The notes under the pieces are model-generated. The model did no database searches. It worked only from the letters and a program-made list of their open reading frames with translations, and was not told the origin of the DNA. A stretch of DNA of 63,185 bases, counting the filler. It is 3 parts of 3 records of this genome, joined end to end, with 100 filler letters (N's around TTAATTAATTAA, not from the genome) between each part and the next. Parts side by side here need not be neighbours in the genome. Positions count along the whole stretch, not along the records: positions 28,259 to 57,557 come from SRR31147125_4580; 2 more parts are not named here. One strand, given 5' to 3'. Position numbers and translations under genes: made by a program. Numbering within the stretch: the first letter of the stretch is position 1; the number at the start of each line of letters is the position of its first letter. Shown here in pieces: positions 1-63,185 of this stretch.

Positions 1-986
1 AAAATGTTCCGCTTGTCATTGCCACAACCGGTCACAGTGACGAGGATCGGGAATATATGATGAAGGCGGCAGAGACGCTGCCGATTTTCCAGGCAGCGAA
101 CATGTCCATCGGCATTAATCTGCTCACGGACCTTCTCCAGAAAACAGCTTCAGTTCTGGGTGATCAGTTCGATATCGAGATAATAGAGAAACATCACAAT
201 CTGAAAAAAGATGCCCCGTCCGGCACTGCCTACCAGCTTGCCGACACGATCAATCAGGCGTTTATGAATACCAAAAATTTTGTTTTTGGCCGCCATACAA
301 CAACTGATCAGCGCGAGACCAAAGATATCGGTATTCACGCTGTTCGGGGCGGGACCATCGTTGGGGAACACGATGTGCTCTTTGCGGGCATTGATGAGGC
401 ATTGGAGCTGAGGCACGTAGCCTACTCAAAACAGATATTCGCCACCGGAGCACTCCGCGCAGCACGGTTCATGTCTGGAAAGGTTCCGGGACTTTATTCC
501 ATGAAAGAGGTGATTGCGAAGGAAAGCACCGTAACCAGCATGTACACGAGCGATGAGGATGCGCTGGTTTCGATGACTGACATCCCTTACGAACCGGTTG
601 AAATAACGAAGATATTCAAGGATCTTGGCGACAAGAAGATCAACCTGGACATGATCAGTCAAACCACGCCGGTCAGCGGGAAGGTCAACATCTCCTTCAC
701 CCTGCCGAGCAAGGATCTTGAACAGGCCCGGGTGATTCTCAAGGGCTACCAGGAACTGTTCCCCCAGCTGAAACTGGACGCTATCCCCGAGACAACGAAA
801 ATAACGGTAACGGGACCTGGAATGGAGGTTCAATCCGGTGTTGCGGCACAGGTTTTCGAGGTGATGACCAGCCGGGGGATTGACTTGAAGGCGATTACCA
901 CGTCGGAAACGAAGATTTCATACGTCATTTCCCAGGACAATCGTCAGACGGCAATCGACGCAATTAAAACGACATTTGGTATTTGA
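1..986 (+). CDS. dapB: 4-hydroxy-tetrahydrodipicolinate reductase with C-terminal aspartokinase-type ACT domains (5' partial)
   Basis: DapB motifs NMSIGIN, EKHHNLKKDAPSGTA, RGGTIVGEH and FATGALRAA, followed by ~150 aa resembling the LysC ACT pair (ITVTGPGMEVQSGVAAQVF...ITTSETKISYVI). The frame is open at the window start. Confidence 0.9.
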   Translation, partial: NVPLVIATTGHSDEDREYMMKAAETLPIFQAANMSIGINLLTDLLQKTASVLGDQFDIEIIEKHHNLKKDAPSGTAYQLADTINQAFMNTKNFVFGRHTTTDQRETKDIGIHAVRGGTIVGEHDVLFAGIDEALELRHVAYSKQIFATGALRAARFMSGKVPGLYSMKEVIAKESTVTSMYTSDEDALVSMTDIPYEPVEITKIFKDLGDKKINLDMISQTTPVSGKVNISFTLPSKDLEQARVILKGYQELFPQLKLDAIPETTKITVTGPGMEVQSGVAAQVFEVMTSRGIDLKAITTSETKISYVISQDNRQTAIDAIKTTFGI

Positions 987-1052
987 ACGTAAATTCCCCT
1001 CAATCTGCGCCGGGAAGCTGTGTTATTGGGGGAGTGCGGCAGTGAGTGACCG

Positions 1053-2501
1053 TCAGCGGGAAGGCTGACGGTCGTCTTCCAGGCTCCCTTCAAATTGAGC
1101 CCGAAAATACCGGGGGTGCATGAGGTTCTCCGCTGCCAGAATTTCATCGAGCCTCTCTACGCTTAAAAGACCTTTTTCCAACACGAGTTCGCGTATGGTT
1201 TTGCCGGACTCAAGAGCTTCTTTTGCGATGCCCGCAGATGTCTCATAGCCGAGGACCGTATTCAGTGCGGTTATGATACTCGTGCTGTTGTAAACAAGCT
1301 CACGGCAGCGCTCTTCATTTGCGGTAATTCCTGCAACACACCGATCCTCCAACACCCGGCACCCTCGCTTGAGCATTTCCAGCATCGTAAACAGATCAAA
1401 CGCGACAACAGGTTCCATCGCATTGAGCTGGAGTTGGCCGGCTTCAGCCGCCATGGTCACGGTTACATCCATCCCGACAACCTGGTACGCAACCTGGTTT
1501 ACCACCTCGGGGATCACCGGGTTCACCTTCCCGGGCATGATGGACGAGCCCGGCTGCATGCGGGGGAGGTTGATCTCATTGAGTCCCCCGCGAGGCCCGG
1601 ATGAAAGCAGGCGGAGATCGTTGCATATTTTGGAAAGTTTGACGGCCAGGCGCCGCAACACGCCGGAGAGCTGGACATACGCCCCGGTGTCCCAGGTCGC
1701 TTCAATCAGATCTGAGCTGGATACCAGTGGCAGACCTGTCAGCGATCTTAAATACGAAACCGTTTCCTCCCGATAACCATCCGGAGTATTCAAGCCGGAG
1801 CCAATGGCCGTAGCGCCGATATTTATTTCGCAGAACAGCTCATTAACGGCTTCCAGACGGCTGGTGTCCTCACTGACAGTCGTGGCAAACGCGCCGAACT
1901 CCTGTCCCAGCGTCATCGGTACGGCGTCCTGAAGCTGCGTCCGGCCAAGTTTGAGAATATCTTTGAACTCGATTGCTTTGTTCCGAAACGATCGAGCCAG
2001 TTCGTGAATCGAATCAACCAGGTCCGGAATAATCAGGAGCAGCGCGATCCGAAGCGAGGTTGGATACACGTCATTGGTGGACTGGGAGCAGTTTACGTGG
2101 TTGTTCGGATGTACGATGTCATAGCGTCCCTTCTCCTGGCCGAGCAGTTCAAGGGCCCTGTTGGCGATGACCTCGTTGGCATTCATATTGGTAGAGGTGC
2201 CTGCGCCGCCCTGGATAACGTCTACGACGAACTGGTCATTCAGGTTCCCGGCTATCATCTCGCCGCAGGCTCCAACGACAGCCTCTCCGACGTTTTTTGG
2301 AAGTACGCCAAGATCCATATTGGCCAGGGCGGCTGCTTTTTTTACATAGCCAAGGGCCCGGACCATGCGCGGTTCCAGCGAGATAGGTATGTCCGTGATT
2401 CGAAAGTTCTCCCGTGCACGCTGGGTCTGTATTCCGAAGTAGGCTTCGGCAGGGATCTTTTTTTCTCCCAGAAAATCTGTTTCAACGCGAAACGAGTTCA
2501 T
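1053..2501 (-). CDS. aspA: aspartate ammonia-lyase
   Basis: Fumarase/aspartase signature GSSIMPGKVNPVIPE, plus GGAGTSTNMNANEV and GRTQLQDAVP. Likely start is MNSFRVETD at 2501. Confidence 0.92.
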   Translation of the reverse strand: MNSFRVETDFLGEKKIPAEAYFGIQTQRARENFRITDIPISLEPRMVRALGYVKKAAALANMDLGVLPKNVGEAVVGACGEMIAGNLNDQFVVDVIQGGAGTSTNMNANEVIANRALELLGQEKGRYDIVHPNNHVNCSQSTNDVYPTSLRIALLLIIPDLVDSIHELARSFRNKAIEFKDILKLGRTQLQDAVPMTLGQEFGAFATTVSEDTSRLEAVNELFCEINIGATAIGSGLNTPDGYREETVSYLRSLTGLPLVSSSDLIEATWDTGAYVQLSGVLRRLAVKLSKICNDLRLLSSGPRGGLNEINLPRMQPGSSIMPGKVNPVIPEVVNQVAYQVVGMDVTVTMAAEAGQLQLNAMEPVVAFDLFTMLEMLKRGCRVLEDRCVAGITANEERCRELVYNSTSIITALNTVLGYETSAGIAKEALESGKTIRELVLEKGLLSVERLDEILAAENLMHPRYFRAQFEGSLEDDRQPSR

Positions 2502-2637
2502 TGTGAGACATCCATGCGAACGAGTTGCTGCCCTACACCCATTGCCTTCAGGCAGATACCCCGTATCCGGTCGAGAGCCGACGCACCTTGACAAACAGGT
2601 CCGCTTCTGTCGTATTCGGATGGTACGGGGAACGGTT

Positions 2638-3342
2638 CTATACGTGCCGTGTTATACCGCCATCGACCCGTATGCTCTGGCCGGTGATGTAGCCCGCATC
2701 ATCTGACACGAGAAAGGCGGCTGTTTTTGCGATTTCCTGAACGGTGCCGTAACGCCCCATCGGAATCCGCGCGCGGTTCTCTTCCTTTACCGGCAGACTG
2801 TCTATGAATCCGGGCAGGATACTGTTCATCCGGATTCCATCCGGGGCGTACTTGTCTGCATACAACTTCGTAAAACTGGATAACCCGGCCCGTATGCAGG
2901 CGGAAACGGAAAATTTTTCCTCCGGTTCGAATGCCGCAAAGGTGGAGATATTGACGATCGCCCCTCCTCCTGCACGTACCATGAGCGGCGTCACCAGACG
3001 ACTCATGCGCACGACGTTGAGCAGCAGCATGTCAAACCCGCGCGCCCAGTCGTCATCGGAAAACTGCAGCAATTCTCCTTTGGGCGGATGGCCGGTATGA
3101 TTGACAACCGCGTCAACCCGGCCATACGTCTTCTTCGTCAGTTCCACCAGTTGACCGACATCGTTGGGATCGGACACAGAGCCGGTTACACCGATGCCGG
3201 AAAGTTCCTGTGCCAGCGTTTCAGCGGTCCCTGAAGGGGACATCAGTGCCAGCTGATACCCGCGCGATTTAAGCTCTCTGGCAATGGCAGCTCCCATTCC
3301 ACGACCTGCGGCGGTAACGATTGCGACTTTTTGTTCACTCAT
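2638..3342 (-). CDS. SDR family oxidoreductase
   Basis: TAAGRGMG Rossmann motif, IVNIST, and the C-terminal YITGQSIRVDGG. The canonical YxxxK is replaced by SACIR. Confidence 0.88.
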   Translation of the reverse strand: MSEQKVAIVTAAGRGMGAAIARELKSRGYQLALMSPSGTAETLAQELSGIGVTGSVSDPNDVGQLVELTKKTYGRVDAVVNHTGHPPKGELLQFSDDDWARGFDMLLLNVVRMSRLVTPLMVRAGGGAIVNISTFAAFEPEEKFSVSACIRAGLSSFTKLYADKYAPDGIRMNSILPGFIDSLPVKEENRARIPMGRYGTVQEIAKTAAFLVSDDAGYITGQSIRVDGGITRHV

Positions 3343-3393
3343 TTTGCATACCTCTTTTTCTTTGTGGATACCCCGGTGAATTCGATAGATAGA

Positions 3394-4116
3394 TCAGCGG
3401 AAGCGCTGTCTCGCTATAACTGCATAGCCATAGTTTATCATGGTGACAACATCGAAAACGGGCCGCCCGGTCACCTCCTGTATATCCTTCGCAAAGGGCG
3501 GCATGTTTGTGCATTCCAGCAGAATAGCACCAACATCAGGATGAAGCGTAACCAGTTTTGTGCCGGCGTCTATCATCTCTTGTCGACATCTCTCCGTATC
3601 CATGGTCGTTTTCCCTTCAATGAAGACAGCGGAAAATTCTTCGGCGTCGTCCATCCCGATAATTGCCAACGGGTAGGATTGAACACCGACCCCGGCAAGG
3701 TGGCTGGCGGTCAGAGACTTCCTGCGGGCGGTGATGACCCCGACTTTCTTGTTTTTACCGATAATCTCCGAGATTAACGGAACCTGCAGGAGGCTTGAAG
3801 AGAAAACGGGGATGGTGACGGCAGCTACCAGTTCCCGGTGAAAGATGGAGAGGAAGCCGCAGCTCGTGGCAATTGCTCGTGCACCGTCTAATTCGAGGGA
3901 TCTCGCAGCATCGATAAATGGGTCTATCAGCGATGGATCGACATTTTTTACCACCCGTGTAGAGGTCGCCCCCTTCACAACCTTGTAACGCACGGGAAAA
4001 GAAAATGTGTCCGGGTTTCCGACATCACCGGGTATCCGGGGAAAGGACGTATCGAGCATGATAATGCCGAATGGTTGTTCCCGGCAGGGAACCGATTCTT
4101 TTTCTGTGGCAGGCAT
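3394..4116 (-). CDS. aspartate/glutamate racemase family protein
   Basis: Two-cysteine racemase motifs TSCGF and LECTNMPP; N-terminal RIPGDVGN. Confidence 0.82.
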   Translation of the reverse strand: MPATEKESVPCREQPFGIIMLDTSFPRIPGDVGNPDTFSFPVRYKVVKGATSTRVVKNVDPSLIDPFIDAARSLELDGARAIATSCGFLSIFHRELVAAVTIPVFSSSLLQVPLISEIIGKNKKVGVITARRKSLTASHLAGVGVQSYPLAIIGMDDAEEFSAVFIEGKTTMDTERCRQEMIDAGTKLVTLHPDVGAILLECTNMPPFAKDIQEVTGRPVFDVVTMINYGYAVIARQRFR

Positions 4117-4126
4117 GGACAGGGCG

Positions 4127-5089
4127 CTATGATTTCAGATCGTGCATAGTCTGCAGCAACCTGGCTCGAAAGTCCGCATCATCCAGGCTGCAGATCGGCA
4201 GTCGAAAGGATTCCTCGCAGAATTTCAGCTGTGACAATATGGTTTTTACCGGCACCGGGTCGGGCTGGTGCTGAAGCATCGAAATCAGGTCCGAAAGCTC
4301 TGCGGCAAGAGTATCGGCTTTACGAAAATCTTTTTCGCGAGCGAGTTGGATCACGTGCCTCATCTTGTCGGGTACAATATTTGCGGCAATGGAGACGATC
4401 CCATTGCCGCCGAGTCGAATGAGATCGACAGCCTGGTGGTCGAATCCGCTGTACACCATAAATGACGGGTCGGTGTTTTCCCGGATTTCCTTGGCCTGGT
4501 GGAGATTTCCTGCGACTTCACAAAACCCGGAGATATTCGGGCACTCTTTTGCCAGTTGTACAACCGTTGCGGTCTCTATGTTGACATGAGTCTGTGATCT
4601 CAGGTTGTACAGGATGCAGGGGATCTCGAGCTTCTCCGCAATCGTTTTGAAGTGAAGAAATAAGCCCCGTTGAGACGGCATATTCAGATAGGGGGTTACC
4701 AGCAGGACGGCGTCGGCTCCGATTTTCTGCGCATGCAGAGAAAGACGGATGGCCTCACGCGTACTGTTGCTGCCGGTGGAGGCAACGACCCTGACCCGGT
4801 TGTTGACGGACCTCACGGTCCACTCAACCACCCACTCATGTTCCACGTGCGACAGGGTGGCATTTTCCCCGGTGACCGTGCAGGGAACCACCGCATCCAC
4901 CCGGTTTTTGATCTGGAACTCGATGATGCTCCGCAACGCATCTTTATCGACGCTTTCGTCTGTCTTGAATGGAGTGACAATCGCCGTCAGCAAACCATCT
5001 AGCTTCAAAGCACTCGCCCCTGCTGTTTTTTTTGTTAATCGGTGCCGGGCGGGTCGCTTGGTTTCCGTTCCGGCTATGGTTTCAACCAT
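4127..5089 (-). CDS. DapA/NAL-family paralog with degenerate active site (Lys->Cys)
   Basis: Aligns along its length with the neighbouring DapA, but GTTGE->TVTGE, PYY->PYL, GRT->SQT and ALKD->GFCE. Confidence 0.85.
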   Translation of the reverse strand: MVETIAGTETKRPARHRLTKKTAGASALKLDGLLTAIVTPFKTDESVDKDALRSIIEFQIKNRVDAVVPCTVTGENATLSHVEHEWVVEWTVRSVNNRVRVVASTGSNSTREAIRLSLHAQKIGADAVLLVTPYLNMPSQRGLFLHFKTIAEKLEIPCILYNLRSQTHVNIETATVVQLAKECPNISGFCEVAGNLHQAKEIRENTDPSFMVYSGFDHQAVDLIRLGGNGIVSIAANIVPDKMRHVIQLAREKDFRKADTLAAELSDLISMLQHQPDPVPVKTILSQLKFCEESFRLPICSLDDADFRARLLQTMHDLKS

Positions 5090-6497
5090 GATAAAAGCAG
5101 ACCACTTTCGGCTCGGTCATCTCCTGCAGTGAAAACTTGATCCCTTCCCGTCCGAGACCAGAGTTTTTTACACCGCCGAACGGCATTGAGTCGAGACGAT
5201 AGTCGGTTGATTCATTGATCATGACTCCACCGCACTCGATCTCATAGGCCGCTTTGAATGCGAGGTTGACATCCCGTGTAAAAACGGCGGCATGCAGTCC
5301 ATACTCAAGTCGGTTCGCCTCCTCGACAGCCTTGTCGAAATCGTCAACGGGGAACAGGTTGACCACCGGCCCGAAAACTTCTTCGTAATATATACGCGAG
5401 GTCTTCGCTACATTTTCGAGTACGGTCGGTTGCATGAGCGCATTTTCTCTGGACCCTCCGCACAACACCTTCGCACCCTCATTGACCGCATCCTTGACCC
5501 AGTTTTCGACACGCAGTGCCTCGGTTTCGGTGATCATCGGCCCCATGTCGGTCTTTTCATCCGCCTTACTGCCGGTTTTCAGTGCCTGAGTGCGCAGAAC
5601 GAACATGTCCCTGAACGTGTTGTACAGCTCCCGGTGGATAAAGATCCGCTGAACTCCTATACAGTTCTGTCCGGCCGCCCAGAAGGCGCCGGACACACAG
5701 GATTCAACAGCCCAGTCGAGATCACAATCCTTCCAGACGATTACCGGCGAGTTCGACCCAAGCTCCATTCCCAGTTTTTTGATTCCCGCCATTGATACGA
5801 TTTTTTTCCCTGCCGCGATCCCTCCGGTAAACGAAATCATCCGAACACGGTCGTCCTGGATGAGCGGCTCGCCGATTTCGCCGCCATGGCCCGTAATGAT
5901 CTGCAGGACTTCAGGCGGCAACCCATTCTCCAGCAGGATCTCGGCCAGTTTTATCGCCGACAGGGGTGTTACCGTTGCTGGCTTCAATATAACGCTGTTG
6001 CCCCCGGCAATCGCAGGGCCCAACTTGTGCGCAACGAGGTTCAACGGATCGTTGAATGGGGTTATCGCCAGGATGACCCCGATCGGATAGCGATAATAAT
6101 ATCCTTTACGCTGTTCGCCTCCCGGAAAGGAATCGAACGAAATTGTCTCACCATGAATTCTCTTGGACTCCTCCCCTGAGACCCGGAGGGTGTTGACACA
6201 GCGGCCGACCTCTTTACGCGCTTCACGAATAGTTTTCGAACTCTCTCTGGCGAGTAGACCGGCAAATTCCTCGGACCTGCTGGCTAGGCAATCGGCAGCT
6301 CTGTACAAGATCTGGGAACGTTCGTGGATCGACAACTTCCTGGCTATGGAACTGCCCTTTTCAGCTGCGGCCAGTACCCGCTCAACATCAGTACGGTCGG
6401 CCTTGGGGATGGTGTCGATCAGAGAGTGATCATACGGATCATGTACGGGAATCTGCTCTTCCTTGTCGATCCATTCTGAGTCGATCAATATTCTCAT
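5082..6497 (-). CDS. aldehyde dehydrogenase family protein
   Basis: ITPFNDP, SFTGG, MELGSNSP, catalytic AGQNC, EEVFGPV and MPFGGVKNSGLGREG. Confidence 0.92.
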   Translation of the reverse strand: MRILIDSEWIDKEEQIPVHDPYDHSLIDTIPKADRTDVERVLAAAEKGSSIARKLSIHERSQILYRAADCLASRSEEFAGLLARESSKTIREARKEVGRCVNTLRVSGEESKRIHGETISFDSFPGGEQRKGYYYRYPIGVILAITPFNDPLNLVAHKLGPAIAGGNSVILKPATVTPLSAIKLAEILLENGLPPEVLQIITGHGGEIGEPLIQDDRVRMISFTGGIAAGKKIVSMAGIKKLGMELGSNSPVIVWKDCDLDWAVESCVSGAFWAAGQNCIGVQRIFIHRELYNTFRDMFVLRTQALKTGSKADEKTDMGPMITETEALRVENWVKDAVNEGAKVLCGGSRENALMQPTVLENVAKTSRIYYEEVFGPVVNLFPVDDFDKAVEEANRLEYGLHAAVFTRDVNLAFKAAYEIECGGVMINESTDYRLDSMPFGGVKNSGLGREGIKFSLQEMTEPKVVCFYHG

Positions 6498-7363
6498 ACT
6501 TCAGATTCCCTCATAACGTGGACCAGTACATCCCTGTTGGTTTCGGTCATCGCGGTGAGCGGGAGCCGTATCTCGGCACTCTTGATGAGTCCTTTTTCCA
6601 TCAAAGCCGTTTTAACGGGGATAGGGTTCGGTTCGACGAACATGGTTTCGATCAGGGGTGAGAGATGTGCGTGGATCGCTTCTGCCCCGGTGATGTCACC
6701 CGAGTCCATGCAACGGCACAACGCGACCATTTTTGCGGGCATCAGATTACTGATAACGCTGACCACGCCGCTACCGCCGAGGCGCATCATTGGTAACGTC
6801 AACGCATCATCACCCGAGAGCAGGGAAATGTCACTGCTACACAATTGGAGGGTGGCAAAGGTCTGGGACAGGTCTCCGCAGGCATCCTTGAGCGCTACTA
6901 TTGCCGGAAGTTTTGACAGTCGCTCCATGGTGTGCGGGGTTATATTGATTCCGGTACGCCCCGGCACGTTGTAGACCATTACCGGCACGCCCACATCGGC
7001 AATCGCTTTGTAGTGCTGATACAACCCTTCCTGGGTTGGTTTGTTGTAGTAGGGGGCCACCTGGAGGGTGGCATCCACACCCAGCTTTCTGACCTCTTTG
7101 CTCAACGCGATCGCCTTGGCTGTCGAATTGGCGCCGGCCCCAGCGATGACCGGAACACGTTTTCGGGCCGTTTCAACGGTGATCTTGACAGTTTTTACAT
7201 ATTCCTCATGACTGAGCGTGGGTGATTCCCCTGTGGTACCGCAGGGAACGAGGCCGCCAATTCCGTTTTCAATTTGAAACTCGATAAAACTCCGCAAACT
7301 TTCTTCATCCAGTTCACCGTTGCGAAAAGGAGTTACAATCGCGGTGAAGACGCCTGTGAACAT
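6494..7363 (-). CDS. dapA: 4-hydroxy-tetrahydrodipicolinate synthase (DapA family, catalytic residues intact)
   Basis: GTTGESPTL, PYYNKP, YNVPGRT, Schiff-base ALKDA and SGDD. Confidence 0.85.
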   Translation of the reverse strand: MFTGVFTAIVTPFRNGELDEESLRSFIEFQIENGIGGLVPCGTTGESPTLSHEEYVKTVKITVETARKRVPVIAGAGANSTAKAIALSKEVRKLGVDATLQVAPYYNKPTQEGLYQHYKAIADVGVPVMVYNVPGRTGINITPHTMERLSKLPAIVALKDACGDLSQTFATLQLCSSDISLLSGDDALTLPMMRLGGSGVVSVISNLMPAKMVALCRCMDSGDITGAEAIHAHLSPLIETMFVEPNPIPVKTALMEKGLIKSAEIRLPLTAMTETNRDVLVHVMRESEV

Positions 7364-7431
7364 GTTCTTTTCCTCTTCATGTTGATAGATTTGTTGGATC
7401 GTGAATACGCGTATCTTCCGTGTAAAAGCCG

Positions 7432-8850
7432 CTAAACGTGATCTGTGTACTCCGCTTCTGCCAGCGCCGAGAGCGGAACCGGCTTAATCGGGTTGCGAAC
7501 CGTATAGGGGGATAATTTCCCGGGATTCAGCTGCTCATGGGCTGCAACGATTTGCTGGATAATGGGCCCACAGGAGCGGCCCTGGCACGTACCCATTCCG
7601 CTGTTGGTTGCTTTTTTCAATGCATCCAGGCTCGTCAACCCATGGCGGATCTGGGTCCGGATCTGGCCCAGATTGATGTCTTCACATCTGCAGATCATGG
7701 TTTCATCGGGCAGATCGAGGATCATTCCCGGCGGGGGATGACTCAAAGCATTGAGCACTGAACCGAAAGCGATCTCCCGTTGTCTGCGCTCATGCAGACG
7801 ACCAATGTCCTGCCGCTTACCGGCCCCTTGTTCGAGTGCGCCAAGCCTATCAGCTACCGCGAGACCGGCAAGACATCCCTCGACAATCGATTTTTCCGCG
7901 CCGGCGATACCTGTCAGTTCACCGGCCGCGAATATCGACGGGAGAGAACTTTGCAGATTCTCATCAACCTTTACGATCCAGCCACCTTTTACGCTGTCGT
8001 GTTCAATTTCGCATCCGGCCAGCATCGCCAATTCAAGGTTGGGTACGAATCCGTACCCGACGGCAAGACAGTCACCAGTGAACGTCTTTTCGCTGCCCGC
8101 GATTGCGTGTCCGTCAGGGTCCATTGCAGCGACGATAACTTCGTCCAGAACTCTCTCCCCGCGGGCCTCCAGAACCTTATGCCCGTGTAAAATGGGAGAT
8201 CGCGACGCAAGCAGGCGGGTCATGCAGCGCATTCCGAGGGCGACCTTGCATATGTGGTGTCGACAGTGCCTCAACGTTCGCAGTTGTTGCGACCAGGATG
8301 ATTGATTCCAGTAGGCACGCACCCGGGCTCCAGCAGCGGAAATCTCACCGGCCAGAGCAAGGGGAAGCGGGCCGGCACCGCCCACCAGAGTGGCTTGACC
8401 GGGAAGCATGCCGGCTGATTTGATGAGAATCTGCGCAGCACCGGTCGATATGACACCGGGCAGCGTCCAACCGGGAAACGGTATGAAGCATTCGCGTGCT
8501 CCGGTTGCCAGGATTATATGTTCGGCACGGTGTTGTTCGATACGACCATCTTCGCGGAGGGCCCAGATGGCTCTTCCACCTTCCAGCCCGACAATCTGAC
8601 TCCCCTGTCTGTGGGACACACCGGGAATATCCAGCTCTTGTGCCTGGCGATACCCATCCCGCTTCATCCGATCATGGACGGTGCGGGAATCCATCCCAAG
8701 GGTCGGGGAGACTGTGCGGATATATTGGCCACCCGGACTGCGGTTTTCATCGAGAATCAGGATATCCAGACCGCGTCCTTTTAATACATGCAGTGCATTG
8801 AGTCCGGCCAGGCCAAGGCCCGCAATGATGACATCGTGTTTAGATGCCAT
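7432..8850 (-). CDS. FAD/NAD-dependent oxidoreductase with C-terminal BFD-like [2Fe-2S] (OoxA/HcnB-like large subunit)
   Basis: GLGLAG, ATGARE..PFPGWTLPGV, ICRCED and GMGTCQGRSC. Confidence 0.85.
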   Translation of the reverse strand: MASKHDVIIAGLGLAGLNALHVLKGRGLDILILDENRSPGGQYIRTVSPTLGMDSRTVHDRMKRDGYRQAQELDIPGVSHRQGSQIVGLEGGRAIWALREDGRIEQHRAEHIILATGARECFIPFPGWTLPGVISTGAAQILIKSAGMLPGQATLVGGAGPLPLALAGEISAAGARVRAYWNQSSWSQQLRTLRHCRHHICKVALGMRCMTRLLASRSPILHGHKVLEARGERVLDEVIVAAMDPDGHAIAGSEKTFTGDCLAVGYGFVPNLELAMLAGCEIEHDSVKGGWIVKVDENLQSSLPSIFAAGELTGIAGAEKSIVEGCLAGLAVADRLGALEQGAGKRQDIGRLHERRQREIAFGSVLNALSHPPPGMILDLPDETMICRCEDINLGQIRTQIRHGLTSLDALKKATNSGMGTCQGRSCGPIIQQIVAAHEQLNPGKLSPYTVRNPIKPVPLSALAEAEYTDHV

Positions 8851-9130
8851 CGATCTCAACCCTCATGCCTTCATATGCTTCCATTACGCATGCGCGCTGC
8901 TGGAGCTCATTATCGACGGTGACCAGGCACTCGTAACAGACGCCCATACCGCAGAAGAAACCACGCAGCTCAGCTCCGGACTCACTGGTGCGGAGCTCTC
9001 GGTATCCCGCGGCAAGCAGTACGGCATGCAGCGGTTCCCCTTCGTATGCGGCAACCGGGCGGTCGTTGACCCATACCGTGACAGGGGTTTTGCGCTCGAT
9101 GGATGGGAGGCGTAAATCCGGTAGTTTCAT
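8840..9130 (-). CDS. [2Fe-2S] small subunit (HcnA-like)
   Basis: FCGMGVCYEC...RAC motif. Likely start is MKLPDLR. Confidence 0.85.
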   Translation of the reverse strand: MKLPDLRLPSIERKTPVTVWVNDRPVAAYEGEPLHAVLLAAGYRELRTSESGAELRGFFCGMGVCYECLVTVDNELQQRACVMEAYEGMRVEIDGI

Positions 9131-9140
9131 ATGGTGTTTC

Positions 9141-10295
9141 CTATGGTTGCTGGTCTGCAAATCGAGAGAGACTGAAGGGCTCAACGGAAACAATCGGGTC
9201 TTCATCCACGATCAGCTGGGCGATGAGTTCTCCGGTGATCGGAGAGAGGGCGATACCGTCACCCTCGTGGCCGGCAGCCATGACAAAACCTTCAAGTGCC
9301 TCAACGGTTCCGAGGATGGGCAACCCGTCAGGGGTATACGGCCTGAGACCGGCAAAAGAGCGGATAACATCTAATGTGCCGAGCCGGGGGATAATCTGGC
9401 GGGCTCGATCGGCGATCTGTGCCAACCCGGCAAACGTCGTCTGTCGGTTGTAGCCTACGAATTCCCGTGTCGATCCAATCAGTATATTTCCCTTGGCGGT
9501 CTGATCGATGGATACGCCGTGTCCGGACAGGCGGGCAATTTCAGGGTTGAATTTCGCTGCAATATACCCAGCCGAAAGCATACAGCAGCGTGCAATAGGC
9601 TCAACGGCCCGGGTTACGAGTATCTGTCCCCGGCGCGGCTTAATGGGGATTTCAAGACCCACCATCCGGCCAATGTCTGGAGCTCGTGCACCAGCTGCGT
9701 TGACAACTGTAGTGCATGAATAGCGGCCGCGGGAAGTGGATACCCCGCAGACTCTTCCGTTGTCGACTTCGATACGCTCGACGGTCTCGCCCACCTTCAC
9801 CTGCGCACCCAGATTTTTGGCCCCCTGGATGAAAGCGAGATTGAGGCGGATCGGGTTTATCTTGCCATCGTCCGAGGAGAATGTGGCACCGACAATGTCT
9901 TGCGAGAGATCAGGAACCAGTTCACGGGCGTCATCGACATCCAGAAAAGAAACATCAACGCCATGTTTTCTTTGTTGGGAAACGAAGGACCGCATGGGTT
10001 CCGATTCGGCTTCATGTTCGATCACGATCATACTCCCGTGTCTCTCGAACTCTATCGGGACAGGGAGGTGTTCATTCAGTTCGGCAAACCGCTTGATACT
10101 GGCCATCGCCATGTGGAGATGCAAGCCGTGTTTCTTGGATTGCAATAAAACCGCGCCATCACAGCCGCCGGAGCTACCCGCTGCCGGGACTTCTTTTTCA
10201 AAAAGAAGAACGGAGATATGCCTGGAGGCAAGGTGATAGGCGATGGAAGATCCGATAACACCTCCTCCTATGATAACGACATCTGCACTTTTCAA
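9141..10295 (-). CDS. FAD-dependent D-amino-acid/opine oxidase-type subunit (OoxB/HcnC-like)
   Basis: IIGGGVIG, VVNAAG, GLRPYTPDGLP and GHEGDGI. Start is uncertain (TTG at 10295; the ORF extends to 10334). Confidence 0.85.
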   Translation of the reverse strand: MKSADVVIIGGGVIGSSIAYHLASRHISVLLFEKEVPAAGSSGGCDGAVLLQSKKHGLHLHMAMASIKRFAELNEHLPVPIEFERHGSMIVIEHEAESEPMRSFVSQQRKHGVDVSFLDVDDARELVPDLSQDIVGATFSSDDGKINPIRLNLAFIQGAKNLGAQVKVGETVERIEVDNGRVCGVSTSRGRYSCTTVVNAAGARAPDIGRMVGLEIPIKPRRGQILVTRAVEPIARCCMLSAGYIAAKFNPEIARLSGHGVSIDQTAKGNILIGSTREFVGYNRQTTFAGLAQIADRARQIIPRLGTLDVIRSFAGLRPYTPDGLPILGTVEALEGFVMAAGHEGDGIALSPITGELIAQLIVDEDPIVSVEPFSLSRFADQQP

Positions 10296-10363
10296 AATGG
10301 TCCTAGACGCTCGCGGTAAAAGCGTTCCCGGCAATTTTTGAAGATCTTTTCAGACCGTACGGT

Positions 10364-12271
10364 CTATGCCTGCACTTTTGCCAGCTGTACCTGTTTCTTG
10401 CCCCGGTACAGCATAAAAGAGAGGCCGGCGAACACACCAAAGGCAACAAGCAGCATTATCGGCTGATGGGTCATTTCCCTGAAAGAGCATAAAAAGGCCG
10501 CTACCATGGCCAGACAGATGCTGATGATTCGGCCAATGGTTCCCATCTTTTTGAACAAATAGCCGCTCAGCCCTCCTGCAGACAGAATTACGCAAATCAG
10601 AAGCAGGCAGCAGACGGTGAGAATTCCGATCACATTGCCTTGCATCAACAGTGCTTCGTTATAAACGAATACGTAGGGAACGATGAAGGCCACCAGAGCA
10701 AGTTTCAGTGATTCGAAACCGGTCTCCAGCGGCTTGGCGCCGGCAATTGCTGCACCGCAATAGGCTGCTATGCAGACAGGCGGTGTGACCCCTGCTAAAA
10801 TTGCAAAATAGTAAACAAACATATGCGAGGCCAGCAGTTCGCAGTTCATCGCCAGAAGTGCGGGACCTCCAATGGTGATTGCGATGATATAGGCTGGTGT
10901 ACAGGGAAGTCCCATGCCAAGTGTCAGTGAGGTGATCATTATCAGCAGTAAAGCCGGAACGAGATGTCCGCCTGACCAGTTGGTTATGACCGTGGCGATA
11001 CCCAGAGCCAGCCCGGTATGAGTGACAATGCTGACAACCATTCCGGCGCCGGCACAAGCCATGGCAATCATGATCATATTCTGACCACCGAGCCTGAGCG
11101 TCTCCCATGTCCTTTTGGGAGTCATTCGTGACTCTTTCTTAAAGAAGCTGGAAACAAAACAGATAGCGATGGCCAGCATTGCCGCCCTGAATGGAGAATA
11201 GCCAATAAGGAGCATAACCACGAGAGCAACCATCGGTATCAGCAGATACGTATCTTTAAGGATGGCAGAGAGGGGTTTGAGATCTTCCTCTTCCATGCCT
11301 TTCAGTTCATCTCTGAGAGCCGTGAAGTGTACCCGGTAGATCAGGCTGATGTAGTAGAGAATCGAACCAAGCGTTGCAGCGATAATAATTTTCACATAGG
11401 GAATACCGGTTATCTCAGACATGACAAAGGCGCCGGCCCCCATAACCGGCGGCATCATCATTCCACCGACCGAGGCGGAAGCTTCGACGGCGCCGGCAAA
11501 ACTGGACCGATACCCAAGACGTTTCATCAATGGAATGGTAAAGGTTCCTGTCGAGTATACATTGGCGGCTGCGACCCCGCTGATCGAACCGAACAGGCCA
11601 CTGCTGATAACTGCAATCTTGGCTGGGCCGCCCTGGCTTCTGCCGGCGACACGGGAGGCAAGGTCTGTAAAAAAACGACCGGTGTTGGTGGTTTCCATGA
11701 TGGCGCCAAAAATTACGAAGAGCGCGACAAAGGTTGCCGTAACACCTGTTATGGCCCCATAAATCCCTGAATCGGTTATCAGGTAGTGCATTTCAACGAG
11801 ATCGGCAAAGGCTGGTGCCTTACTGTAAAAGACTCCCGGCATCCAGGGAGCGACATACATATAAGCGATAAAGGTGGCAATCAGAATCGCCATGGCAGGC
11901 ACGACTGCTCTTCTGATAGCTTCAAGTAAGAGGACGATATTCAGGGTACCGAGGATCAGCTCAATGGGCAGTACCGGATCGATAAATTTCAGCCGTTCCG
12001 TCAGGTAGTCGTTGTTGATGATCAGGTAGATAGGCGGCAGCAGGGCAAGACCGGCACAGATCCAATCGTAAATCGGCACCTTGTTGTTCACGATATCTTT
12101 TTTTACGGCAGGGAAGAGAATGAAAGCGGCGGGAAGGAGAAACATGAGATGGATACCGCGCTGCGGCCTCGGCTGCAGGATACCGAACATTGCCGTATAG
12201 AGCTGATAAAGCGACAGCGCAACCAGCCACCCCCCGATAAGCCAATTTGTAACGCCACTGAACTGCCGCAT
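10364..12271 (-). CDS. TAXI-type TRAP transporter fused permease (4TM/12TM)
   Basis: GGPAKIAV, GTFTIPLMK, MPPVMGAGAF, LGMGLP and TPPVC. GAGGAG RBS before MRQFSG. Confidence 0.9.
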   Translation of the reverse strand: MRQFSGVTNWLIGGWLVALSLYQLYTAMFGILQPRPQRGIHLMFLLPAAFILFPAVKKDIVNNKVPIYDWICAGLALLPPIYLIINNDYLTERLKFIDPVLPIELILGTLNIVLLLEAIRRAVVPAMAILIATFIAYMYVAPWMPGVFYSKAPAFADLVEMHYLITDSGIYGAITGVTATFVALFVIFGAIMETTNTGRFFTDLASRVAGRSQGGPAKIAVISSGLFGSISGVAAANVYSTGTFTIPLMKRLGYRSSFAGAVEASASVGGMMMPPVMGAGAFVMSEITGIPYVKIIIAATLGSILYYISLIYRVHFTALRDELKGMEEEDLKPLSAILKDTYLLIPMVALVVMLLIGYSPFRAAMLAIAICFVSSFFKKESRMTPKRTWETLRLGGQNMIMIAMACAGAGMVVSIVTHTGLALGIATVITNWSGGHLVPALLLIMITSLTLGMGLPCTPAYIIAITIGGPALLAMNCELLASHMFVYYFAILAGVTPPVCIAAYCGAAIAGAKPLETGFESLKLALVAFIVPYVFVYNEALLMQGNVIGILTVCCLLLICVILSAGGLSGYLFKKMGTIGRIISICLAMVAAFLCSFREMTHQPIMLLVAFGVFAGLSFMLYRGKKQVQLAKVQA

Positions 12272-12398
12272 TATCTCCTCCTCTGTTTCAGACTGTCTGT
12301 ACACAGTCAATGCTGCAGCCGGTAGTTACTGATTGTCCGGTGTCCGGCTACAGCATCGTTATGTGAAACGGTACGTTTCGGTTAAAAAGGGGCAGGGT

Positions 12399-13424
12399 TT
12401 ACTTCATAAACCCACCTTCTTTGTAGTACCTTTCAGCACCCGGATGGAGAGGAACCGCAACACCTTTCCACCCTGTTTCGGGCAAAAAGGTTCTGTTTTT
12501 GTTGTTGATTTGATGAACTTCTTCGATGTTGTCGCCAATTACTTTGAGAATGGTGTAGGCAACGATCTCGGGTACGTCTTTGCTAGCCAGCAACTCAGCA
12601 GCGGTGGGCACTGCAGGAACGTCATTGGGGTTGTTCTTGTAGGTGCCGCCCTTGATCTGGGCTTTTCCGGAAGCGGTGTCGATCGTACCGAGTTCCTTGG
12701 CAAGCTTGTCGATACACTCTGTTGACGTTTCCAGCAGTACACTGTCACGGCTCATAGTCATTTCAGTAATTGCCGCACCAGGCAGCGCCAGATGGGTGAA
12801 TACAAAGTCGACATGTCTATCCTTGTAGAGGCTGACCATATCGGCATAAACCGCCTGCTGAATCTGTCCCCCGGCCTTCTCGATATCTTCAAAGCTAATA
12901 CCGTAAAAAGCCAGTATCTGCTTGATAAGCGGAAGGTCGGAAGTCCCCTTCATCGGTGCAGCCACTTTCACTTTTTTTCCAGCTTTAACAGCATCGGCCA
13001 GATCCTGAACCGTTTTCATTTCCTGGTCGGCAGAAGCCAATACATGAATATAGGAAATTCCGAAGATACCACCCATCGATCTGAAGTTGGGATGTGCTTC
13101 TTTGTAGACCGGAGCCATACCTGTATAGGCCATTTTATCAACAAACGTTACGCCCCAGGCCAGTCCATCTTTACCTTTTGAGAGACGTACGGGATTAGCA
13201 ACGCCTCCGCCGGGTACTACTTTGAGGATGATTTTTGGTTCTTTTTCTGTGATCAGGCGTGCCAGGCCGCCGGCCTGGGCATACCAGCCGCCGCCAACGC
13301 CGCCTGCTACCCAGGTCATGGTCGTGGGCTTGAGTTCCTCCGCTGCCGTTAGTGTTGCCATGCCACACACGATGAATGCGGTCATTGCCAAAAGCGATAG
13401 CGTTTCGAATAGACGTTTCTTCAT
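12399..13424 (-). CDS. TAXI family TRAP solute-binding protein
   Basis: Signal peptide, GGVGGGWY and C-terminal VPLHPGAERYYKE. Confidence 0.9.
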   Translation of the reverse strand: MKKRLFETLSLLAMTAFIVCGMATLTAAEELKPTTMTWVAGGVGGGWYAQAGGLARLITEKEPKIILKVVPGGGVANPVRLSKGKDGLAWGVTFVDKMAYTGMAPVYKEAHPNFRSMGGIFGISYIHVLASADQEMKTVQDLADAVKAGKKVKVAAPMKGTSDLPLIKQILAFYGISFEDIEKAGGQIQQAVYADMVSLYKDRHVDFVFTHLALPGAAITEMTMSRDSVLLETSTECIDKLAKELGTIDTASGKAQIKGGTYKNNPNDVPAVPTAAELLASKDVPEIVAYTILKVIGDNIEEVHQINNKNRTFLPETGWKGVAVPLHPGAERYYKEGGFMK

Positions 13425-13980
13425 TTTACCCTCCTCTTGATTGGTGACGAACAATGGTCCAAGTAGTTCGTATCCACTTGTTGCCTTTGTGGACAGGTCT
13501 GTCGCTTTCAGTTTGGAATCATTGTTTTCTTGTAAATTCAGCTACTTCATGGGATTGAGTGGCTGAATTTGGTTCACGTGCAACACAAAAGATACGATAA
13601 CAACCAGAGAAATCAGTCAGTCTTTATTATTTAGTATAAAATTTTATTTATTATATTATAAATAGACTGTCAAGCCTTATTTCTATTTATGAATTCCACG
13701 AGTGGAATAAGAGACGAGAAATTCTAACGTGGTTCTTGAGGGTATCAAATGCAACGTAATATTAATGAGATACCTGCATCGAACGATGAGAGATAGGTGC
13801 TTTATCGTTTCGCTAGTGACAAATTGCTGAGGCCTGAGCGGTCAGATTGTCATTTAAATATAATTTTAATATATTATAATAAGCGCCTGAGTAGTCTCTG
13901 TTATGGAGCTGCAAGGAGTGGCTTTTCGGTGCTGCTTTTAGAGGAGTCAGTATTGAAACTAAGAAAGTGAATATGAACCA

Positions 13981-14718
13981 ATGGCGAAAATACGTAAAAT
14001 AAACGGCAAGATGATCGATCAGGATCGCAAGGCCTACCTGGGGATCTGCCAGATGCTTTTCAACAATGAACTCCATCCCGGACAGAAAATTGCCAATAAA
14101 GACCTTGCACAGCGCCTAGGGGTGAGTACGACTCCTATCATCCACGCACTCAAGTTACTTGAGCATAAAGGGATTACGCACAGGGAAACAAACAGAGGTT
14201 ATTTCATCAACACCATCACGGTACAGGAAGTTGAGGAGATATTTGATGCCCGGATTGCAATAGAAGTATCGTTACTCGACAGAACAATTCAGTATCTTAA
14301 CCGAGAAGCGCTGAAGAAACTGAAAGATGCGTTGCGAGCTCACGACGAGGCCGTCGCGCTGAATGACAATTCCAAACGGGTCATGACCGATCTTCGGTTT
14401 CATATGACATTAGCGTCGCTTTCAAGAACCAATATACAGGTAGCTCTGCTGGAAGATCTCTTTGATCGATTGTTACTCAAATATAGTCAAGACCTATTCA
14501 ATGTCAGTGTTATCGAGACATCTCAGGCTGAACATTACGCCTTCATGGATGCGGTCAAAAAGAAAGACCTTGATCTCATGGCAGAAACCCTGGCCTATCA
14601 CCTGAATCAGACCAAAATACGAATCACTCAGGGTTTGGCCATGAACTTGAGTCAAGACGAGAGGCCTGTCAGCAAATACCACTCATTCAAAGATATTAAA
14701 GATGGTGTAATTCCCTGA
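13981..14718 (+). CDS. GntR/FCD family transcriptional regulator, divergent from the catabolic operon
   Basis: LHPGQKI..DLAQRLGVSTTPI winged HTH; FCD motifs DLRFH and EH. Confidence 0.88.
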   Translation: MAKIRKINGKMIDQDRKAYLGICQMLFNNELHPGQKIANKDLAQRLGVSTTPIIHALKLLEHKGITHRETNRGYFINTITVQEVEEIFDARIAIEVSLLDRTIQYLNREALKKLKDALRAHDEAVALNDNSKRVMTDLRFHMTLASLSRTNIQVALLEDLFDRLLLKYSQDLFNVSVIETSQAEHYAFMDAVKKKDLDLMAETLAYHLNQTKIRITQGLAMNLSQDERPVSKYHSFKDIKDGVIP

Positions 14719-15042
14719 TGTAACAGCTTGAAGTATAGAGCAGGGCATTGATCATACTGGGTACTTTCGTGGCACCCGAAGTGGCGAAAATTCCAACGTC
14801 CTGATCTGGCAACAGAAGGTGAATATCGGCGTAAACCGCCTGATAGTAATATATCAAAGAGCAAAATAAGGACGAACAGGTCGTCATATGTCTCAAGGAC
14901 AGCACAATTATGAAACTCTAAAGTTTAGTCTTGGTAACATCAATCAAATATTTCCGTAATTTGAAGACCTTGTTCTCGAAGCCACCCATGCCATCTCGGC
15001 TGGTGCCATCAATGTGCCCCAGATAGTTTCCAATTACTTTTG

Positions 15043-16122
15043 CTAATTTTCTGAAATTTTTTTCCTCGAAAAAAATGAGGTAATGTTACTGAACATGTTT
15101 GTGATCCTGCGAAGCGGCGAAGCCGGCAACAACCCAGTATTTTCAATACGATCGTTTTCAGAATAAGTCGGTAATCGTCTCAATATTTCTTTGAGCTTAC
15201 ACTCCTGTTCATACCGGATATCCTCTGCTTCTTGCACACTGACAGATTTGAATTGTATACTCTTTTGCGGTTGCATTCGCCCTAGTTTTGGCAGATCTGA
15301 GGATATAATGTTTGCGATCTTCGGGTATCCTCCGGTCAATTGATGGTCGTTGAACAAAATGATCGGCAATCCATTACCGGGCACTTGAATCGCACCGGTC
15401 ACAATGCCATCGGAAACAATATTAAACCCCTTCGAGTGTTTGAGTTCCGGCCCTTCAAGGCGCAATCCCACCCGATCAGATTTGAAAGAAATGAGGTATG
15501 GTTTCTCCAGAAAGGTCTGGATGCTTTCAGGTTCAAAATAATCGTCTTGTGGTCCAAGAACTACTCGAATGATATCGTCAGAAACAAGATCGACAGGCCG
15601 ATCCAATACCTGCTCATCCCTAATCGATACCGATGCGTTTACAAGAGGAAGCTCGTCATCTTTATGAAGTTGTCGTCCCTTGAAACCACCAATACCACCA
15701 AGAAGAAATGTAGATTTACTGTCAAGTACGTTAGGAATGGCAAACCCGCCTTCGATGGCCAGCCCTCCCCCGAAGGTGTCAACTGTATTGGTTACCTTGA
15801 AAACAGTTCCTCTTTCTAGCCGGACACTATGCCAGGCAGATATGGTGCGTTGATCAGGTTTAACAACTTCTATGTACCCGGTGTCTGTTCCAAATAACAA
15901 AACACGAACAGAATCCGACATTACCTCAAGCATTGGACCTTGCAGAGAAATCTCCAAGCCCTCAGTATTTTCAGGATTACCGGTAATAGCATTACCGATG
16001 CGTAGGCTGACAGCATCCCGTATTCCCGAAACCGGAACCCCCATGGCTTGATACCCTTGACGTCCCAAGTCCTGAACTGTTGTGCATAATCCGGGTTCCA
16101 CTACACGTAAATGAGGCTTCAT
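15043..16122 (-). CDS. pxpC: 5-oxoprolinase subunit C (carboxyltransferase family)
   Basis: TTVQDLGR.GY, LGPQDDYF, SDRVGLRL, GAIQVPGNGLPI and TGGYPKI. Confidence 0.85.
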   Translation of the reverse strand: MKPHLRVVEPGLCTTVQDLGRQGYQAMGVPVSGIRDAVSLRIGNAITGNPENTEGLEISLQGPMLEVMSDSVRVLLFGTDTGYIEVVKPDQRTISAWHSVRLERGTVFKVTNTVDTFGGGLAIEGGFAIPNVLDSKSTFLLGGIGGFKGRQLHKDDELPLVNASVSIRDEQVLDRPVDLVSDDIIRVVLGPQDDYFEPESIQTFLEKPYLISFKSDRVGLRLEGPELKHSKGFNIVSDGIVTGAIQVPGNGLPIILFNDHQLTGGYPKIANIISSDLPKLGRMQPQKSIQFKSVSVQEAEDIRYEQECKLKEILRRLPTYSENDRIENTGLLPASPLRRITNMFSNITSFFSRKKISEN

Positions 16123-16847
16123 ATTTTCACCTCATCAAAGTCTGGCTGATATTCATTGGCAGCCACACGATCCTGGAGATCTTTGAATTCTTTTTTCTCG
16201 ATTGCATAAAAATTAATTCGATCACCAGCTGTGAAACGGGCCGGCGGTCTGTTCCTGATGTCAAAAAGAAGAACGGGGGTTCTCCCCATAACGTTCCATC
16301 CACCAGGAGAGGTAATAGCATGAACCACTGACAGTCCTTGAGCAGTGCAAACGGCTCCCGCATCTAACCGCACCCGAGGATTTTGTTTTCGAGATAAAAC
16401 TTTCATATAGTCGGGAAGGTCTCCTAAATAGAGGTGCCCCATAAAAAAACCAACCATATAAACAAAAAACTGGGTTGAGGAGAAATCCTCAATCAGTTTG
16501 TCGACAGGCTTATCGACTGTCTCACTCACCTCTATGATATCCCACCCGAATTCTGGGTCGAAGCAGACCGGTACTTGCCATTGCTTAGGCTGAAACTGTA
16601 CCTTTTCCGATGAGTCAGCAATATCTTGTAATTGCTGTATTAACTTATTTTGTCTGACTTGCAGGGGATCATAATGTACCAGCAATGCCCGATATGATGG
16701 AACCGTCTCAACGACTCCTGGTATCAAGGCCTTTTCTATAATAGCTTTTAAAGACAATATTTCTATGCATGTCTCCCTCTTGATATCGAACCCGAGCTGG
16801 ATAGAGATTGCGGTATCGCCGCATGGGAAAAATTCTAAATTCTTCAT
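16119..16847 (-). CDS. pxpB: 5-oxoprolinase subunit B
   Basis: GDTAI, ETVPSYRALLVHYDP, VYMVGF and SPGGWNVMGRTP. Confidence 0.85.
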   Translation of the reverse strand: MKNLEFFPCGDTAISIQLGFDIKRETCIEILSLKAIIEKALIPGVVETVPSYRALLVHYDPLQVRQNKLIQQLQDIADSSEKVQFQPKQWQVPVCFDPEFGWDIIEVSETVDKPVDKLIEDFSSTQFFVYMVGFFMGHLYLGDLPDYMKVLSRKQNPRVRLDAGAVCTAQGLSVVHAITSPGGWNVMGRTPVLLFDIRNRPPARFTAGDRINFYAIEKKEFKDLQDRVAANEYQPDFDEVKI

Positions 16848-16919
16848 TGTTGGTAGGTTAGATGCTGTTATGCAGTCTTGTATTCGTTTGCAAATTTAAT
16901 TCATCCGAGTTCTAAGGTT

Positions 16920-17487
16920 TACCCCCCGCCTTTAGCCGGGTAGCTTTAAGCTAGCAGTTTGTATATAAAATTTGGCATGGAATACCTTTAAGGCAGTCAT
17001 ATCAAGTATAAAATCAAATATCATTTTGTATGAGCCACGAAATAGCGTTATCAGGTTTTGAATGGTGAGCTTGCTGAACGAGTGAGAGAACTTGTTCGTC
17101 AAACCTGTAAAGTATTCGAGATTCAAATATTGCGTGGAGTTGTTAACAAAGGTCATGTGCGCATTCTGGTATCTGCCCCACCGAATATATCTCCGTCGAA
17201 GATAATGCGTCGGTTAAAAGGTTGTACATTGCGCAAAATGTTTGAAGAATTTCCTTATGTTAAAAACGACATTGGGGAAGACATTTTTGGGAATGCGGCT
17301 ATTTCTGTGTAACAGCCGGCGAGCTTACAAAAGAGATGATAAAAGATTATTTGGCACATCATTTCGAACGTGATCCTAATGATGGATTTGATATTGACTC
17401 ATAATTTAACCGGCAGTTTAGCCTGCCGGTATTGCAGGGCTTTCAGTTCGCGAACTTAAACCCACCTACTTCAATTAGGTGGGTTTT
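16920..17487 (+). mobile_element. tnpA: decayed IS200/IS605-family element (tnpA pseudogene) inserted between pxpA and pxpB
   Basis: From ATG 16977 the frame reads YHFV*ATK*RYQVL...GHVRIL...SKIMRRLKG, a Y1 HUH transposase with several stops and a frameshift. Subterminal hairpins at 17410-17429 and 17457-17487. Confidence 0.8.
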
Positions 17488-17530
17488 TAGTATTATCAAT
17501 GACTATTCACGCAGCACTGCCACATTTGTT

Positions 17531-18283
17531 TTACGAGACTTCCCGATTGGTGTTAGCTTTATCAAGTATTTCTCTAATCTTTGCAATCTGCTTTATTCCT
17601 GCTTCCGTATCACCATGGACGCAGAGAGAGTCAATTGGAAATTGCAATTCTTTGCCGGTTACGGCAACAATTGGGTTGCTTTGACAAAGAGATTCAACAC
17701 GTTGTAAAATTTCCTCTCCAGACAGAACCGCGCCACTGAGGCGACGGTTACGTAAGCTACCATCTTCCTCATATGCTCGATCAGCATACCCTTCCCATAG
17801 CAATGACACTCCATATTCTGAAGCCAAGGCTTGATGTTCCTTCCACCGTGGTGTTCCATGAACCATCAACTTCAGATCAGAGTTATAATCCGCTATGGCC
17901 TTAATTACTGCAGTGAAAAGTTCATTATCCTTCATCATTGTATTGGCCATCGCGCCATGAGATTTAACGAAAGAAAGGGTCGTGCCAGCAGCACGACAAA
18001 ATGCATTGAGAGCACCAGCCTGGTAAATAACCATCTGCCGCACCTCATCCATACTTACCCCCATGTTTCTACGACCAAACCCTTGTAAATCTGGGTAAGA
18101 AGGGTGAGCCCCTATTTCGACATTATACTTTTTTGCTGACAACACAGTCTCTTCCATAACAGAAGGATCTCCAGCGTGAAACCCGCATGCAATGTTTGCC
18201 ATGTGTATATAGGGCATAACACCCGCATCATTACCGAGTTTATAGTGACCAAAGCTCTCACCCATATCACAGTTTAATTTCAT
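17531..18283 (-). CDS. pxpA: 5-oxoprolinase subunit A (LamB/YcsF)
   Basis: LNCDMGESFG, ANIACGFHAGDP, GAHPSYPDLQGFGRR and SLCVHGD. Confidence 0.92.
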   Translation of the reverse strand: MKLNCDMGESFGHYKLGNDAGVMPYIHMANIACGFHAGDPSVMEETVLSAKKYNVEIGAHPSYPDLQGFGRRNMGVSMDEVRQMVIYQAGALNAFCRAAGTTLSFVKSHGAMANTMMKDNELFTAVIKAIADYNSDLKLMVHGTPRWKEHQALASEYGVSLLWEGYADRAYEEDGSLRNRRLSGAVLSGEEILQRVESLCQSNPIVAVTGKELQFPIDSLCVHGDTEAGIKQIAKIREILDKANTNREVS

Positions 18284-18656
18284 TGTACGCTCCATTATCA
18301 TGTCAGTTACAGTATCGCCTTATGAAGTAAACACATAACCCGTTCAAGTTATGTAAACATTGCAGAGAAACCCAAAAATTTAACATTCAACAATGTTGAA
18401 ATTTTAATGAATTCTCATATTCTCATTCATGCACTCTTTGAAACTCAATCTATCCTGCGGTGAATGGTAAATTTGTTGAGGAATAAAGCTTTCTGCTCAA
18501 TTACTGATTTATCAGTTTACTCAATGCACCGGACATCCTTTTTACGGCAACTTGTCAATGATTTCAAAAAATATGAGTTTTGCGAGGGACAAGTATGATT
18601 TTCCATTTTTTGCCAAAACCGCACAGCCTTCGATCTTTAAGATGAAGGTTTTGTTA

Positions 18657-19958
18657 TTACCCTTTCAGGGTGATTGCATTCGGCAGAAACATGACGATTT
18701 CAGGATAAATGGCAATAAGCAACGTAAAGAAAACCATGATAAAAAAGAAGGGCATGGCAGCTTTTGCAATCCGCCCAATGCTCTCACCGGTCAACCCCTG
18801 GATTACAAACAGATTAAATCCAACCGGCGGGGTGATTTGCGCCATCTCAACGACCAGTACAACGAAAACGCCAAACCAGATAGGGCTGTACCCCACCGAG
18901 GTGACCAGAGGCAGTGTGATAGAAATTGTCATGACGATACTGGACATTCCCTCCAGGACCATCCCCAGAAAACCATAAAACACGATTAGGAGGCATATTA
19001 ATTGGAATGGCCCAAGATTTAAGGCACTGATCTGTTCTGCAACAAACCGTGGGATGCCGAGAAAACCCATAGCGGTAGAAAGAAACACGGCACCTGTAAC
19101 GATGAGCCCAACCATACTGGTAGTGCGTGCCGCTCCCATGACGGCAGTTTTAAAGTTGCTGAAATTCAGTGAGCGTTGCAGCAAACCGACGAGAATAGCA
19201 CCAAATACACCAACAGCGGCGGCTTCGGTAGGGCTGGCAAGACCACCATACATGGTTCCCAATACCGAAAGGATAAGGAATAGAACCGGCCCCAGATGCT
19301 TCAGTGCCCGAAAACGATCCCCCCATGTAATGCCTTCTTCTTTCTCACCGACGACGTCCGGCTGTAGCTTGGAAAGGATGCCAAGATACAACATGTAGGA
19401 ACCAGAGAGGCATAATCCCGGAATCACTCCAGCTATGAATAGCTTCAAAATGGATTCCTGTGCCAACACCCCGTATATTATCATAATAGTACTAGGGGGG
19501 ATTAGGAAGCCGAGGGTTCCGGCTCCGGCCAGAGAGCCCATGGCGATATCTTTGTTATATTTTCGGGTAATCAGTTCATTGAGCGTAATACGTCCCACCG
19601 TGGCGGTTGTGGCGGCGGACGAACCCGAAATTGCGGCAAAAAGGGTACATCCCAGGATATTGATGTGTAGCAGTCTTCCAGGAAGCCAGGTCGTCCAGGG
19701 GGATAAGCCCTGGAACAAAGAAGAGGACAAGCGTGTTCGGTAAAGGATTTCCGCCATGAATATAAACAGCGGCAGCGCGAGCAGTTCGGTGCTTGTCAGG
19801 GTGTTCCAGGTGACTTGGGCCAATAGCTTATCGGTGGGCAGGTCTTTAAAAATTAGGAGCGGTAGAATACCAACTCCATAGAGACCAATACCAACCCAGA
19901 CTCCGACACCAAGGATCACGACGAGAAAAAAGATAACAGATGCGGCGGCAATATTCAT
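18657..19958 (-). CDS. dctM: TRAP transporter large permease
   Basis: FAAISGSSAAT, GTLGFLIPPS and ITPPVGFNLFV. Confidence 0.9.
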   Translation of the reverse strand: MNIAAASVIFFLVVILGVGVWVGIGLYGVGILPLLIFKDLPTDKLLAQVTWNTLTSTELLALPLFIFMAEILYRTRLSSSLFQGLSPWTTWLPGRLLHINILGCTLFAAISGSSAATTATVGRITLNELITRKYNKDIAMGSLAGAGTLGFLIPPSTIMIIYGVLAQESILKLFIAGVIPGLCLSGSYMLYLGILSKLQPDVVGEKEEGITWGDRFRALKHLGPVLFLILSVLGTMYGGLASPTEAAAVGVFGAILVGLLQRSLNFSNFKTAVMGAARTTSMVGLIVTGAVFLSTAMGFLGIPRFVAEQISALNLGPFQLICLLIVFYGFLGMVLEGMSSIVMTISITLPLVTSVGYSPIWFGVFVVLVVEMAQITPPVGFNLFVIQGLTGESIGRIAKAAMPFFFIMVFFTLLIAIYPEIVMFLPNAITLKG

Positions 19959-19963
19959 AATGT

Positions 19964-20488
19964 TTACTCCTGAAGCCCGTCTTGTTCGAGTGGCATGTCT
20001 GGTTCGTCTCCGATAAAGAGCCGGATCAGGCGCGCGAATGTCTGAAGAGTTAATATAAAAGCGCCGATTGTGATCACAGACTGGGGCCACCAGAGAAGTG
20101 TTTCACTGGGCAGGAATGTTCGCGCTTCCCGGATATAGGATTGATAGGTAAAGTTGGCCAGTGCATAGGTCACGAATCCAGCAATAAACATACCGATCGT
20201 CGTTGCAACGATCTCAAAAGCGCGCTGCACTTTTTCAGAAAGCGCTTCGGCCAGAAGGAAAACACGCACATGTCCCTTGACGAGTAGGGTATAGCCGGCA
20301 GTCAGGAAATAAACAGTTGCCATCATGTAGGAACTGTATTCCCAGCTGAACACCATGCTGATACCCAGATAGTTACGGCTGACAACTTCGGTTAACATCA
20401 GAATCGACATCCCTACAAGGCAGGTACCGCCAATTATGCCTGCAACTTTAGAAATCGAGTCTATCGTGCTAACAAATTTTCGAATCAT
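19964..20488 (-). CDS. dctQ: TRAP transporter small permease
   Basis: Four TM segments, EYSSY and GHVRV; lies between dctP and dctM. Confidence 0.88.
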   Translation of the reverse strand: MIRKFVSTIDSISKVAGIIGGTCLVGMSILMLTEVVSRNYLGISMVFSWEYSSYMMATVYFLTAGYTLLVKGHVRVFLLAEALSEKVQRAFEIVATTIGMFIAGFVTYALANFTYQSYIREARTFLPSETLLWWPQSVITIGAFILTLQTFARLIRLFIGDEPDMPLEQDGLQE

Positions 20489-20571
20489 AACAACCTCGTC
20501 AGGGACTGTGGGCAACTGTTACCCGTACCAATGGGCGAAGGTTCGGGTGCTGGATCTATAATCTGAAACCC

Positions 20572-21564
20572 TTATTTTCCAATATCTTCACGATATTTTT
20601 TAACAGTATCAGCGGCGTCTGGACCTGCTGTATCGATAAATTCCTTCCACATGTCCATTGCGATTTTATCGAGATCTTCTTTCAAAGCAGACGACGGTTC
20701 TGTCACCTTAACCCCGTTGTCACGCAATTTCTTGATTTTAGTCGTGTCTTCATCCTTGCTGTTCTGCCAGAAGACCGCTTGCATTTCAGTGGCTAGTTTT
20801 TCGATAATTTGCTGGTTATTCTTGGAGAGCTTGTTCCAGGCGTCCAGGTTAACACTCACCATATTTGATGAGGATTGCCAGTTAAACCGGTTCATGTATC
20901 CCATGAATTCCCAGAACTTTCCGTCAACGCCGGATGAACTTGATGTCGTGACGCCGGCAATAACGCCCGAGGCCAGCGATGGAACCACCTCACCCCAAGG
21001 CAGTTGGAGCGGTGCTGCCCCCAGTCTTGAAAAGAAATTGTGTCCATTTTTGTCTACAACGCGAAGTTTGAATCCTTTCAAATCGTCCAGCACCTTGATC
21101 TCGTGTTTCGAGTAGACAGCCTGACCGGGCCACGGTACTAGGAACAGAGCCTTCTGGTTGTATTGTCCCTCCACCAGTTTTTTTATACCGGGCCAAAAAT
21201 ATTTATGAAGAACAGCCAATTCATCATAACCGGCCGCTATATAGGGTAGTGACTCGATGCCAAAATATTTATTTTCACCGACCTGTTGATTGAGCAGGAT
21301 GTCAGCGATGGGAACTATGCCGTCCTGAACCGCAATAAGTGCCTCAGGTCCTTTGATCCCCAGTTCACCACCCGGGTGCACAACGATGTCAACTTCGCCG
21401 TCAGTGGCCTCTTTGACTTTATCCGCAAACATTATCGCATTTTGGGTGTGGAAGTTAGCGACTGGCCAGGCGACGGACATATCCCATGTGGTGCCAGCCG
21501 CAGCAATTCCCGCCATCGTAGTGACAGCAATCAATGAAAACAAAACAGATTTTACAATTCGCAT
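20572..21564 (-). CDS. dctP: TRAP transporter substrate-binding protein
   Basis: Signal peptide, HPGGELG, DLKGFKLR and LPWGEV. Confidence 0.88.
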   Translation of the reverse strand: MRIVKSVLFSLIAVTTMAGIAAAGTTWDMSVAWPVANFHTQNAIMFADKVKEATDGEVDIVVHPGGELGIKGPEALIAVQDGIVPIADILLNQQVGENKYFGIESLPYIAAGYDELAVLHKYFWPGIKKLVEGQYNQKALFLVPWPGQAVYSKHEIKVLDDLKGFKLRVVDKNGHNFFSRLGAAPLQLPWGEVVPSLASGVIAGVTTSSSSGVDGKFWEFMGYMNRFNWQSSSNMVSVNLDAWNKLSKNNQQIIEKLATEMQAVFWQNSKDEDTTKIKKLRDNGVKVTEPSSALKEDLDKIAMDMWKEFIDTAGPDAADTVKKYREDIGK

Positions 21565-21959
21565 TACTTTTTCTCCTTTCGTTTGGGTTATTGACGGTTG
21601 GAACAAATTGATTTTTCCAAATTATCTTCCCATTTATTCAAATATGCTTTTTTCAAAAGGCATATGAACTGCTTGATCCGATGAAATTATGTATTTACAA
21701 AGTATTGTACTAAAATTTTCCAAATGAATAGTTGATGTTTTTAAAACTTTACATTTATCCTGCTGCTGACAACCACTTAAAATTAATCATGTTCTTTCAC
21801 GATAGAGAGATAGTTGAGCATTCGAATTTATTCTGTCTCTATGTTGGTAAAATTTAGAAAGCTTAGTCTACTATATTGAGGCTCTAGAATTTGCACTCCC
21901 TGGCGAATATAATTGCTTCTAACAACTTCATGCATACGCGTATGAAACTTACTGTTTAA

Positions 21960-22351
21960 TTAATTCATGACATAAAGGTCTTTATTAGATACCATTTCAT
22001 TCATCTCCGAATTGATGGTACGCAACGATTGAAGCACTTCTTCATTACTAGATTCCACTGCCATCATATCTGCGACTCGCCATGCTGCCATAGCCGCCTC
22101 AAATAGATGATTTGTATTTTCAATTGTTATCGGACTGACATTGAAACCCCGACCGTGTTTTGTAACCAGACGACTTGTTGTCAAGCTGATAAGAGCCTCA
22201 CGGAAGGAGTACGCACGATAGAGAGTTCTTCCCCCAGTTCCATCTCGTCCACCGCAGAGCCAGGCTCGAGCTCAAGGGTAAGGATTAGATCTTGAATCTT
22301 TTGATGAGCAACAGCACTAAGAGCCTGCTTGTTCTTATGCTGTGCTGGCAT
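21960..22351 (-). pseudogene. frameshifted, truncated GntR-family regulator
   Basis: ATG at 22351 gives MPAQHKNKQALSAVAHQKIQDLILTLELEPGSAVDEMELGEELSIVRTP. After a 1-nt shift near 22205 the sequence continues REALISLTTSRLVTKHGRGFNVSPI. The FCD domain is cut short. Confidence 0.72.
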
Positions 22352-22489
22352 GTGATCCCAATCAGCATTGAGTAGATTTTCTGCATACTGAATATATACT
22401 ATATATAATATATTGTATATATATTAATATCAACCATATTTTACCCAGCACAAAAAAGAGATATCGTTTTTATTGCGAAGCCTAGGGTT

Positions 22490-23040
22490 TAATACTCTGC
22501 CGCTTGCGGCGTGTAAGTAGTTGTAGTACGAATAAGTTCATGGGAGAACTTGTTTGCAAGAGTTGTAACATATCGATATTGATGTACCATTTCGTATGCG
22601 TAGCGAAATATCGAAGATTTGTAATAAGTGATGAGGTTGATCAGGTATTGCGTGAAGTATGCGAAGAGATCTCTGAGCGATATGAGATGAGATTTTTGGA
22701 GATAAGAACGGATGGAGATCATGTCCACTTTCTCATCTAATCGGTGCATCGTATAGTCCGATCCAAATAGTGAGAAACCTGAAGAGCATAACGGGCCGAG
22801 AAAAATTTTCCAGGGTGCCTGAAGAAAAGAAGCAGTTGTGGGGAGGCGAGTTTTGGACTAACGGCTATTTTGCATCGACGGTAGGTGAACATGTGAACGA
22901 GGACGTTATCCGTGCCTATATACAAAAGCATGGCGATACTGAGGATTATAATCAGTTGCATAAAGAAGAAATAAGCCACAAGCAATTAACGTTGTTCTAA
23001 ATGTTTTCCAATACCCCGTTGCTTGCTGCGGGGTATTTTA
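22490..23040 (+). mobile_element. tnpA: decayed IS200/IS605-family element (tnpA pseudogene)
   Basis: YHFVCVAKYRR, DHVHFL then an in-frame TAA (22738-22740), later LWGGEFWTNGYF..YIQ. Hairpins gccgcttgcggc (left) and aataccccg...cggggtatt (23010-23037). Confidence 0.85.
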
Positions 23041-23455
23041 TTGGTTTGTAACCGTTTAGTGACCTGCCCATTGAAAAAAATGAGCCGTGCCAAATTTGTA
23101 AAAAATTTACTCTCCTCTGTGCAGCAAGTGGTTACGAATAGCCACTGTCAGGTTTATTGAAGAAGACAAATTCAATGTGAAATTTATAATTAAGATCGAT
23201 TTCAAGCGCAGATCTACAAAGACCGTTCGATTCTTTTGTATTTGCTGACAGGTCTGAGTTTGACTGGCCGGCCGTTGGGCGTATCTCATCCAAGGCTTAA
23301 ATGCGTTCTGTCGTTAAGATAATATTCAAAATACGCACAAAGAATGTTATTTGGGGACTTTGGTTCAAGATGATGACATCGTCTGTACATCCTCGCCTAA
23401 CCGAGCCGCTTCCTCGTGACAAAAATCACCACCCACATCTCTTCAGGATGGACCC

Positions 23456-24484
23456 TTACCGACAGGCATTTATCAGATCCTTCAGTACGGCAGCAGCAGC
23501 CCCAATTGGGGAACTCTTTCCTCCCATAACGGTTATACTGCCCATGGTGTCCGTCATATAGGTAATAGCTTTCTCTGATCCGTTCACCAGTGCAAGCGGG
23601 TGTGTTTCATCGATAACCTTCGGGCCGACGCTCAGTTTCACATTGCCATCAACCACTTCAGCGGTGCCGATTAGCTTGATAACCTTGCCATTTTTGGTAG
23701 CATTTTCTATCTCTTCAGGTGTAATCTCTGTAATGCCTTCGACAGTGATGTCAGCCAGACCGTAGGTTTTGCCGAAAACGCTATTGGCGATAAGAACCGT
23801 TTTGTTGGCAGTGTCTTTTCCTTCGACATCATAGCTGGGATCGGTTTCGGCTATACCAAGTTCCTGGGCTGCCTTTAATGCGACATCATATGCTGTGTTT
23901 TTGTTTCTCATTTCAGAAAGTATATAATTGGTCGTTCCATTCAGTATACCTTCCGCAGAGCTTACACGTGTTCCTGCCAGGCAAGTCAGGCCAACATCGA
24001 GTGTCGGGAGGGCAGCAGCCGTGGCTGCACTGATATGCAGACCGCAACCTTTTTTCCGTGCTTTTCTAAATACCTCGTCATAGAACAGGACAAAAGGCCC
24101 CTTGTTCGCACTCACAATTTCCATGCCCCTGTCGATAGCAGCAAACACGTGATCCTTCCCTCGACCGCCATCGATAAGATCAGTGGGTGTAGCTTCCACC
24201 ATGACATCACCATCCACTTGAGCTATAACTTCTACTCCAGAAACCCCATCTTTACCATAGGTTGGAAAGGTTTGTACCTGATTGCCACGTTTCAGGAAGT
24301 CGACAAGCTCTGAAACGGGCAGGCCTTTTTCTGAAATAGCCGCACCAAGATAGTCTACTGCGGCAAGCACGACAAGTTCCAGCTCATACTTTTCTTTCAG
24401 TTCTTTGCTTCGATCGGCAATGAGCTGCAAGAATTCTTTACCTACGCCCCCGCAGCCACACAGAATAATATTTATTGTCTTCAT
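23456..24484 (-). CDS. hom: homoserine dehydrogenase (short, ACT-less type)
   Basis: GCGGVG, SANKGP, GILNGTTNYIL and AETDPSYDVEGKDTANK. Confidence 0.9.
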   Translation of the reverse strand: MKTINIILCGCGGVGKEFLQLIADRSKELKEKYELELVVLAAVDYLGAAISEKGLPVSELVDFLKRGNQVQTFPTYGKDGVSGVEVIAQVDGDVMVEATPTDLIDGGRGKDHVFAAIDRGMEIVSANKGPFVLFYDEVFRKARKKGCGLHISAATAAALPTLDVGLTCLAGTRVSSAEGILNGTTNYILSEMRNKNTAYDVALKAAQELGIAETDPSYDVEGKDTANKTVLIANSVFGKTYGLADITVEGITEITPEEIENATKNGKVIKLIGTAEVVDGNVKLSVGPKVIDETHPLALVNGSEKAITYMTDTMGSITVMGGKSSPIGAAAAVLKDLINACR

Positions 24485-24802
24485 TATAAATTCCCATTCA
24501 AATCAAACTTTCAATAATCATCTATACCCGGAACAACTTCTACGTAATTCCTAACACCAGTAAACGGTAAACAGGTAGTAAGGCCCTATATCCATCTTTG
24601 AACTTCCTCTTCAATAAAAACAGCAACAGGGCTAAACGGAGGGAAAATTTAGCAGTTGCTGAATCACATTATTAGTCACCTGAGCCAGAAGATATGTTTT
24701 CCAACTACCGTATTACTCTCTTTTCTCACTCAAATAGATCATTGTAGGTCGCACTTTCCTCGTTTCCCTTTATTGATTTTCAAAAGCTACTAATTAGTAA
24801 TT

Positions 24803-26446
24803 CTACGTCCTTCTAAGAACACGACCAGGGAATTCGCCAGTATGCCTTTCCCCTTCAACGACAATAGTTCCGTTGTTTATCACATAATGGATTCCTAATG
24901 GGTATTGATGCGGATTTTCGATAGTCGCTTGGTCGATGATTGAGTCTGGATCGAAGAGCATGATGTCGGCCCACATCCCCTTAGAAAGGCACCCGCGGTC
25001 TTTTATCCCCATGTGCTGGGCCGGTAGCGAGGTCATTTTGCGCACCGCCTCATGCCAGGAAAACAGCCTGCGCTCACGCACGTATTGCCCGAGAATACGC
25101 GGAAACGTCCCATAGCTGCGGGGATGGGGTTTACCCTGACCAAGGAGGCCATAGGGTGCCAATGCGTATCCGTCGGAACCGAAAATAGTCGCCGGATTTC
25201 TTAACACTCTCTGCAAGTAGGTATCATCAAGTTCAATGACGTCCGGAATCACGACAGGAACATCCCCACTTTCTTCGACCAGAAGGTCGAAAACAAAATT
25301 CAATGGATCCTGTCCGGTTTTCCTGGCCGCATTGATAGATTTTCCTGCCAATCCATGGTTTTTCTCTAATTGGCATTCGCAAATAATTATATTATCCCAT
25401 ACTTTGGGGCCCAAATCGCGGACATAGCTCTGGTAGCCAGGCAATAAACTGGGCTCAAGCATTTCTCGCACAATCTGACGTCGCAAGGTATAATCCTGAA
25501 GGCGCTTCACCAAGGCCAGACTACCGCCTTCATGAACCCAGTGGGGCAAAAACATAGCCAACCCGCCCTGTCCCACTTGATAGGGATACATATCGAGAGT
25601 CACATCCACCCCTCGGGCGATAGCTTCTTCCACCATCTGCAACGTAACCATCACCTTGGGCGCATTGGCGTCCCCCATCCCCTTATGGTGAAGGATATGC
25701 AACGGGGAGCCAGCAGATTCAGAAACGTGAATCATTTCCTGTACCGCTGCAATAAGAGTTTCCCCCTGGCCGCGAATATGAGAATGATGTACACAGTTGT
25801 TCTCAGCCACAACGTTAAGAAGTTCAATCAGTTCCGTTTGGTCGGCAAAGTATCCGGGAGGATATATCAACCCTGTGCTCATCCCCCAGGCACCAGCATC
25901 TAAAGATTCCTGAAGGACCCGCTTCATGGTCGCCATCGCTTCAGGCGATGGACAGCCTTTTTCATATGCCATACCGGCTGCTCGGATATTGCAGTGTCCT
26001 GCCATTGCAACCAAATTCACACTGAGACCAATACTTTCGATTTTCGAGAGATACTCTTCCATGGTCTCCCAAGCGTATTCAATTTTTCCTGGAAAAATCG
26101 ATGAGGCCGGACGATAATCGTTATAAATGGGCGCGGCCGACATCCCGCAGTTCCCTACCACGACAGTCGTAATCCCTTGGCGAATGCTACTCTCTGCCTT
26201 TGGATTCTCCAGTAAGTAAAGGTCCGAATGGCTGTGTACATCAATTATACCCGGCATAACCATAAGATCGGTCGCGTCAATCGTTTGCAGTGCATCACCA
26301 TCTAGGTTATTTTCAACTGCTGCAATGCGGCCATCCTTGATGCCAATGTCCAGTTCAAGCCAGGGACGAAAAGGGGTAGGGTCGCCGTTTCCATCCAATA
26401 CTTTCCCATTTTTTATAAGAATATCAAATTCCATTGTGATCCTCAC
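24803..26446 (-). CDS. N-acyl-D-amino-acid deacylase family amidohydrolase
   Basis: PGIIDVHSHSD, GNCGMS, STGLIYPPG, GSDG and HPRSYGTFPR. Confidence 0.9.
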   Translation of the reverse strand: MRITMEFDILIKNGKVLDGNGDPTPFRPWLELDIGIKDGRIAAVENNLDGDALQTIDATDLMVMPGIIDVHSHSDLYLLENPKAESSIRQGITTVVVGNCGMSAAPIYNDYRPASSIFPGKIEYAWETMEEYLSKIESIGLSVNLVAMAGHCNIRAAGMAYEKGCPSPEAMATMKRVLQESLDAGAWGMSTGLIYPPGYFADQTELIELLNVVAENNCVHHSHIRGQGETLIAAVQEMIHVSESAGSPLHILHHKGMGDANAPKVMVTLQMVEEAIARGVDVTLDMYPYQVGQGGLAMFLPHWVHEGGSLALVKRLQDYTLRRQIVREMLEPSLLPGYQSYVRDLGPKVWDNIIICECQLEKNHGLAGKSINAARKTGQDPLNFVFDLLVEESGDVPVVIPDVIELDDTYLQRVLRNPATIFGSDGYALAPYGLLGQGKPHPRSYGTFPRILGQYVRERRLFSWHEAVRKMTSLPAQHMGIKDRGCLSKGMWADIMLFDPDSIIDQATIENPHQYPLGIHYVINNGTIVVEGERHTGEFPGRVLRRT

Positions 26447-26476
26447 TTGTTATAGTCGTTAGACTCAATAAAATTA

Positions 26477-27211
26477 GGGGCTAGACTAGTTGAGCGTACG
26501 TGAATGTGTGCTAAACTGCGTCATGCCAGCAAAAAACAAGTACATAAATCGTTCAAGGATTACTGAGGCTTAATTCAGAGAGCTAGTCAGCTATTTTTCT
26601 CTGGATCTGGATGCTCAGAAAATCGCTATAATCACTCGGTTAAACAGAAATACCGTTAACCGGTATATTGCTCTGTTTCGAAAACGTATCGCTGAAATTT
26701 GCGAAACAGAGACTCCATTTCAAGGAGTTGTTGAAGTTGACGAATCCAATTTTGGTGCAAAGATGTTTCGTGGTAAACGAGGTAGAGGTACAGCTGGGAT
26801 AATCCCAGTTTTGGGAATCCTTCAACGTCAAGGGACAGTTTATGCTGAGATAGTTCCGGATTGCGCACAAGCTACGTTGCAGGCTATTATCCGCGGTAAA
26901 GTGTCTCCAGGTAGTGCGCTTCATTCTGATGGCTGGAGAGGTTATAACGGCCTGGGTGATATTGGCTATAAGAAACATTACAGAGTCCACCATGGTGCCA
27001 ATGAATTTGCACGTGGTAAGAAGCATATTAACGGTATTGAGTCTTTTGGGGCTTTTGCCAAAACGCGGATAGCAAAATTTAATGGGTTTTCTAAAGAGAC
27101 GTTTTATTATCATTTCAAAGAGTGTGAATTTAGGTTCAATCGTCGAGAACAGGATCTTTCTTTGTCGCTCTTGAAAATGTTTAGAGATTAACTGCTCAAC
27201 TAGCCTAGCCC
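26477..27211 (+). mobile_element. IS1595-family insertion sequence, transposase with premature stop
   Basis: TIRs ggggctagactagttgagc / gctcaactagcctagccc and an 8-bp TSD taaaatta (26469-26476, 27212-27219). Transposase 26523-27191 has VEVDES, HSDGW and HINGIESF, with an in-frame TAA at 26571-26573. Confidence 0.92.
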
Positions 27212-27476
27212 TAAAATTAAATTTCAAGCACATTAAGAACTGGTTTGAGGACTGTCCGGATTTTTAGTTTGTGATTTTTATCCAGTGATATGGCACTCAA
27301 CCCAGGAGATACTACAGTAAAGTATGCACTGTTTTACTTGCACTGTTGTCTGTCTACAACCACCCAGATTTTTTTATACTCTAAATGAGTTTTTCCTTAA
27401 AATTGATCGATTTCTGACACAATTCTACAAGGGTTGTATCTGCCTTTATTTATAATTGGAGTCACCATCAATGTTT

Positions 27477-28158
27477 TCATTTTACATTCCCCATATCCGT
27501 CTGCACTGACGTTATAATGTCATCAAACACACTGAGAAAATAATCAATGTGATGACGTTCAATAATGAGTGGCGGTGTCAACCGTATGGTCGATTTTCCG
27601 TAAAGAGTTATCAGAATGCCTTTCTCCAAAAGGAGATCTTTAATCCGTAAAGCAGTCGATGGATCAGGTGTACCGTCAACTGGTCTTATTATTTCTATAC
27701 CGATTAAAAAGCCCTTCCCACGAACATCACCAATAAGTGGTTGATCTTTCATTAAATCATTGAGTTGCGCAATAAAATATTCTCCATTAACTTTTACTTT
27801 TTGGCAGATATTCTCTTCTTCAATTACTTTTATGGTCGCCAATGCGGCTGCACTAGCAAGAATATTCCCGCCAAGCGATGAAGAAAAATCCTTAAAAGCA
27901 AAGGTCTCAGCCACCGTTTGGCTGACAGTAATCGCACCCAATGGCAACCCTCCACCCAGCGCTTTTCCCATAACCATGATATCAGGGTCAAGGTTAAACT
28001 GCTCGCTGGCAAACATCGTCCCGGTACGGCCAAAGCCAGTGAGGGTTTCATCAATGACCAGGGCAATATCGTGTTTTTTACAGATTGATGTTATTTTTTC
28101 GAAATAACCATGGGGTGGCACTATCACTCCTACATCCCCAAAAATTGGTTCAAAAAAA
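27477..28158 (-). CDS. class III PLP-dependent aminotransferase (5' end lost at contig edge)
   Basis: EPIFGDVG, IDETLTGFGRTG, PDIMVMGKALGGG and DVRGKG. Confidence 0.88.
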
Positions 28159-28258
28159 NNNNNNNNNNNNNNNNNNNNNNNNNNNNNNNNNNNNNNNNNN
28201 NNTTAATTAATTAANNNNNNNNNNNNNNNNNNNNNNNNNNNNNNNNNNNNNNNNNNNN
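28159..28258. other. artificial contig linker (N run with TTAATTAATTAA spacer)
   Basis: Ns flank a six-frame-stop spacer; composition and gene content change abruptly across it. Confidence 0.97.
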
Positions 28259-29207
28259 CGTTGACTGCCCAGGTCACGCTGACTACGTTAAAAATATGAT
28301 TACTGGTGCTGCTCAAATGGATGGAGCGATCTTAGTTGTATCTGCAGCTGATGGTCCTATGCCTCAAACAAGAGAACATATCTTACTTGCTGGTCAAGTT
28401 GGTGTACCTAAAATGGTTGTTTTCTTAAACAAATGCGACATGGTTGATGACGAAGAGTTATTAGACTTAGTTGAAATGGAAGTTCGTGAATTATTATCAG
28501 AATATAACTTCCCTGGTGATGATATTCCTGTGATCCGTGGATCTGCACTTGGTGCAATCAATGGTGAAGACAAATGGGTTGATGCAGTAACTGAATTAAT
28601 GGAAGCTGTAGATACTTATATTGATACACCAGTACGTGAAACTGACAAACCATTCATGATGCCAGTTGAAGATGTATTTACAATTACAGGTCGTGGTACA
28701 GTTGCTACTGGACGTGTTGAACGTGGACAATTAAAAGTTGGTGATCCAATTGAAATCGTTGGTATTACTGAAACTCAACAAACTGTTGTAACAGGTGTTG
28801 AAATGTTTAGAAAATTATTAGACTATGCTGAAGCTGGAGACAACATCGGTGCATTACTTCGTGGTGTAAGCCGTGACCAAGTTGAACGTGGACAAGTATT
28901 AGCTAAACCTAAATCAATTACACCACACAGCAAATTCTCTGCTCAAGTTTATGTATTATCAAAAGAAGAAGGTGGACGTCACACTGCATTCTTCTCAAAC
29001 TATAGACCACAATTCTATTTCACAACTACTGATATTACAGGTGTAATTACACTTGAAGAAGGTACTGAAATGGTTATGCCTGGTGATAATACAACAATGA
29101 TCGTTGACTTAATTCACCCAATCGCTTTAGAAGAAGGAACTAAGTTCTCTATTCGTGAAGGTGGACGTACTGTTGGTGCTGGTTCAGTAACTAAAATTAT
29201 TGAATAG
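28259..29207 (+). CDS. tuf: elongation factor Tu (5' partial)
   Basis: [26 protein letters not shown] and [10 protein letters not shown]. Confidence 0.99.
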
Positions 29208-29229
29208 TATTAAACACAAACTTATGAAT

Positions 29230-29259
29230 AAACAGATTCCATATGGAGTCTGTTTTTTT
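29230..29259 (+). terminator. intrinsic terminator after tuf
   Basis: aaacagattcc-atat-ggagtctgttttttt hairpin followed by a U-tract. Confidence 0.8.
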
Positions 29260-29343
29260 ATTGACTGCATTGAATGTGTAAAATAGTGAAATGACAACGA
29301 AAGCGATATGGATTGTGTTAAAATAGATAATAAGGAGTTCTAT

Positions 29344-30120
29344 ATGATGATTGATACACATTGCCATTTAAATATTGAAGAGTTTGAACATGACTATAAA
29401 GATACCATTACTCGTGCTAAAGATAGTGGTGTTAAGCAAATGATTGTGATTGGTATTGATCCCAAAAGCAATCAAAAAGCTATTGATATTGCTGAAGCAT
29501 ATGATTGTATTTATGCAACTGTAGGTATTCATCCAGGTGTAGTTGATGACTATGGGGTGGATGGATTAAAGGCTTTACTAAGTCATAAAAAGGTTGTAGC
29601 ACTAGGTGAGATTGGACTTGATTTTTATTGGCGTGATGATAATAAAGATAGGCAAATTGAAGTTTTTAGAAAACAATTGGATATGGCTGTTTCACTTGGT
29701 TTACCGGTGGTCATTCATACAAGAAACTCATTTACTGAAGCGTATGAAATAGTAAAACCTTATCAAGGGAAAATTAAAGGTGTGTTTCATTGCTTTTCTT
29801 CAAATCTAGAAGATGCAAAAAAAGCTGTTGATTTAGGTTTCTATGTCGGTATTGATGGGCCCGTCACATTTAAAAATGCAAAAGATATTAAAGAAATAGC
29901 AAAAGAAATAGCACTTGAATCTTTATTAATAGAAACTGATAGTCCTTATTTATCACCTCATCCATTTAGAGGAAAAAGAAATGAACCAAGCAGATTGCAT
30001 TTGATTGCTCAAGCAATTGCAAATATTAAAGAGATAAGTGTTGATGATGTTGTTAAACAGACAACCATGAATGCTATAAACTTATTTAAGTTAGGAGATA
30101 AACACGATGAGAATATATAA
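29344..30120 (+). CDS. tatD: TatD family hydrolase
   Basis: IDTHCHL, GIHP, GEIGLD, IHTR, FHCF and ETDSPYL. Confidence 0.93.
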   Translation: MMIDTHCHLNIEEFEHDYKDTITRAKDSGVKQMIVIGIDPKSNQKAIDIAEAYDCIYATVGIHPGVVDDYGVDGLKALLSHKKVVALGEIGLDFYWRDDNKDRQIEVFRKQLDMAVSLGLPVVIHTRNSFTEAYEIVKPYQGKIKGVFHCFSSNLEDAKKAVDLGFYVGIDGPVTFKNAKDIKEIAKEIALESLLIETDSPYLSPHPFRGKRNEPSRLHLIAQAIANIKEISVDDVVKQTTMNAINLFKLGDKHDENI

Positions 30121-31873
30121 AAAACTATTATTTGTTGTCATGATGATGACAATATCAACATTATTGATATCATGCCATTGGGGTATAGAAGCTGAAACAG
30201 ATTATGAATCACCATCTACTTATGAGACCAATCGAATTGATATGATTGAAACAGTTAAAGATAGTGTGGTTGTTATAGAGACTTTTGAAGATTATGGATC
30301 AGGTATAATTTTTAATGTTGAAACGCTATCTGATACCAAAGAATATGCTGTACTAACAGCTTATGATAATCTTGATTTTGAAGATCAAGCATTAATGTCT
30401 ATTGAATTAGAAAATGGCGATACATATGGTGTAAGTCGTGTACTTGGAAATCAAGATTATGAAATAGGTATTGCATATTTCCAAACAAATGATACACTTG
30501 ATGTTTATGAAATTGATCAATTAGATGGACAAACAACCGTCCCGATGACACAAGGTATTGATGTTTATGAAATAGGAACACCTTATCAAAAATCTATGTT
30601 TAATTATGTGTCTGAAGGTATTTTAGGTTTAACAAGTTATACATATAATGATATTGAAGATTTAGTGTTTATGCATAGTGCTGAATCTAACCCTGGTATG
30701 GAAGGTGCACCCGTATTTAATTTAAATGGAGAATTATTAGGATTATATATTGATAAACTATATTTAAGTGATGAAACTGATGAAGGTGTACCTTTAGAAG
30801 GTATGAATTTTGCACTTAGTATGAATGTATTAGCAAGTCATATTTTAGCATTAGATAGCTCACTTACATTAGTTGACCACACACCATCTATTATCAATCT
30901 TCAAGCAGAAGATCAAACGTATAATGATTTGGTGGTTGAGATGATTGAAGATGTTAGTCCTGCAGTCGTGTCAGTCGTAGGTTCAGGTGGTCTTGGGTCA
31001 GGTATTATTTATGATGTTAAAACATTAGATAATGGTATGTTTCAGTATTATGCTCTCACAAATAACCATGTTGTTGACGATAGTGAAGAAATAAAAATAA
31101 GATTTGATGAAGCTGAATCTCAAATTGCAGTCACTGATTATCAAACATCTGAAGCATATGATATAGCTGTACTACGAATTGTTACTGATGAAGTATTACC
31201 TGTATATGATATTCCACCGATTACATCGTCCGCATATGTTGATATTATTCAAGGTCAAGATGTGTTCGCGATTGGTTCACCATATTCACAAACATTTCAT
31301 AACTATGTCACTCAAGGTGTTGTGAGTAAAGATGCATTCACATATAGAGGCATCTATCAGTTAGGTATCGTTCACGATGCTGAAATTAATCCTGGAAATA
31401 GTGGGGGACCACTATTTAATCTTAATGGTGATGTCATTGGGATAAATGTTGCCAAAATGGTAAATATATATGTTGATAGTGAAGAATACTTATTAGAAGG
31501 TATGAACTACAGTTTAAATATAAATGTGATTTCACAAGTAGTTAATGGATTTAGTGAAGATGCATATACAGAAGTCGTAAGAAGTCCTAAGATTGGTGTT
31601 ACAGCGACTGATTATTCATCAGAATTTGAGGTTTTCCCACCTTCATATACATACGGTGTTTATGTCATTGATTTTGATTATACAAGAACATCTTATGAAG
31701 TGTTATTATTAGAAGATTTAATTATTGGTGCAAATGGCACAACCATTTATGCTATTACAGATCTTGCAGGAGTCTTAGATGGTAAAGATTTTGGTGATGT
31801 TATTACACTTGATATCGTTAGAATGATTGATGGCCAAGCTGTTGAGATGACCATCAATATTACATTATCATGA
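30107..31873 (+). CDS. HtrA-like lipoprotein: degenerate trypsin domain + intact trypsin domain + PDZ-like domain
   Basis: Lipobox LLISC. Domain 2 has TNNHVV/DIAV/INPGNSGGP; domain 1 has TAYDNL/EIGI/SNPGMEGAP. Confidence 0.82.
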   Translation: MRIYKKLLFVVMMMTISTLLISCHWGIEAETDYESPSTYETNRIDMIETVKDSVVVIETFEDYGSGIIFNVETLSDTKEYAVLTAYDNLDFEDQALMSIELENGDTYGVSRVLGNQDYEIGIAYFQTNDTLDVYEIDQLDGQTTVPMTQGIDVYEIGTPYQKSMFNYVSEGILGLTSYTYNDIEDLVFMHSAESNPGMEGAPVFNLNGELLGLYIDKLYLSDETDEGVPLEGMNFALSMNVLASHILALDSSLTLVDHTPSIINLQAEDQTYNDLVVEMIEDVSPAVVSVVGSGGLGSGIIYDVKTLDNGMFQYYALTNNHVVDDSEEIKIRFDEAESQIAVTDYQTSEAYDIAVLRIVTDEVLPVYDIPPITSSAYVDIIQGQDVFAIGSPYSQTFHNYVTQGVVSKDAFTYRGIYQLGIVHDAEINPGNSGGPLFNLNGDVIGINVAKMVNIYVDSEEYLLEGMNYSLNINVISQVVNGFSEDAYTEVVRSPKIGVTATDYSSEFEVFPPSYTYGVYVIDFDYTRTSYEVLLLEDLIIGANGTTIYAITDLAGVLDGKDFGDVITLDIVRMIDGQAVEMTINITLS

Positions 31874-32337
31874 CAAGCAAGATTATTAAACAGCTGATGC
31901 AAAAACAATTAAGTCTTGTTTTTGCAGAAAGTATGACAGGTGGTTTGTTATCTTATGAAATAACTAAGATCCCTGGTGCATCAAAAGTATTTAAAGGGAG
32001 TATTGTTGCCTATCAAAAATCCATGAAAAAAAAGCTACTTTCTATGGATGATCATATACTTGATCAGTATCCGATTGTGTCAGAAGAAATTGCGATAAAT
32101 ATGGCAAAAAAAGCAATGGAAATTACAAAATCATCTATCGGTGTAGGGGTAACTGGTGATGCTGGACCAACGCTTCAAAAAGATAGTCAAACAAGACAAG
32201 CCATTTATGCGATTTGCGATCAAAATCATTGTAAAATATATCATGTTTCATTTGATAAAGAATCGCGTTATAAAGCCCAAATTAAAACAAAAAATGATAT
32301 ATTCAATCACTTACTCATGTTCATTGAAGAAATATAG
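31870..32337 (+). CDS. CinA C-terminal / NMN deamidase (PncC-like)
   Basis: AESMTGG, PGAS.VF.G.IVAY and VTGDAGP. Confidence 0.88.
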   Translation: MTSKIIKQLMQKQLSLVFAESMTGGLLSYEITKIPGASKVFKGSIVAYQKSMKKKLLSMDDHILDQYPIVSEEIAINMAKKAMEITKSSIGVGVTGDAGPTLQKDSQTRQAIYAICDQNHCKIYHVSFDKESRYKAQIKTKNDIFNHLLMFIEEI

Positions 32338-32346
32338 CGTATCTTG

Positions 32347-32375
32347 TTGCACATCATATATGAATATGATATAAT
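32347..32375 (+). promoter_or_regulatory. sigma-A promoter of rpsF operon
   Basis: TTGCAC-17 nt-TATAAT with an extended TGn element. Confidence 0.7.
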
Positions 32376-32393
32376 TACATAGCGTAAAGATTT

Positions 32394-32436
32394 ATCCTTG
32401 TCTTATATGAGATAAGACCACAGACCAAAAGGAGGT
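32394..32436 (+). promoter_or_regulatory. S6:S18 ribosomal-protein leader RNA (putative)
   Basis: tcctt can pair with the RBS aagga. The inner stem gtcttat/ataagac is followed by a CC-containing bulge, the architecture of Firmicute rpsF leaders. Confidence 0.6.
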
Positions 32437-32442
32437 ATAAAG

Positions 32443-32730
32443 ATGAAAAAATACGAAATTATGTACATCATCCGCCCAACTGTTGAAAGTGAAAGTATAA
32501 AAGAAATTGTGAACAATTTTAGCGAAATATTCGCAAATTATAGCAGTGAAGTACTTGAACTTAAAGAGTTAGGTTTAAAAGACTTAGCATATGAAATCCA
32601 ACATCATAAAAATGGTTACTATGTATGGCTTTTAGTGAATGCAACAAATGAAGCAATTGCTGAATTTAATCGTGTTGTAAGAATCACTGAAGATGTCATT
32701 CGTTACATTGTTGTAAAGGAAGGCGAATAA
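32443..32730 (+). CDS. rpsF: 30S ribosomal protein S6
   Basis: [17 protein letters not shown] and DVIRY. Confidence 0.97.
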
Positions 32731-32731
32731 A

Positions 32732-33166
32732 ATGATTAATCGTGTTATCCTTGTAGGACGTATTACCAAAGATCCAGAATTAAAAGTGACGCAATCAAAC
32801 ATTTCGTTTGTAAGGTTTACGCTTGCAGTCAACAGACAATTTGCAGATCAATCAGGTGAACGTCAAGCAGATTTTATTCAATGTGTCGTTTGGCGAAAAC
32901 AAGCCGATAATTTAGCACAATACATAAGAAAAGGTGCTTTATTAGGTATTGAAGGAAGAATTCAAACCAGTACATATGAAACAGAAAATGGCACTAGATA
33001 TTCAACAGATGTTGTTTGTGATTCAGTTCAGTTCTTAGAAAGCAAGAACACAACTTCTCACAATGATAACAATTATATTGAACAACCTAGTGTATCAAAT
33101 GATGACAGCGACGAGTTCTATGAAACAAGTAAAGAACTAGCTGCTGAAGAAGATTTACCATTCTAA
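32732..33166 (+). CDS. ssb: single-stranded DNA-binding protein
   Basis: [21 protein letters not shown] and the C-terminal DLPF. Confidence 0.97.
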
Positions 33167-33179
33167 GGAGGAAATAATT

Positions 33180-33413
33180 ATGGCATACAAACGCGGAGGC
33201 TATAGAAGACGTAAAAAAGTTTGTTACTTTACACAAAATAAAGTTGAACATATCGATTTTAAAGATGTTGAATTATTAAAAAGATTCATCACTGATCGTG
33301 GGAAGATTTTACCAAGACGTGTAACAGGAACATCTGCAAAATGGCAAAGACCATTAGCAGTTGCAATCAAACGTGCTCGTCATATGGCTTTATTACCATT
33401 CGTAAAAGAATAA
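33180..33413 (+). CDS. rpsR: 30S ribosomal protein S18
   Basis: [26 protein letters not shown] and AIKRAR. Confidence 0.98.
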
Positions 33414-33420
33414 TTCATTT

Positions 33421-33447
33421 AAAAAACTGCATATCATGCAGTTTTTA
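33421..33447 (+). terminator. intrinsic terminator after rpsR
   Basis: aaaaactgcat-atc-atgcagttttt hairpin. Confidence 0.75.
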
Positions 33448-33523
33448 TTTTATATTGAGTTTCATCGCATTTCATTGAAAATATGACATATTATTGATAT
33501 AATATGAGAGAAGTAGGTGACCT

Positions 33524-35956
33524 ATGAAGCGTATATTGTATTTTGTGTTGTCAGCGATATTGTTTGGTATTGCTGTTATACTATATTACCCATATTTTAG
33601 TATTGATTCATCGCGTGAAGTAATGGCTTTAATCGTGATTTTTTTTGCGATTGTTATCTTATTCTTCACACTATTTTATACGTTAAATAGTAGAGCTTAT
33701 CAAAAAATATCAACGCTACAAAACCGCCTTGCAATGTGGTCGAAGTTATCATATCACATCTCGCAAGCTGGCGATGAAATATTTAATGAGCTACCGATTG
33801 CAATGCTTGCAATAGATGATGATTTTGAAATCAAATGGTCAAATCCACATGCTAAAGTCGTGTTTGGAGCTAAAATTAATGGTAAAAGATTAGACGATAT
33901 ACATGAAAAACTCTATGAACTTGCATCAAGTAGAAAAACACATTTTGTGATTCATACAGAGGAAAAATCATTTGATGTGACTTATCGCAGTGAATTTAAT
34001 ATATTTTATTTCTTCGATGTCACTCAAAGAGAAATTGTTTTCCAACAATTCGAAGCACAAACGCCAGCACTTGGATTAATATTTTTAGACAACTTGGATG
34101 AATCACTATCTGTACTTGATGTCTCAGAACAATCATCGATAAAAGGAGATTATCTTTCTGCGATTGATGATTGGGCAAGTCAATTTAGTTGTTATTTAAA
34201 ACCATTTGCTGATGAAAAAATACTTTTGATCACTGATCGAAAAAATCTAAATTTAATGATTGAAAATAAATTTGACTTACTTGATAAAGTTAAAAAAATA
34301 TCGAGTGAAGCGAAAGTTAGAGTATCTATATCTATGGGTATTGCATCATGGAATACAACATATGAAGATATTGGTGCTTATGCACAAAATGCAGTTGAAC
34401 TTGCAGAAAAACGTGGTGGAGACCAAGTTGTGGTCAACATCCAAGATCAAAAAATTGCATATTTTGGTGCTAAGAGTAATGCATCAATTAAAAGTTCACG
34501 TGTTGGTGTGAGAATCAATGCACAAACGATTAAAGACTTTATTGAACAATCTAGCCATGTTTACATCATGGGCCATCATATGGCCGATATGGATGCATTT
34601 GCTTCCATGTTAGCATGTTATCATATGGCAGCAGCAAGTAAAAAACATGCATCTATTATTTTAGATGATATTCATCTTGATCAAACTGTATTAAAAGTTT
34701 ATCGTGAAGTCAAAGATGAATTAGAAGATATACTTGATGATATTATCACCACTGAAGAGGCTAAACATCAAATTAATGATAGTAGTTTATTGATTGTATT
34801 AGATTCTCAATCTCCAGGTATAGTGATGGCACCGGATTTACTTGAACTTACTGAACAAATCATTGTTATTGATCATCACCGTGTGGGTGAAGAAAGATTT
34901 AATGCAGTCTTTCAAATTATTGAACCAAGTGCAAGTTCAACTATTGAACTTGTCATGGAACTTCTAGATTTTTATAATTTAGAAGAAAGTATTAAAATAA
35001 GTCCGGTTGAAGCATCAATTATGTATGGTGGTTTGCTTGTTGATACATCAAACTTTTTATATCGAACATCTTCTAGAACATTTGAAACTGCATCTAAATT
35101 AAAAGATCTAGGTGCTGATGCGACTAGAGTTAAAACATGGCTTCGAAGAGATATGATGAGAATTATGGAAATCAATCATTTACTTGACCAAGTTGATATC
35201 GTACTTAATAAATTTGCATTTATGGTAACACCCGATATATATGAGGATCGTATCTTCTTAGCACAAGTCTCTGAAGCAGCGCTTGAGATTAATGGTATTG
35301 ATGCAGCATTTACAATTGCAAGATTAGATGATCATCGCGTTGCAGTGTCAGCACGAAGCCTACATGAAATCAATGTCCAAATATTGATGGAAATGATTGG
35401 TGGTGGCGGACATTTCAATAGTGCAGCAGCACAAATTGAAAATATGTCAATACAAGAAGTTTATGATCAATTAAAAAATAATGTTTTATTAGAATATGGT
35501 GGAGGCGAAAAAATGAAAGTTATATTATTAACAGACGTTAAAGGTAAAGGATCAAAAGATGATGTCATTGAAGTGGCAAATGGATATGGTCAGTTTTTAA
35601 TGAGTAGTAAAAAAGCTATTGCAGCAACCGATGAGCATTTAAAAGCTTTAGAAGATAGTATTTTAAAAGAAAAAGAAGCAGCACAGCGTCATTTAGATTT
35701 AATGAAAAAACTAAAATCTGAAATTGATGGAAAACAAGTAACACTTGAGATTCAAATTGGTAAAGATGGTAAACAATTTGGTTCAATTACAACCAAACAA
35801 ATTGCTGAAGCATTCCAAAAAACACATGGTATACTTATAGATAAGAAGAAACTAGAACTACAAAGTGAAATTAATTCTATTGGTATATATACAGCATTTG
35901 TGACATTACATAAAGACATTAAAGCACAATTTGAAGTTAAAGTTGTAGAAAAGTAG
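33524..35956 (+). CDS. gdpP-rplI: GdpP-like c-di-AMP phosphodiesterase (TM-PAS-degenerate GGDEF-DHH/DHHA1) fused in frame to ribosomal protein L9
   Basis: RGGDQVVV, GHHMADMDA, IDHHR and GGGGH, then MKVILLTDVKGKG...VANGYG...FGSIT (L9) starting at in-frame ATG 35513. Confidence 0.9.
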   Translation: MKRILYFVLSAILFGIAVILYYPYFSIDSSREVMALIVIFFAIVILFFTLFYTLNSRAYQKISTLQNRLAMWSKLSYHISQAGDEIFNELPIAMLAIDDDFEIKWSNPHAKVVFGAKINGKRLDDIHEKLYELASSRKTHFVIHTEEKSFDVTYRSEFNIFYFFDVTQREIVFQQFEAQTPALGLIFLDNLDESLSVLDVSEQSSIKGDYLSAIDDWASQFSCYLKPFADEKILLITDRKNLNLMIENKFDLLDKVKKISSEAKVRVSISMGIASWNTTYEDIGAYAQNAVELAEKRGGDQVVVNIQDQKIAYFGAKSNASIKSSRVGVRINAQTIKDFIEQSSHVYIMGHHMADMDAFASMLACYHMAAASKKHASIILDDIHLDQTVLKVYREVKDELEDILDDIITTEEAKHQINDSSLLIVLDSQSPGIVMAPDLLELTEQIIVIDHHRVGEERFNAVFQIIEPSASSTIELVMELLDFYNLEESIKISPVEASIMYGGLLVDTSNFLYRTSSRTFETASKLKDLGADATRVKTWLRRDMMRIMEINHLLDQVDIVLNKFAFMVTPDIYEDRIFLAQVSEAALEINGIDAAFTIARLDDHRVAVSARSLHEINVQILMEMIGGGGHFNSAAAQIENMSIQEVYDQLKNNVLLEYGGGEKMKVILLTDVKGKGSKDDVIEVANGYGQFLMSSKKAIAATDEHLKALEDSILKEKEAAQRHLDLMKKLKSEIDGKQVTLEIQIGKDGKQFGSITTKQIAEAFQKTHGILIDKKKLELQSEINSIGIYTAFVTLHKDIKAQFEVKVVEK

Positions 35957-35965
35957 GTAAATCAT

Positions 35966-37327
35966 ATGGCAAAAACATTACCATATCATCGCGAAGCTGA
36001 ACAAGCCGTCCTCGGTATTGTTTTTCTAGACCCTAGAGAAATTGTTACAGTTTTAGATCAATTAAACAAAGATGACTTCTATGAAATGAGTCATGCGCTC
36101 ATCTATACTGCGATGCAAGATCTTTTTAACGAGAAATTAAATATTGATTTTGCAAGTGTTGCAGCAAGGCTTGAACAATCTCAAAACTTAGAGCGTGTAG
36201 GCGGTAGAAGATATCTCTTGGAACTTACAGAAATGATACCATCAGTCGATCACTTAGATACATACATTGACTTAGTAAAAGATGGATCATTAAAACGTCA
36301 AGTCATTAAAGTAGCAAGTGATATCGTCGAAGATGGTTTTAAAAAAGATGAGATGGCTTTTGAATATATCACAAGAGCTGAAGAAGATATTTTTGCACTT
36401 GCACAAAAAAGAAAAACATCAGCATTTTCTATTATTTCTGAAGTGATTAAAGAAGTAAAAGAAAAAACTGAAATGAATAGAAATAAAAAAGGTGGTATTA
36501 CAGGACTATCTACGGGATTTGCTGAATTTGATAAATTATCAGCAGGTCTTCAAAATGAAGAACTTATCATTTTAGCGGCTAGACCATCGATGGGTAAATC
36601 AGCGTTTGCGATGAATTTAGCCATTAATATTGCTAAGAAAAATAAAGAAGGTAAAGCAGGCGTTGCAATTTTTAGTTTAGAGATGAGTAATGAACAACTT
36701 GCAGCGCGTATGTTAAGCGCTGAATCAAATGTTGAAAATAATAAGATAAAAAGTGGGCATTTAACTGCACCGGAATGGCAACATATGGAAGGCGGTATGC
36801 AAACCTTATCCCTTCTTAATATATTCTTTGATGATTCAGCAGCTGTTACAGTTGCGGATATTAGAGCAAAATGTCGAAAACTTAAACAAGAAGATCATTT
36901 AGAATTTGTTGTGATTGACTACTTACAACTCATTAAAGGTGATTCTAGAAGTGGTAATCGACAAGAAGAAGTTGCTAAAATTTCAAGAAGCTTAAAAGAA
37001 ATGGCAAGAGAATTAAAAATTCCAGTACTTGCATTATCACAATTAAGTCGTGATGTTGAAAAACGTGAAGATAAAAGACCGGTTTTAGCCGATCTGCGTG
37101 AATCAGGATCTATTGAGCAGGATGCCGATATTGTTCTATTCTTATATAGAAATGATTATTATCAACGTGATCCAGATAAGAAAACTGGTGATGTTGAATT
37201 GATTGTTGCTAAAAATAGACAGGGTGCTGCTGGTATTATGTTACCATTTAGATTTGATACTGAATTCTCTAGATTTTTATCTAAAGAAGAAAGAGAAGAT
37301 TCATCATACGAAGCATATAGAGATTAA
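35966..37327 (+). CDS. dnaB: replicative DNA helicase
   Basis: AARPSMGKS, FSLEM, IDYLQL, LSQLSR and DLRESGSIEQDAD. Confidence 0.97.
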   Translation: MAKTLPYHREAEQAVLGIVFLDPREIVTVLDQLNKDDFYEMSHALIYTAMQDLFNEKLNIDFASVAARLEQSQNLERVGGRRYLLELTEMIPSVDHLDTYIDLVKDGSLKRQVIKVASDIVEDGFKKDEMAFEYITRAEEDIFALAQKRKTSAFSIISEVIKEVKEKTEMNRNKKGGITGLSTGFAEFDKLSAGLQNEELIILAARPSMGKSAFAMNLAINIAKKNKEGKAGVAIFSLEMSNEQLAARMLSAESNVENNKIKSGHLTAPEWQHMEGGMQTLSLLNIFFDDSAAVTVADIRAKCRKLKQEDHLEFVVIDYLQLIKGDSRSGNRQEEVAKISRSLKEMARELKIPVLALSQLSRDVEKREDKRPVLADLRESGSIEQDADIVLFLYRNDYYQRDPDKKTGDVELIVAKNRQGAAGIMLPFRFDTEFSRFLSKEEREDSSYEAYRD

Positions 37328-37331
37328 TCAA

Positions 37332-37363
37332 AAGACCACTGATAAGGATATATCAGTGGTCTT
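37332..37363. terminator. bidirectional terminator between dnaB and the convergent gene
   Basis: aagaccactgata...tatcagtggtctt inverted repeat. Confidence 0.75.
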
Positions 37364-37369
37364 ATATTT

Positions 37370-38806
37370 TTAATATATGATTTGTTTAAATTGATTTCTA
37401 AGTATTTCTTTTAATACATCAATCGCACTATAAAGGCGTTCGCCTGGTTTTAAGAATTTTAATATATATAATAGATCATCACCAGCTGTAATAATAGGTG
37501 GTTCCATTTGATCAGGTGCTTTAGTTTGTGCAAAACCAGCAGCAGACATTAAACCATTACATAAACATTTTCTACCTATCGTATCTTCAATTTTTCCATT
37601 TTTTTTAACATAAGCAGCAACAGGTTCACTCGGACATCGATATCCAATTTTACCATTATCCATGCGATAAGGTTCTCTTAAATAACCAATATCACAAATG
37701 CGTTTTCTAGATTGATAAACGTCATCTCTACCAACGCTATCTTCTAGGTCAACGACTTTAAATGGAAATCCAGTTGGTGATGCGAGTAAATCAGTTTTTA
37801 CTTTAGTAACACCTCTTTTTAATGCATCAATAATACGTTCTTTTAAATGTTTTGCCATGCCAGATTCTTTTGAAAATGCAAAAGCTGTACCCACTTGTAT
37901 ACCGGTTGCTCCAAGTTTTTGTGCTTCTATAAATGCTTCATGGTGTCCATATCCACCTGCAAGCCAAAAAGGAAGTCCTAGTGATTTAAGTTTTTCAAAA
38001 TCAACTTCATCTTTTTTACCATAGATAGGTTCTCCAGTATGTGATACTTGAAGTTTTCCACGAGGTGGTGCATTATGACCACCTGCAATAGGGGCTTCAA
38101 CAATAAAACCATCAGGTCTAGTTTCAATGTTTTTATAGAGATGAAGTGCAAGCGTTGTTGATGAAATAATGGCTAAAAATTTTGGTTTATGTAGTTTTGG
38201 AAGTGTTTCTCCATGAGCAAAAGCAATAGGATCAAATGTATAAGTGAAGGGTTTTTCATCACCTGTAACTTTAATTGGCATAGATGCAGATTGTTGATTG
38301 CTAAATTGTCTTATGACCTCAGGGATGTATTTTGGAATACCTGCACCCATGAGCACATAATCTACACCGGCTAACATAGCACCATAAATCGATGGAAGTG
38401 TAGGTATTTGTATCTTTTCTAATAAATTAATACCAATTAAGCCTTCATGTCCTTTTTTAGCTAAATAGACTTCAACAAAATTAGCAAGGACAATAAGTTC
38501 AGTTAATGCATCTTTTTGATCGACAGATGGCATCGGCGCTAATTTATATTTTTTTGGTTTAAGTGATGGTTGATATGTTTCTAAAACACGTTCTACGATA
38601 TCTTGAAATGGAAAGTGCTTCATGGCATCTACAATTTTCTTCCTACCTTTTATAGATTGTAGTTTACGCGTTAATGAAGTTGCGACTGCTGTGCCTGATA
38701 CGACACCTAAATAACCTTGTTTTGATATGGTACGGGCAAGTTTGACACTTGATACACCAATACCCATGCCACCTTGAATGATTGGTGGAAATTTTTTGTT
38801 TTGCAT
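37370..38806 (-). CDS. nitronate monooxygenase family flavoprotein
   Basis: PIIQGGMGIGVS, AGGHN, LAGG, GIQVGTAF and SPTGFP. Confidence 0.85.
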   Translation of the reverse strand: MQNKKFPPIIQGGMGIGVSSVKLARTISKQGYLGVVSGTAVATSLTRKLQSIKGRKKIVDAMKHFPFQDIVERVLETYQPSLKPKKYKLAPMPSVDQKDALTELIVLANFVEVYLAKKGHEGLIGINLLEKIQIPTLPSIYGAMLAGVDYVLMGAGIPKYIPEVIRQFSNQQSASMPIKVTGDEKPFTYTFDPIAFAHGETLPKLHKPKFLAIISSTTLALHLYKNIETRPDGFIVEAPIAGGHNAPPRGKLQVSHTGEPIYGKKDEVDFEKLKSLGLPFWLAGGYGHHEAFIEAQKLGATGIQVGTAFAFSKESGMAKHLKERIIDALKRGVTKVKTDLLASPTGFPFKVVDLEDSVGRDDVYQSRKRICDIGYLREPYRMDNGKIGYRCPSEPVAAYVKKNGKIEDTIGRKCLCNGLMSAAGFAQTKAPDQMEPPIITAGDDLLYILKFLKPGERLYSAIDVLKEILRNQFKQIIY

Positions 38807-39304
38807 GTGTGTTTCTCCTTATGTATAATTCATATAAATAGTTTGATATTCAAAACAATTAACTTATATTTATCATAACACAAGAAGTATATATTGCAAT
38901 AGTTTTATGTTATTAAAGTTTTTTACACATTAAAATTTCTAAATAAATATTTATAAAAAAAATTGAATTTCATTAAGGTTATCTTTCTTTGTTATAATTG
39001 AAGCATTAAAGACAATTAACTAAATCATACTTATTGTAACGAAAAAAATTAATATTAATATTATCTATTGTGCTAAAATCATGTTTACTATTGAAGTTTA
39101 AAAACATTTAACAAGTGTTTTCAAAATTGAAGCCCAATAATTATCTAAAAAAATGAAAAAGATCTGAGAAAAAGAATTTACTAAGATAGATTTACGGCTA
39201 AAATTTAATCTAGAAGTGAAGATTTAATAATATTAACTTCCGTCATTAAAAATAGTAATACTTGATAAATTATATATAGATGATTGTGAATGTGGGAAAA
39301 GTCT

Positions 39305-39603
39305 ATGGATGATGTATTAAGGAATTTTTTTAATCAAGAAAATAATTTAAGCAAAAATGAAAAAAAGAATTCTACGAAGTTGTAGAAAAAACTCTTGATT
39401 ATTTAGAGATTTACGATTTAGAACACAAAACAATAAGATTGCAGGTTTTCAAAGATTTGTATTTCAACAATAAGAATTTACCATTATATAGTATCGCAAG
39501 CAAACATAATCTTGATGTGAAATCACTTTATCATTATCGAAAAAATTTTAATTATATCGTAAAAAAATTATTATATCATAAAAAGTATCCAAAAAATCGG
39601 TAA
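39305..39603 (+). pseudogene. cryptic ~99-aa HTH-like protein split by a -1 frameshift at an A7 run
   Basis: ATG 39305 gives MDDVLRNFFNQENNLSKNEKK. The -1 frame continues EFYEVVEKTLDYL...LQVFKDLYFNNKNLPLYSIASKHNLDVKSLYHYRKNF...* (stop 39601-39603). Absent from the ORF track. Confidence 0.55.
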
Positions 39604-39623
39604 TTATATTACCGTTTTTTTTT
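39592..39623 (+). terminator. hairpin/terminator upstream of the Mur-Rhs operon
   Basis: cggtaat-tat-attaccg followed by a long T run. Confidence 0.6.
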
Positions 39624-39680
39624 GCTTTTATTGTTTAAAATAGAAGTAAAGACTACAAAATATGAAAGGGGGAAAAGAAT

Positions 39681-40772
39681 TTGAAAATAATTGGAATAAC
39701 AGGTAGCTATGGGAAAACTTCTGTTTCTGAAATTTTGTATGACTATTTTATAAAATCCAAAGTAAAAACATCATTATACTGTTCTAATGGTTTTTTTATA
39801 AATAAAGAAACAAGAAGAAAAGATTTTTTTAAAACAAGTATGCATAAGGATGATTATATAGAGCTACTTAGAGATGACAAAGAATTAGGTGTTAAAATTG
39901 CTATTATTGAGATTAAGGTAGAAAGTATGCTTTACGATTTAAAGTTGGATGAGATAGAATATGATCTTATGGTGATGACTAATTATGATTCATTGAAAGA
40001 TACTATTTTTCAAAATTCAGAAGCACATTTTCAAGCTTATCAGAAGTTATTGTCAAAACAAAAAAATATGATGATTAATAGTAGTGTGCCTAAGGATTTG
40101 TTTACGTCATACAAGAATTATAATTACTTTGGGCTAGAAACCAGTGGTAAACTTACTATAGATTCGCTTGCACAGTTATTGAAAATAGTTAAGTCTAAAT
40201 TAGGAAATAAAAACTTTGAATCTAAATTAAAAACTTATTTTCACCTAGAGAATTTACTTTGCTCAATAGCTTCACTAGAAAAAATTAACATGTTTAGATT
40301 GCGGGAATTTAAAAGAACGATTAGAAATATAAGAATTCGAGGAAGAATGGAATTCGTAAAATTCAAAAACAAAAAAATAATTATTGATAATAAAAATCAT
40401 GATATCAAATCTTCTATTGACGCGATAGTTCAATTTCATGGCAACTACAATTATAAGATATATCTTTCAATACTACCACATCAGTATAGTACATATAGCA
40501 ATGAAATACTCAATGAAGACATGATTGAACTAAAAAAGAGTAAATGGAATTATTTAACTTACGACAATTTAGATTCTAGATTAGAAGGATTATATTTTGA
40601 TGAAGTGCAATATATTAATGGATGCTCATTGCTTAATTACTCAAAAAATTCGTTAGAATTACTTGATCAAGCAATTAGAGAATTAAAAAAAGATGAGATA
40701 TTAATTATCTTTACAAAAAGAAATTACAGAAACTATAGAAAGCATTTGGAAAGAAAAAATGGAAAAATATGA
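39681..40772 (+). CDS. divergent Mur-ligase (MurE-like) protein lacking the N-terminal domain
   Basis: Begins directly at the P-loop MKIIGITGSYGKTS; also AIIEI, MTN, ENL, RGRME and IIID. TTG start with a G-rich RBS. Confidence 0.72.
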   Translation: MKIIGITGSYGKTSVSEILYDYFIKSKVKTSLYCSNGFFINKETRRKDFFKTSMHKDDYIELLRDDKELGVKIAIIEIKVESMLYDLKLDEIEYDLMVMTNYDSLKDTIFQNSEAHFQAYQKLLSKQKNMMINSSVPKDLFTSYKNYNYFGLETSGKLTIDSLAQLLKIVKSKLGNKNFESKLKTYFHLENLLCSIASLEKINMFRLREFKRTIRNIRIRGRMEFVKFKNKKIIIDNKNHDIKSSIDAIVQFHGNYNYKIYLSILPHQYSTYSNEILNEDMIELKKSKWNYLTYDNLDSRLEGLYFDEVQYINGCSLLNYSKNSLELLDQAIRELKKDEILIIFTKRNYRNYRKHLERKNGKI

Positions 40773-41094
40773 AACATTACTAAGTTATATTTCTACGATA
40801 CTTATTTTGTTATTTACGACAATAACATATATAATTAAATTTATTGAAAAACAAAGAGAGATTAAAAGAATGAACGATTTAAATTTAATTGAAAATGAAC
40901 TTGAAAGATTAATTGTAGAAGCGGAAAAATTATTTGATACAGGTAATGTCAAAGAAAAATTTGTGATTGATCGCTTAAGAAGTTTTGCAAGTGATTATAA
41001 GATAAAACTCAATTTCAATGAAATGCAAGAGAGAATCGAAAAACTTATACATATCACTAAAGAGATTAACACACCTGGAGGAACAAGCTCATGA
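40759..41094 (+). CDS. small single-TM protein resembling LL-H-type phage holins
   Basis: One N-terminal TM, then a helical region 'LIVEAEKLFDTGNVKEKFVIDRL...IEKLI' like the holin AE..G.EK pattern. Confidence 0.55.
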   Translation: MEKYETLLSYISTILILLFTTITYIIKFIEKQREIKRMNDLNLIENELERLIVEAEKLFDTGNVKEKFVIDRLRSFASDYKIKLNFNEMQERIEKLIHITKEINTPGGTSS

Positions 41095-41681
41095 AGAGGA
41101 TAGTTAGCATTCAAGACGTTGTAAAAGGAAATCTGAAATCAGGAAAATACACTTGCATTGATATAGAAGAGGATTACACGTTGAATATTGGTTATGGAGA
41201 AATTGAGATTTTTCATATTGCTCAATGGCTATTGAAAAATGGTAGAGCTTGTCAATTTGCATTTATCAATAAAAAACTCTTTTTCAGAGTGGTTCAAAAA
41301 GAACCAATTGTATTTATTAATGTTCATGAAGAGGCACTTATCAACAAAGGCGAAATCAATGAAATACTCATTGATAGCTTACCAATATATGTTAAAGAGA
41401 TAATGCATGATAGTATTAGTAGCATTCAAATCAAAGATAATGAAATTCTACTTGTAAATAAAGATATGTCTAAAGGAAAATTATTAAATCCTTTTATCAG
41501 TCATTTAAACACAAAAGTATTACACAAAAGCCCTTTTAGAAAGGTAGGAATATATAACACTAATAAAAGCGAATCAAAACAAATAACACCAGATTCAAGG
41601 CAACCAATAAATAGAATTAATAGTAATAATAATAATACAATATTTAGTAATAAGGAGAATGAAAATGGGTTATTACGTTGA
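41091..41681 (+). CDS. hypothetical protein
   Basis: 196-aa ORF with GGAGG RBS and ATGA overlap with the upstream gene; no recognisable motif. Confidence 0.65.
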   Translation: MKRIVSIQDVVKGNLKSGKYTCIDIEEDYTLNIGYGEIEIFHIAQWLLKNGRACQFAFINKKLFFRVVQKEPIVFINVHEEALINKGEINEILIDSLPIYVKEIMHDSISSIQIKDNEILLVNKDMSKGKLLNPFISHLNTKVLHKSPFRKVGIYNTNKSESKQITPDSRQPINRINSNNNNTIFSNKENENGLLR

Positions 41682-42291
41682 TGAAGTAAAGACAGTTAGT
41701 CAATATGCTGTAATTAATTTTAAGAATGCAGATGGAACAATATTTAAGGCAGTGAGATGCATGATTAATGAGAATGTAGATTTGCCATATTTTCCGACAG
41801 ATACAAGTTATTCAGAAGATCCGATTACTGGAAACAAATATTACTCATTTGTTGTCGGGTGGAAAGATGAAGATGGGAATCCTGTTAACAATATAGTTGC
41901 TCCTGATTTAAACAATTCGAACGATTATTTCATTGATATATATAATTTACTTGTTGATAAAGTAGTTGTTATGGAAACTGAAAACGATGGGAGTCAAGGA
42001 ATGCTTTCTAATGATGCATTGAAGATTATTTCAAACAAGAAAATATATCTAGCCAACACTAGTTATGGCTATTATTTAATTAGACCATCAATATCATATA
42101 GCTATACTGATAATGGAGATATCTTAAATGAAGTAATATTTACAGTTGATAATATGGTAGATTTTCCAGGACAAACAACATCATTAGAGCCAGAGTTTAC
42201 AGTATATAAAGATGTAAATAACACAGAAAAGATAGGTACAATAAATTTTGAAATATTAGTTGTTCATTCAAGTGAACTTACGGGAGATTAA
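41659..42291 (+). CDS. hypothetical acidic beta-rich protein
   Basis: 210-aa ORF with AAGGAG RBS. The segment INFKNADGT...LP..P......YSFVVGW weakly resembles a Listeria/Bacteroides (InlB B-type) repeat. Confidence 0.65.
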   Translation: MKMGYYVDEVKTVSQYAVINFKNADGTIFKAVRCMINENVDLPYFPTDTSYSEDPITGNKYYSFVVGWKDEDGNPVNNIVAPDLNNSNDYFIDIYNLLVDKVVVMETENDGSQGMLSNDALKIISNKKIYLANTSYGYYLIRPSISYSYTDNGDILNEVIFTVDNMVDFPGQTTSLEPEFTVYKDVNNTEKIGTINFEILVVHSSELTGD

Positions 42292-42293
42292 TA

Positions 42294-43730
42294 ATGAAAA
42301 TAGAACAGTTAAGAGAGAAACTAAGATTAAACAACAAGGTATATCCAACTAAAAAATTTGCAGATATTTATAGTTCTAAAACAGTATCTGATATTCAAAA
42401 ACTAAAAAAACACACAACTAATTTATTTAGGTCTAGTTTAAAATATATTGGGACAGAAAAAGTCTCAACTGATAATAATATGAAGATTATTGGAATAACA
42501 GGAAGTCATGGAAAATCAAGTGTAGCTTTTATGATTCATGAGTATTTAAAAGAGATTGGTTATAAAACTGTTTTGTACTCTAGTATATCAGTTGATTCGC
42601 CAGCATCTTATAAAAAAGTAAATGAAGCTGTTGAGAATCCATTGAGGGATCAGCAAATGTTGCTAAACGCAATTGAAGAAGCATATGCATATAATGCTGA
42701 TTTCTTAATTTTGGAAGTGAATGAAAGAGCAATAAAAAAAGGGTTATCTAAAGATATTCCTTTTGATATGAGAATTATTACGAATATAAATCCAACACAT
42801 AACACATTCTTTTATCCAGATTATGTTGAAATTAAAAAACAGTTTTTTAAAGAAGTAAATCAAGAAGATGATGTGGTTTGCTTGTTTAATGCAAATGACA
42901 AAGATATTTTTAATAGTTTGTATGAAAGTAATAGAAAATCAAAAGTAACCTATATGTCGAAATACGTTGCCAATAAGAGAGGAATTAACCCAAATAAAGT
43001 AAATTATATAATGACTGCAAATGATGTCATGGACACAATTGAAGGGCTTCAGTTTATTGTTAAGGGGGCAAAAGATGATTACAATATAAAAACTAACATG
43101 CTTTTTCCTCATAATGCATTAAATATTACATGTGTAGTAGCATCTCTTGAAACACTAGGACTCTATCATGATCAGATGTTTAATAATTTTATTAAAAACC
43201 TTGTAGTTCCAGGGGTAGATGAAGTGTTTGAATACAAAGGTAGAAAAATAATTGTCACAAGAGGTATTTCTCCACATCTAGAAGTTCTAGATAATTATAA
43301 GAAAAGAGGAGATTTTTCTGAACTTCATCTTGTTGCTGGTACAACTGGGCTAGGCTATAAATCTTGGGTTAAAGAGTTTCCTGATGAAAGTTATATCAGT
43401 GAAAAAGAATATTCAGTTTCTTTTGCTTATAAGTATGCAGAAAAGTATGTTGATAAAATCTACATTACAACAAACGATAGTGCAGCAACAGATAAACAAG
43501 AATTGATGAATTATCAATCATCTTTTATATCAAATCAAATTGAAAAAGAAATGATTCAAGACAGATATGAAGCACTAAGTAAAGCTATTCAGAATTCAAA
43601 TAGTGGGGATGTTATTTTAGTGAGTGGTAGAGGAAATCGTAGGGTCATGTGTAATTCTGAAAATATAAGAAAATTGCATCTGGACAGTGAAGCAATATTC
43701 AAATTGATAAATAGCAAGGAGTTGAATTAA
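42294..43730 (+). CDS. MurE-like ligase with a short basic N-terminus in place of the UDP-MurNAc-binding domain
   Basis: IIGITGSHGKSS, LILEV, ITNI, HNALN, ITTND and DRYEALSKAI...GDVILVSGRG (MurE C-terminal motif). Confidence 0.8.
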   Translation: MKIEQLREKLRLNNKVYPTKKFADIYSSKTVSDIQKLKKHTTNLFRSSLKYIGTEKVSTDNNMKIIGITGSHGKSSVAFMIHEYLKEIGYKTVLYSSISVDSPASYKKVNEAVENPLRDQQMLLNAIEEAYAYNADFLILEVNERAIKKGLSKDIPFDMRIITNINPTHNTFFYPDYVEIKKQFFKEVNQEDDVVCLFNANDKDIFNSLYESNRKSKVTYMSKYVANKRGINPNKVNYIMTANDVMDTIEGLQFIVKGAKDDYNIKTNMLFPHNALNITCVVASLETLGLYHDQMFNNFIKNLVVPGVDEVFEYKGRKIIVTRGISPHLEVLDNYKKRGDFSELHLVAGTTGLGYKSWVKEFPDESYISEKEYSVSFAYKYAEKYVDKIYITTNDSAATDKQELMNYQSSFISNQIEKEMIQDRYEALSKAIQNSNSGDVILVSGRGNRRVMCNSENIRKLHLDSEAIFKLINSKELN

Positions 43731-46700
43731 ATGAGTGTTTTTTATTTCAATAAAGAAGCTGATAATGCATTACCATGTAGTGGAGCTATCTTTCTTCATC
43801 ATTATAATGCATTTAAGTCCCTTAGTGATTCGGGTGCATACTTAGTATTAGAAAATTGGGATAAACAGGATCATATTTTTTTTGAATTAGATTTCAGTAA
43901 AATTATTGATGCAAATGAAGTGTTACTTTCAAACTTCAACTTAATCATTAGTTCAAAAAAAGGAACAAAATTTAGGATATATGAAGTAGACCCATTCGAT
44001 CTTTCATCTCTGACTGAAGATGACCTTCTCAATGAACTGAATAAAAATAGTGACCCAATTTTTAAGATTACCACAACAAATAATGACTATGAGACAGAAT
44101 TTTTTGAAAATGATATCACCAAATACGTCAAAGAAAGTATTAATAATGGTAATAAAAAAGTATATATCAGAATTGAACATGATTCAATTCATAATGTTGC
44201 TATTGCTCATCCAAATGACTATGAACCATTAGTTACAGTTGAAACAGACATGCCAGAAAACTGTATGACAATTCATGAATTAGATGATAGTAATAAGATA
44301 ATTGTGAATGATGCAAAGGGATCGATTATCCAAGTGTTACCCTCAGTTGAGGGGATTGGATTAACCCTAAACAATAGTCAATATACAGATAAATCAAATG
44401 TCATGACAAGTCTTAAAATCCGAATAAAAGAAGATAGTTTTTATAGATATACGATTTATGATAACTTCGGAAACAAGGGAATTTATAGATACATGTCAGG
44501 TGATTTCGGTGCAGACTACTATGGATTAGAAATACTTCGTGATAAAGTATATGTGTTTCTTAATATTAGTGATTTAAGCTTCTTTGAAGAGTTTGATTCT
44601 AGCCTTGAAATTTTCTATCAAGACGGAACTGTCATAACGATGAGTGCAGACGGTTCAAGCCAAGATTCCGAAGGGAATAGCATTTATAATTTGCAAAATA
44701 TCACTAATAAAGACGGGTCATATCTTCAATTAGATTGGAGTAGTTCAAATCAAGTTATTGCAAGAAATCATCATAACGAGACCATTACAATTTCTATAAG
44801 TGACAATAAAATAGACTCATTAGAAATACCTAAGTGGAAAAAGAAAATCGAACTAGAATATATATTTTTTAATAATAGATATTACTTAAAAGAATATAAC
44901 GAGTTTAATTGTGATAATTTTAATAATTATTTAGTAAAGTCGAGACTATTTGAGTATAATGCAAATATGTATCTAACAAAATTTAACACATCTGATAGCA
45001 CCTTAGAGGCTACCTATATATATGAGTCAAATAAACTAAAAAAAATTTTATTTGATAATGGGATTTTGAATTCATTAGAGTATACGTATCACGCTAATGA
45101 TAATTATACTGAAATAAAAAATCAATTTAATGAAGTGAGTAATATATATTATAATGATGCTTCTCAGAAAGTTATGATAAGCAGCAACGATAACTATGTA
45201 ACATATGAATCACAAAGTAATTATAAAGGAGAATATATCAGTCAGTTTAAAGAGGTTGTATCTATTAAAGATAATGTTCTTCTTAATTCTAATTATCAAA
45301 CTCAATCTAATGATTCTTTGTTAAGTATAAACTATTGGGATGGATTTAGTAATGAATTTGGTATGGGGGATACTGTTGAAAGTAATTCTTTCTTTCCAGA
45401 AATCATTGGATCAAATATAGTTAAATTCTTAGGTGAAGAAAATAACATAAGAACTTTTAAAACTACCTATGAATCTGATGAAAATTATGAAGGTGATCAA
45501 TGGTTTTTTAGTATATGGTGTAAGGCGGATATTCCTTTGAAAGAAATATTTCAAGTTGAGTTTAGAGTAAATAAAATTTCAAATGGTTTTGATAAATATA
45601 CATTCAACTTGAATAAATCTGAAAAGAACTGGCAAATACTTACAGGTAGTTTCACAACAAAAACTAATTATTCATCTATAGTGTGCTCAATCAAATATGA
45701 AGGTTCAAGTCATGTATATATTGGTAAAGCAAAACTATATAGAAAACCAGAAAGCGTTCACTACGATTATAACAAGTTAAGTCAAGTTGAAGGATTTAGC
45801 GTAGGATCAAACCAATTAGAGTTTATGTATGATGAGGGTAAATTAATTCGAGCTACAACACAATCAGGAAGAATGATAAATTATATTTATGATACAAGTG
45901 GGAATCTTATTTTAATAGAAGATAGTTGCTCATTATTCAAGATAGAAAATGAGTATTTGAACGGGAACATTGTAAAACAAATAAGAACAACCTTAGATGG
46001 AAAAACATCTAAAACATTTTATGAGTATAATGAGAAAAATGAACTGATTAAATCCGTAGATGAATTTGGCTTGTCAGTTGATTATATTTATGATAAGTTT
46101 GGGAGATTAGTTGATTTGCAAGATTCAAGTGGTATTGTATATAGCACAGATTATGATACAAAAGGAAGAATAATCGAAACAAAGAATCATATAAACGATA
46201 GGGTTGATGGTGGTTTTTTTGAGTATGGTAATAATAAAGAACTGTCAGTTTTAACTACTAAGAACAATACAGAGTATGAATTTTCATATAACGATATGAA
46301 CTTAATCAATAATATTTCAGTAAATGGATCTGATTTAGAATCAAGAGTATATGAAAAAGTAATAAACAATTATAATACGGGTTTAATGACACAGAAGCAA
46401 TATGGTAATGGAGTTAACAATAAATTCCAGTTTGAGTATGATGACAAACATAGATTGCTAACAAAAAAGAATAATCAAAATGATATGGTTGCCATTTCTT
46501 ATGATGATGAAAATAATACAGTTAATATTTTAGATCATGTAAATCAAGTTCTAAAAGAACAGCATCTAGATATAAGAGGGAGAACCGTTAAAGAAAGCAT
46601 AACATCTTCAAATCAAACTATTGAAGAACATTTATATGCTTATGATAATTTAGATGGTTTACAGAAACGCTCATATATATCAAATAAACCAGATTATGTT

Positions 46701-49700
46701 GATAGAACATACGATTTTGATCATGATTATGAGTTCCAAGAGTATAGTTTAGAAGGTTACTTAGATAGAATATCTAGCGCATTTTTAAATGATTATTTAC
46801 GTCCAAATAATGCGGGTAATACTTTATATTCAAAAATTAAAATCAAACCAAATAATACTTCATATATTTTTAAAGATGCCCCGGAACTTAAACTATTTAC
46901 GAATGATTTTAATAAAGATTTGAATCAAAACGTAATGAGATTTAATGATTTAGAAGGGTGTTTAGTATTTGATGAGAATAAGATAAATTCAAATAGAGTA
47001 GATGGGAAATACTATGGAAATCATCAATTTATCAAAAGTGATTGGGACAATGACTTTAAAGATGATAAAATTATTTATGCATGGATTAAATTAACTGGTC
47101 AAGTAACTTCTGCCAAAGAACTTATGAGATTAGGAAGTTTATCTTTGAACGTAAACTATGAAAATGAGATTTATCTTAACGATAATGGTTCAATTATTGA
47201 AACTAATCAGCCTATTTTCTTCGATGAATGGACACTGATAGGGTTAAGAGTTAAAAAAATTGATTATCAAAACTATAGTGCTACAGTATACATTAATGGT
47301 AAGTATACTATACACAATGTTTCTCAAAATGTTTCGGAAATTAATCTTTTATCGATAGGGTCTTATCCTATAAGCAACCCTAATCAAACATACTTGAATA
47401 ATAAAACATTTATACAGGCGGAGTGTGTAATGGATGTTCTATATGTTGGTTATGGAGCAAGTAATACTACCAGTGATAATCTGACAAAAATCTATGAGGA
47501 TGGCAAACTATATCTTGATACAGCACTAATATATAACAAAGACCAAGTATCTTATTATAATCACACTATATACGCTGGTGCAGAGGTAGTTACATTAAAT
47601 GGATCTTATGTTTCGTCATTAGGAAAAAGGCCAAAATCCTATTCATATACTGATGGTAATTATAAGTCTAATAAGACTAAATTGTTTAAATTTGATCATC
47701 AGCTTCAAAAGCATACTTTTGGAAGTTATAGTAACTATGAAAGTTATGATGCAGTTAAAAACTCTGTGTTGTCATATGACTTAATATTTAGTACTGTTGG
47801 ATCTGTCAACATTTTTGTTAAACCATTTTCAAAATACAAATCAGAGAAAAGAACAATTTTGGGATTTATGAATGGTACAGTAAGTACACTTGATTTGTTC
47901 ATTGACGAAAATTACATACTCAAATATAAAATTAATGGAGCTGAATATAATAGTAGGATGCAATTGAATATTGATAAGTGGAATATGGTGACAATGCTAT
48001 GGCAGCCAAATCAAGTGCAATTGAGTTTGAACAATTCAGAATTTAAAACCAAAACAACTTTTACCATTGATTTGTCTGGGACAACATTGTTTATTGGTTC
48101 AAGATATTTAGATGATATACCTATAAATCACTTTGAAGGTCAATTGCAAATGCTTTCCATTTGGGATACAAATATCACGAAACAAAAAATAACTGAACTA
48201 TTTAACGAAGGGTTACAATTGAGTGTGCAAACTGAGTATGATCATCATGGAAGAATGAAAGCAACAAATATCATAAATAATAAATCAATACTTACAAAAA
48301 AATATCAATACTTTGATGAAAAGTATATAGACAATAATGAAGAGAAGCAAAAGTTTAATGCTCTTCCAACAAGTGAAATAGATATTGACGGTAATGAAAT
48401 TGTATATATATATGATGAATATTTAAACGTAACGACTAAAGAGATAATAGATGATTCGGGGAAACCTATCTCGGTTACTCGTTATAAATATGATGATCTT
48501 AAACGATTATCTAAAGAAACATTAAGTTTTGTATCTATGGATGAAAGTGATCCATTGAATCCAATCAGAAATGAAACCTTCGACTATTCATATGAGTACA
48601 AATATGATTCAAATGGTAACATTTTGGAGAAGACTAGTGTTGATGATTATAGTCAATTATTATTCAAAGATACATATCACTATTCTTCTACTTATAAAGA
48701 TAGATTGGAAAGAATCAGTAGGTTGGAAAATAGTAATGAAATAGACATTTATAATTTATCTTATAGTGCTGATGATCAATTTAGACCAACAACAATTATT
48801 GAAAATGGACAATCTATATCACTTTCATGGAATGGTCCTCGATTAATGCAATATGGATCAACTCAATATGCATATAATGAAAGTGGACTAAGAATCAAAA
48901 AAGTAGGAACAGATTTAAATGTGAAATACGACCATGATGGTTCTATGGTCATAAAATCTACAGATATTATCAGTTCAAAAGTAATGGATTACCATTTTGA
49001 TCAAAATGAACAAGTGATAGGATTTAATTTCGAAGGAAAAGAATTCTTTTATCAAAGGAACATTTTAGGTGAAATTTATGGTATAATTGACAAAAATGGT
49101 AAGAAATTTGTATCCTATAAGTATACTGCCTATGGTGTGCCAACTATTGAAATTCCAAGTCATCTAACAACAATAGAATTATCCATAGCACAAACAGTTA
49201 GTGAATTAAATATCTACTTATACAAAGGATATATTTACGATCAAGAAACTGGTTTATATTATTGCCAAACAAGATACTATAATCCTCATATAGGTAGATG
49301 GTTGAGTATTGATAGTATTGATTATCTTGATCCAAACAGTATTAATGGATTAAATCTTTATGCATATTGTGGTAACAATCCAGTCATGTTGATGGATCGC
49401 GGCGGAAATAGTCCAACTTGGTGGAATCCATTTAGCTGGTTTGATAATGTAAGTAATGTAGGAAAAATCGTAATTGGTGGAATATTATTTGTTGGTGCAG
49501 TCGCATTAACGATTGCAACAGGTGGTGCATTGGCACCTGTATTTATTGGAATGGCAGTTGGTGTTGGAACTGGTACTTTGATAGGTGGATTTTCATCAGT
49601 AATCGGTTCTGGTGGTGATTGGAGCCAGTTTGGCCAAGGTGCTTGGGATGGATTTTCAGATGGTGTTTTATGGGGTGGTATATTTGCTTTTGCTAGTGCA

Positions 49701-50030
49701 AGTATTGGTGCAATAAAATATGCTGCAAAAGGCTCACAGGGAGCACTACAAGGAACTACAAAAATGACTACGATAACAAAAGGACAGCAGTTTGATAGAT
49801 TTGGTAGTGTTCATGGAAAATTTATAACGGATGTTGGAACTTCTTCAAGTAGACTTGCACTACCGACAACAAACTCTGGAACGAAAATTACTTTACAAGC
49901 AGCAAAAAATTTCAGAGTATTTACGGGTACAATTGCACCAGGATTTGGTAGTACTGGTGGTGGAACTCAATATGTTATGCGCTACTCGATTGAAACCCTA
50001 TTGAAAAAAGGATGGATAGTGCTTTTATAA
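43731..50030 (+). CDS. Rhs/YD-repeat polymorphic toxin with carbohydrate-binding/LamG-like inserts and a C-terminal TNT-like domain
   Basis: YD repeats, Rhs core YKGYIYDQETGLYYCQTRYYNP..GRWLSID and NLYAYCGNNPVMLMDRGG. A Gly-rich hydrophobic segment follows, then FDRFGS..GKF...LALP...G.IAPGFG..GGGTQY (TNT/DUF4237 pattern). Confidence 0.9.
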   Translation: MSVFYFNKEADNALPCSGAIFLHHYNAFKSLSDSGAYLVLENWDKQDHIFFELDFSKIIDANEVLLSNFNLIISSKKGTKFRIYEVDPFDLSSLTEDDLLNELNKNSDPIFKITTTNNDYETEFFENDITKYVKESINNGNKKVYIRIEHDSIHNVAIAHPNDYEPLVTVETDMPENCMTIHELDDSNKIIVNDAKGSIIQVLPSVEGIGLTLNNSQYTDKSNVMTSLKIRIKEDSFYRYTIYDNFGNKGIYRYMSGDFGADYYGLEILRDKVYVFLNISDLSFFEEFDSSLEIFYQDGTVITMSADGSSQDSEGNSIYNLQNITNKDGSYLQLDWSSSNQVIARNHHNETITISISDNKIDSLEIPKWKKKIELEYIFFNNRYYLKEYNEFNCDNFNNYLVKSRLFEYNANMYLTKFNTSDSTLEATYIYESNKLKKILFDNGILNSLEYTYHANDNYTEIKNQFNEVSNIYYNDASQKVMISSNDNYVTYESQSNYKGEYISQFKEVVSIKDNVLLNSNYQTQSNDSLLSINYWDGFSNEFGMGDTVESNSFFPEIIGSNIVKFLGEENNIRTFKTTYESDENYEGDQWFFSIWCKADIPLKEIFQVEFRVNKISNGFDKYTFNLNKSEKNWQILTGSFTTKTNYSSIVCSIKYEGSSHVYIGKAKLYRKPESVHYDYNKLSQVEGFSVGSNQLEFMYDEGKLIRATTQSGRMINYIYDTSGNLILIEDSCSLFKIENEYLNGNIVKQIRTTLDGKTSKTFYEYNEKNELIKSVDEFGLSVDYIYDKFGRLVDLQDSSGIVYSTDYDTKGRIIETKNHINDRVDGGFFEYGNNKELSVLTTKNNTEYEFSYNDMNLINNISVNGSDLESRVYEKVINNYNTGLMTQKQYGNGVNNKFQFEYDDKHRLLTKKNNQNDMVAISYDDENNTVNILDHVNQVLKEQHLDIRGRTVKESITSSNQTIEEHLYAYDNLDGLQKRSYISNKPDYVDRTYDFDHDYEFQEYSLEGYLDRISSAFLNDYLRPNNAGNTLYSKIKIKPNNTSYIFKDAPELKLFTNDFNKDLNQNVMRFNDLEGCLVFDENKINSNRVDGKYYGNHQFIKSDWDNDFKDDKIIYAWIKLTGQVTSAKELMRLGSLSLNVNYENEIYLNDNGSIIETNQPIFFDEWTLIGLRVKKIDYQNYSATVYINGKYTIHNVSQNVSEINLLSIGSYPISNPNQTYLNNKTFIQAECVMDVLYVGYGASNTTSDNLTKIYEDGKLYLDTALIYNKDQVSYYNHTIYAGAEVVTLNGSYVSSLGKRPKSYSYTDGNYKSNKTKLFKFDHQLQKHTFGSYSNYESYDAVKNSVLSYDLIFSTVGSVNIFVKPFSKYKSEKRTILGFMNGTVSTLDLFIDENYILKYKINGAEYNSRMQLNIDKWNMVTMLWQPNQVQLSLNNSEFKTKTTFTIDLSGTTLFIGSRYLDDIPINHFEGQLQMLSIWDTNITKQKITELFNEGLQLSVQTEYDHHGRMKATNIINNKSILTKKYQYFDEKYIDNNEEKQKFNALPTSEIDIDGNEIVYIYDEYLNVTTKEIIDDSGKPISVTRYKYDDLKRLSKETLSFVSMDESDPLNPIRNETFDYSYEYKYDSNGNILEKTSVDDYSQLLFKDTYHYSSTYKDRLERISRLENSNEIDIYNLSYSADDQFRPTTIIENGQSISLSWNGPRLMQYGSTQYAYNESGLRIKKVGTDLNVKYDHDGSMVIKSTDIISSKVMDYHFDQNEQVIGFNFEGKEFFYQRNILGEIYGIIDKNGKKFVSYKYTAYGVPTIEIPSHLTTIELSIAQTVSELNIYLYKGYIYDQETGLYYCQTRYYNPHIGRWLSIDSIDYLDPNSINGLNLYAYCGNNPVMLMDRGGNSPTWWNPFSWFDNVSNVGKIVIGGILFVGAVALTIATGGALAPVFIGMAVGVGTGTLIGGFSSVIGSGGDWSQFGQGAWDGFSDGVLWGGIFAFASASIGAIKYAAKGSQGALQGTTKMTTITKGQQFDRFGSVHGKFITDVGTSSSRLALPTTNSGTKITLQAAKNFRVFTGTIAPGFGSTGGGTQYVMRYSIETLLKKGWIVLL

Positions 50031-50054
50031 AAGATATTAGGAGGATAAATCTTT

Positions 50055-50506
50055 ATGGAATGTTTTAGAAACATTGAAGATGGAATATATTTAGAAACAC
50101 CTAAGATATATTTAACGTGGGATACACATAAAGATAGTGTCATTGCGCTAAATGATAGTTTTGAATTAGTTAATGATTCGTATTATACACTAAAAGTAAA
50201 ACTGTCTAATATCCCCTTTGTTGATTATTTAGGGATCCATTTTAACGATGACAAAATCTCAAAAATTGAAATGTTTAACAAACACGAAAATGTTAATGAT
50301 ATAGCGAATGTTTTTTATGATAATCAAACTATTTTAGAGAAAAGTATTGGAAAACCAATAAAACAATCATTTAGTTCTGTCTTATTTAGAGGTGAGAAAA
50401 AAAGATTAAGCATTTTAAATGGAAATTCAAGAATATAGAATTAATTCATAAATTATGGGATAGGTTTGGGTTAGAAGAAAGACTAGAAATAATCATAAAA
50501 CACTGA
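50055..50506 (+). CDS. putative immunity protein (frameshifted at A7; annotated frame ends 50438)
   Basis: Small gene directly after the toxin, with GGAGG RBS. The -1 frame from the A7 run (50397-50403) reads IKHFKWKFKNIELIHKLWDRFGLEERLEIIIKH*. Confidence 0.65.
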
Positions 50507-50637
50507 TGCAAAAAGTTTAGTATTCCTATTCTGCGTAACGTGGCTATACTAATAGCCGCGTTATCGCATACTAAACCGTGCTGATATTAAGTTTAACTAA
50601 AACATTATGTGATTTAAGAAATCGTAATATTTAGGCT

Positions 50638-50667
50638 AAGGAGTGTTGAAATCAACATTCCTTTTTT
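50638..50667 (+). terminator. intrinsic terminator after toxin-immunity pair
   Basis: aaggagtgttga-aa-tcaacattcctttttt. Confidence 0.75.
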
Positions 50668-50755
50668 GATGCAAAAAACATCAACAAGATTAATCCAATG
50701 CCACAAAATGTCATAAGTGCTTCATATACTTGAAGTATAAGAGGTGTTTAGACAT

Positions 50756-52498
<1,743 letters not shown>

Positions 52499-52579
52499 TG
52501 ATATTTTGTCGTTTTAACTTTATAAAGGTTTGTTTAACTGTTATAATTAAGGTGATTAAAGGCATAAAATGACTTGTAC

Positions 52580-52850
52580 CTATATATATGTAACACTCCA
52601 GTGATGTTGATGGATGCCGATAGAAATAGTCCAACTTAGTAAAATCCATTTAGCTGCTTCGATGATGTAAATACTGTAGGAAAAAATTGTAATTGGTGGA
52701 TTATGGTTTGTTGGTGCAGTGGCACTAACAATTGCGACAGGTGTTGCATTGGTACCTGTATTTATTGGAATAACAGTTGGTGATTAGCTCCAGTTTGTTC
52801 AAGGTGCTTGGGATGAATTTTCAGATAGTGTTTTATGTTGGATATATTTG
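52580..52850 (+). repeat. degenerate copy of the Rhs core-end / pre-toxin segment (~49360-49690)
   Basis: Shared blocks ccagt.atgttgatggat, aaatagtccaactt, aatccatttagctg, gtaattggtgga, tttgttggtgcagt, cctgtatttattggaat, caaggtgcttgggatg and attttcagat.gtgttttatg, with stops and a deletion. Confidence 0.88.
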
Positions 52851-52907
52851 ATTTAAGTATGTGTATGCGATAAATTATTACAAATAATCAAAATACAGGG
52901 AGAAATA

Positions 52908-54122
52908 ATGAAATTCAAAGTATATATAGGAACAGTTATGATGCTATGTTTAGTATTACTTTCAGCTTGTACTAATATAGGTCAAAAAACTATCATAACC
53001 ATTGAGTTTGATGATCAAATAAATGTCAATGAGAACAAATTAATAACGGTTTATAGTAATCTAAATGGAGATACATTTACATTTAAGTCCAGTGATGAAT
53101 TAATCGTTGTTGTAGACGACAATGGATTGGTATTAGGTGTTGAGGCCGGAGAAGCGTGGATAACTGTGACATCATCATCAGGCGAAAGTATAGAGCATGC
53201 CATAACCGTTATGCCACTTGTGCTTGTTGAACATATTTCTTTGGAACTAGAAGAACAGGATAATTATTATGCTGGAAAGACATATGCATATAGTATTCAG
53301 TATTTTCCAGAAAACGCCAGTAATAAGCAAATAATATTTTCAGATTCTAATCCAAATATAATTATTAATGAAAATGATCAAAAAATCACATTTATTAGAG
53401 CTGGAGAATCAACTATTTTTGTATATTTAGAAGATGAATGGCTTGTTCAATCTAGAGTTGATCTTGATGTTAAGTATGATAAGAATTCTACGATATATGA
53501 CTTATTATTTGTAGGCAATAGTTTAACAAAATATACATTTAACATTCCTTTGATGGTCAAGAACATGATTGAAAAAGACGGTTCAATCGTATATATCGAT
53601 TACAGCAATAACTATCAATATTTAGATCAGCATGAGTTTAACCTTGTTAATGCATTAAGTAAAAATAGATATTCACATGTTATTTTACAAGAACAAAGCG
53701 CAGGATTAGTAACTGATTTCAATCGTTTTAAAGAAAGTGTTATAAAATATAACGATTGGATTATAGAAAATGGGGCAAAAACTGTTTTATATCAAACGTG
53801 GGCATATAATTATGCAGACGATTTACAAAAACAAATGATGCATGAAACAGTTACACAAGGATATAGTGATATGGCATTAGAAATAAATTCAATGATTTCT
53901 CTTGTAGGGGAAGTATTTATGGAAACTAACATAAGTAATCCTGAAATTGAATTATATGTGGATATCAATCATCCAAGTATATATGGTGCATATTTATCTG
54001 CTTTAGTACACTATAAAACAATCACAGGTAATGATGTACAACATGTTAAATATTGTCCACAGGAAATTCCTTTGGAAATAGAAAAAATATTAAAGAATAT
54101 TGTTGATACCACGATATCATAA
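52908..54122 (+). CDS. lipoprotein with Ig-like (Big_2) domains and SGNH/GDSL-like hydrolase domain
   Basis: Lipobox LSAC; FKSSDE.IVVVDDNG.V.G (Big_2); LFVGNSLT, VILQEQS, YQTW and D.NHPS..G.YL. Confidence 0.78.
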   Translation: MKFKVYIGTVMMLCLVLLSACTNIGQKTIITIEFDDQINVNENKLITVYSNLNGDTFTFKSSDELIVVVDDNGLVLGVEAGEAWITVTSSSGESIEHAITVMPLVLVEHISLELEEQDNYYAGKTYAYSIQYFPENASNKQIIFSDSNPNIIINENDQKITFIRAGESTIFVYLEDEWLVQSRVDLDVKYDKNSTIYDLLFVGNSLTKYTFNIPLMVKNMIEKDGSIVYIDYSNNYQYLDQHEFNLVNALSKNRYSHVILQEQSAGLVTDFNRFKESVIKYNDWIIENGAKTVLYQTWAYNYADDLQKQMMHETVTQGYSDMALEINSMISLVGEVFMETNISNPEIELYVDINHPSIYGAYLSALVHYKTITGNDVQHVKYCPQEIPLEIEKILKNIVDTTIS

Positions 54123-54219
54123 TAGTATTTAAAAAAGTGATAACCATTATTAGAAAATAAGATTATCACCTTAATTGCTTATCTTTAATCAAAATGTAAT
54201 CATTAGATTTGATAAAAAG

Positions 54220-54275
54220 AAAAAGGACTGATATGTCCATGGAGTTAAATAACTTCATTGGTATCAGTCCTTTTT
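54220..54275. terminator. terminator hairpin downstream of dps
   Basis: aaaaaggactgata...tatcagtccttttt inverted repeat. Confidence 0.7.
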
Positions 54276-54298
54276 AATTTAAATGTTGATATGTCCAA

Positions 54299-54733
54299 TT
54301 ATGCAATAACAGCTGATAACATCCAAATGTGTTTTTCAAATGAAGCAAGTGCACCGATTAATAAATCAGCAGTTTGTTCATCTTCAGCGTCTTGTGCAAG
54401 TTTTAATACTTCTAAAAACTCAGCACGTAATAATTTAAAATCTTTGACAACGTGAGATACCATAGTTTTAGGATCATCCTTGCCATGTGCTTCTTCAAGC
54501 GTAGCTAATTCTAAATATTGTTTTAAGTTAGAAACTGGTTCGCCACCGATCATTAATAAACGTTCAGCAACTTCATCATATAATTCGTTAACTTCATCAT
54601 AAAGTTCTTCGAATTTTTCATGTAATGCATAAAATTGAGGACCTGTTACATACCAATGATAATGGTGTAACTTCGTAAATAAAACACTTAAGTTTGCAAC
54701 TTGTTTGTTCAAACCTTGATATAATTTATTCAT
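54299..54733 (-). CDS. dps: Dps family ferritin-like protein
   Basis: HHYHWYVTGPQFYALHEKFEELYD, DEVAER and EKHIWML. Confidence 0.95.
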   Translation of the reverse strand: MNKLYQGLNKQVANLSVLFTKLHHYHWYVTGPQFYALHEKFEELYDEVNELYDEVAERLLMIGGEPVSNLKQYLELATLEEAHGKDDPKTMVSHVVKDFKLLRAEFLEVLKLAQDAEDEQTADLLIGALASFEKHIWMLSAVIA

Positions 54734-54845
54734 TATATACCACCTTTCTTTACTAACTTAATTATAACACTATTTATAACAGATGACAAATGTTATGATG
54801 TGGTAAAAATCATAATTTTATGGTAATATATATCAGGTGATAAAA

Positions 54846-55910
54846 ATGTTTGATAGACTAGAATTAATCGAAAAAAGATATCAAGAAATTCAAGATGAAC
54901 TTTCAACAGGTACTGTTGAAGTTAAAAGAATGACAGAATTATTAAAGGAATCTGCAGGGATAACTAAAACTGTAGAAAAATATCGTTTATTCAAAGAAAA
55001 AAGTGCGGAATTAAAAGATTTAAAAGATATGATTGCACTTGAAGATGATACAGAAATGATAGAGATGACACAATTAGAAATTGATGCAATAGAACCTTTA
55101 TTAGAAAAAACTGAAGAAGAATTAAAAATATTATTACTACCAAAAGATCCAAATGATGATAAAAATGTTATTGTTGAAATCAAAGGTGCTGCTGGTGGTG
55201 ATGAAGGTAACCTTTTTGCAGGAGACCTTTTTAGAATGTATTCAAAATTTGCAGAGACAATGAAATGGAAAATAGAAGTGTTAAATGCCATGGAAGGTGC
55301 CATGGGTGGTTTCACTTCAATTGAATTTATGGTTTCAGGTGATCATGTGTACTCACAACTTAAATATGAATCAGGAACACATCGTGTGCAACGTGTGCCA
55401 TCAACTGAATCACAAGGACGTATCCACACATCAACAGCAACCGTACTCGTTATGCCAGAAGCAGAAGATATTGATGTAGATGTGAATTGGAATGATGTAA
55501 GATTTGATACATTTAACTCAAGTGGACCTGGTGGACAATCAGTGAATACCACAAAATCAGCGGTAAGACTTACACATATACCTACAGGTATTGTTGCACA
55601 ATGTCAAGATGGTAAATCACAGCATGAGAATAGAGATTCTGCTTTTAGACTTTTAAAAGCAAGAGTTTATGATAAATTTTTACAAGAACAATTAGAAAAA
55701 GAAGGTGCTGAACGTAAGGAATTAGTCGGTAGAGGCGATCGTTCAGAAAAAATTAGAACTTATAATTATCCACAAAACAGAGTGACTGATCACCGTATTA
55801 GTCTAACCGTACAACGATTGGACGCGATTATGGAAGGTAGATTAGAACTTATTTTAGATGGTATTATTAATGAGTTCCAAAAACGCCAATTATTAGGAGA
55901 AAAAGTGTGA
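54846..55910 (+). CDS. prfA: peptide chain release factor 1
   Basis: GGDEG, ESGTHRVQRVPSTES (PxT), GPGGQSVN and IRTYNYPQNRVTDHR. Confidence 0.97.
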   Translation: MFDRLELIEKRYQEIQDELSTGTVEVKRMTELLKESAGITKTVEKYRLFKEKSAELKDLKDMIALEDDTEMIEMTQLEIDAIEPLLEKTEEELKILLLPKDPNDDKNVIVEIKGAAGGDEGNLFAGDLFRMYSKFAETMKWKIEVLNAMEGAMGGFTSIEFMVSGDHVYSQLKYESGTHRVQRVPSTESQGRIHTSTATVLVMPEAEDIDVDVNWNDVRFDTFNSSGPGGQSVNTTKSAVRLTHIPTGIVAQCQDGKSQHENRDSAFRLLKARVYDKFLQEQLEKEGAERKELVGRGDRSEKIRTYNYPQNRVTDHRISLTVQRLDAIMEGRLELILDGIINEFQKRQLLGEKV

Positions 55911-56761
55911 CATTTGACGCTTTATTAAGAGAAATATCAAAAAAAGCTATTGAAAATAACATGGAAGTAGAAGCGATTAAATTATTACTGATGGAGTTGT
56001 CACCTTATGATGCACATCAGTTTTATTTAAATTTAAGCGTAGAAGCACCACGTGATTTTGAAAGTATGTTTAGAGAAAAATCAGATTTATATATCGTTGA
56101 TCACATACCTGTTCAACATATTTTAGGTTATGCTTATTTTTATGGACATACATTTATCGTCAATGAACATGTGTTAATTCCAAGAGTTGAAACTGAACAA
56201 CTTGTTGATCAAACACTCTATTATTATGATAAATATTTTAATAAACAAAAACTTGATGTACTTGATTTAGGTACAGGTAGTGGTTGTATAGGATTAACGC
56301 TTGCAAAAGAAGAAGAAAATCTAAATGTGATGATTTCTGATGTGAGTGCTCAAGCGCTTGATACAGCTAAAGCAAACGCTAAGCATTTAAATGTATCAGT
56401 AAAAACAAGATTATCAAGTTGGTTTGATCAAATCGAGGGAAAATTCGATATGATCATTTCTAATCCACCTTATATTCCTGATGATGAAATCGTTGAAGAT
56501 ATTGTTAAAAAAGAACCTGAAGTTGCATTATATGGTGGTAAAAATGGTACAGATTTTTATCTTCATATTTTAAAACATATTAAACCCTATTTAAAAGATA
56601 AAGGTCTTATCGGATTTGAACATGGCTATCAACAAAAAGCAGAAATTGCTGCATTTGTTAAAACATATTTTAAAGATGCAAAACTCATCCAACTTAAAGA
56701 TTATCAAGGAAAAGATCGTATGACGTTTATAGGTTTTGGAGGTGTGCTAGATGATGAATAA
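55907..56761 (+). CDS. prmC: release factor glutamine methyltransferase
   Basis: VLIPRVETE, DLGTGSG and SNPPY. Confidence 0.95.
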   Translation: MTFDALLREISKKAIENNMEVEAIKLLLMELSPYDAHQFYLNLSVEAPRDFESMFREKSDLYIVDHIPVQHILGYAYFYGHTFIVNEHVLIPRVETEQLVDQTLYYYDKYFNKQKLDVLDLGTGSGCIGLTLAKEEENLNVMISDVSAQALDTAKANAKHLNVSVKTRLSSWFDQIEGKFDMIISNPPYIPDDEIVEDIVKKEPEVALYGGKNGTDFYLHILKHIKPYLKDKGLIGFEHGYQQKAEIAAFVKTYFKDAKLIQLKDYQGKDRMTFIGFGGVLDDE

Positions 56762-57302
56762 AGGTGAACTTATTGTCATGCCTACAGATACTGTTTATGG
56801 TCTAGCTGCAAAACTTTATGACAAAGAAGCACTTCAAAAAATTTATGAGGTTAAGGGTAGAGACCAGTCAAAACAAATTCCACTTTTAATATCTTCGATT
56901 GAACAAATCAAAGATATCGCTATCTATGATAAACATATAGAGAAACTCATGCGAAAGTTTTGGCCAGGTGCATTAACGATTGTGATGAAAACAACACCAA
57001 CATTTAAACAAAAAACAGGTGAAGATACAATTGCCATACGTATGCCTAAACATCCTAAAGCATTAGCACTTATTCATGATAACGGCATATTGAGAGTAAC
57101 AAGCCTTAATAAGAGTGGTGAAAAACCATTAGAAGATTTAAATGATATTAAGAAAATATTTGGATCTCATGTGACACATATTTATCCACACGGCGATATT
57201 GAAAAATCGCATGTATCTTCAACGGTCATTTTGATTGATGGCAAAGATATCAAAATACTTAGAGAAGGGCCTATAAAATACGAAGATTTAATGCAAGTAT
57301 AA
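56751..57302 (+). CDS. tsaC: L-threonylcarbamoyladenylate synthase (YrdC/TsaC)
   Basis: PTDTVYGL, KGR, FWPGALT, AIRMP and ILREG. Confidence 0.92.
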   Translation: MMNKGELIVMPTDTVYGLAAKLYDKEALQKIYEVKGRDQSKQIPLLISSIEQIKDIAIYDKHIEKLMRKFWPGALTIVMKTTPTFKQKTGEDTIAIRMPKHPKALALIHDNGILRVTSLNKSGEKPLEDLNDIKKIFGSHVTHIYPHGDIEKSHVSSTVILIDGKDIKILREGPIKYEDLMQV

Positions 57303-57416
57303 TAATACTTGCTTTTTTTCGCATGTAATACGTTATCATAGGGTTTTTCAACGTTTTTACTAGATAAAATATAAAAATAGTATATAATAGTAACGGTAAT
57401 TTATAAGAGGTGAATC

Positions 57417-57557
57417 ATGGAAATTAGAAATATAGCAATTATTGCGCATGTCGATCACGGCAAAACAACATTAGTTAATCAATTATTAAAGGAAAGTGAA
57501 AAATACGATCAACATCAAGATTTAGGTGATCGTATACTTGACAGCAATGATATTGAA
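57417..57557 (+). CDS. typA: translational GTPase TypA/BipA (3' truncated by contig end)
   Basis: [18 protein letters not shown]...DSNDIE. Confidence 0.9.
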
Positions 57558-57657
57558 NNNNNNNNNNNNNNNNNNNNNNNNNNNNNNNNNNNNNNNNNNN
57601 NTTAATTAATTAANNNNNNNNNNNNNNNNNNNNNNNNNNNNNNNNNNNNNNNNNNNN
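57558..57657. other. artificial contig linker
   Basis: N run with TTAATTAATTAA spacer. Confidence 0.97.
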
Positions 57658-57862
57658 GCCGGTTCGTCCCAGAAAAAATATTCTCCGGCACTTGGTTCAT
57701 CCAGTAATCCAACAATATTTAAGAGTGTTGATTTTCCGGCACCACTGGCCCCATTATGGAAACAAATTCGCCCTGTTTTACTTCAAGGTTTACTCCCTTT
57801 AAAATAAATGTTCGCTGAAAACGCGAATCGTAATACTTGTCGATTTTTTTTAGCTGTATCAT
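57658..57862 (-). CDS. ABC transporter ATP-binding protein (N-terminal part; 1-nt frameshift in Walker A)
   Basis: [11 protein letters not shown]...[36 protein letters not shown]; one base is missing near 57748. Confidence 0.8.
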
Positions 57863-57898
57863 GCTTAAAAGTTATAGTTTCTAATTTTTATTAAATTA

Positions 57899-60325
57899 TT
57901 AATCTTGTTGTAAAACTTTTTGAAGATTCATTTTTAACACCCGATGAGCTAGTGTGTTTATTAACAATAGAATTGCTCCGGAGATTATTAGAATAGGTAA
58001 TATAAAAACCCAAAAATTTAAATTAATCTGGTAAATATAATTTTCAAGAAACCAATTCTTATATCCAAAATAAGAAAGAGGCAAAGCAATTATAATTGCT
58101 ATTATAAAAGGAGTTGAAACCTGTTTTGACAAAATTTGAACAATATTCTGCAATTCTGCACCCAATGCTTTGCGAATTCCAAGTTCTCTTTGATTCTGAT
58201 TGATAATAATTAATATTAATCCAATTATACCTATAACTGCAATAAAAATTGCCAACCCGGAAAATAATCCAAAAACACGCGCAAATGTTCTATCACTTTT
58301 TAGGTCGACGCTAAGTTTATCGTCTAAGGTAAAATAATCGAAAGGTTGATTTGGGAAGATTTGAGCATAATTTGCATTTAGCTCAGAAATCAGTTTTTTA
58401 AAACGATCATCAGAAATTGAAGCCAGTTTTAATGTTAAAAAATCTTGAGGATTATTATCCAAAATTACAACAGTTGGCACAGGTTCTACTTTTACCGATT
58501 TATAATGAAAATCGTCTACTACACCAATAATTTTAAATTCCTGTCCGCCATTTGTAATAATTTTACCAATGGCATCTTCGGCTGTTTCGATCCCATAGCG
58601 CTGAACAGCCAGCATATTCATTAAAATATTTCTTTCGTTCGGACTTTCTCCTTTATAATATTTTCGGCCTGCCAGTAATTCAATATCGTAGAAATCAATA
58701 AACTTATCATCGACAGAAATTCTAAAATAGGCTTTCCCATCCTGCACTCCTTTTTCCTTTCTGAACCCCCAAAACCAATTATTTATTTCCTGCCCGGGTA
58801 CATCAGAAGCCAAAGTACAATCCGATATTTCAGCTAATTGTAATATTTTGTCTTTAAATAAATTCATCTTATTTTTTGCGGTTTCAGCTTCTTCGGTAAA
58901 TTTTGGCGAGCGAATAACTAAACTTTCATGATAATTGACCCCCATGTTTCTATTCATTAAAAAATTTGCCTGCCTATTTGAGATAAATGTTCCGATTAGC
59001 AAGGCAATCGAAATAACAAATTGTGTAGTTACCAACACCTTACGAATCAGCATTCCTTTTCCTGTGTTTATTATTTTACCTTTTAAAAATAGAATCGATT
59101 TGTAGGAGGATATAATAAAAGCAGGTAACATACTTGCCAAAGTAATTCCCAGGATAAATATGACAATAATGATAGTTATGAATTTGGTATCGTGCCAAAA
59201 TACAAAATCTTCAATTCCTGCAATATTTCGGAAAACAGGATTTAATATAGAAAATAATAGTAAAGTTATAAATAAACATATTGTATTAAAAATAATTGCT
59301 TCAGTTAAAAATTGCAGTGTTAACGACATTTTGTTGGCACCATTTACTTTTCTTATTCCAATTTCACGAGAACGATCCAATGCTTTGGCTGTTGATAGAT
59401 TTACAAAGTTTATCCAGGCTATAATCAGTAAAAAAATTCCAAATCCAAATAAAATATTTACAATTGTTGCATTTCCGGGCAGTTCGGTTTCATACTCAAT
59501 ATTTGAATGAAGATGAATTTTGTTGATTGGCTGAAAATAAAATACATCTTGAGAATTAGTTGCTTCAAGGTTCGATTGGTAATTTTGGGCAATCATTTCA
59601 GGAATCGCCTTTTGTTTAAATTGCTCGGCATCTAAACCGTTCTTAAGCTGAATATATGTATGGAAATAATCGTATCCCCAATCATTAGAATACCTTTCAG
59701 GATTAATATTTTGGATAGAAAAGAAAAAATCTGTTTTAATATGTGAGTTTTTAGGAATGTTTTGAAAAACAGCGGTTACCGTATATTTGTCTCTTCCGTT
59801 AACGGTGATTAATTTACCAATCGGATCCGTTTTTCCAAAATACCTGTCTGCAGCCTTTTCAGAAATTGCAACCGTATTTATATCATCAATGCACCGTATT
59901 GTCCCGGTTATTATTGGAATAGAAAATAATTCAAAGATTGAACTTTTCGAATAATAAGTTTTTTCTTCGTTAAAAAAGATTTTATTGTTAACTAAATCTT
60001 CGTATAAAACGGTAATATTATAATTTCTGGAAAGGGTTGTATGATTTACTACTTCGTCATAGTTTTTATCCAGCCATTCTCCTGCCGGATAGTATGAATT
60101 TGCTGTTTCCCATAATAGTTTCCCATCTTGAATACGATCGTAGGCTATTCGATAAACATTGTTTGCATTTTCATGGTAATCATCAAAACTACGTTCATAA
60201 AAAACATATTCGAATATTAAAAGAGAACTTAAAGCTGCCGTAATTATTCCCAGCCCATTTATTATCGATATGGTTTTTTGTCTGAAAAGATTTCTGAAAA
60301 ATTGTTTTAGAAAATTTAGTTTCAT
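57899..60325 (-). CDS. MacB/FtsX-type ABC transporter permease (Bacteroidota type)
   Basis: INFVNLSTA..LDRSREIGIRKVNGA, IIGVVDDFHY and RELGIRKALGA. Confidence 0.9.
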   Translation of the reverse strand: MKLNFLKQFFRNLFRQKTISIINGLGIITAALSSLLIFEYVFYERSFDDYHENANNVYRIAYDRIQDGKLLWETANSYYPAGEWLDKNYDEVVNHTTLSRNYNITVLYEDLVNNKIFFNEEKTYYSKSSIFELFSIPIITGTIRCIDDINTVAISEKAADRYFGKTDPIGKLITVNGRDKYTVTAVFQNIPKNSHIKTDFFFSIQNINPERYSNDWGYDYFHTYIQLKNGLDAEQFKQKAIPEMIAQNYQSNLEATNSQDVFYFQPINKIHLHSNIEYETELPGNATIVNILFGFGIFLLIIAWINFVNLSTAKALDRSREIGIRKVNGANKMSLTLQFLTEAIIFNTICLFITLLLFSILNPVFRNIAGIEDFVFWHDTKFITIIIVIFILGITLASMLPAFIISSYKSILFLKGKIINTGKGMLIRKVLVTTQFVISIALLIGTFISNRQANFLMNRNMGVNYHESLVIRSPKFTEEAETAKNKMNLFKDKILQLAEISDCTLASDVPGQEINNWFWGFRKEKGVQDGKAYFRISVDDKFIDFYDIELLAGRKYYKGESPNERNILMNMLAVQRYGIETAEDAIGKIITNGGQEFKIIGVVDDFHYKSVKVEPVPTVVILDNNPQDFLTLKLASISDDRFKKLISELNANYAQIFPNQPFDYFTLDDKLSVDLKSDRTFARVFGLFSGLAIFIAVIGIIGLILIIINQNQRELGIRKALGAELQNIVQILSKQVSTPFIIAIIIALPLSYFGYKNWFLENYIYQINLNFWVFILPILIISGAILLLINTLAHRVLKMNLQKVLQQD

Positions 60326-60433
60326 TTTTCTGTTTTTAGAATTTACCTAACTAAATGCAAAACTCATCACATAACTTTTAGGTCACGATTGTTCATTTAA
60401 TAAAATGAATAATATTAGTTGCCTATTTCCTTT

Positions 60434-62744
60434 TCACTCATACCGCAATGCTTCTACCGGATTTCTTTTAGCTGCCTGCCACGATTGGAACGAAACTGTA
60501 ATTAGAGAAATTCCTAAAGCCATCAGTCCTGCAAAAGCAAAAATCCACCAGTCTAATTCGGTTTTGTACACAAAATTTTCAAGCCACTTATTCATGGCGA
60601 ACCAGCCAGCGGGAATTGCAATAATAAACGATATTGTAACCCATAAAACAAAGTCTTTATTTAGTAAAGTCAATACCTCAGTAATTTTTGCTCCATTTAC
60701 TTTTCTGATTCCTATCTCTTTTATTCGGCGCCGGCTTGTATGGTATGAAACGGCAAATAAACCTATCATCGATAAAAAGACACTAATAAAACAGCAGGCA
60801 CCGATGAGTTTGGCATAATTCGCATTTTCGCGGTGCATCCATTTATATCGGTCGCCAATTGATTCCATATTTAAAGGAAAATCAGTAATTAATTGATTCC
60901 ATGTTTCTGAAACAGCGGCGCGGCCTCGGTCATTTGATTTTCTGCCGGAGTAACCATCAGGTAAAAACCATCGCTTCCATAAGAAATATATCCCGGCTCA
61001 ATTACTTCCTTTAAACTTCCGTAATGAAAGTCTTTACAAACTCCAATAATTATGCTTTCCTCGGTGCCGGGAACTTTGTTGCCTATTAACTCCCTGTCGG
61101 GGAAAAGTGCGGCCAGCGATTCGTTTATAATACATTTATTCTGATTGGATGCTGCATTCGTTGAAAAATCTTCACCTTCAATAATCTCAACACCTAGTGT
61201 TTTTGGGTAATTTTCGTCGCCTACAAAAACTGCGGCAACATATTGTTTTTCAACTCCTTTGTCGTCGTAATTTAATAATAATGCAAAGTGCTCTAATACT
61301 GGAGAAGCGTTGGCCAGCGATACTCTTTCCACTGCAAGTTGTTTTTTAATTCTTCGCTGAAAACTGTAGCCAAATTTTTATGTTGACGTGGAATTTTTAC
61401 TTCCAATACTTCTTTCGAAATTCCTATTTCTTTATTGGAAATGTAGTTTATCTGTTTTAAAATAATTGTCGATCCGATAATTAAAATTATCGAGATTGTT
61501 AGTTGTGCAATATTGAATGCGGGAATATTAAATTTTCCTGCATAATTCAATTTGCCAGGTTTTAATGCTTCGGGCTGAACTTCTTTTCCTATTTTGAAAA
61601 GAGCAAAAACAAACGAAACAAAAAGAATAAAAATTGGAATTGCCAAAATGAGGGAAAGATTATTTAAACTAAAAACAAAAGTTCTTGAAATTGACGATGC
61701 AGTAAGTTGATTAAAAAACGGAACCGACCAAATTATTAGAAGAAAGCTAAATGCAAATGCAATTCCAATTAGGAAAATTGTTTCGGATAAAAAGCCAATA
61801 ATAAGATTTTCTTTTGAGCTGCCATTTACTCTTCGAATGGAATGTTCCTTGGCTTTTTCCATTAATCGGTTATTTATTAATCCGAGATAATTAAAAAGAG
61901 CCACACCTAAAATCATTAAAGCTATTACGAGGGCAACTGCAAGATCGGTTTTATCGCGACTTTTTTCAACGGTTTGTCTTCGGGAAGTGTCGAAATAAGC
62001 TGCTTTTAAATTTTTTAAATAATGGGTTCCGGGAGCTCCGTTGTGAACAATAGGTATGGTTTCTTTATTTTGAGCAAACTTTTCTTCTATTTCAGAAATG
62101 TTGGCATTCTCCGATAGCAAAAGGTAACACCGCGAGTCATTTTCTCCAATTAATTTTACCATTTCAAAATCGAGTTGAGTGCTTTCATCCGGTTTTTTAA
62201 AAACTCCGCGCACAAACATTTCAGCCTCTTGGTTTCCGTTTGTGAATGTTATTTTTTGTCCTGCAGGATTAGGAATACCAAAATATTTTAAGGCCAGTTT
62301 TTCAGAAATAACTACATCGTTAGTGGTTTCCAAAACATGCTCAGGAGAACCGAAAGTAAGTTGATAAGAGAAAACGGAAAAAAAATTAGAGGAAACTGCA
62401 ATGGTTTTTTTGTCGTCAAAAAAATCCTGATTATTCACCTGTACTTTTGTTGGGCTGGCATTTAAAATTTTGCAATAATCTTCAACTTCAGGAAAATTGT
62501 CTTTCATATATTCGGCTGCACCATTTCGAATAAAGTACATTTTTTGTCCTTCGCGAAAAGGATCGTCGGCTTGTAATGCATAAAGTTTCGATTTGTTTTT
62601 ATGAAAACTATCTGCATTATTTTCCTTTATAATAAATAAGGAAATAAGGTTCATGCAAGCAATTCCAACGGCAAGGCTAACTATTATAATAGATGAATTT
62701 AATCGGTATCGCAAAAGGGTTCTTAATATAGCTTTTAATCTCAT
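60434..62744 (-). pseudogene. MacB/FtsX-type ABC permease split into three ORFs by two frameshifts
   Basis: ORFs 61293-62744, 60889-61332 and 60434-60868 are consecutive parts of one permease ending KEIGIRKVNGA...NPVEALRYE. Confidence 0.82.
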
Positions 62745-62977
62745 ATTGGAAGAAAAAATAATGAATGGTTATTCTTTTACCAAATCCGGTGCCTTTTTTG
62801 CAAGTTGTAGATTTTCAGTGAAATAGATTCGAAGCTAAAAACGAAGTGTAAATTTTTTTTACAAAAAGTGTATGATTTTTTGTCAGAATTAGAATTTTTG
62901 TGAATTAATATGTGAATTTTTATTGATACCCGGCTATCACATTTTCTTATTATTTTATTTTCAGGTTTTCACTTTAT

Positions 62978-63185
62978 TTATTCATACCTGAGACTTTTAA
63001 CCGGATTTCCGGTTGCTGCTTTGTAGCTTTGCCAACTAACTGTGATTATAGCAATTGCCAGCGCTGTTCCCCCCGACAATACAAATATCCACCAGCTCAT
63101 ATTGGTTTTAAATGCAAAGTTTTCGAGCCATTTATTCATAACAAACCAGGCAATCGGGCTGGCAATAAAAAAGGCAATAATTACC
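62978..63185 (-). CDS. C-terminus of another MacB/FtsX-type ABC permease
   Basis: ...MNKWLENFAFKTNMSWWIF...SWQSYKAATGNPVKSLRYE*; runs off the window end. Confidence 0.85.
   Translation of the reverse strand, partial: VIIAFFIASPIAWFVMNKWLENFAFKTNMSWWIFVLSGGTALAIAIITVSWQSYKAATGNPVKSLRYE

Follow-up and report, generated by a model that had tools for sequence, protein, structure and literature searches.

The 63,185 nt stretch of DNA analysed here (the window) carries, on a 15.4 kb island, a toxin cassette of a type that occurs in Acholeplasmatales and related low-GC Bacilli and is undescribed in the literature we consulted. Its core is an all-β protein with a terminal aspartate (rarely glutamate), a MurE-like ligase and a giant, cytoplasmically made Rhs protein, encoded in fixed order. 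The features of the region are the following.

38867–54290, no strand: genomic island with the cassette, 15.4 kb, delimited by flank colinearity with relatives G119 and G050
39305–39603, +: regulator-like small ORF (sigma-70 region-4/HTH-like by resemblance), split at an A-run
39598–39614, +: terminator-like hairpin after the regulator ORF (hairpin search)
39681–40772, +: mur1, degenerate Mur-ligase paralogue, 363 aa, TTG start; PF08245 (Mur_ligase_M), E 5.1e-9
40759–41094, +: LL-H-type holin-like protein, 111 aa; one N-terminal hydrophobic helix and a helical domain
41091–41681, +: unkA, N-terminal module of the tail protein, 196 aa; separate ORF here, fused in relatives
41659–42291, +: unkB, two-domain all-β 'acid-tailed' protein, 210 aa, ending in TGD
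42294–43730, +: mur2, MurE-like ATP-dependent ligase, 478 aa, without UDP-binding N-domain (domain and structure matches)
43731–50030, +: signal-less Rhs polymorphic toxin, 2099 aa (by its domains)
47802–48191, +: Laminin_G_3 (concanavalin-like) insert in the Rhs protein, residues 1358–1487; PF13385, E 2.9e-8
49203–49406, +: Rhs-associated core domain, residues 1825–1892; TIGR03696, E 1.4e-18
49449–49562, +: hydrophobic, glycine-rich pre-toxin segment; two 19-residue windows with Kyte–Doolittle mean of at least 1.6
49770–50021, +: predicted TNT (NAD+ glycohydrolase-type) toxin domain; PF14021, E 9.7e-16, 58.4 bits (cut-off 27)
50055–50438, +: immunity candidate, 127 aa, by position only
50638–50663, +: terminator-like hairpin closing the operon; 11-pair stem, then a T-run
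50889–52498, +: large serine recombinase (Resolvase, Recombinase, Zn_ribbon_recom and DUF4368 matches), interrupted as assembled
52908–54122, +: Big_2/DUF4886 protein, further island cargo (domain matches)

Seven coupled genes span 39681–50438, joined in order by a 14 nt overlap, a 4 nt ATGA overlap, a 23 nt overlap, a 2 nt gap, a 0 nt gap and a 24 nt gap. An earlier note on this DNA had described six overlapping or abutting genes at 39681–50030 with a small gene and a terminator after them, and this layout stands: the ORF positions are exactly as first stated, domain searches agree with the order of Mur-like, holin-like and Rhs–TNT genes, and the closing hairpin was found. Terminator-like sites in the region number 10, compared with 2.9 expected from shuffles. 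The two genes that the note had listed as unknown, unkA and unkB, are two ORFs as stated but prove to be halves of one protein, the parts being fused in L003 (409 aa) and in P0126, P0134 and P0142. Contigs of other runs have one extra A at 39359 and one at 50396 relative to the window; with the extra A (contigs of X2, X3 and X4) the regulator ORF from 39305 encodes 99 aa, compared with 26 aa as assembled. A small regulator or sigma-like factor often accompanies the cassette core in relatives. The small ORF before the cassette in L085 gives a BLAST match to residues 2–44 of the window ORF (32.6%, E 7e-5), that in L003 is alike by eye only, with no BLAST match, and the 254 aa sigma-like genes of variant loci show no HMM match to the window regulator ORF.

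The gene order is conserved well beyond the window. All 50 related loci have a large ORF after the ligase homologue; it reaches at least 800 aa in 43 of them and in the remaining seven is cut by contig ends or fragmented. It starts between −35 and +17 nt after the ligase homologue in 48 of the 49 loci with a downstream ORF, and 35 loci give a BLAST match to the window Rhs protein. Among further loci, a giant follows the ligase in all four that have downstream sequence. A lack of recurrent linkage to Rhs genes, which the earlier note had named as grounds for rejecting its proposal, is thus not what the relatives show: the Mur-like ligase is tightly and repeatedly linked to Rhs-type giants. In all, the order recurs in 50 loci and five more, with ligase identities of 33–56%.

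Directly before the ligase lies a gene whose product ends in aspartate in 48 of the 50 loci, compared with 20 of 507 other ORFs (3.9%) of those loci; the product also ends in aspartate in all five further loci found by genome search. A profile search with the tail protein against 1.84 billion cluster representatives gave 78 matches, 50 of which run in a single stretch to the end of the profile. Every one of these full-length representatives ends in aspartate (42) or glutamate (eight), the last two residues being Gly-Asp in 33 and Gly-Glu in seven; N-terminal fusions occur, and C-terminal extensions were not found in any. Within the unkB family alignment Phe161, Gly209 and Asp210 alone are invariant. 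The AF2 model of unkB (pLDDT 90.1, pTM 0.82) is all-β, and neither of the upstream-protein models matches a known fold beyond generic β-sandwiches. The two families of upstream protein are only weakly related over their C-terminal 89 columns (hhalign probability 23%, E 8.6e-4), and unkA has no family match in Pfam and the other profile collections searched. We note that the near-invariant C-terminal aspartate is a feature absent from the earlier note.

That note had also proposed two ATP-dependent amide ligases. Both proteins do match PF08245, but a complete set of catalytic motifs is found only in the 478 aa protein and not in the degenerate 363 aa one. In mur2, PF08245 (E 4.7e-18) is joined by PF02875 (Mur_ligase_C, E 1.3e-6); no Pfam match lies before residue 68, where the UDP-binding N-domain is missing, and none corresponds to ATP-grasp. 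The murE model TIGR01085 scores 114.1 bits (cut-off 257.3). The best PDB match is MurE 4bub (E 6.7e-33), in an alignment that starts at 4bub residue 102. Across 31 sequences, with identity down to 35%, the P-loop, Mg-binding Glu and Lys181 are invariant, and the GRGNRR motif, the His motif and the Lys aligned to the carbamylated lysine of Mur ligases are likewise invariant or nearly so, while the DNPR-type motif is replaced. In a quick tree, 12 of the 13 loci with a 'GD' tail fall in one ligase clade (SH-aLRT 91), which includes L005 and L030, where the body of the upstream protein belongs to the other family; this tracking of the tail motif is weak because relatives share labels. The paralogue mur1 carries the M domain only (TIGR01085 score 67.2 bits, cut-off 257.3) and retains the P-loop, Glu and TN; the His, GRGNRR, TxNDS and C-terminal motifs are missing, and the gene is present in three loci only (the window, L003 and L085).

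The Rhs protein contains RHS repeats (PF05593, E 1.4e-13; TIGR01643, E 2.3e-11) and ends in the TNT domain, a predicted NAD+ glycohydrolase-type toxin. The two windows of the pre-toxin segment start at residues 1907 and 1926, and an equivalent segment is found in 31 of 32 complete giants. The C-terminal tails of 31 giants match PT-HINT (seven), AXH (four) or TNT (two), the rest being without a match. Run X3 contains a contig that agrees with the window up to 49088 and diverges beyond it, and another contig with a window-like tip. The ORF at 50055–50438 is a candidate immunity gene assigned by its position; it encodes 150 aa with the extra A of other runs and has no family match in profile searches. 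Downstream ORFs in relatives match SUKH-3 in two of 29 cases and Imm44 in one of 29.

Window positions 33468–38900 and 54297–57557 are colinear with G119 and G050, and in G050 the two island flanks lie about 108 bp apart. The nearest relatives of the host have neither the island nor penicillin-binding proteins, and genes of the Mur pathway are missing from them too. The host contig had been described as Acholeplasmatales/Izemoplasmatales-like, from a group that typically lacks peptidoglycan. Judged by sequence, the host chromosome is that of an Acholeplasmatales member, with DnaB 88–90% identical to that of three Acholeplasmatales genomes. These genomes have no transpeptidase match and one Mur_ligase_M match each, and the same holds for the five nearest sampled relatives, from which the peptidoglycan pathway was judged. 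The serine recombinase retains all its domains and has one in-frame stop and one frame change as assembled; since the assembly has homopolymer miscalls elsewhere, this interruption may partly be error. Walled hosts have the cassette too: three carrier genomes encode penicillin-binding proteins and give 7–8 Mur ligase matches each. Among the wall-less carriers, H. modicum and A. laidlawii possess the ligase and no penicillin-binding protein; A. laidlawii 8195 carries locus L041.

No recognized export route could be assigned to the giant. Its N-terminal region shows no hydrophobic segment and, in Pfam, no trafficking domain, in keeping with the earlier statement that it is not a signal peptide. 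More broadly, a hydrophobic N-terminal segment was found in none of 44 giants, the window included, and a trafficking domain within the N-terminal 450 aa in none of 41; EssC scores above the cut-off in none of five carrier genomes and WXG100 is found in none of the five, in line with the absence of Sec, T6SS and T7SS markers noted earlier. The 111 aa protein is a predicted LL-H-type holin with a putative pore-forming role. Alone it is a weak match (TIGR01673, E 2.8e-4, 21.3 bits, cut-off 34.75; PF09682, E 0.01, 16.6 bits, cut-off 24.9; phrog_6918 holin, E 8.8e-4), and all seven members of its family match PF09682 (holin_LLH), the best at E 8.4e-9. Other loci have Hol44 (PF16079, E 5.3e-14) and an XhlA-like protein. 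A holin-like gene lies nearby in 29 of the 43 loci with at least 1.5 kb of upstream sequence, a count that includes L044, scored separately; phage-type holins are thus a recurrent neighbour. The 14 of 43 loci without a detectable holin-like gene place the holin outside the invariant core, and it might be supplied in trans or not be required. We found no peptidoglycan hydrolase among the eight window proteins scanned or the conserved neighbour families scanned. For the three walled carriers this speaks against release by the holin, since a protein of about 230 kDa would not cross a wall with the help of a holin alone.

In our view, the cassette may encode a holin-released polymorphic toxin in which the ligase modifies the C-terminal aspartate of the upstream protein, a reading of the whole to which we give an even chance. 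The regulator would switch the operon on in some cells, and the signal-less Rhs complex would exit through a membrane opened by the holin, whether or not the cell lyses; a wall-less host would need no endolysin. The ligase would activate a carboxylate of the C-terminal aspartate and join it to an amine, perhaps that of an amino acid or of an Rhs lysine. In this way an accessory subunit would be matured or attached, probably one that serves targeting or assembly. At the target cell the hydrophobic segment would carry the TNT domain across the membrane. We infer the link between ligase and acid tail from adjacency, the invariant terminal residue and the known chemistry of relatives. The more specific proposal, that the β protein of about 200 aa is conjugated through its C-terminal Asp/Glu (side-chain or α carboxylate) to an Rhs lysine or other amine in a Pup-like or Atg8-like arming step, is possible but distinctly tentative.

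The same genes might be read without a conjugation step. The MurE-like protein could act as a chaperone or adaptor, either non-catalytic or merely binding ATP, that keeps the Rhs protein or its hydrophobic segment in the cytoplasm or hands it to the holin. The acid-tailed protein would then be a structural or targeting subunit in its own right, with the terminal aspartate serving for binding. Translational coupling of ligase and giant would fit such a role, as would the presence among the PDB matches of PAP11, a MurE-like structural subunit, and the persistence of mur1 in three loci despite the loss of its catalytic motifs. We nevertheless regard this as unlikely, because conservation of the catalytic motifs across 31 sequences is hard to explain without catalysis; that no fused ligase–Rhs forms were found argues weakly in the same direction. 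A quite improbable alternative is that the ligase acts on a small molecule, peptide or surface polymer, making or modifying it as PgsB/CapB or MurT do, and that toxin action, self-protection or cell-surface display depends on the product, the terminal aspartate being unrelated. Mur-family enzymes have such roles, PgsB, FolC, CfbE and cyanophycin synthetase models give weak matches, and H. modicum and A. laidlawii keep the ligase as noted above. However, this leaves unexplained both the Asp/Glu end of the directly upstream protein in nearly every case and the ligase clade that follows the tail motif, and partner enzymes such as GatD or CapC are missing among the conserved neighbours.

The adjacency itself would be meaningless if the cassette were a decayed prophage lysis or tail-fibre module beside an unrelated Rhs gene. 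The holins belong to phage families, a recombinase lies at the island end and one locus has a phrog_4031 protein upstream, all of which are compatible with a phage origin. Against this, the same order is kept in 50 and five loci despite the divergence of the ligases, the upstream genes in sampled loci are housekeeping rather than phage structural genes, and among 50,697 phage records the ligase has one 23% match and the tail proteins none. The conservation of gene order largely refutes the prophage-remnant explanation, and we consider it highly improbable.

The proposed holin-released toxin with a ligase-modified partner shares elements with several known systems. In the C. difficile PaLoc (TcdR sigma, TcdE holin and TcdA/B) and the T10SS-released Yersinia entomophaga Tc toxin, a signal-less giant likewise stands beside a phage-derived holin; Tc toxins have an Rhs-type cocoon, and many cassette loci also include a dedicated sigma-like regulator. 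In contrast to these systems, neither an endolysin (or a remnant of one) nor a spanin occurs in the cassette; its toxin is a polymorphic Rhs protein with immunity, not a glucosyltransferase or ABC toxin; the invariant pair of ligase and acid-tailed protein has no counterpart there; and the holin is missing in about a third of loci. Compared with type 10 secretion (holin and peptidoglycan hydrolase, with or without spanin), a predicted holin is present, whereas a hydrolase was not found near the cassette. With Rhs/YD systems (WapA, T6SS PAAR-Rhs and T7SS LXG-Rhs) the cassette shares RHS repeats, the core, exchangeable tips, SUKH-3/Imm44 genes and displaced tips, but it lacks a signal peptide, PAAR, VgrG, LXG and WXG, and T7SS components are absent in five of five carriers. 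Holin-dependent toxin release is established elsewhere, according to the consulted portions of PMC3369941, PMC6200909 and PMC10847048. In the main text of Zhang et al. 2012 (PMC3482391), as far as it was covered, holin, MurE, Mur ligase, Acholeplasma and Mollicutes are not mentioned.

For the ligase, peptidoglycan MurE shares the central ATP-binding and C-terminal domains, P-loop, Glu, His and Lys; in contrast, the cassette gene adjoins a toxin rather than lying in a dcw cluster, and its hosts include some without penicillin-binding protein matches. In the Pup–PafA system, a C-terminal Gly-acidic tail is activated by a carboxylate–amine ligase and joined to an amine, as is proposed for the tail protein here. 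PafA is of the glutamine-synthetase type and Pup is a disordered 64 aa tag, whereas the ligase here is of the Mur type and the tail protein is folded and of about 200 aa. A chemical precedent is cyanophycin synthetase, whose MurE-like M domain adds arginine to the β-carboxyl of a C-terminal aspartate; according to the sections consulted of PMC9427784, the CphA1 M domain is a MurE-type module without a UDP-binding domain, which mur2 likewise lacks. The CphA model aligns to mur2 weakly over residues 59–444 (E 2.6e-5, far below the cut-off). In contrast to CphA1, mur2 has no ATP-grasp G domain or N domain and is a stand-alone enzyme of 45–55 kDa, it would presumably act on a folded protein of about 200 aa rather than on a polymer, and its sequence is closer to MurE (4bub).

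If the tentative conjugation proposal is true, a holin-released toxin would gain an exchangeable targeting or assembly subunit by way of a peptidoglycan enzyme. The Mur ligase fold would then have a new enzymatic role, and polymorphic toxins would include a new trafficking class.

The seven open reading frames of the cassette lie at exactly the positions proposed in the earlier note, all on the plus strand, in the following order.

39681–40772, +: mur1, 363 aa, Mur_ligase_M (Pfam/NCBIfam)
40759–41094, +: LL-H-holin-like protein, 111 aa, a match that is weak alone and supported by its family
41091–41681, +: unkA, 196 aa
41659–42291, +: unkB, 210 aa
42294–43730, +: mur2, 478 aa, Mur_ligase_M and Mur_ligase_C (Pfam/NCBIfam)
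43731–50030, +: Rhs giant, 2099 aa, with RHS repeats, a Laminin_G_3 insert, the Rhs-associated core and TNT
50055–50438, +: candidate immunity gene, 127 aa, assigned by position alone

The genes are closely coupled, the first three junctions being overlaps of 14, 4 and 23 nt and the last three gaps of 2, 0 and 24 nt, and terminator-like hairpins are found at 39598–39614 and 50638–50663. In the giant, which is an Rhs polymorphic toxin by its repeats, its core and the variable tips of its relatives, the Rhs-associated core occupies residues 1825–1892 and TNT residues 2014–2097. The 111-aa protein taken alone gave a weak LL-H holin match (Pfam/NCBIfam), while PF09682 was matched by all seven members of its small family (best E 8.4e-9). 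No Pfam or NCBIfam match was obtained for unkA, unkB or the 127-aa frame.

This arrangement is conserved well beyond the window. A word-indexed protein search returned 250 relatives of mur2 at E ≤ 0.001, with Acholeplasma oculi, Acholeplasma sp., Haploplasma modicum and Acholeplasmatales MAGs among the named sources. A profile-guided scan, in which each species was represented by one genome, gave 77 loci: L001–L050 hold true mur2 relatives (33–49% identity), and the others are distant Mur ligases of the ordinary kind. The ligase of L001–L050 is followed by a frame at −35 to +17 nt in 48 of the 49 loci that have a downstream frame. In 43 of the 50 loci a frame of at least 800 aa follows the ligase, the other seven ending at a contig end or in a fragmented frame; no ligase with room for a giant was found without one. 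A BLAST match to the window Rhs was present in 35 of these loci. Carriers include Acholeplasma, Haploplasma, Anaeroplasma and many gut Bacilli MAGs, often with several copies per genome; several genomes have at least three and one (G015) has five. A genome-wide search found the ligase (E ≤ 1e-50) in just five of 307 Acholeplasmatales genomes, and five further loci retrieved after it follow the same rules. One of these five loci, L085, repeats the order of the window: a small regulator, a degenerate ligase, an LL-H holin, an acid-tailed protein, the ligase, an Rhs protein of 2083 aa (35.6% identical to that of the window over its full length) and a small frame. The recurrent linkage of ligase and Rhs gene on which the earlier note staked its proposal is therefore real. 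We also note two cassettes on contigs labelled Prevotella sp. or Bacteroidales (L049 and L016) that are near-identical to those of Anaeroplasma/Bacilli MAGs (L050 and L007); these labels are probably binning errors rather than signs of transfer.

The catalytic motifs of mur2 are kept. Its alignment to MurE structures starts where their UDP-binding domain ends (4bub, E 6.7e-33, residue 102), and across 31 mur2 sequences the P-loop, the Mg-binding Glu and the TN..H motif are invariant or nearly so, as are the Lys aligned to the carbamylated Lys of Mur ligases and a GRGNRR motif. We take these residues to have the functions assigned to them in the Mur ligase literature. The motif aligned to the DNPR of MurE is replaced, mur2 scores far below every MurE cut-off and it falls outside MurE proper. 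In mur1 the P-loop and Glu are kept, and the His motif and C-terminal motifs are absent; paralogues of this type occur in just three loci. Judged from its motifs, mur1 is probably a degenerate, non-catalytic partner, and of the two ATP-dependent amide ligases envisaged previously only mur2 retains the motifs expected of one. No longer, fused forms of the ligase were found at E ≤ 1e-30, which is weak evidence.

The gene immediately before that of the ligase (position −1) encodes a protein that ends in Asp in 48 of the 50 loci, a count whose binomial figure overstates independence as the loci are related, and in Glu and Ala in one locus each. Among the other frames of the same loci 20 of 507 (3.9%) end in Asp. 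Clustering and HMM searches, which defined the neighbour families, place a family of ∼188 aa at this position in 38 loci and the unkB family in 11. Identity among the −1 proteins is below 25%, and F161, G209 and D210 are the sole invariant residues of the unkB alignment. An independent sample was drawn by comparing the unkB-family profile with 1.84 billion cluster representatives, which gave 78 proteins. Single-stretch matches account for 53 of these, and all 50 that reach the end of the profile are acid-tailed (Asp 42, Glu 8), with -Gly-Asp in 33 and -Gly-Glu in seven; the remaining 25 are large repeat proteins that match profile positions ∼10–90 only. Longer relatives carry their extra length at the N-terminus only. 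Since unkA matches this N-terminal extension in the 409-aa protein of Haploplasma modicum (L003) and in three unkB-family representatives (P0126, P0134 and P0142), the two separate unknown genes of the earlier note are really one split protein.

AlphaFold modelled both −1 types with confidence (pLDDT 90.1 and 86.6), and each model predicts a C-terminal β-sandwich followed by a less ordered tail. Foldseek found no match to the unkB model in the PDB and BFVD at E ≤ 0.001; for the −1 protein of L010 it gave eight marginal, generic Ig-like viral matches at that threshold (TM ≤ 0.38). In a profile comparison the C-terminal 89 columns of the two families align weakly but in register. A phage tail-fibre-like identity for the N-terminus of the family-1 upstream protein found no support, there being no tblastn match in 50,697 phage records. 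A quick ligase tree groups 12 of the 13 -Gly-Asp loci in one clade (SH-aLRT 91), and in two -Gly-Asp loci of that clade the body of the −1 protein comes from the other family. That the ligase clade follows the tail motif is suggestive only, as relatives share labels. The apparent pairing of the ligase with a near-invariant acid-tailed protein, as read from these sequences, is the main addition to the earlier note.

Further upstream, position −2 is occupied in 24 loci by a three-helix protein of 96 aa, a bona fide holin of the Hol44 family (PF16079, E 5.3e-14; phrog_1129, E 1.7e-15). At −3, 17 loci encode a 98-aa protein that begins with a hydrophobic helix and also contains a coiled coil (phrog_1863, E 1.7e-14; XhlA weakly), and at −4 a sigma-like factor of 254 aa is present in 14 loci. 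In six loci and in the window, the LL-H type stands in place of the Hol44 pair. Overall, 29 of the 43 loci with at least 1.5 kb of upstream sequence (L044 included) have a holin-like gene within 4 kb. In the sampled loci the genes upstream beyond the cassette are housekeeping genes, and close relatives of the ligase or the −1 proteins are absent from the 50,697 phage records, so we reject the reading of the cassette as a prophage. Two loci (L010, at 6575–8491, and L047) encode a 638-aa phrog_4031 protein (E 1.7e-142) just upstream of the holin.

The earlier observation that no Sec, T6SS or T7SS marker accompanies the toxin extends to the N-termini of the giants and to five carrier genomes. None of 44 giants, that of the window included, has an N-terminal hydrophobic segment. 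The first 450 residues of 41 giants contain DUF6531 in nine and RHS in two, with a trafficking domain in none, and the five carrier genomes gave neither EssC above the cut-off nor WXG100. In 31 of 32 complete giants the region that separates the Rhs core from the C-terminal tip contains hydrophobic stretches. The tips themselves vary (PT-HINT in seven, AXH in four and TNT in two of 31, the others matching no family), and among 29 downstream frames SUKH-3 was matched by two and Imm44 by one. In another sequencing run (X3) a 73-kb contig differs from the window by ∼2% up to 49088 and departs from it beyond that point, and a second contig has a window-like tip with ∼8% differences; this pair is the pattern of tip exchange. 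In Acholeplasma laidlawii 8195 (L041, 17799–21257) two frames (449 and 481 aa) that follow the main Rhs gene match the Rhs core and tip region and look like displaced or orphan toxin tips.

The GC content is 53% in 1–28158 and ∼30% in 28259–63185, and the two parts probably derive from different organisms of one bin. The joint at 28159–28258 is an N-run with an all-frame stop spacer, and the truncated aminotransferase and EF-Tu genes beside it agree with a junction of two contigs. In a sample of 121 Acholeplasmatales genomes, DnaB of the low-GC part is 88–90% identical to that of three, which identifies this part as an Acholeplasmatales chromosome. Host mur/dcw content was read from relatives' genomes: transpeptidase matches occurred in none of five (the three closest by DnaB and two more distant) and each had one Mur_ligase_M match, so the nearest relatives have neither a wall pathway nor the cassette. 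Elsewhere in the low-GC part, an 810-aa frame at 33524–35956 joins GdpP (PAS, GGDEF, DHH, DHHA1) and ribosomal protein L9 domains, and is either a real fusion or the product of a stop lost between two genes; MacB/FtsX-type permease genes occupy 57899–62744 on the minus strand, one apparently split into frames of 147 and 483 aa.

The context of the cassette is mobile. Synteny with two relatives places it on a 15.4-kb insertion (∼38867–54290) flanked by a nitronate-monooxygenase-like gene and a Dps gene; the empty site in the island-free relative G050 is ∼108 bp. A large serine recombinase (Resolvase, Recombinase, Zn-ribbon, DUF4368) lies at the island end, its frame as assembled containing one stop and one shift. 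Nearly the same island occurs in contigs from other sequencing runs. Contigs of runs X2, X3 and X4 have one A more than the window in the A-run at 39353–39359; the extra A at 39359 gives an upstream regulator of 99 aa versus 26 aa in the window, and an extra A at 50396 in all four other runs gives an immunity candidate of 150 rather than 127 aa. The window therefore has homopolymer miscalls, or the A-run varies; the short run at 39353–39359 reflects either misassembly or a switch that puts the cassette under phase variation. An HMM comparison showed no homology between the window regulator and the sigma-like family of 254 aa. Run X5 has a contig, at a depth of ∼31, that links 39086 to 49059, one side of the joint having just 30 letters, and the stretch between is covered at depth 1.4–9 only; the dominant strain may have kept the island ends and toxin tip with a different or diverged cassette body.

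In our view, with high confidence, these loci form a conserved, ligase-dependent, holin-associated Rhs toxin cassette. The earlier interpretation is partly supported: it stands for the ligase–Rhs linkage but not for two active ligases. Holin-dependent release is described for large clostridial toxins and Tc toxins (PMC3369941, PMC6200909, PMC8878733, PMC9527704, PMC10847048), and by analogy the cassette may work like such a system, a cytoplasmic Rhs complex leaving through the holin. An endolysin would be unnecessary in a wall-less host, and the hydrophobic segment would aid membrane passage of the TNT domain. Against exit through the holin, a third of the loci are without one, and some carriers are walled, no hydrolase having been detected in the cassette. 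The lack of a hydrolase also distinguishes it from the T10SS, and it falls outside the Sec, T6SS and T7SS classes of Rhs toxin. The ligase may modify the terminal Asp of the −1 protein, a specific chemistry in which our confidence is moderate to low. A precedent is the MurE-like domain of cyanophycin synthetase, CphA1, which acts on a C-terminal Asp (PMC9427784).

No paper was found that combined 'polymorphic toxin' with 'Mur ligase', and searches combining Mur ligase, Rhs and Acholeplasma gave nothing relevant by title and abstract. The first 300,000 of the 357,715 characters of the main text of the 2012 survey (Zhang et al., 2012, PMC3482391), as distinct from its supplements on architectures and neighbourhoods, contain no holin, MurE, Mur ligase, Acholeplasma or Mollicutes. 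We thus came across no account of a polymorphic toxin locus containing a Mur-type ligase in the literature searched, and the pair of ligase and acid tail is the part of the cassette that could prove categorically new. The cassette bears on the open question of how Rhs toxins without Sec, T6SS or T7SS leave the cell and act, chiefly in wall-less bacteria, to which it offers a compact answer repeated across many genomes. It explains the 'MurE' annotation in Acholeplasma genomes that lack peptidoglycan, and a Mur-family ligase may here act on a protein C-terminus, which would broaden the known chemistry of this much-studied family of enzymes.
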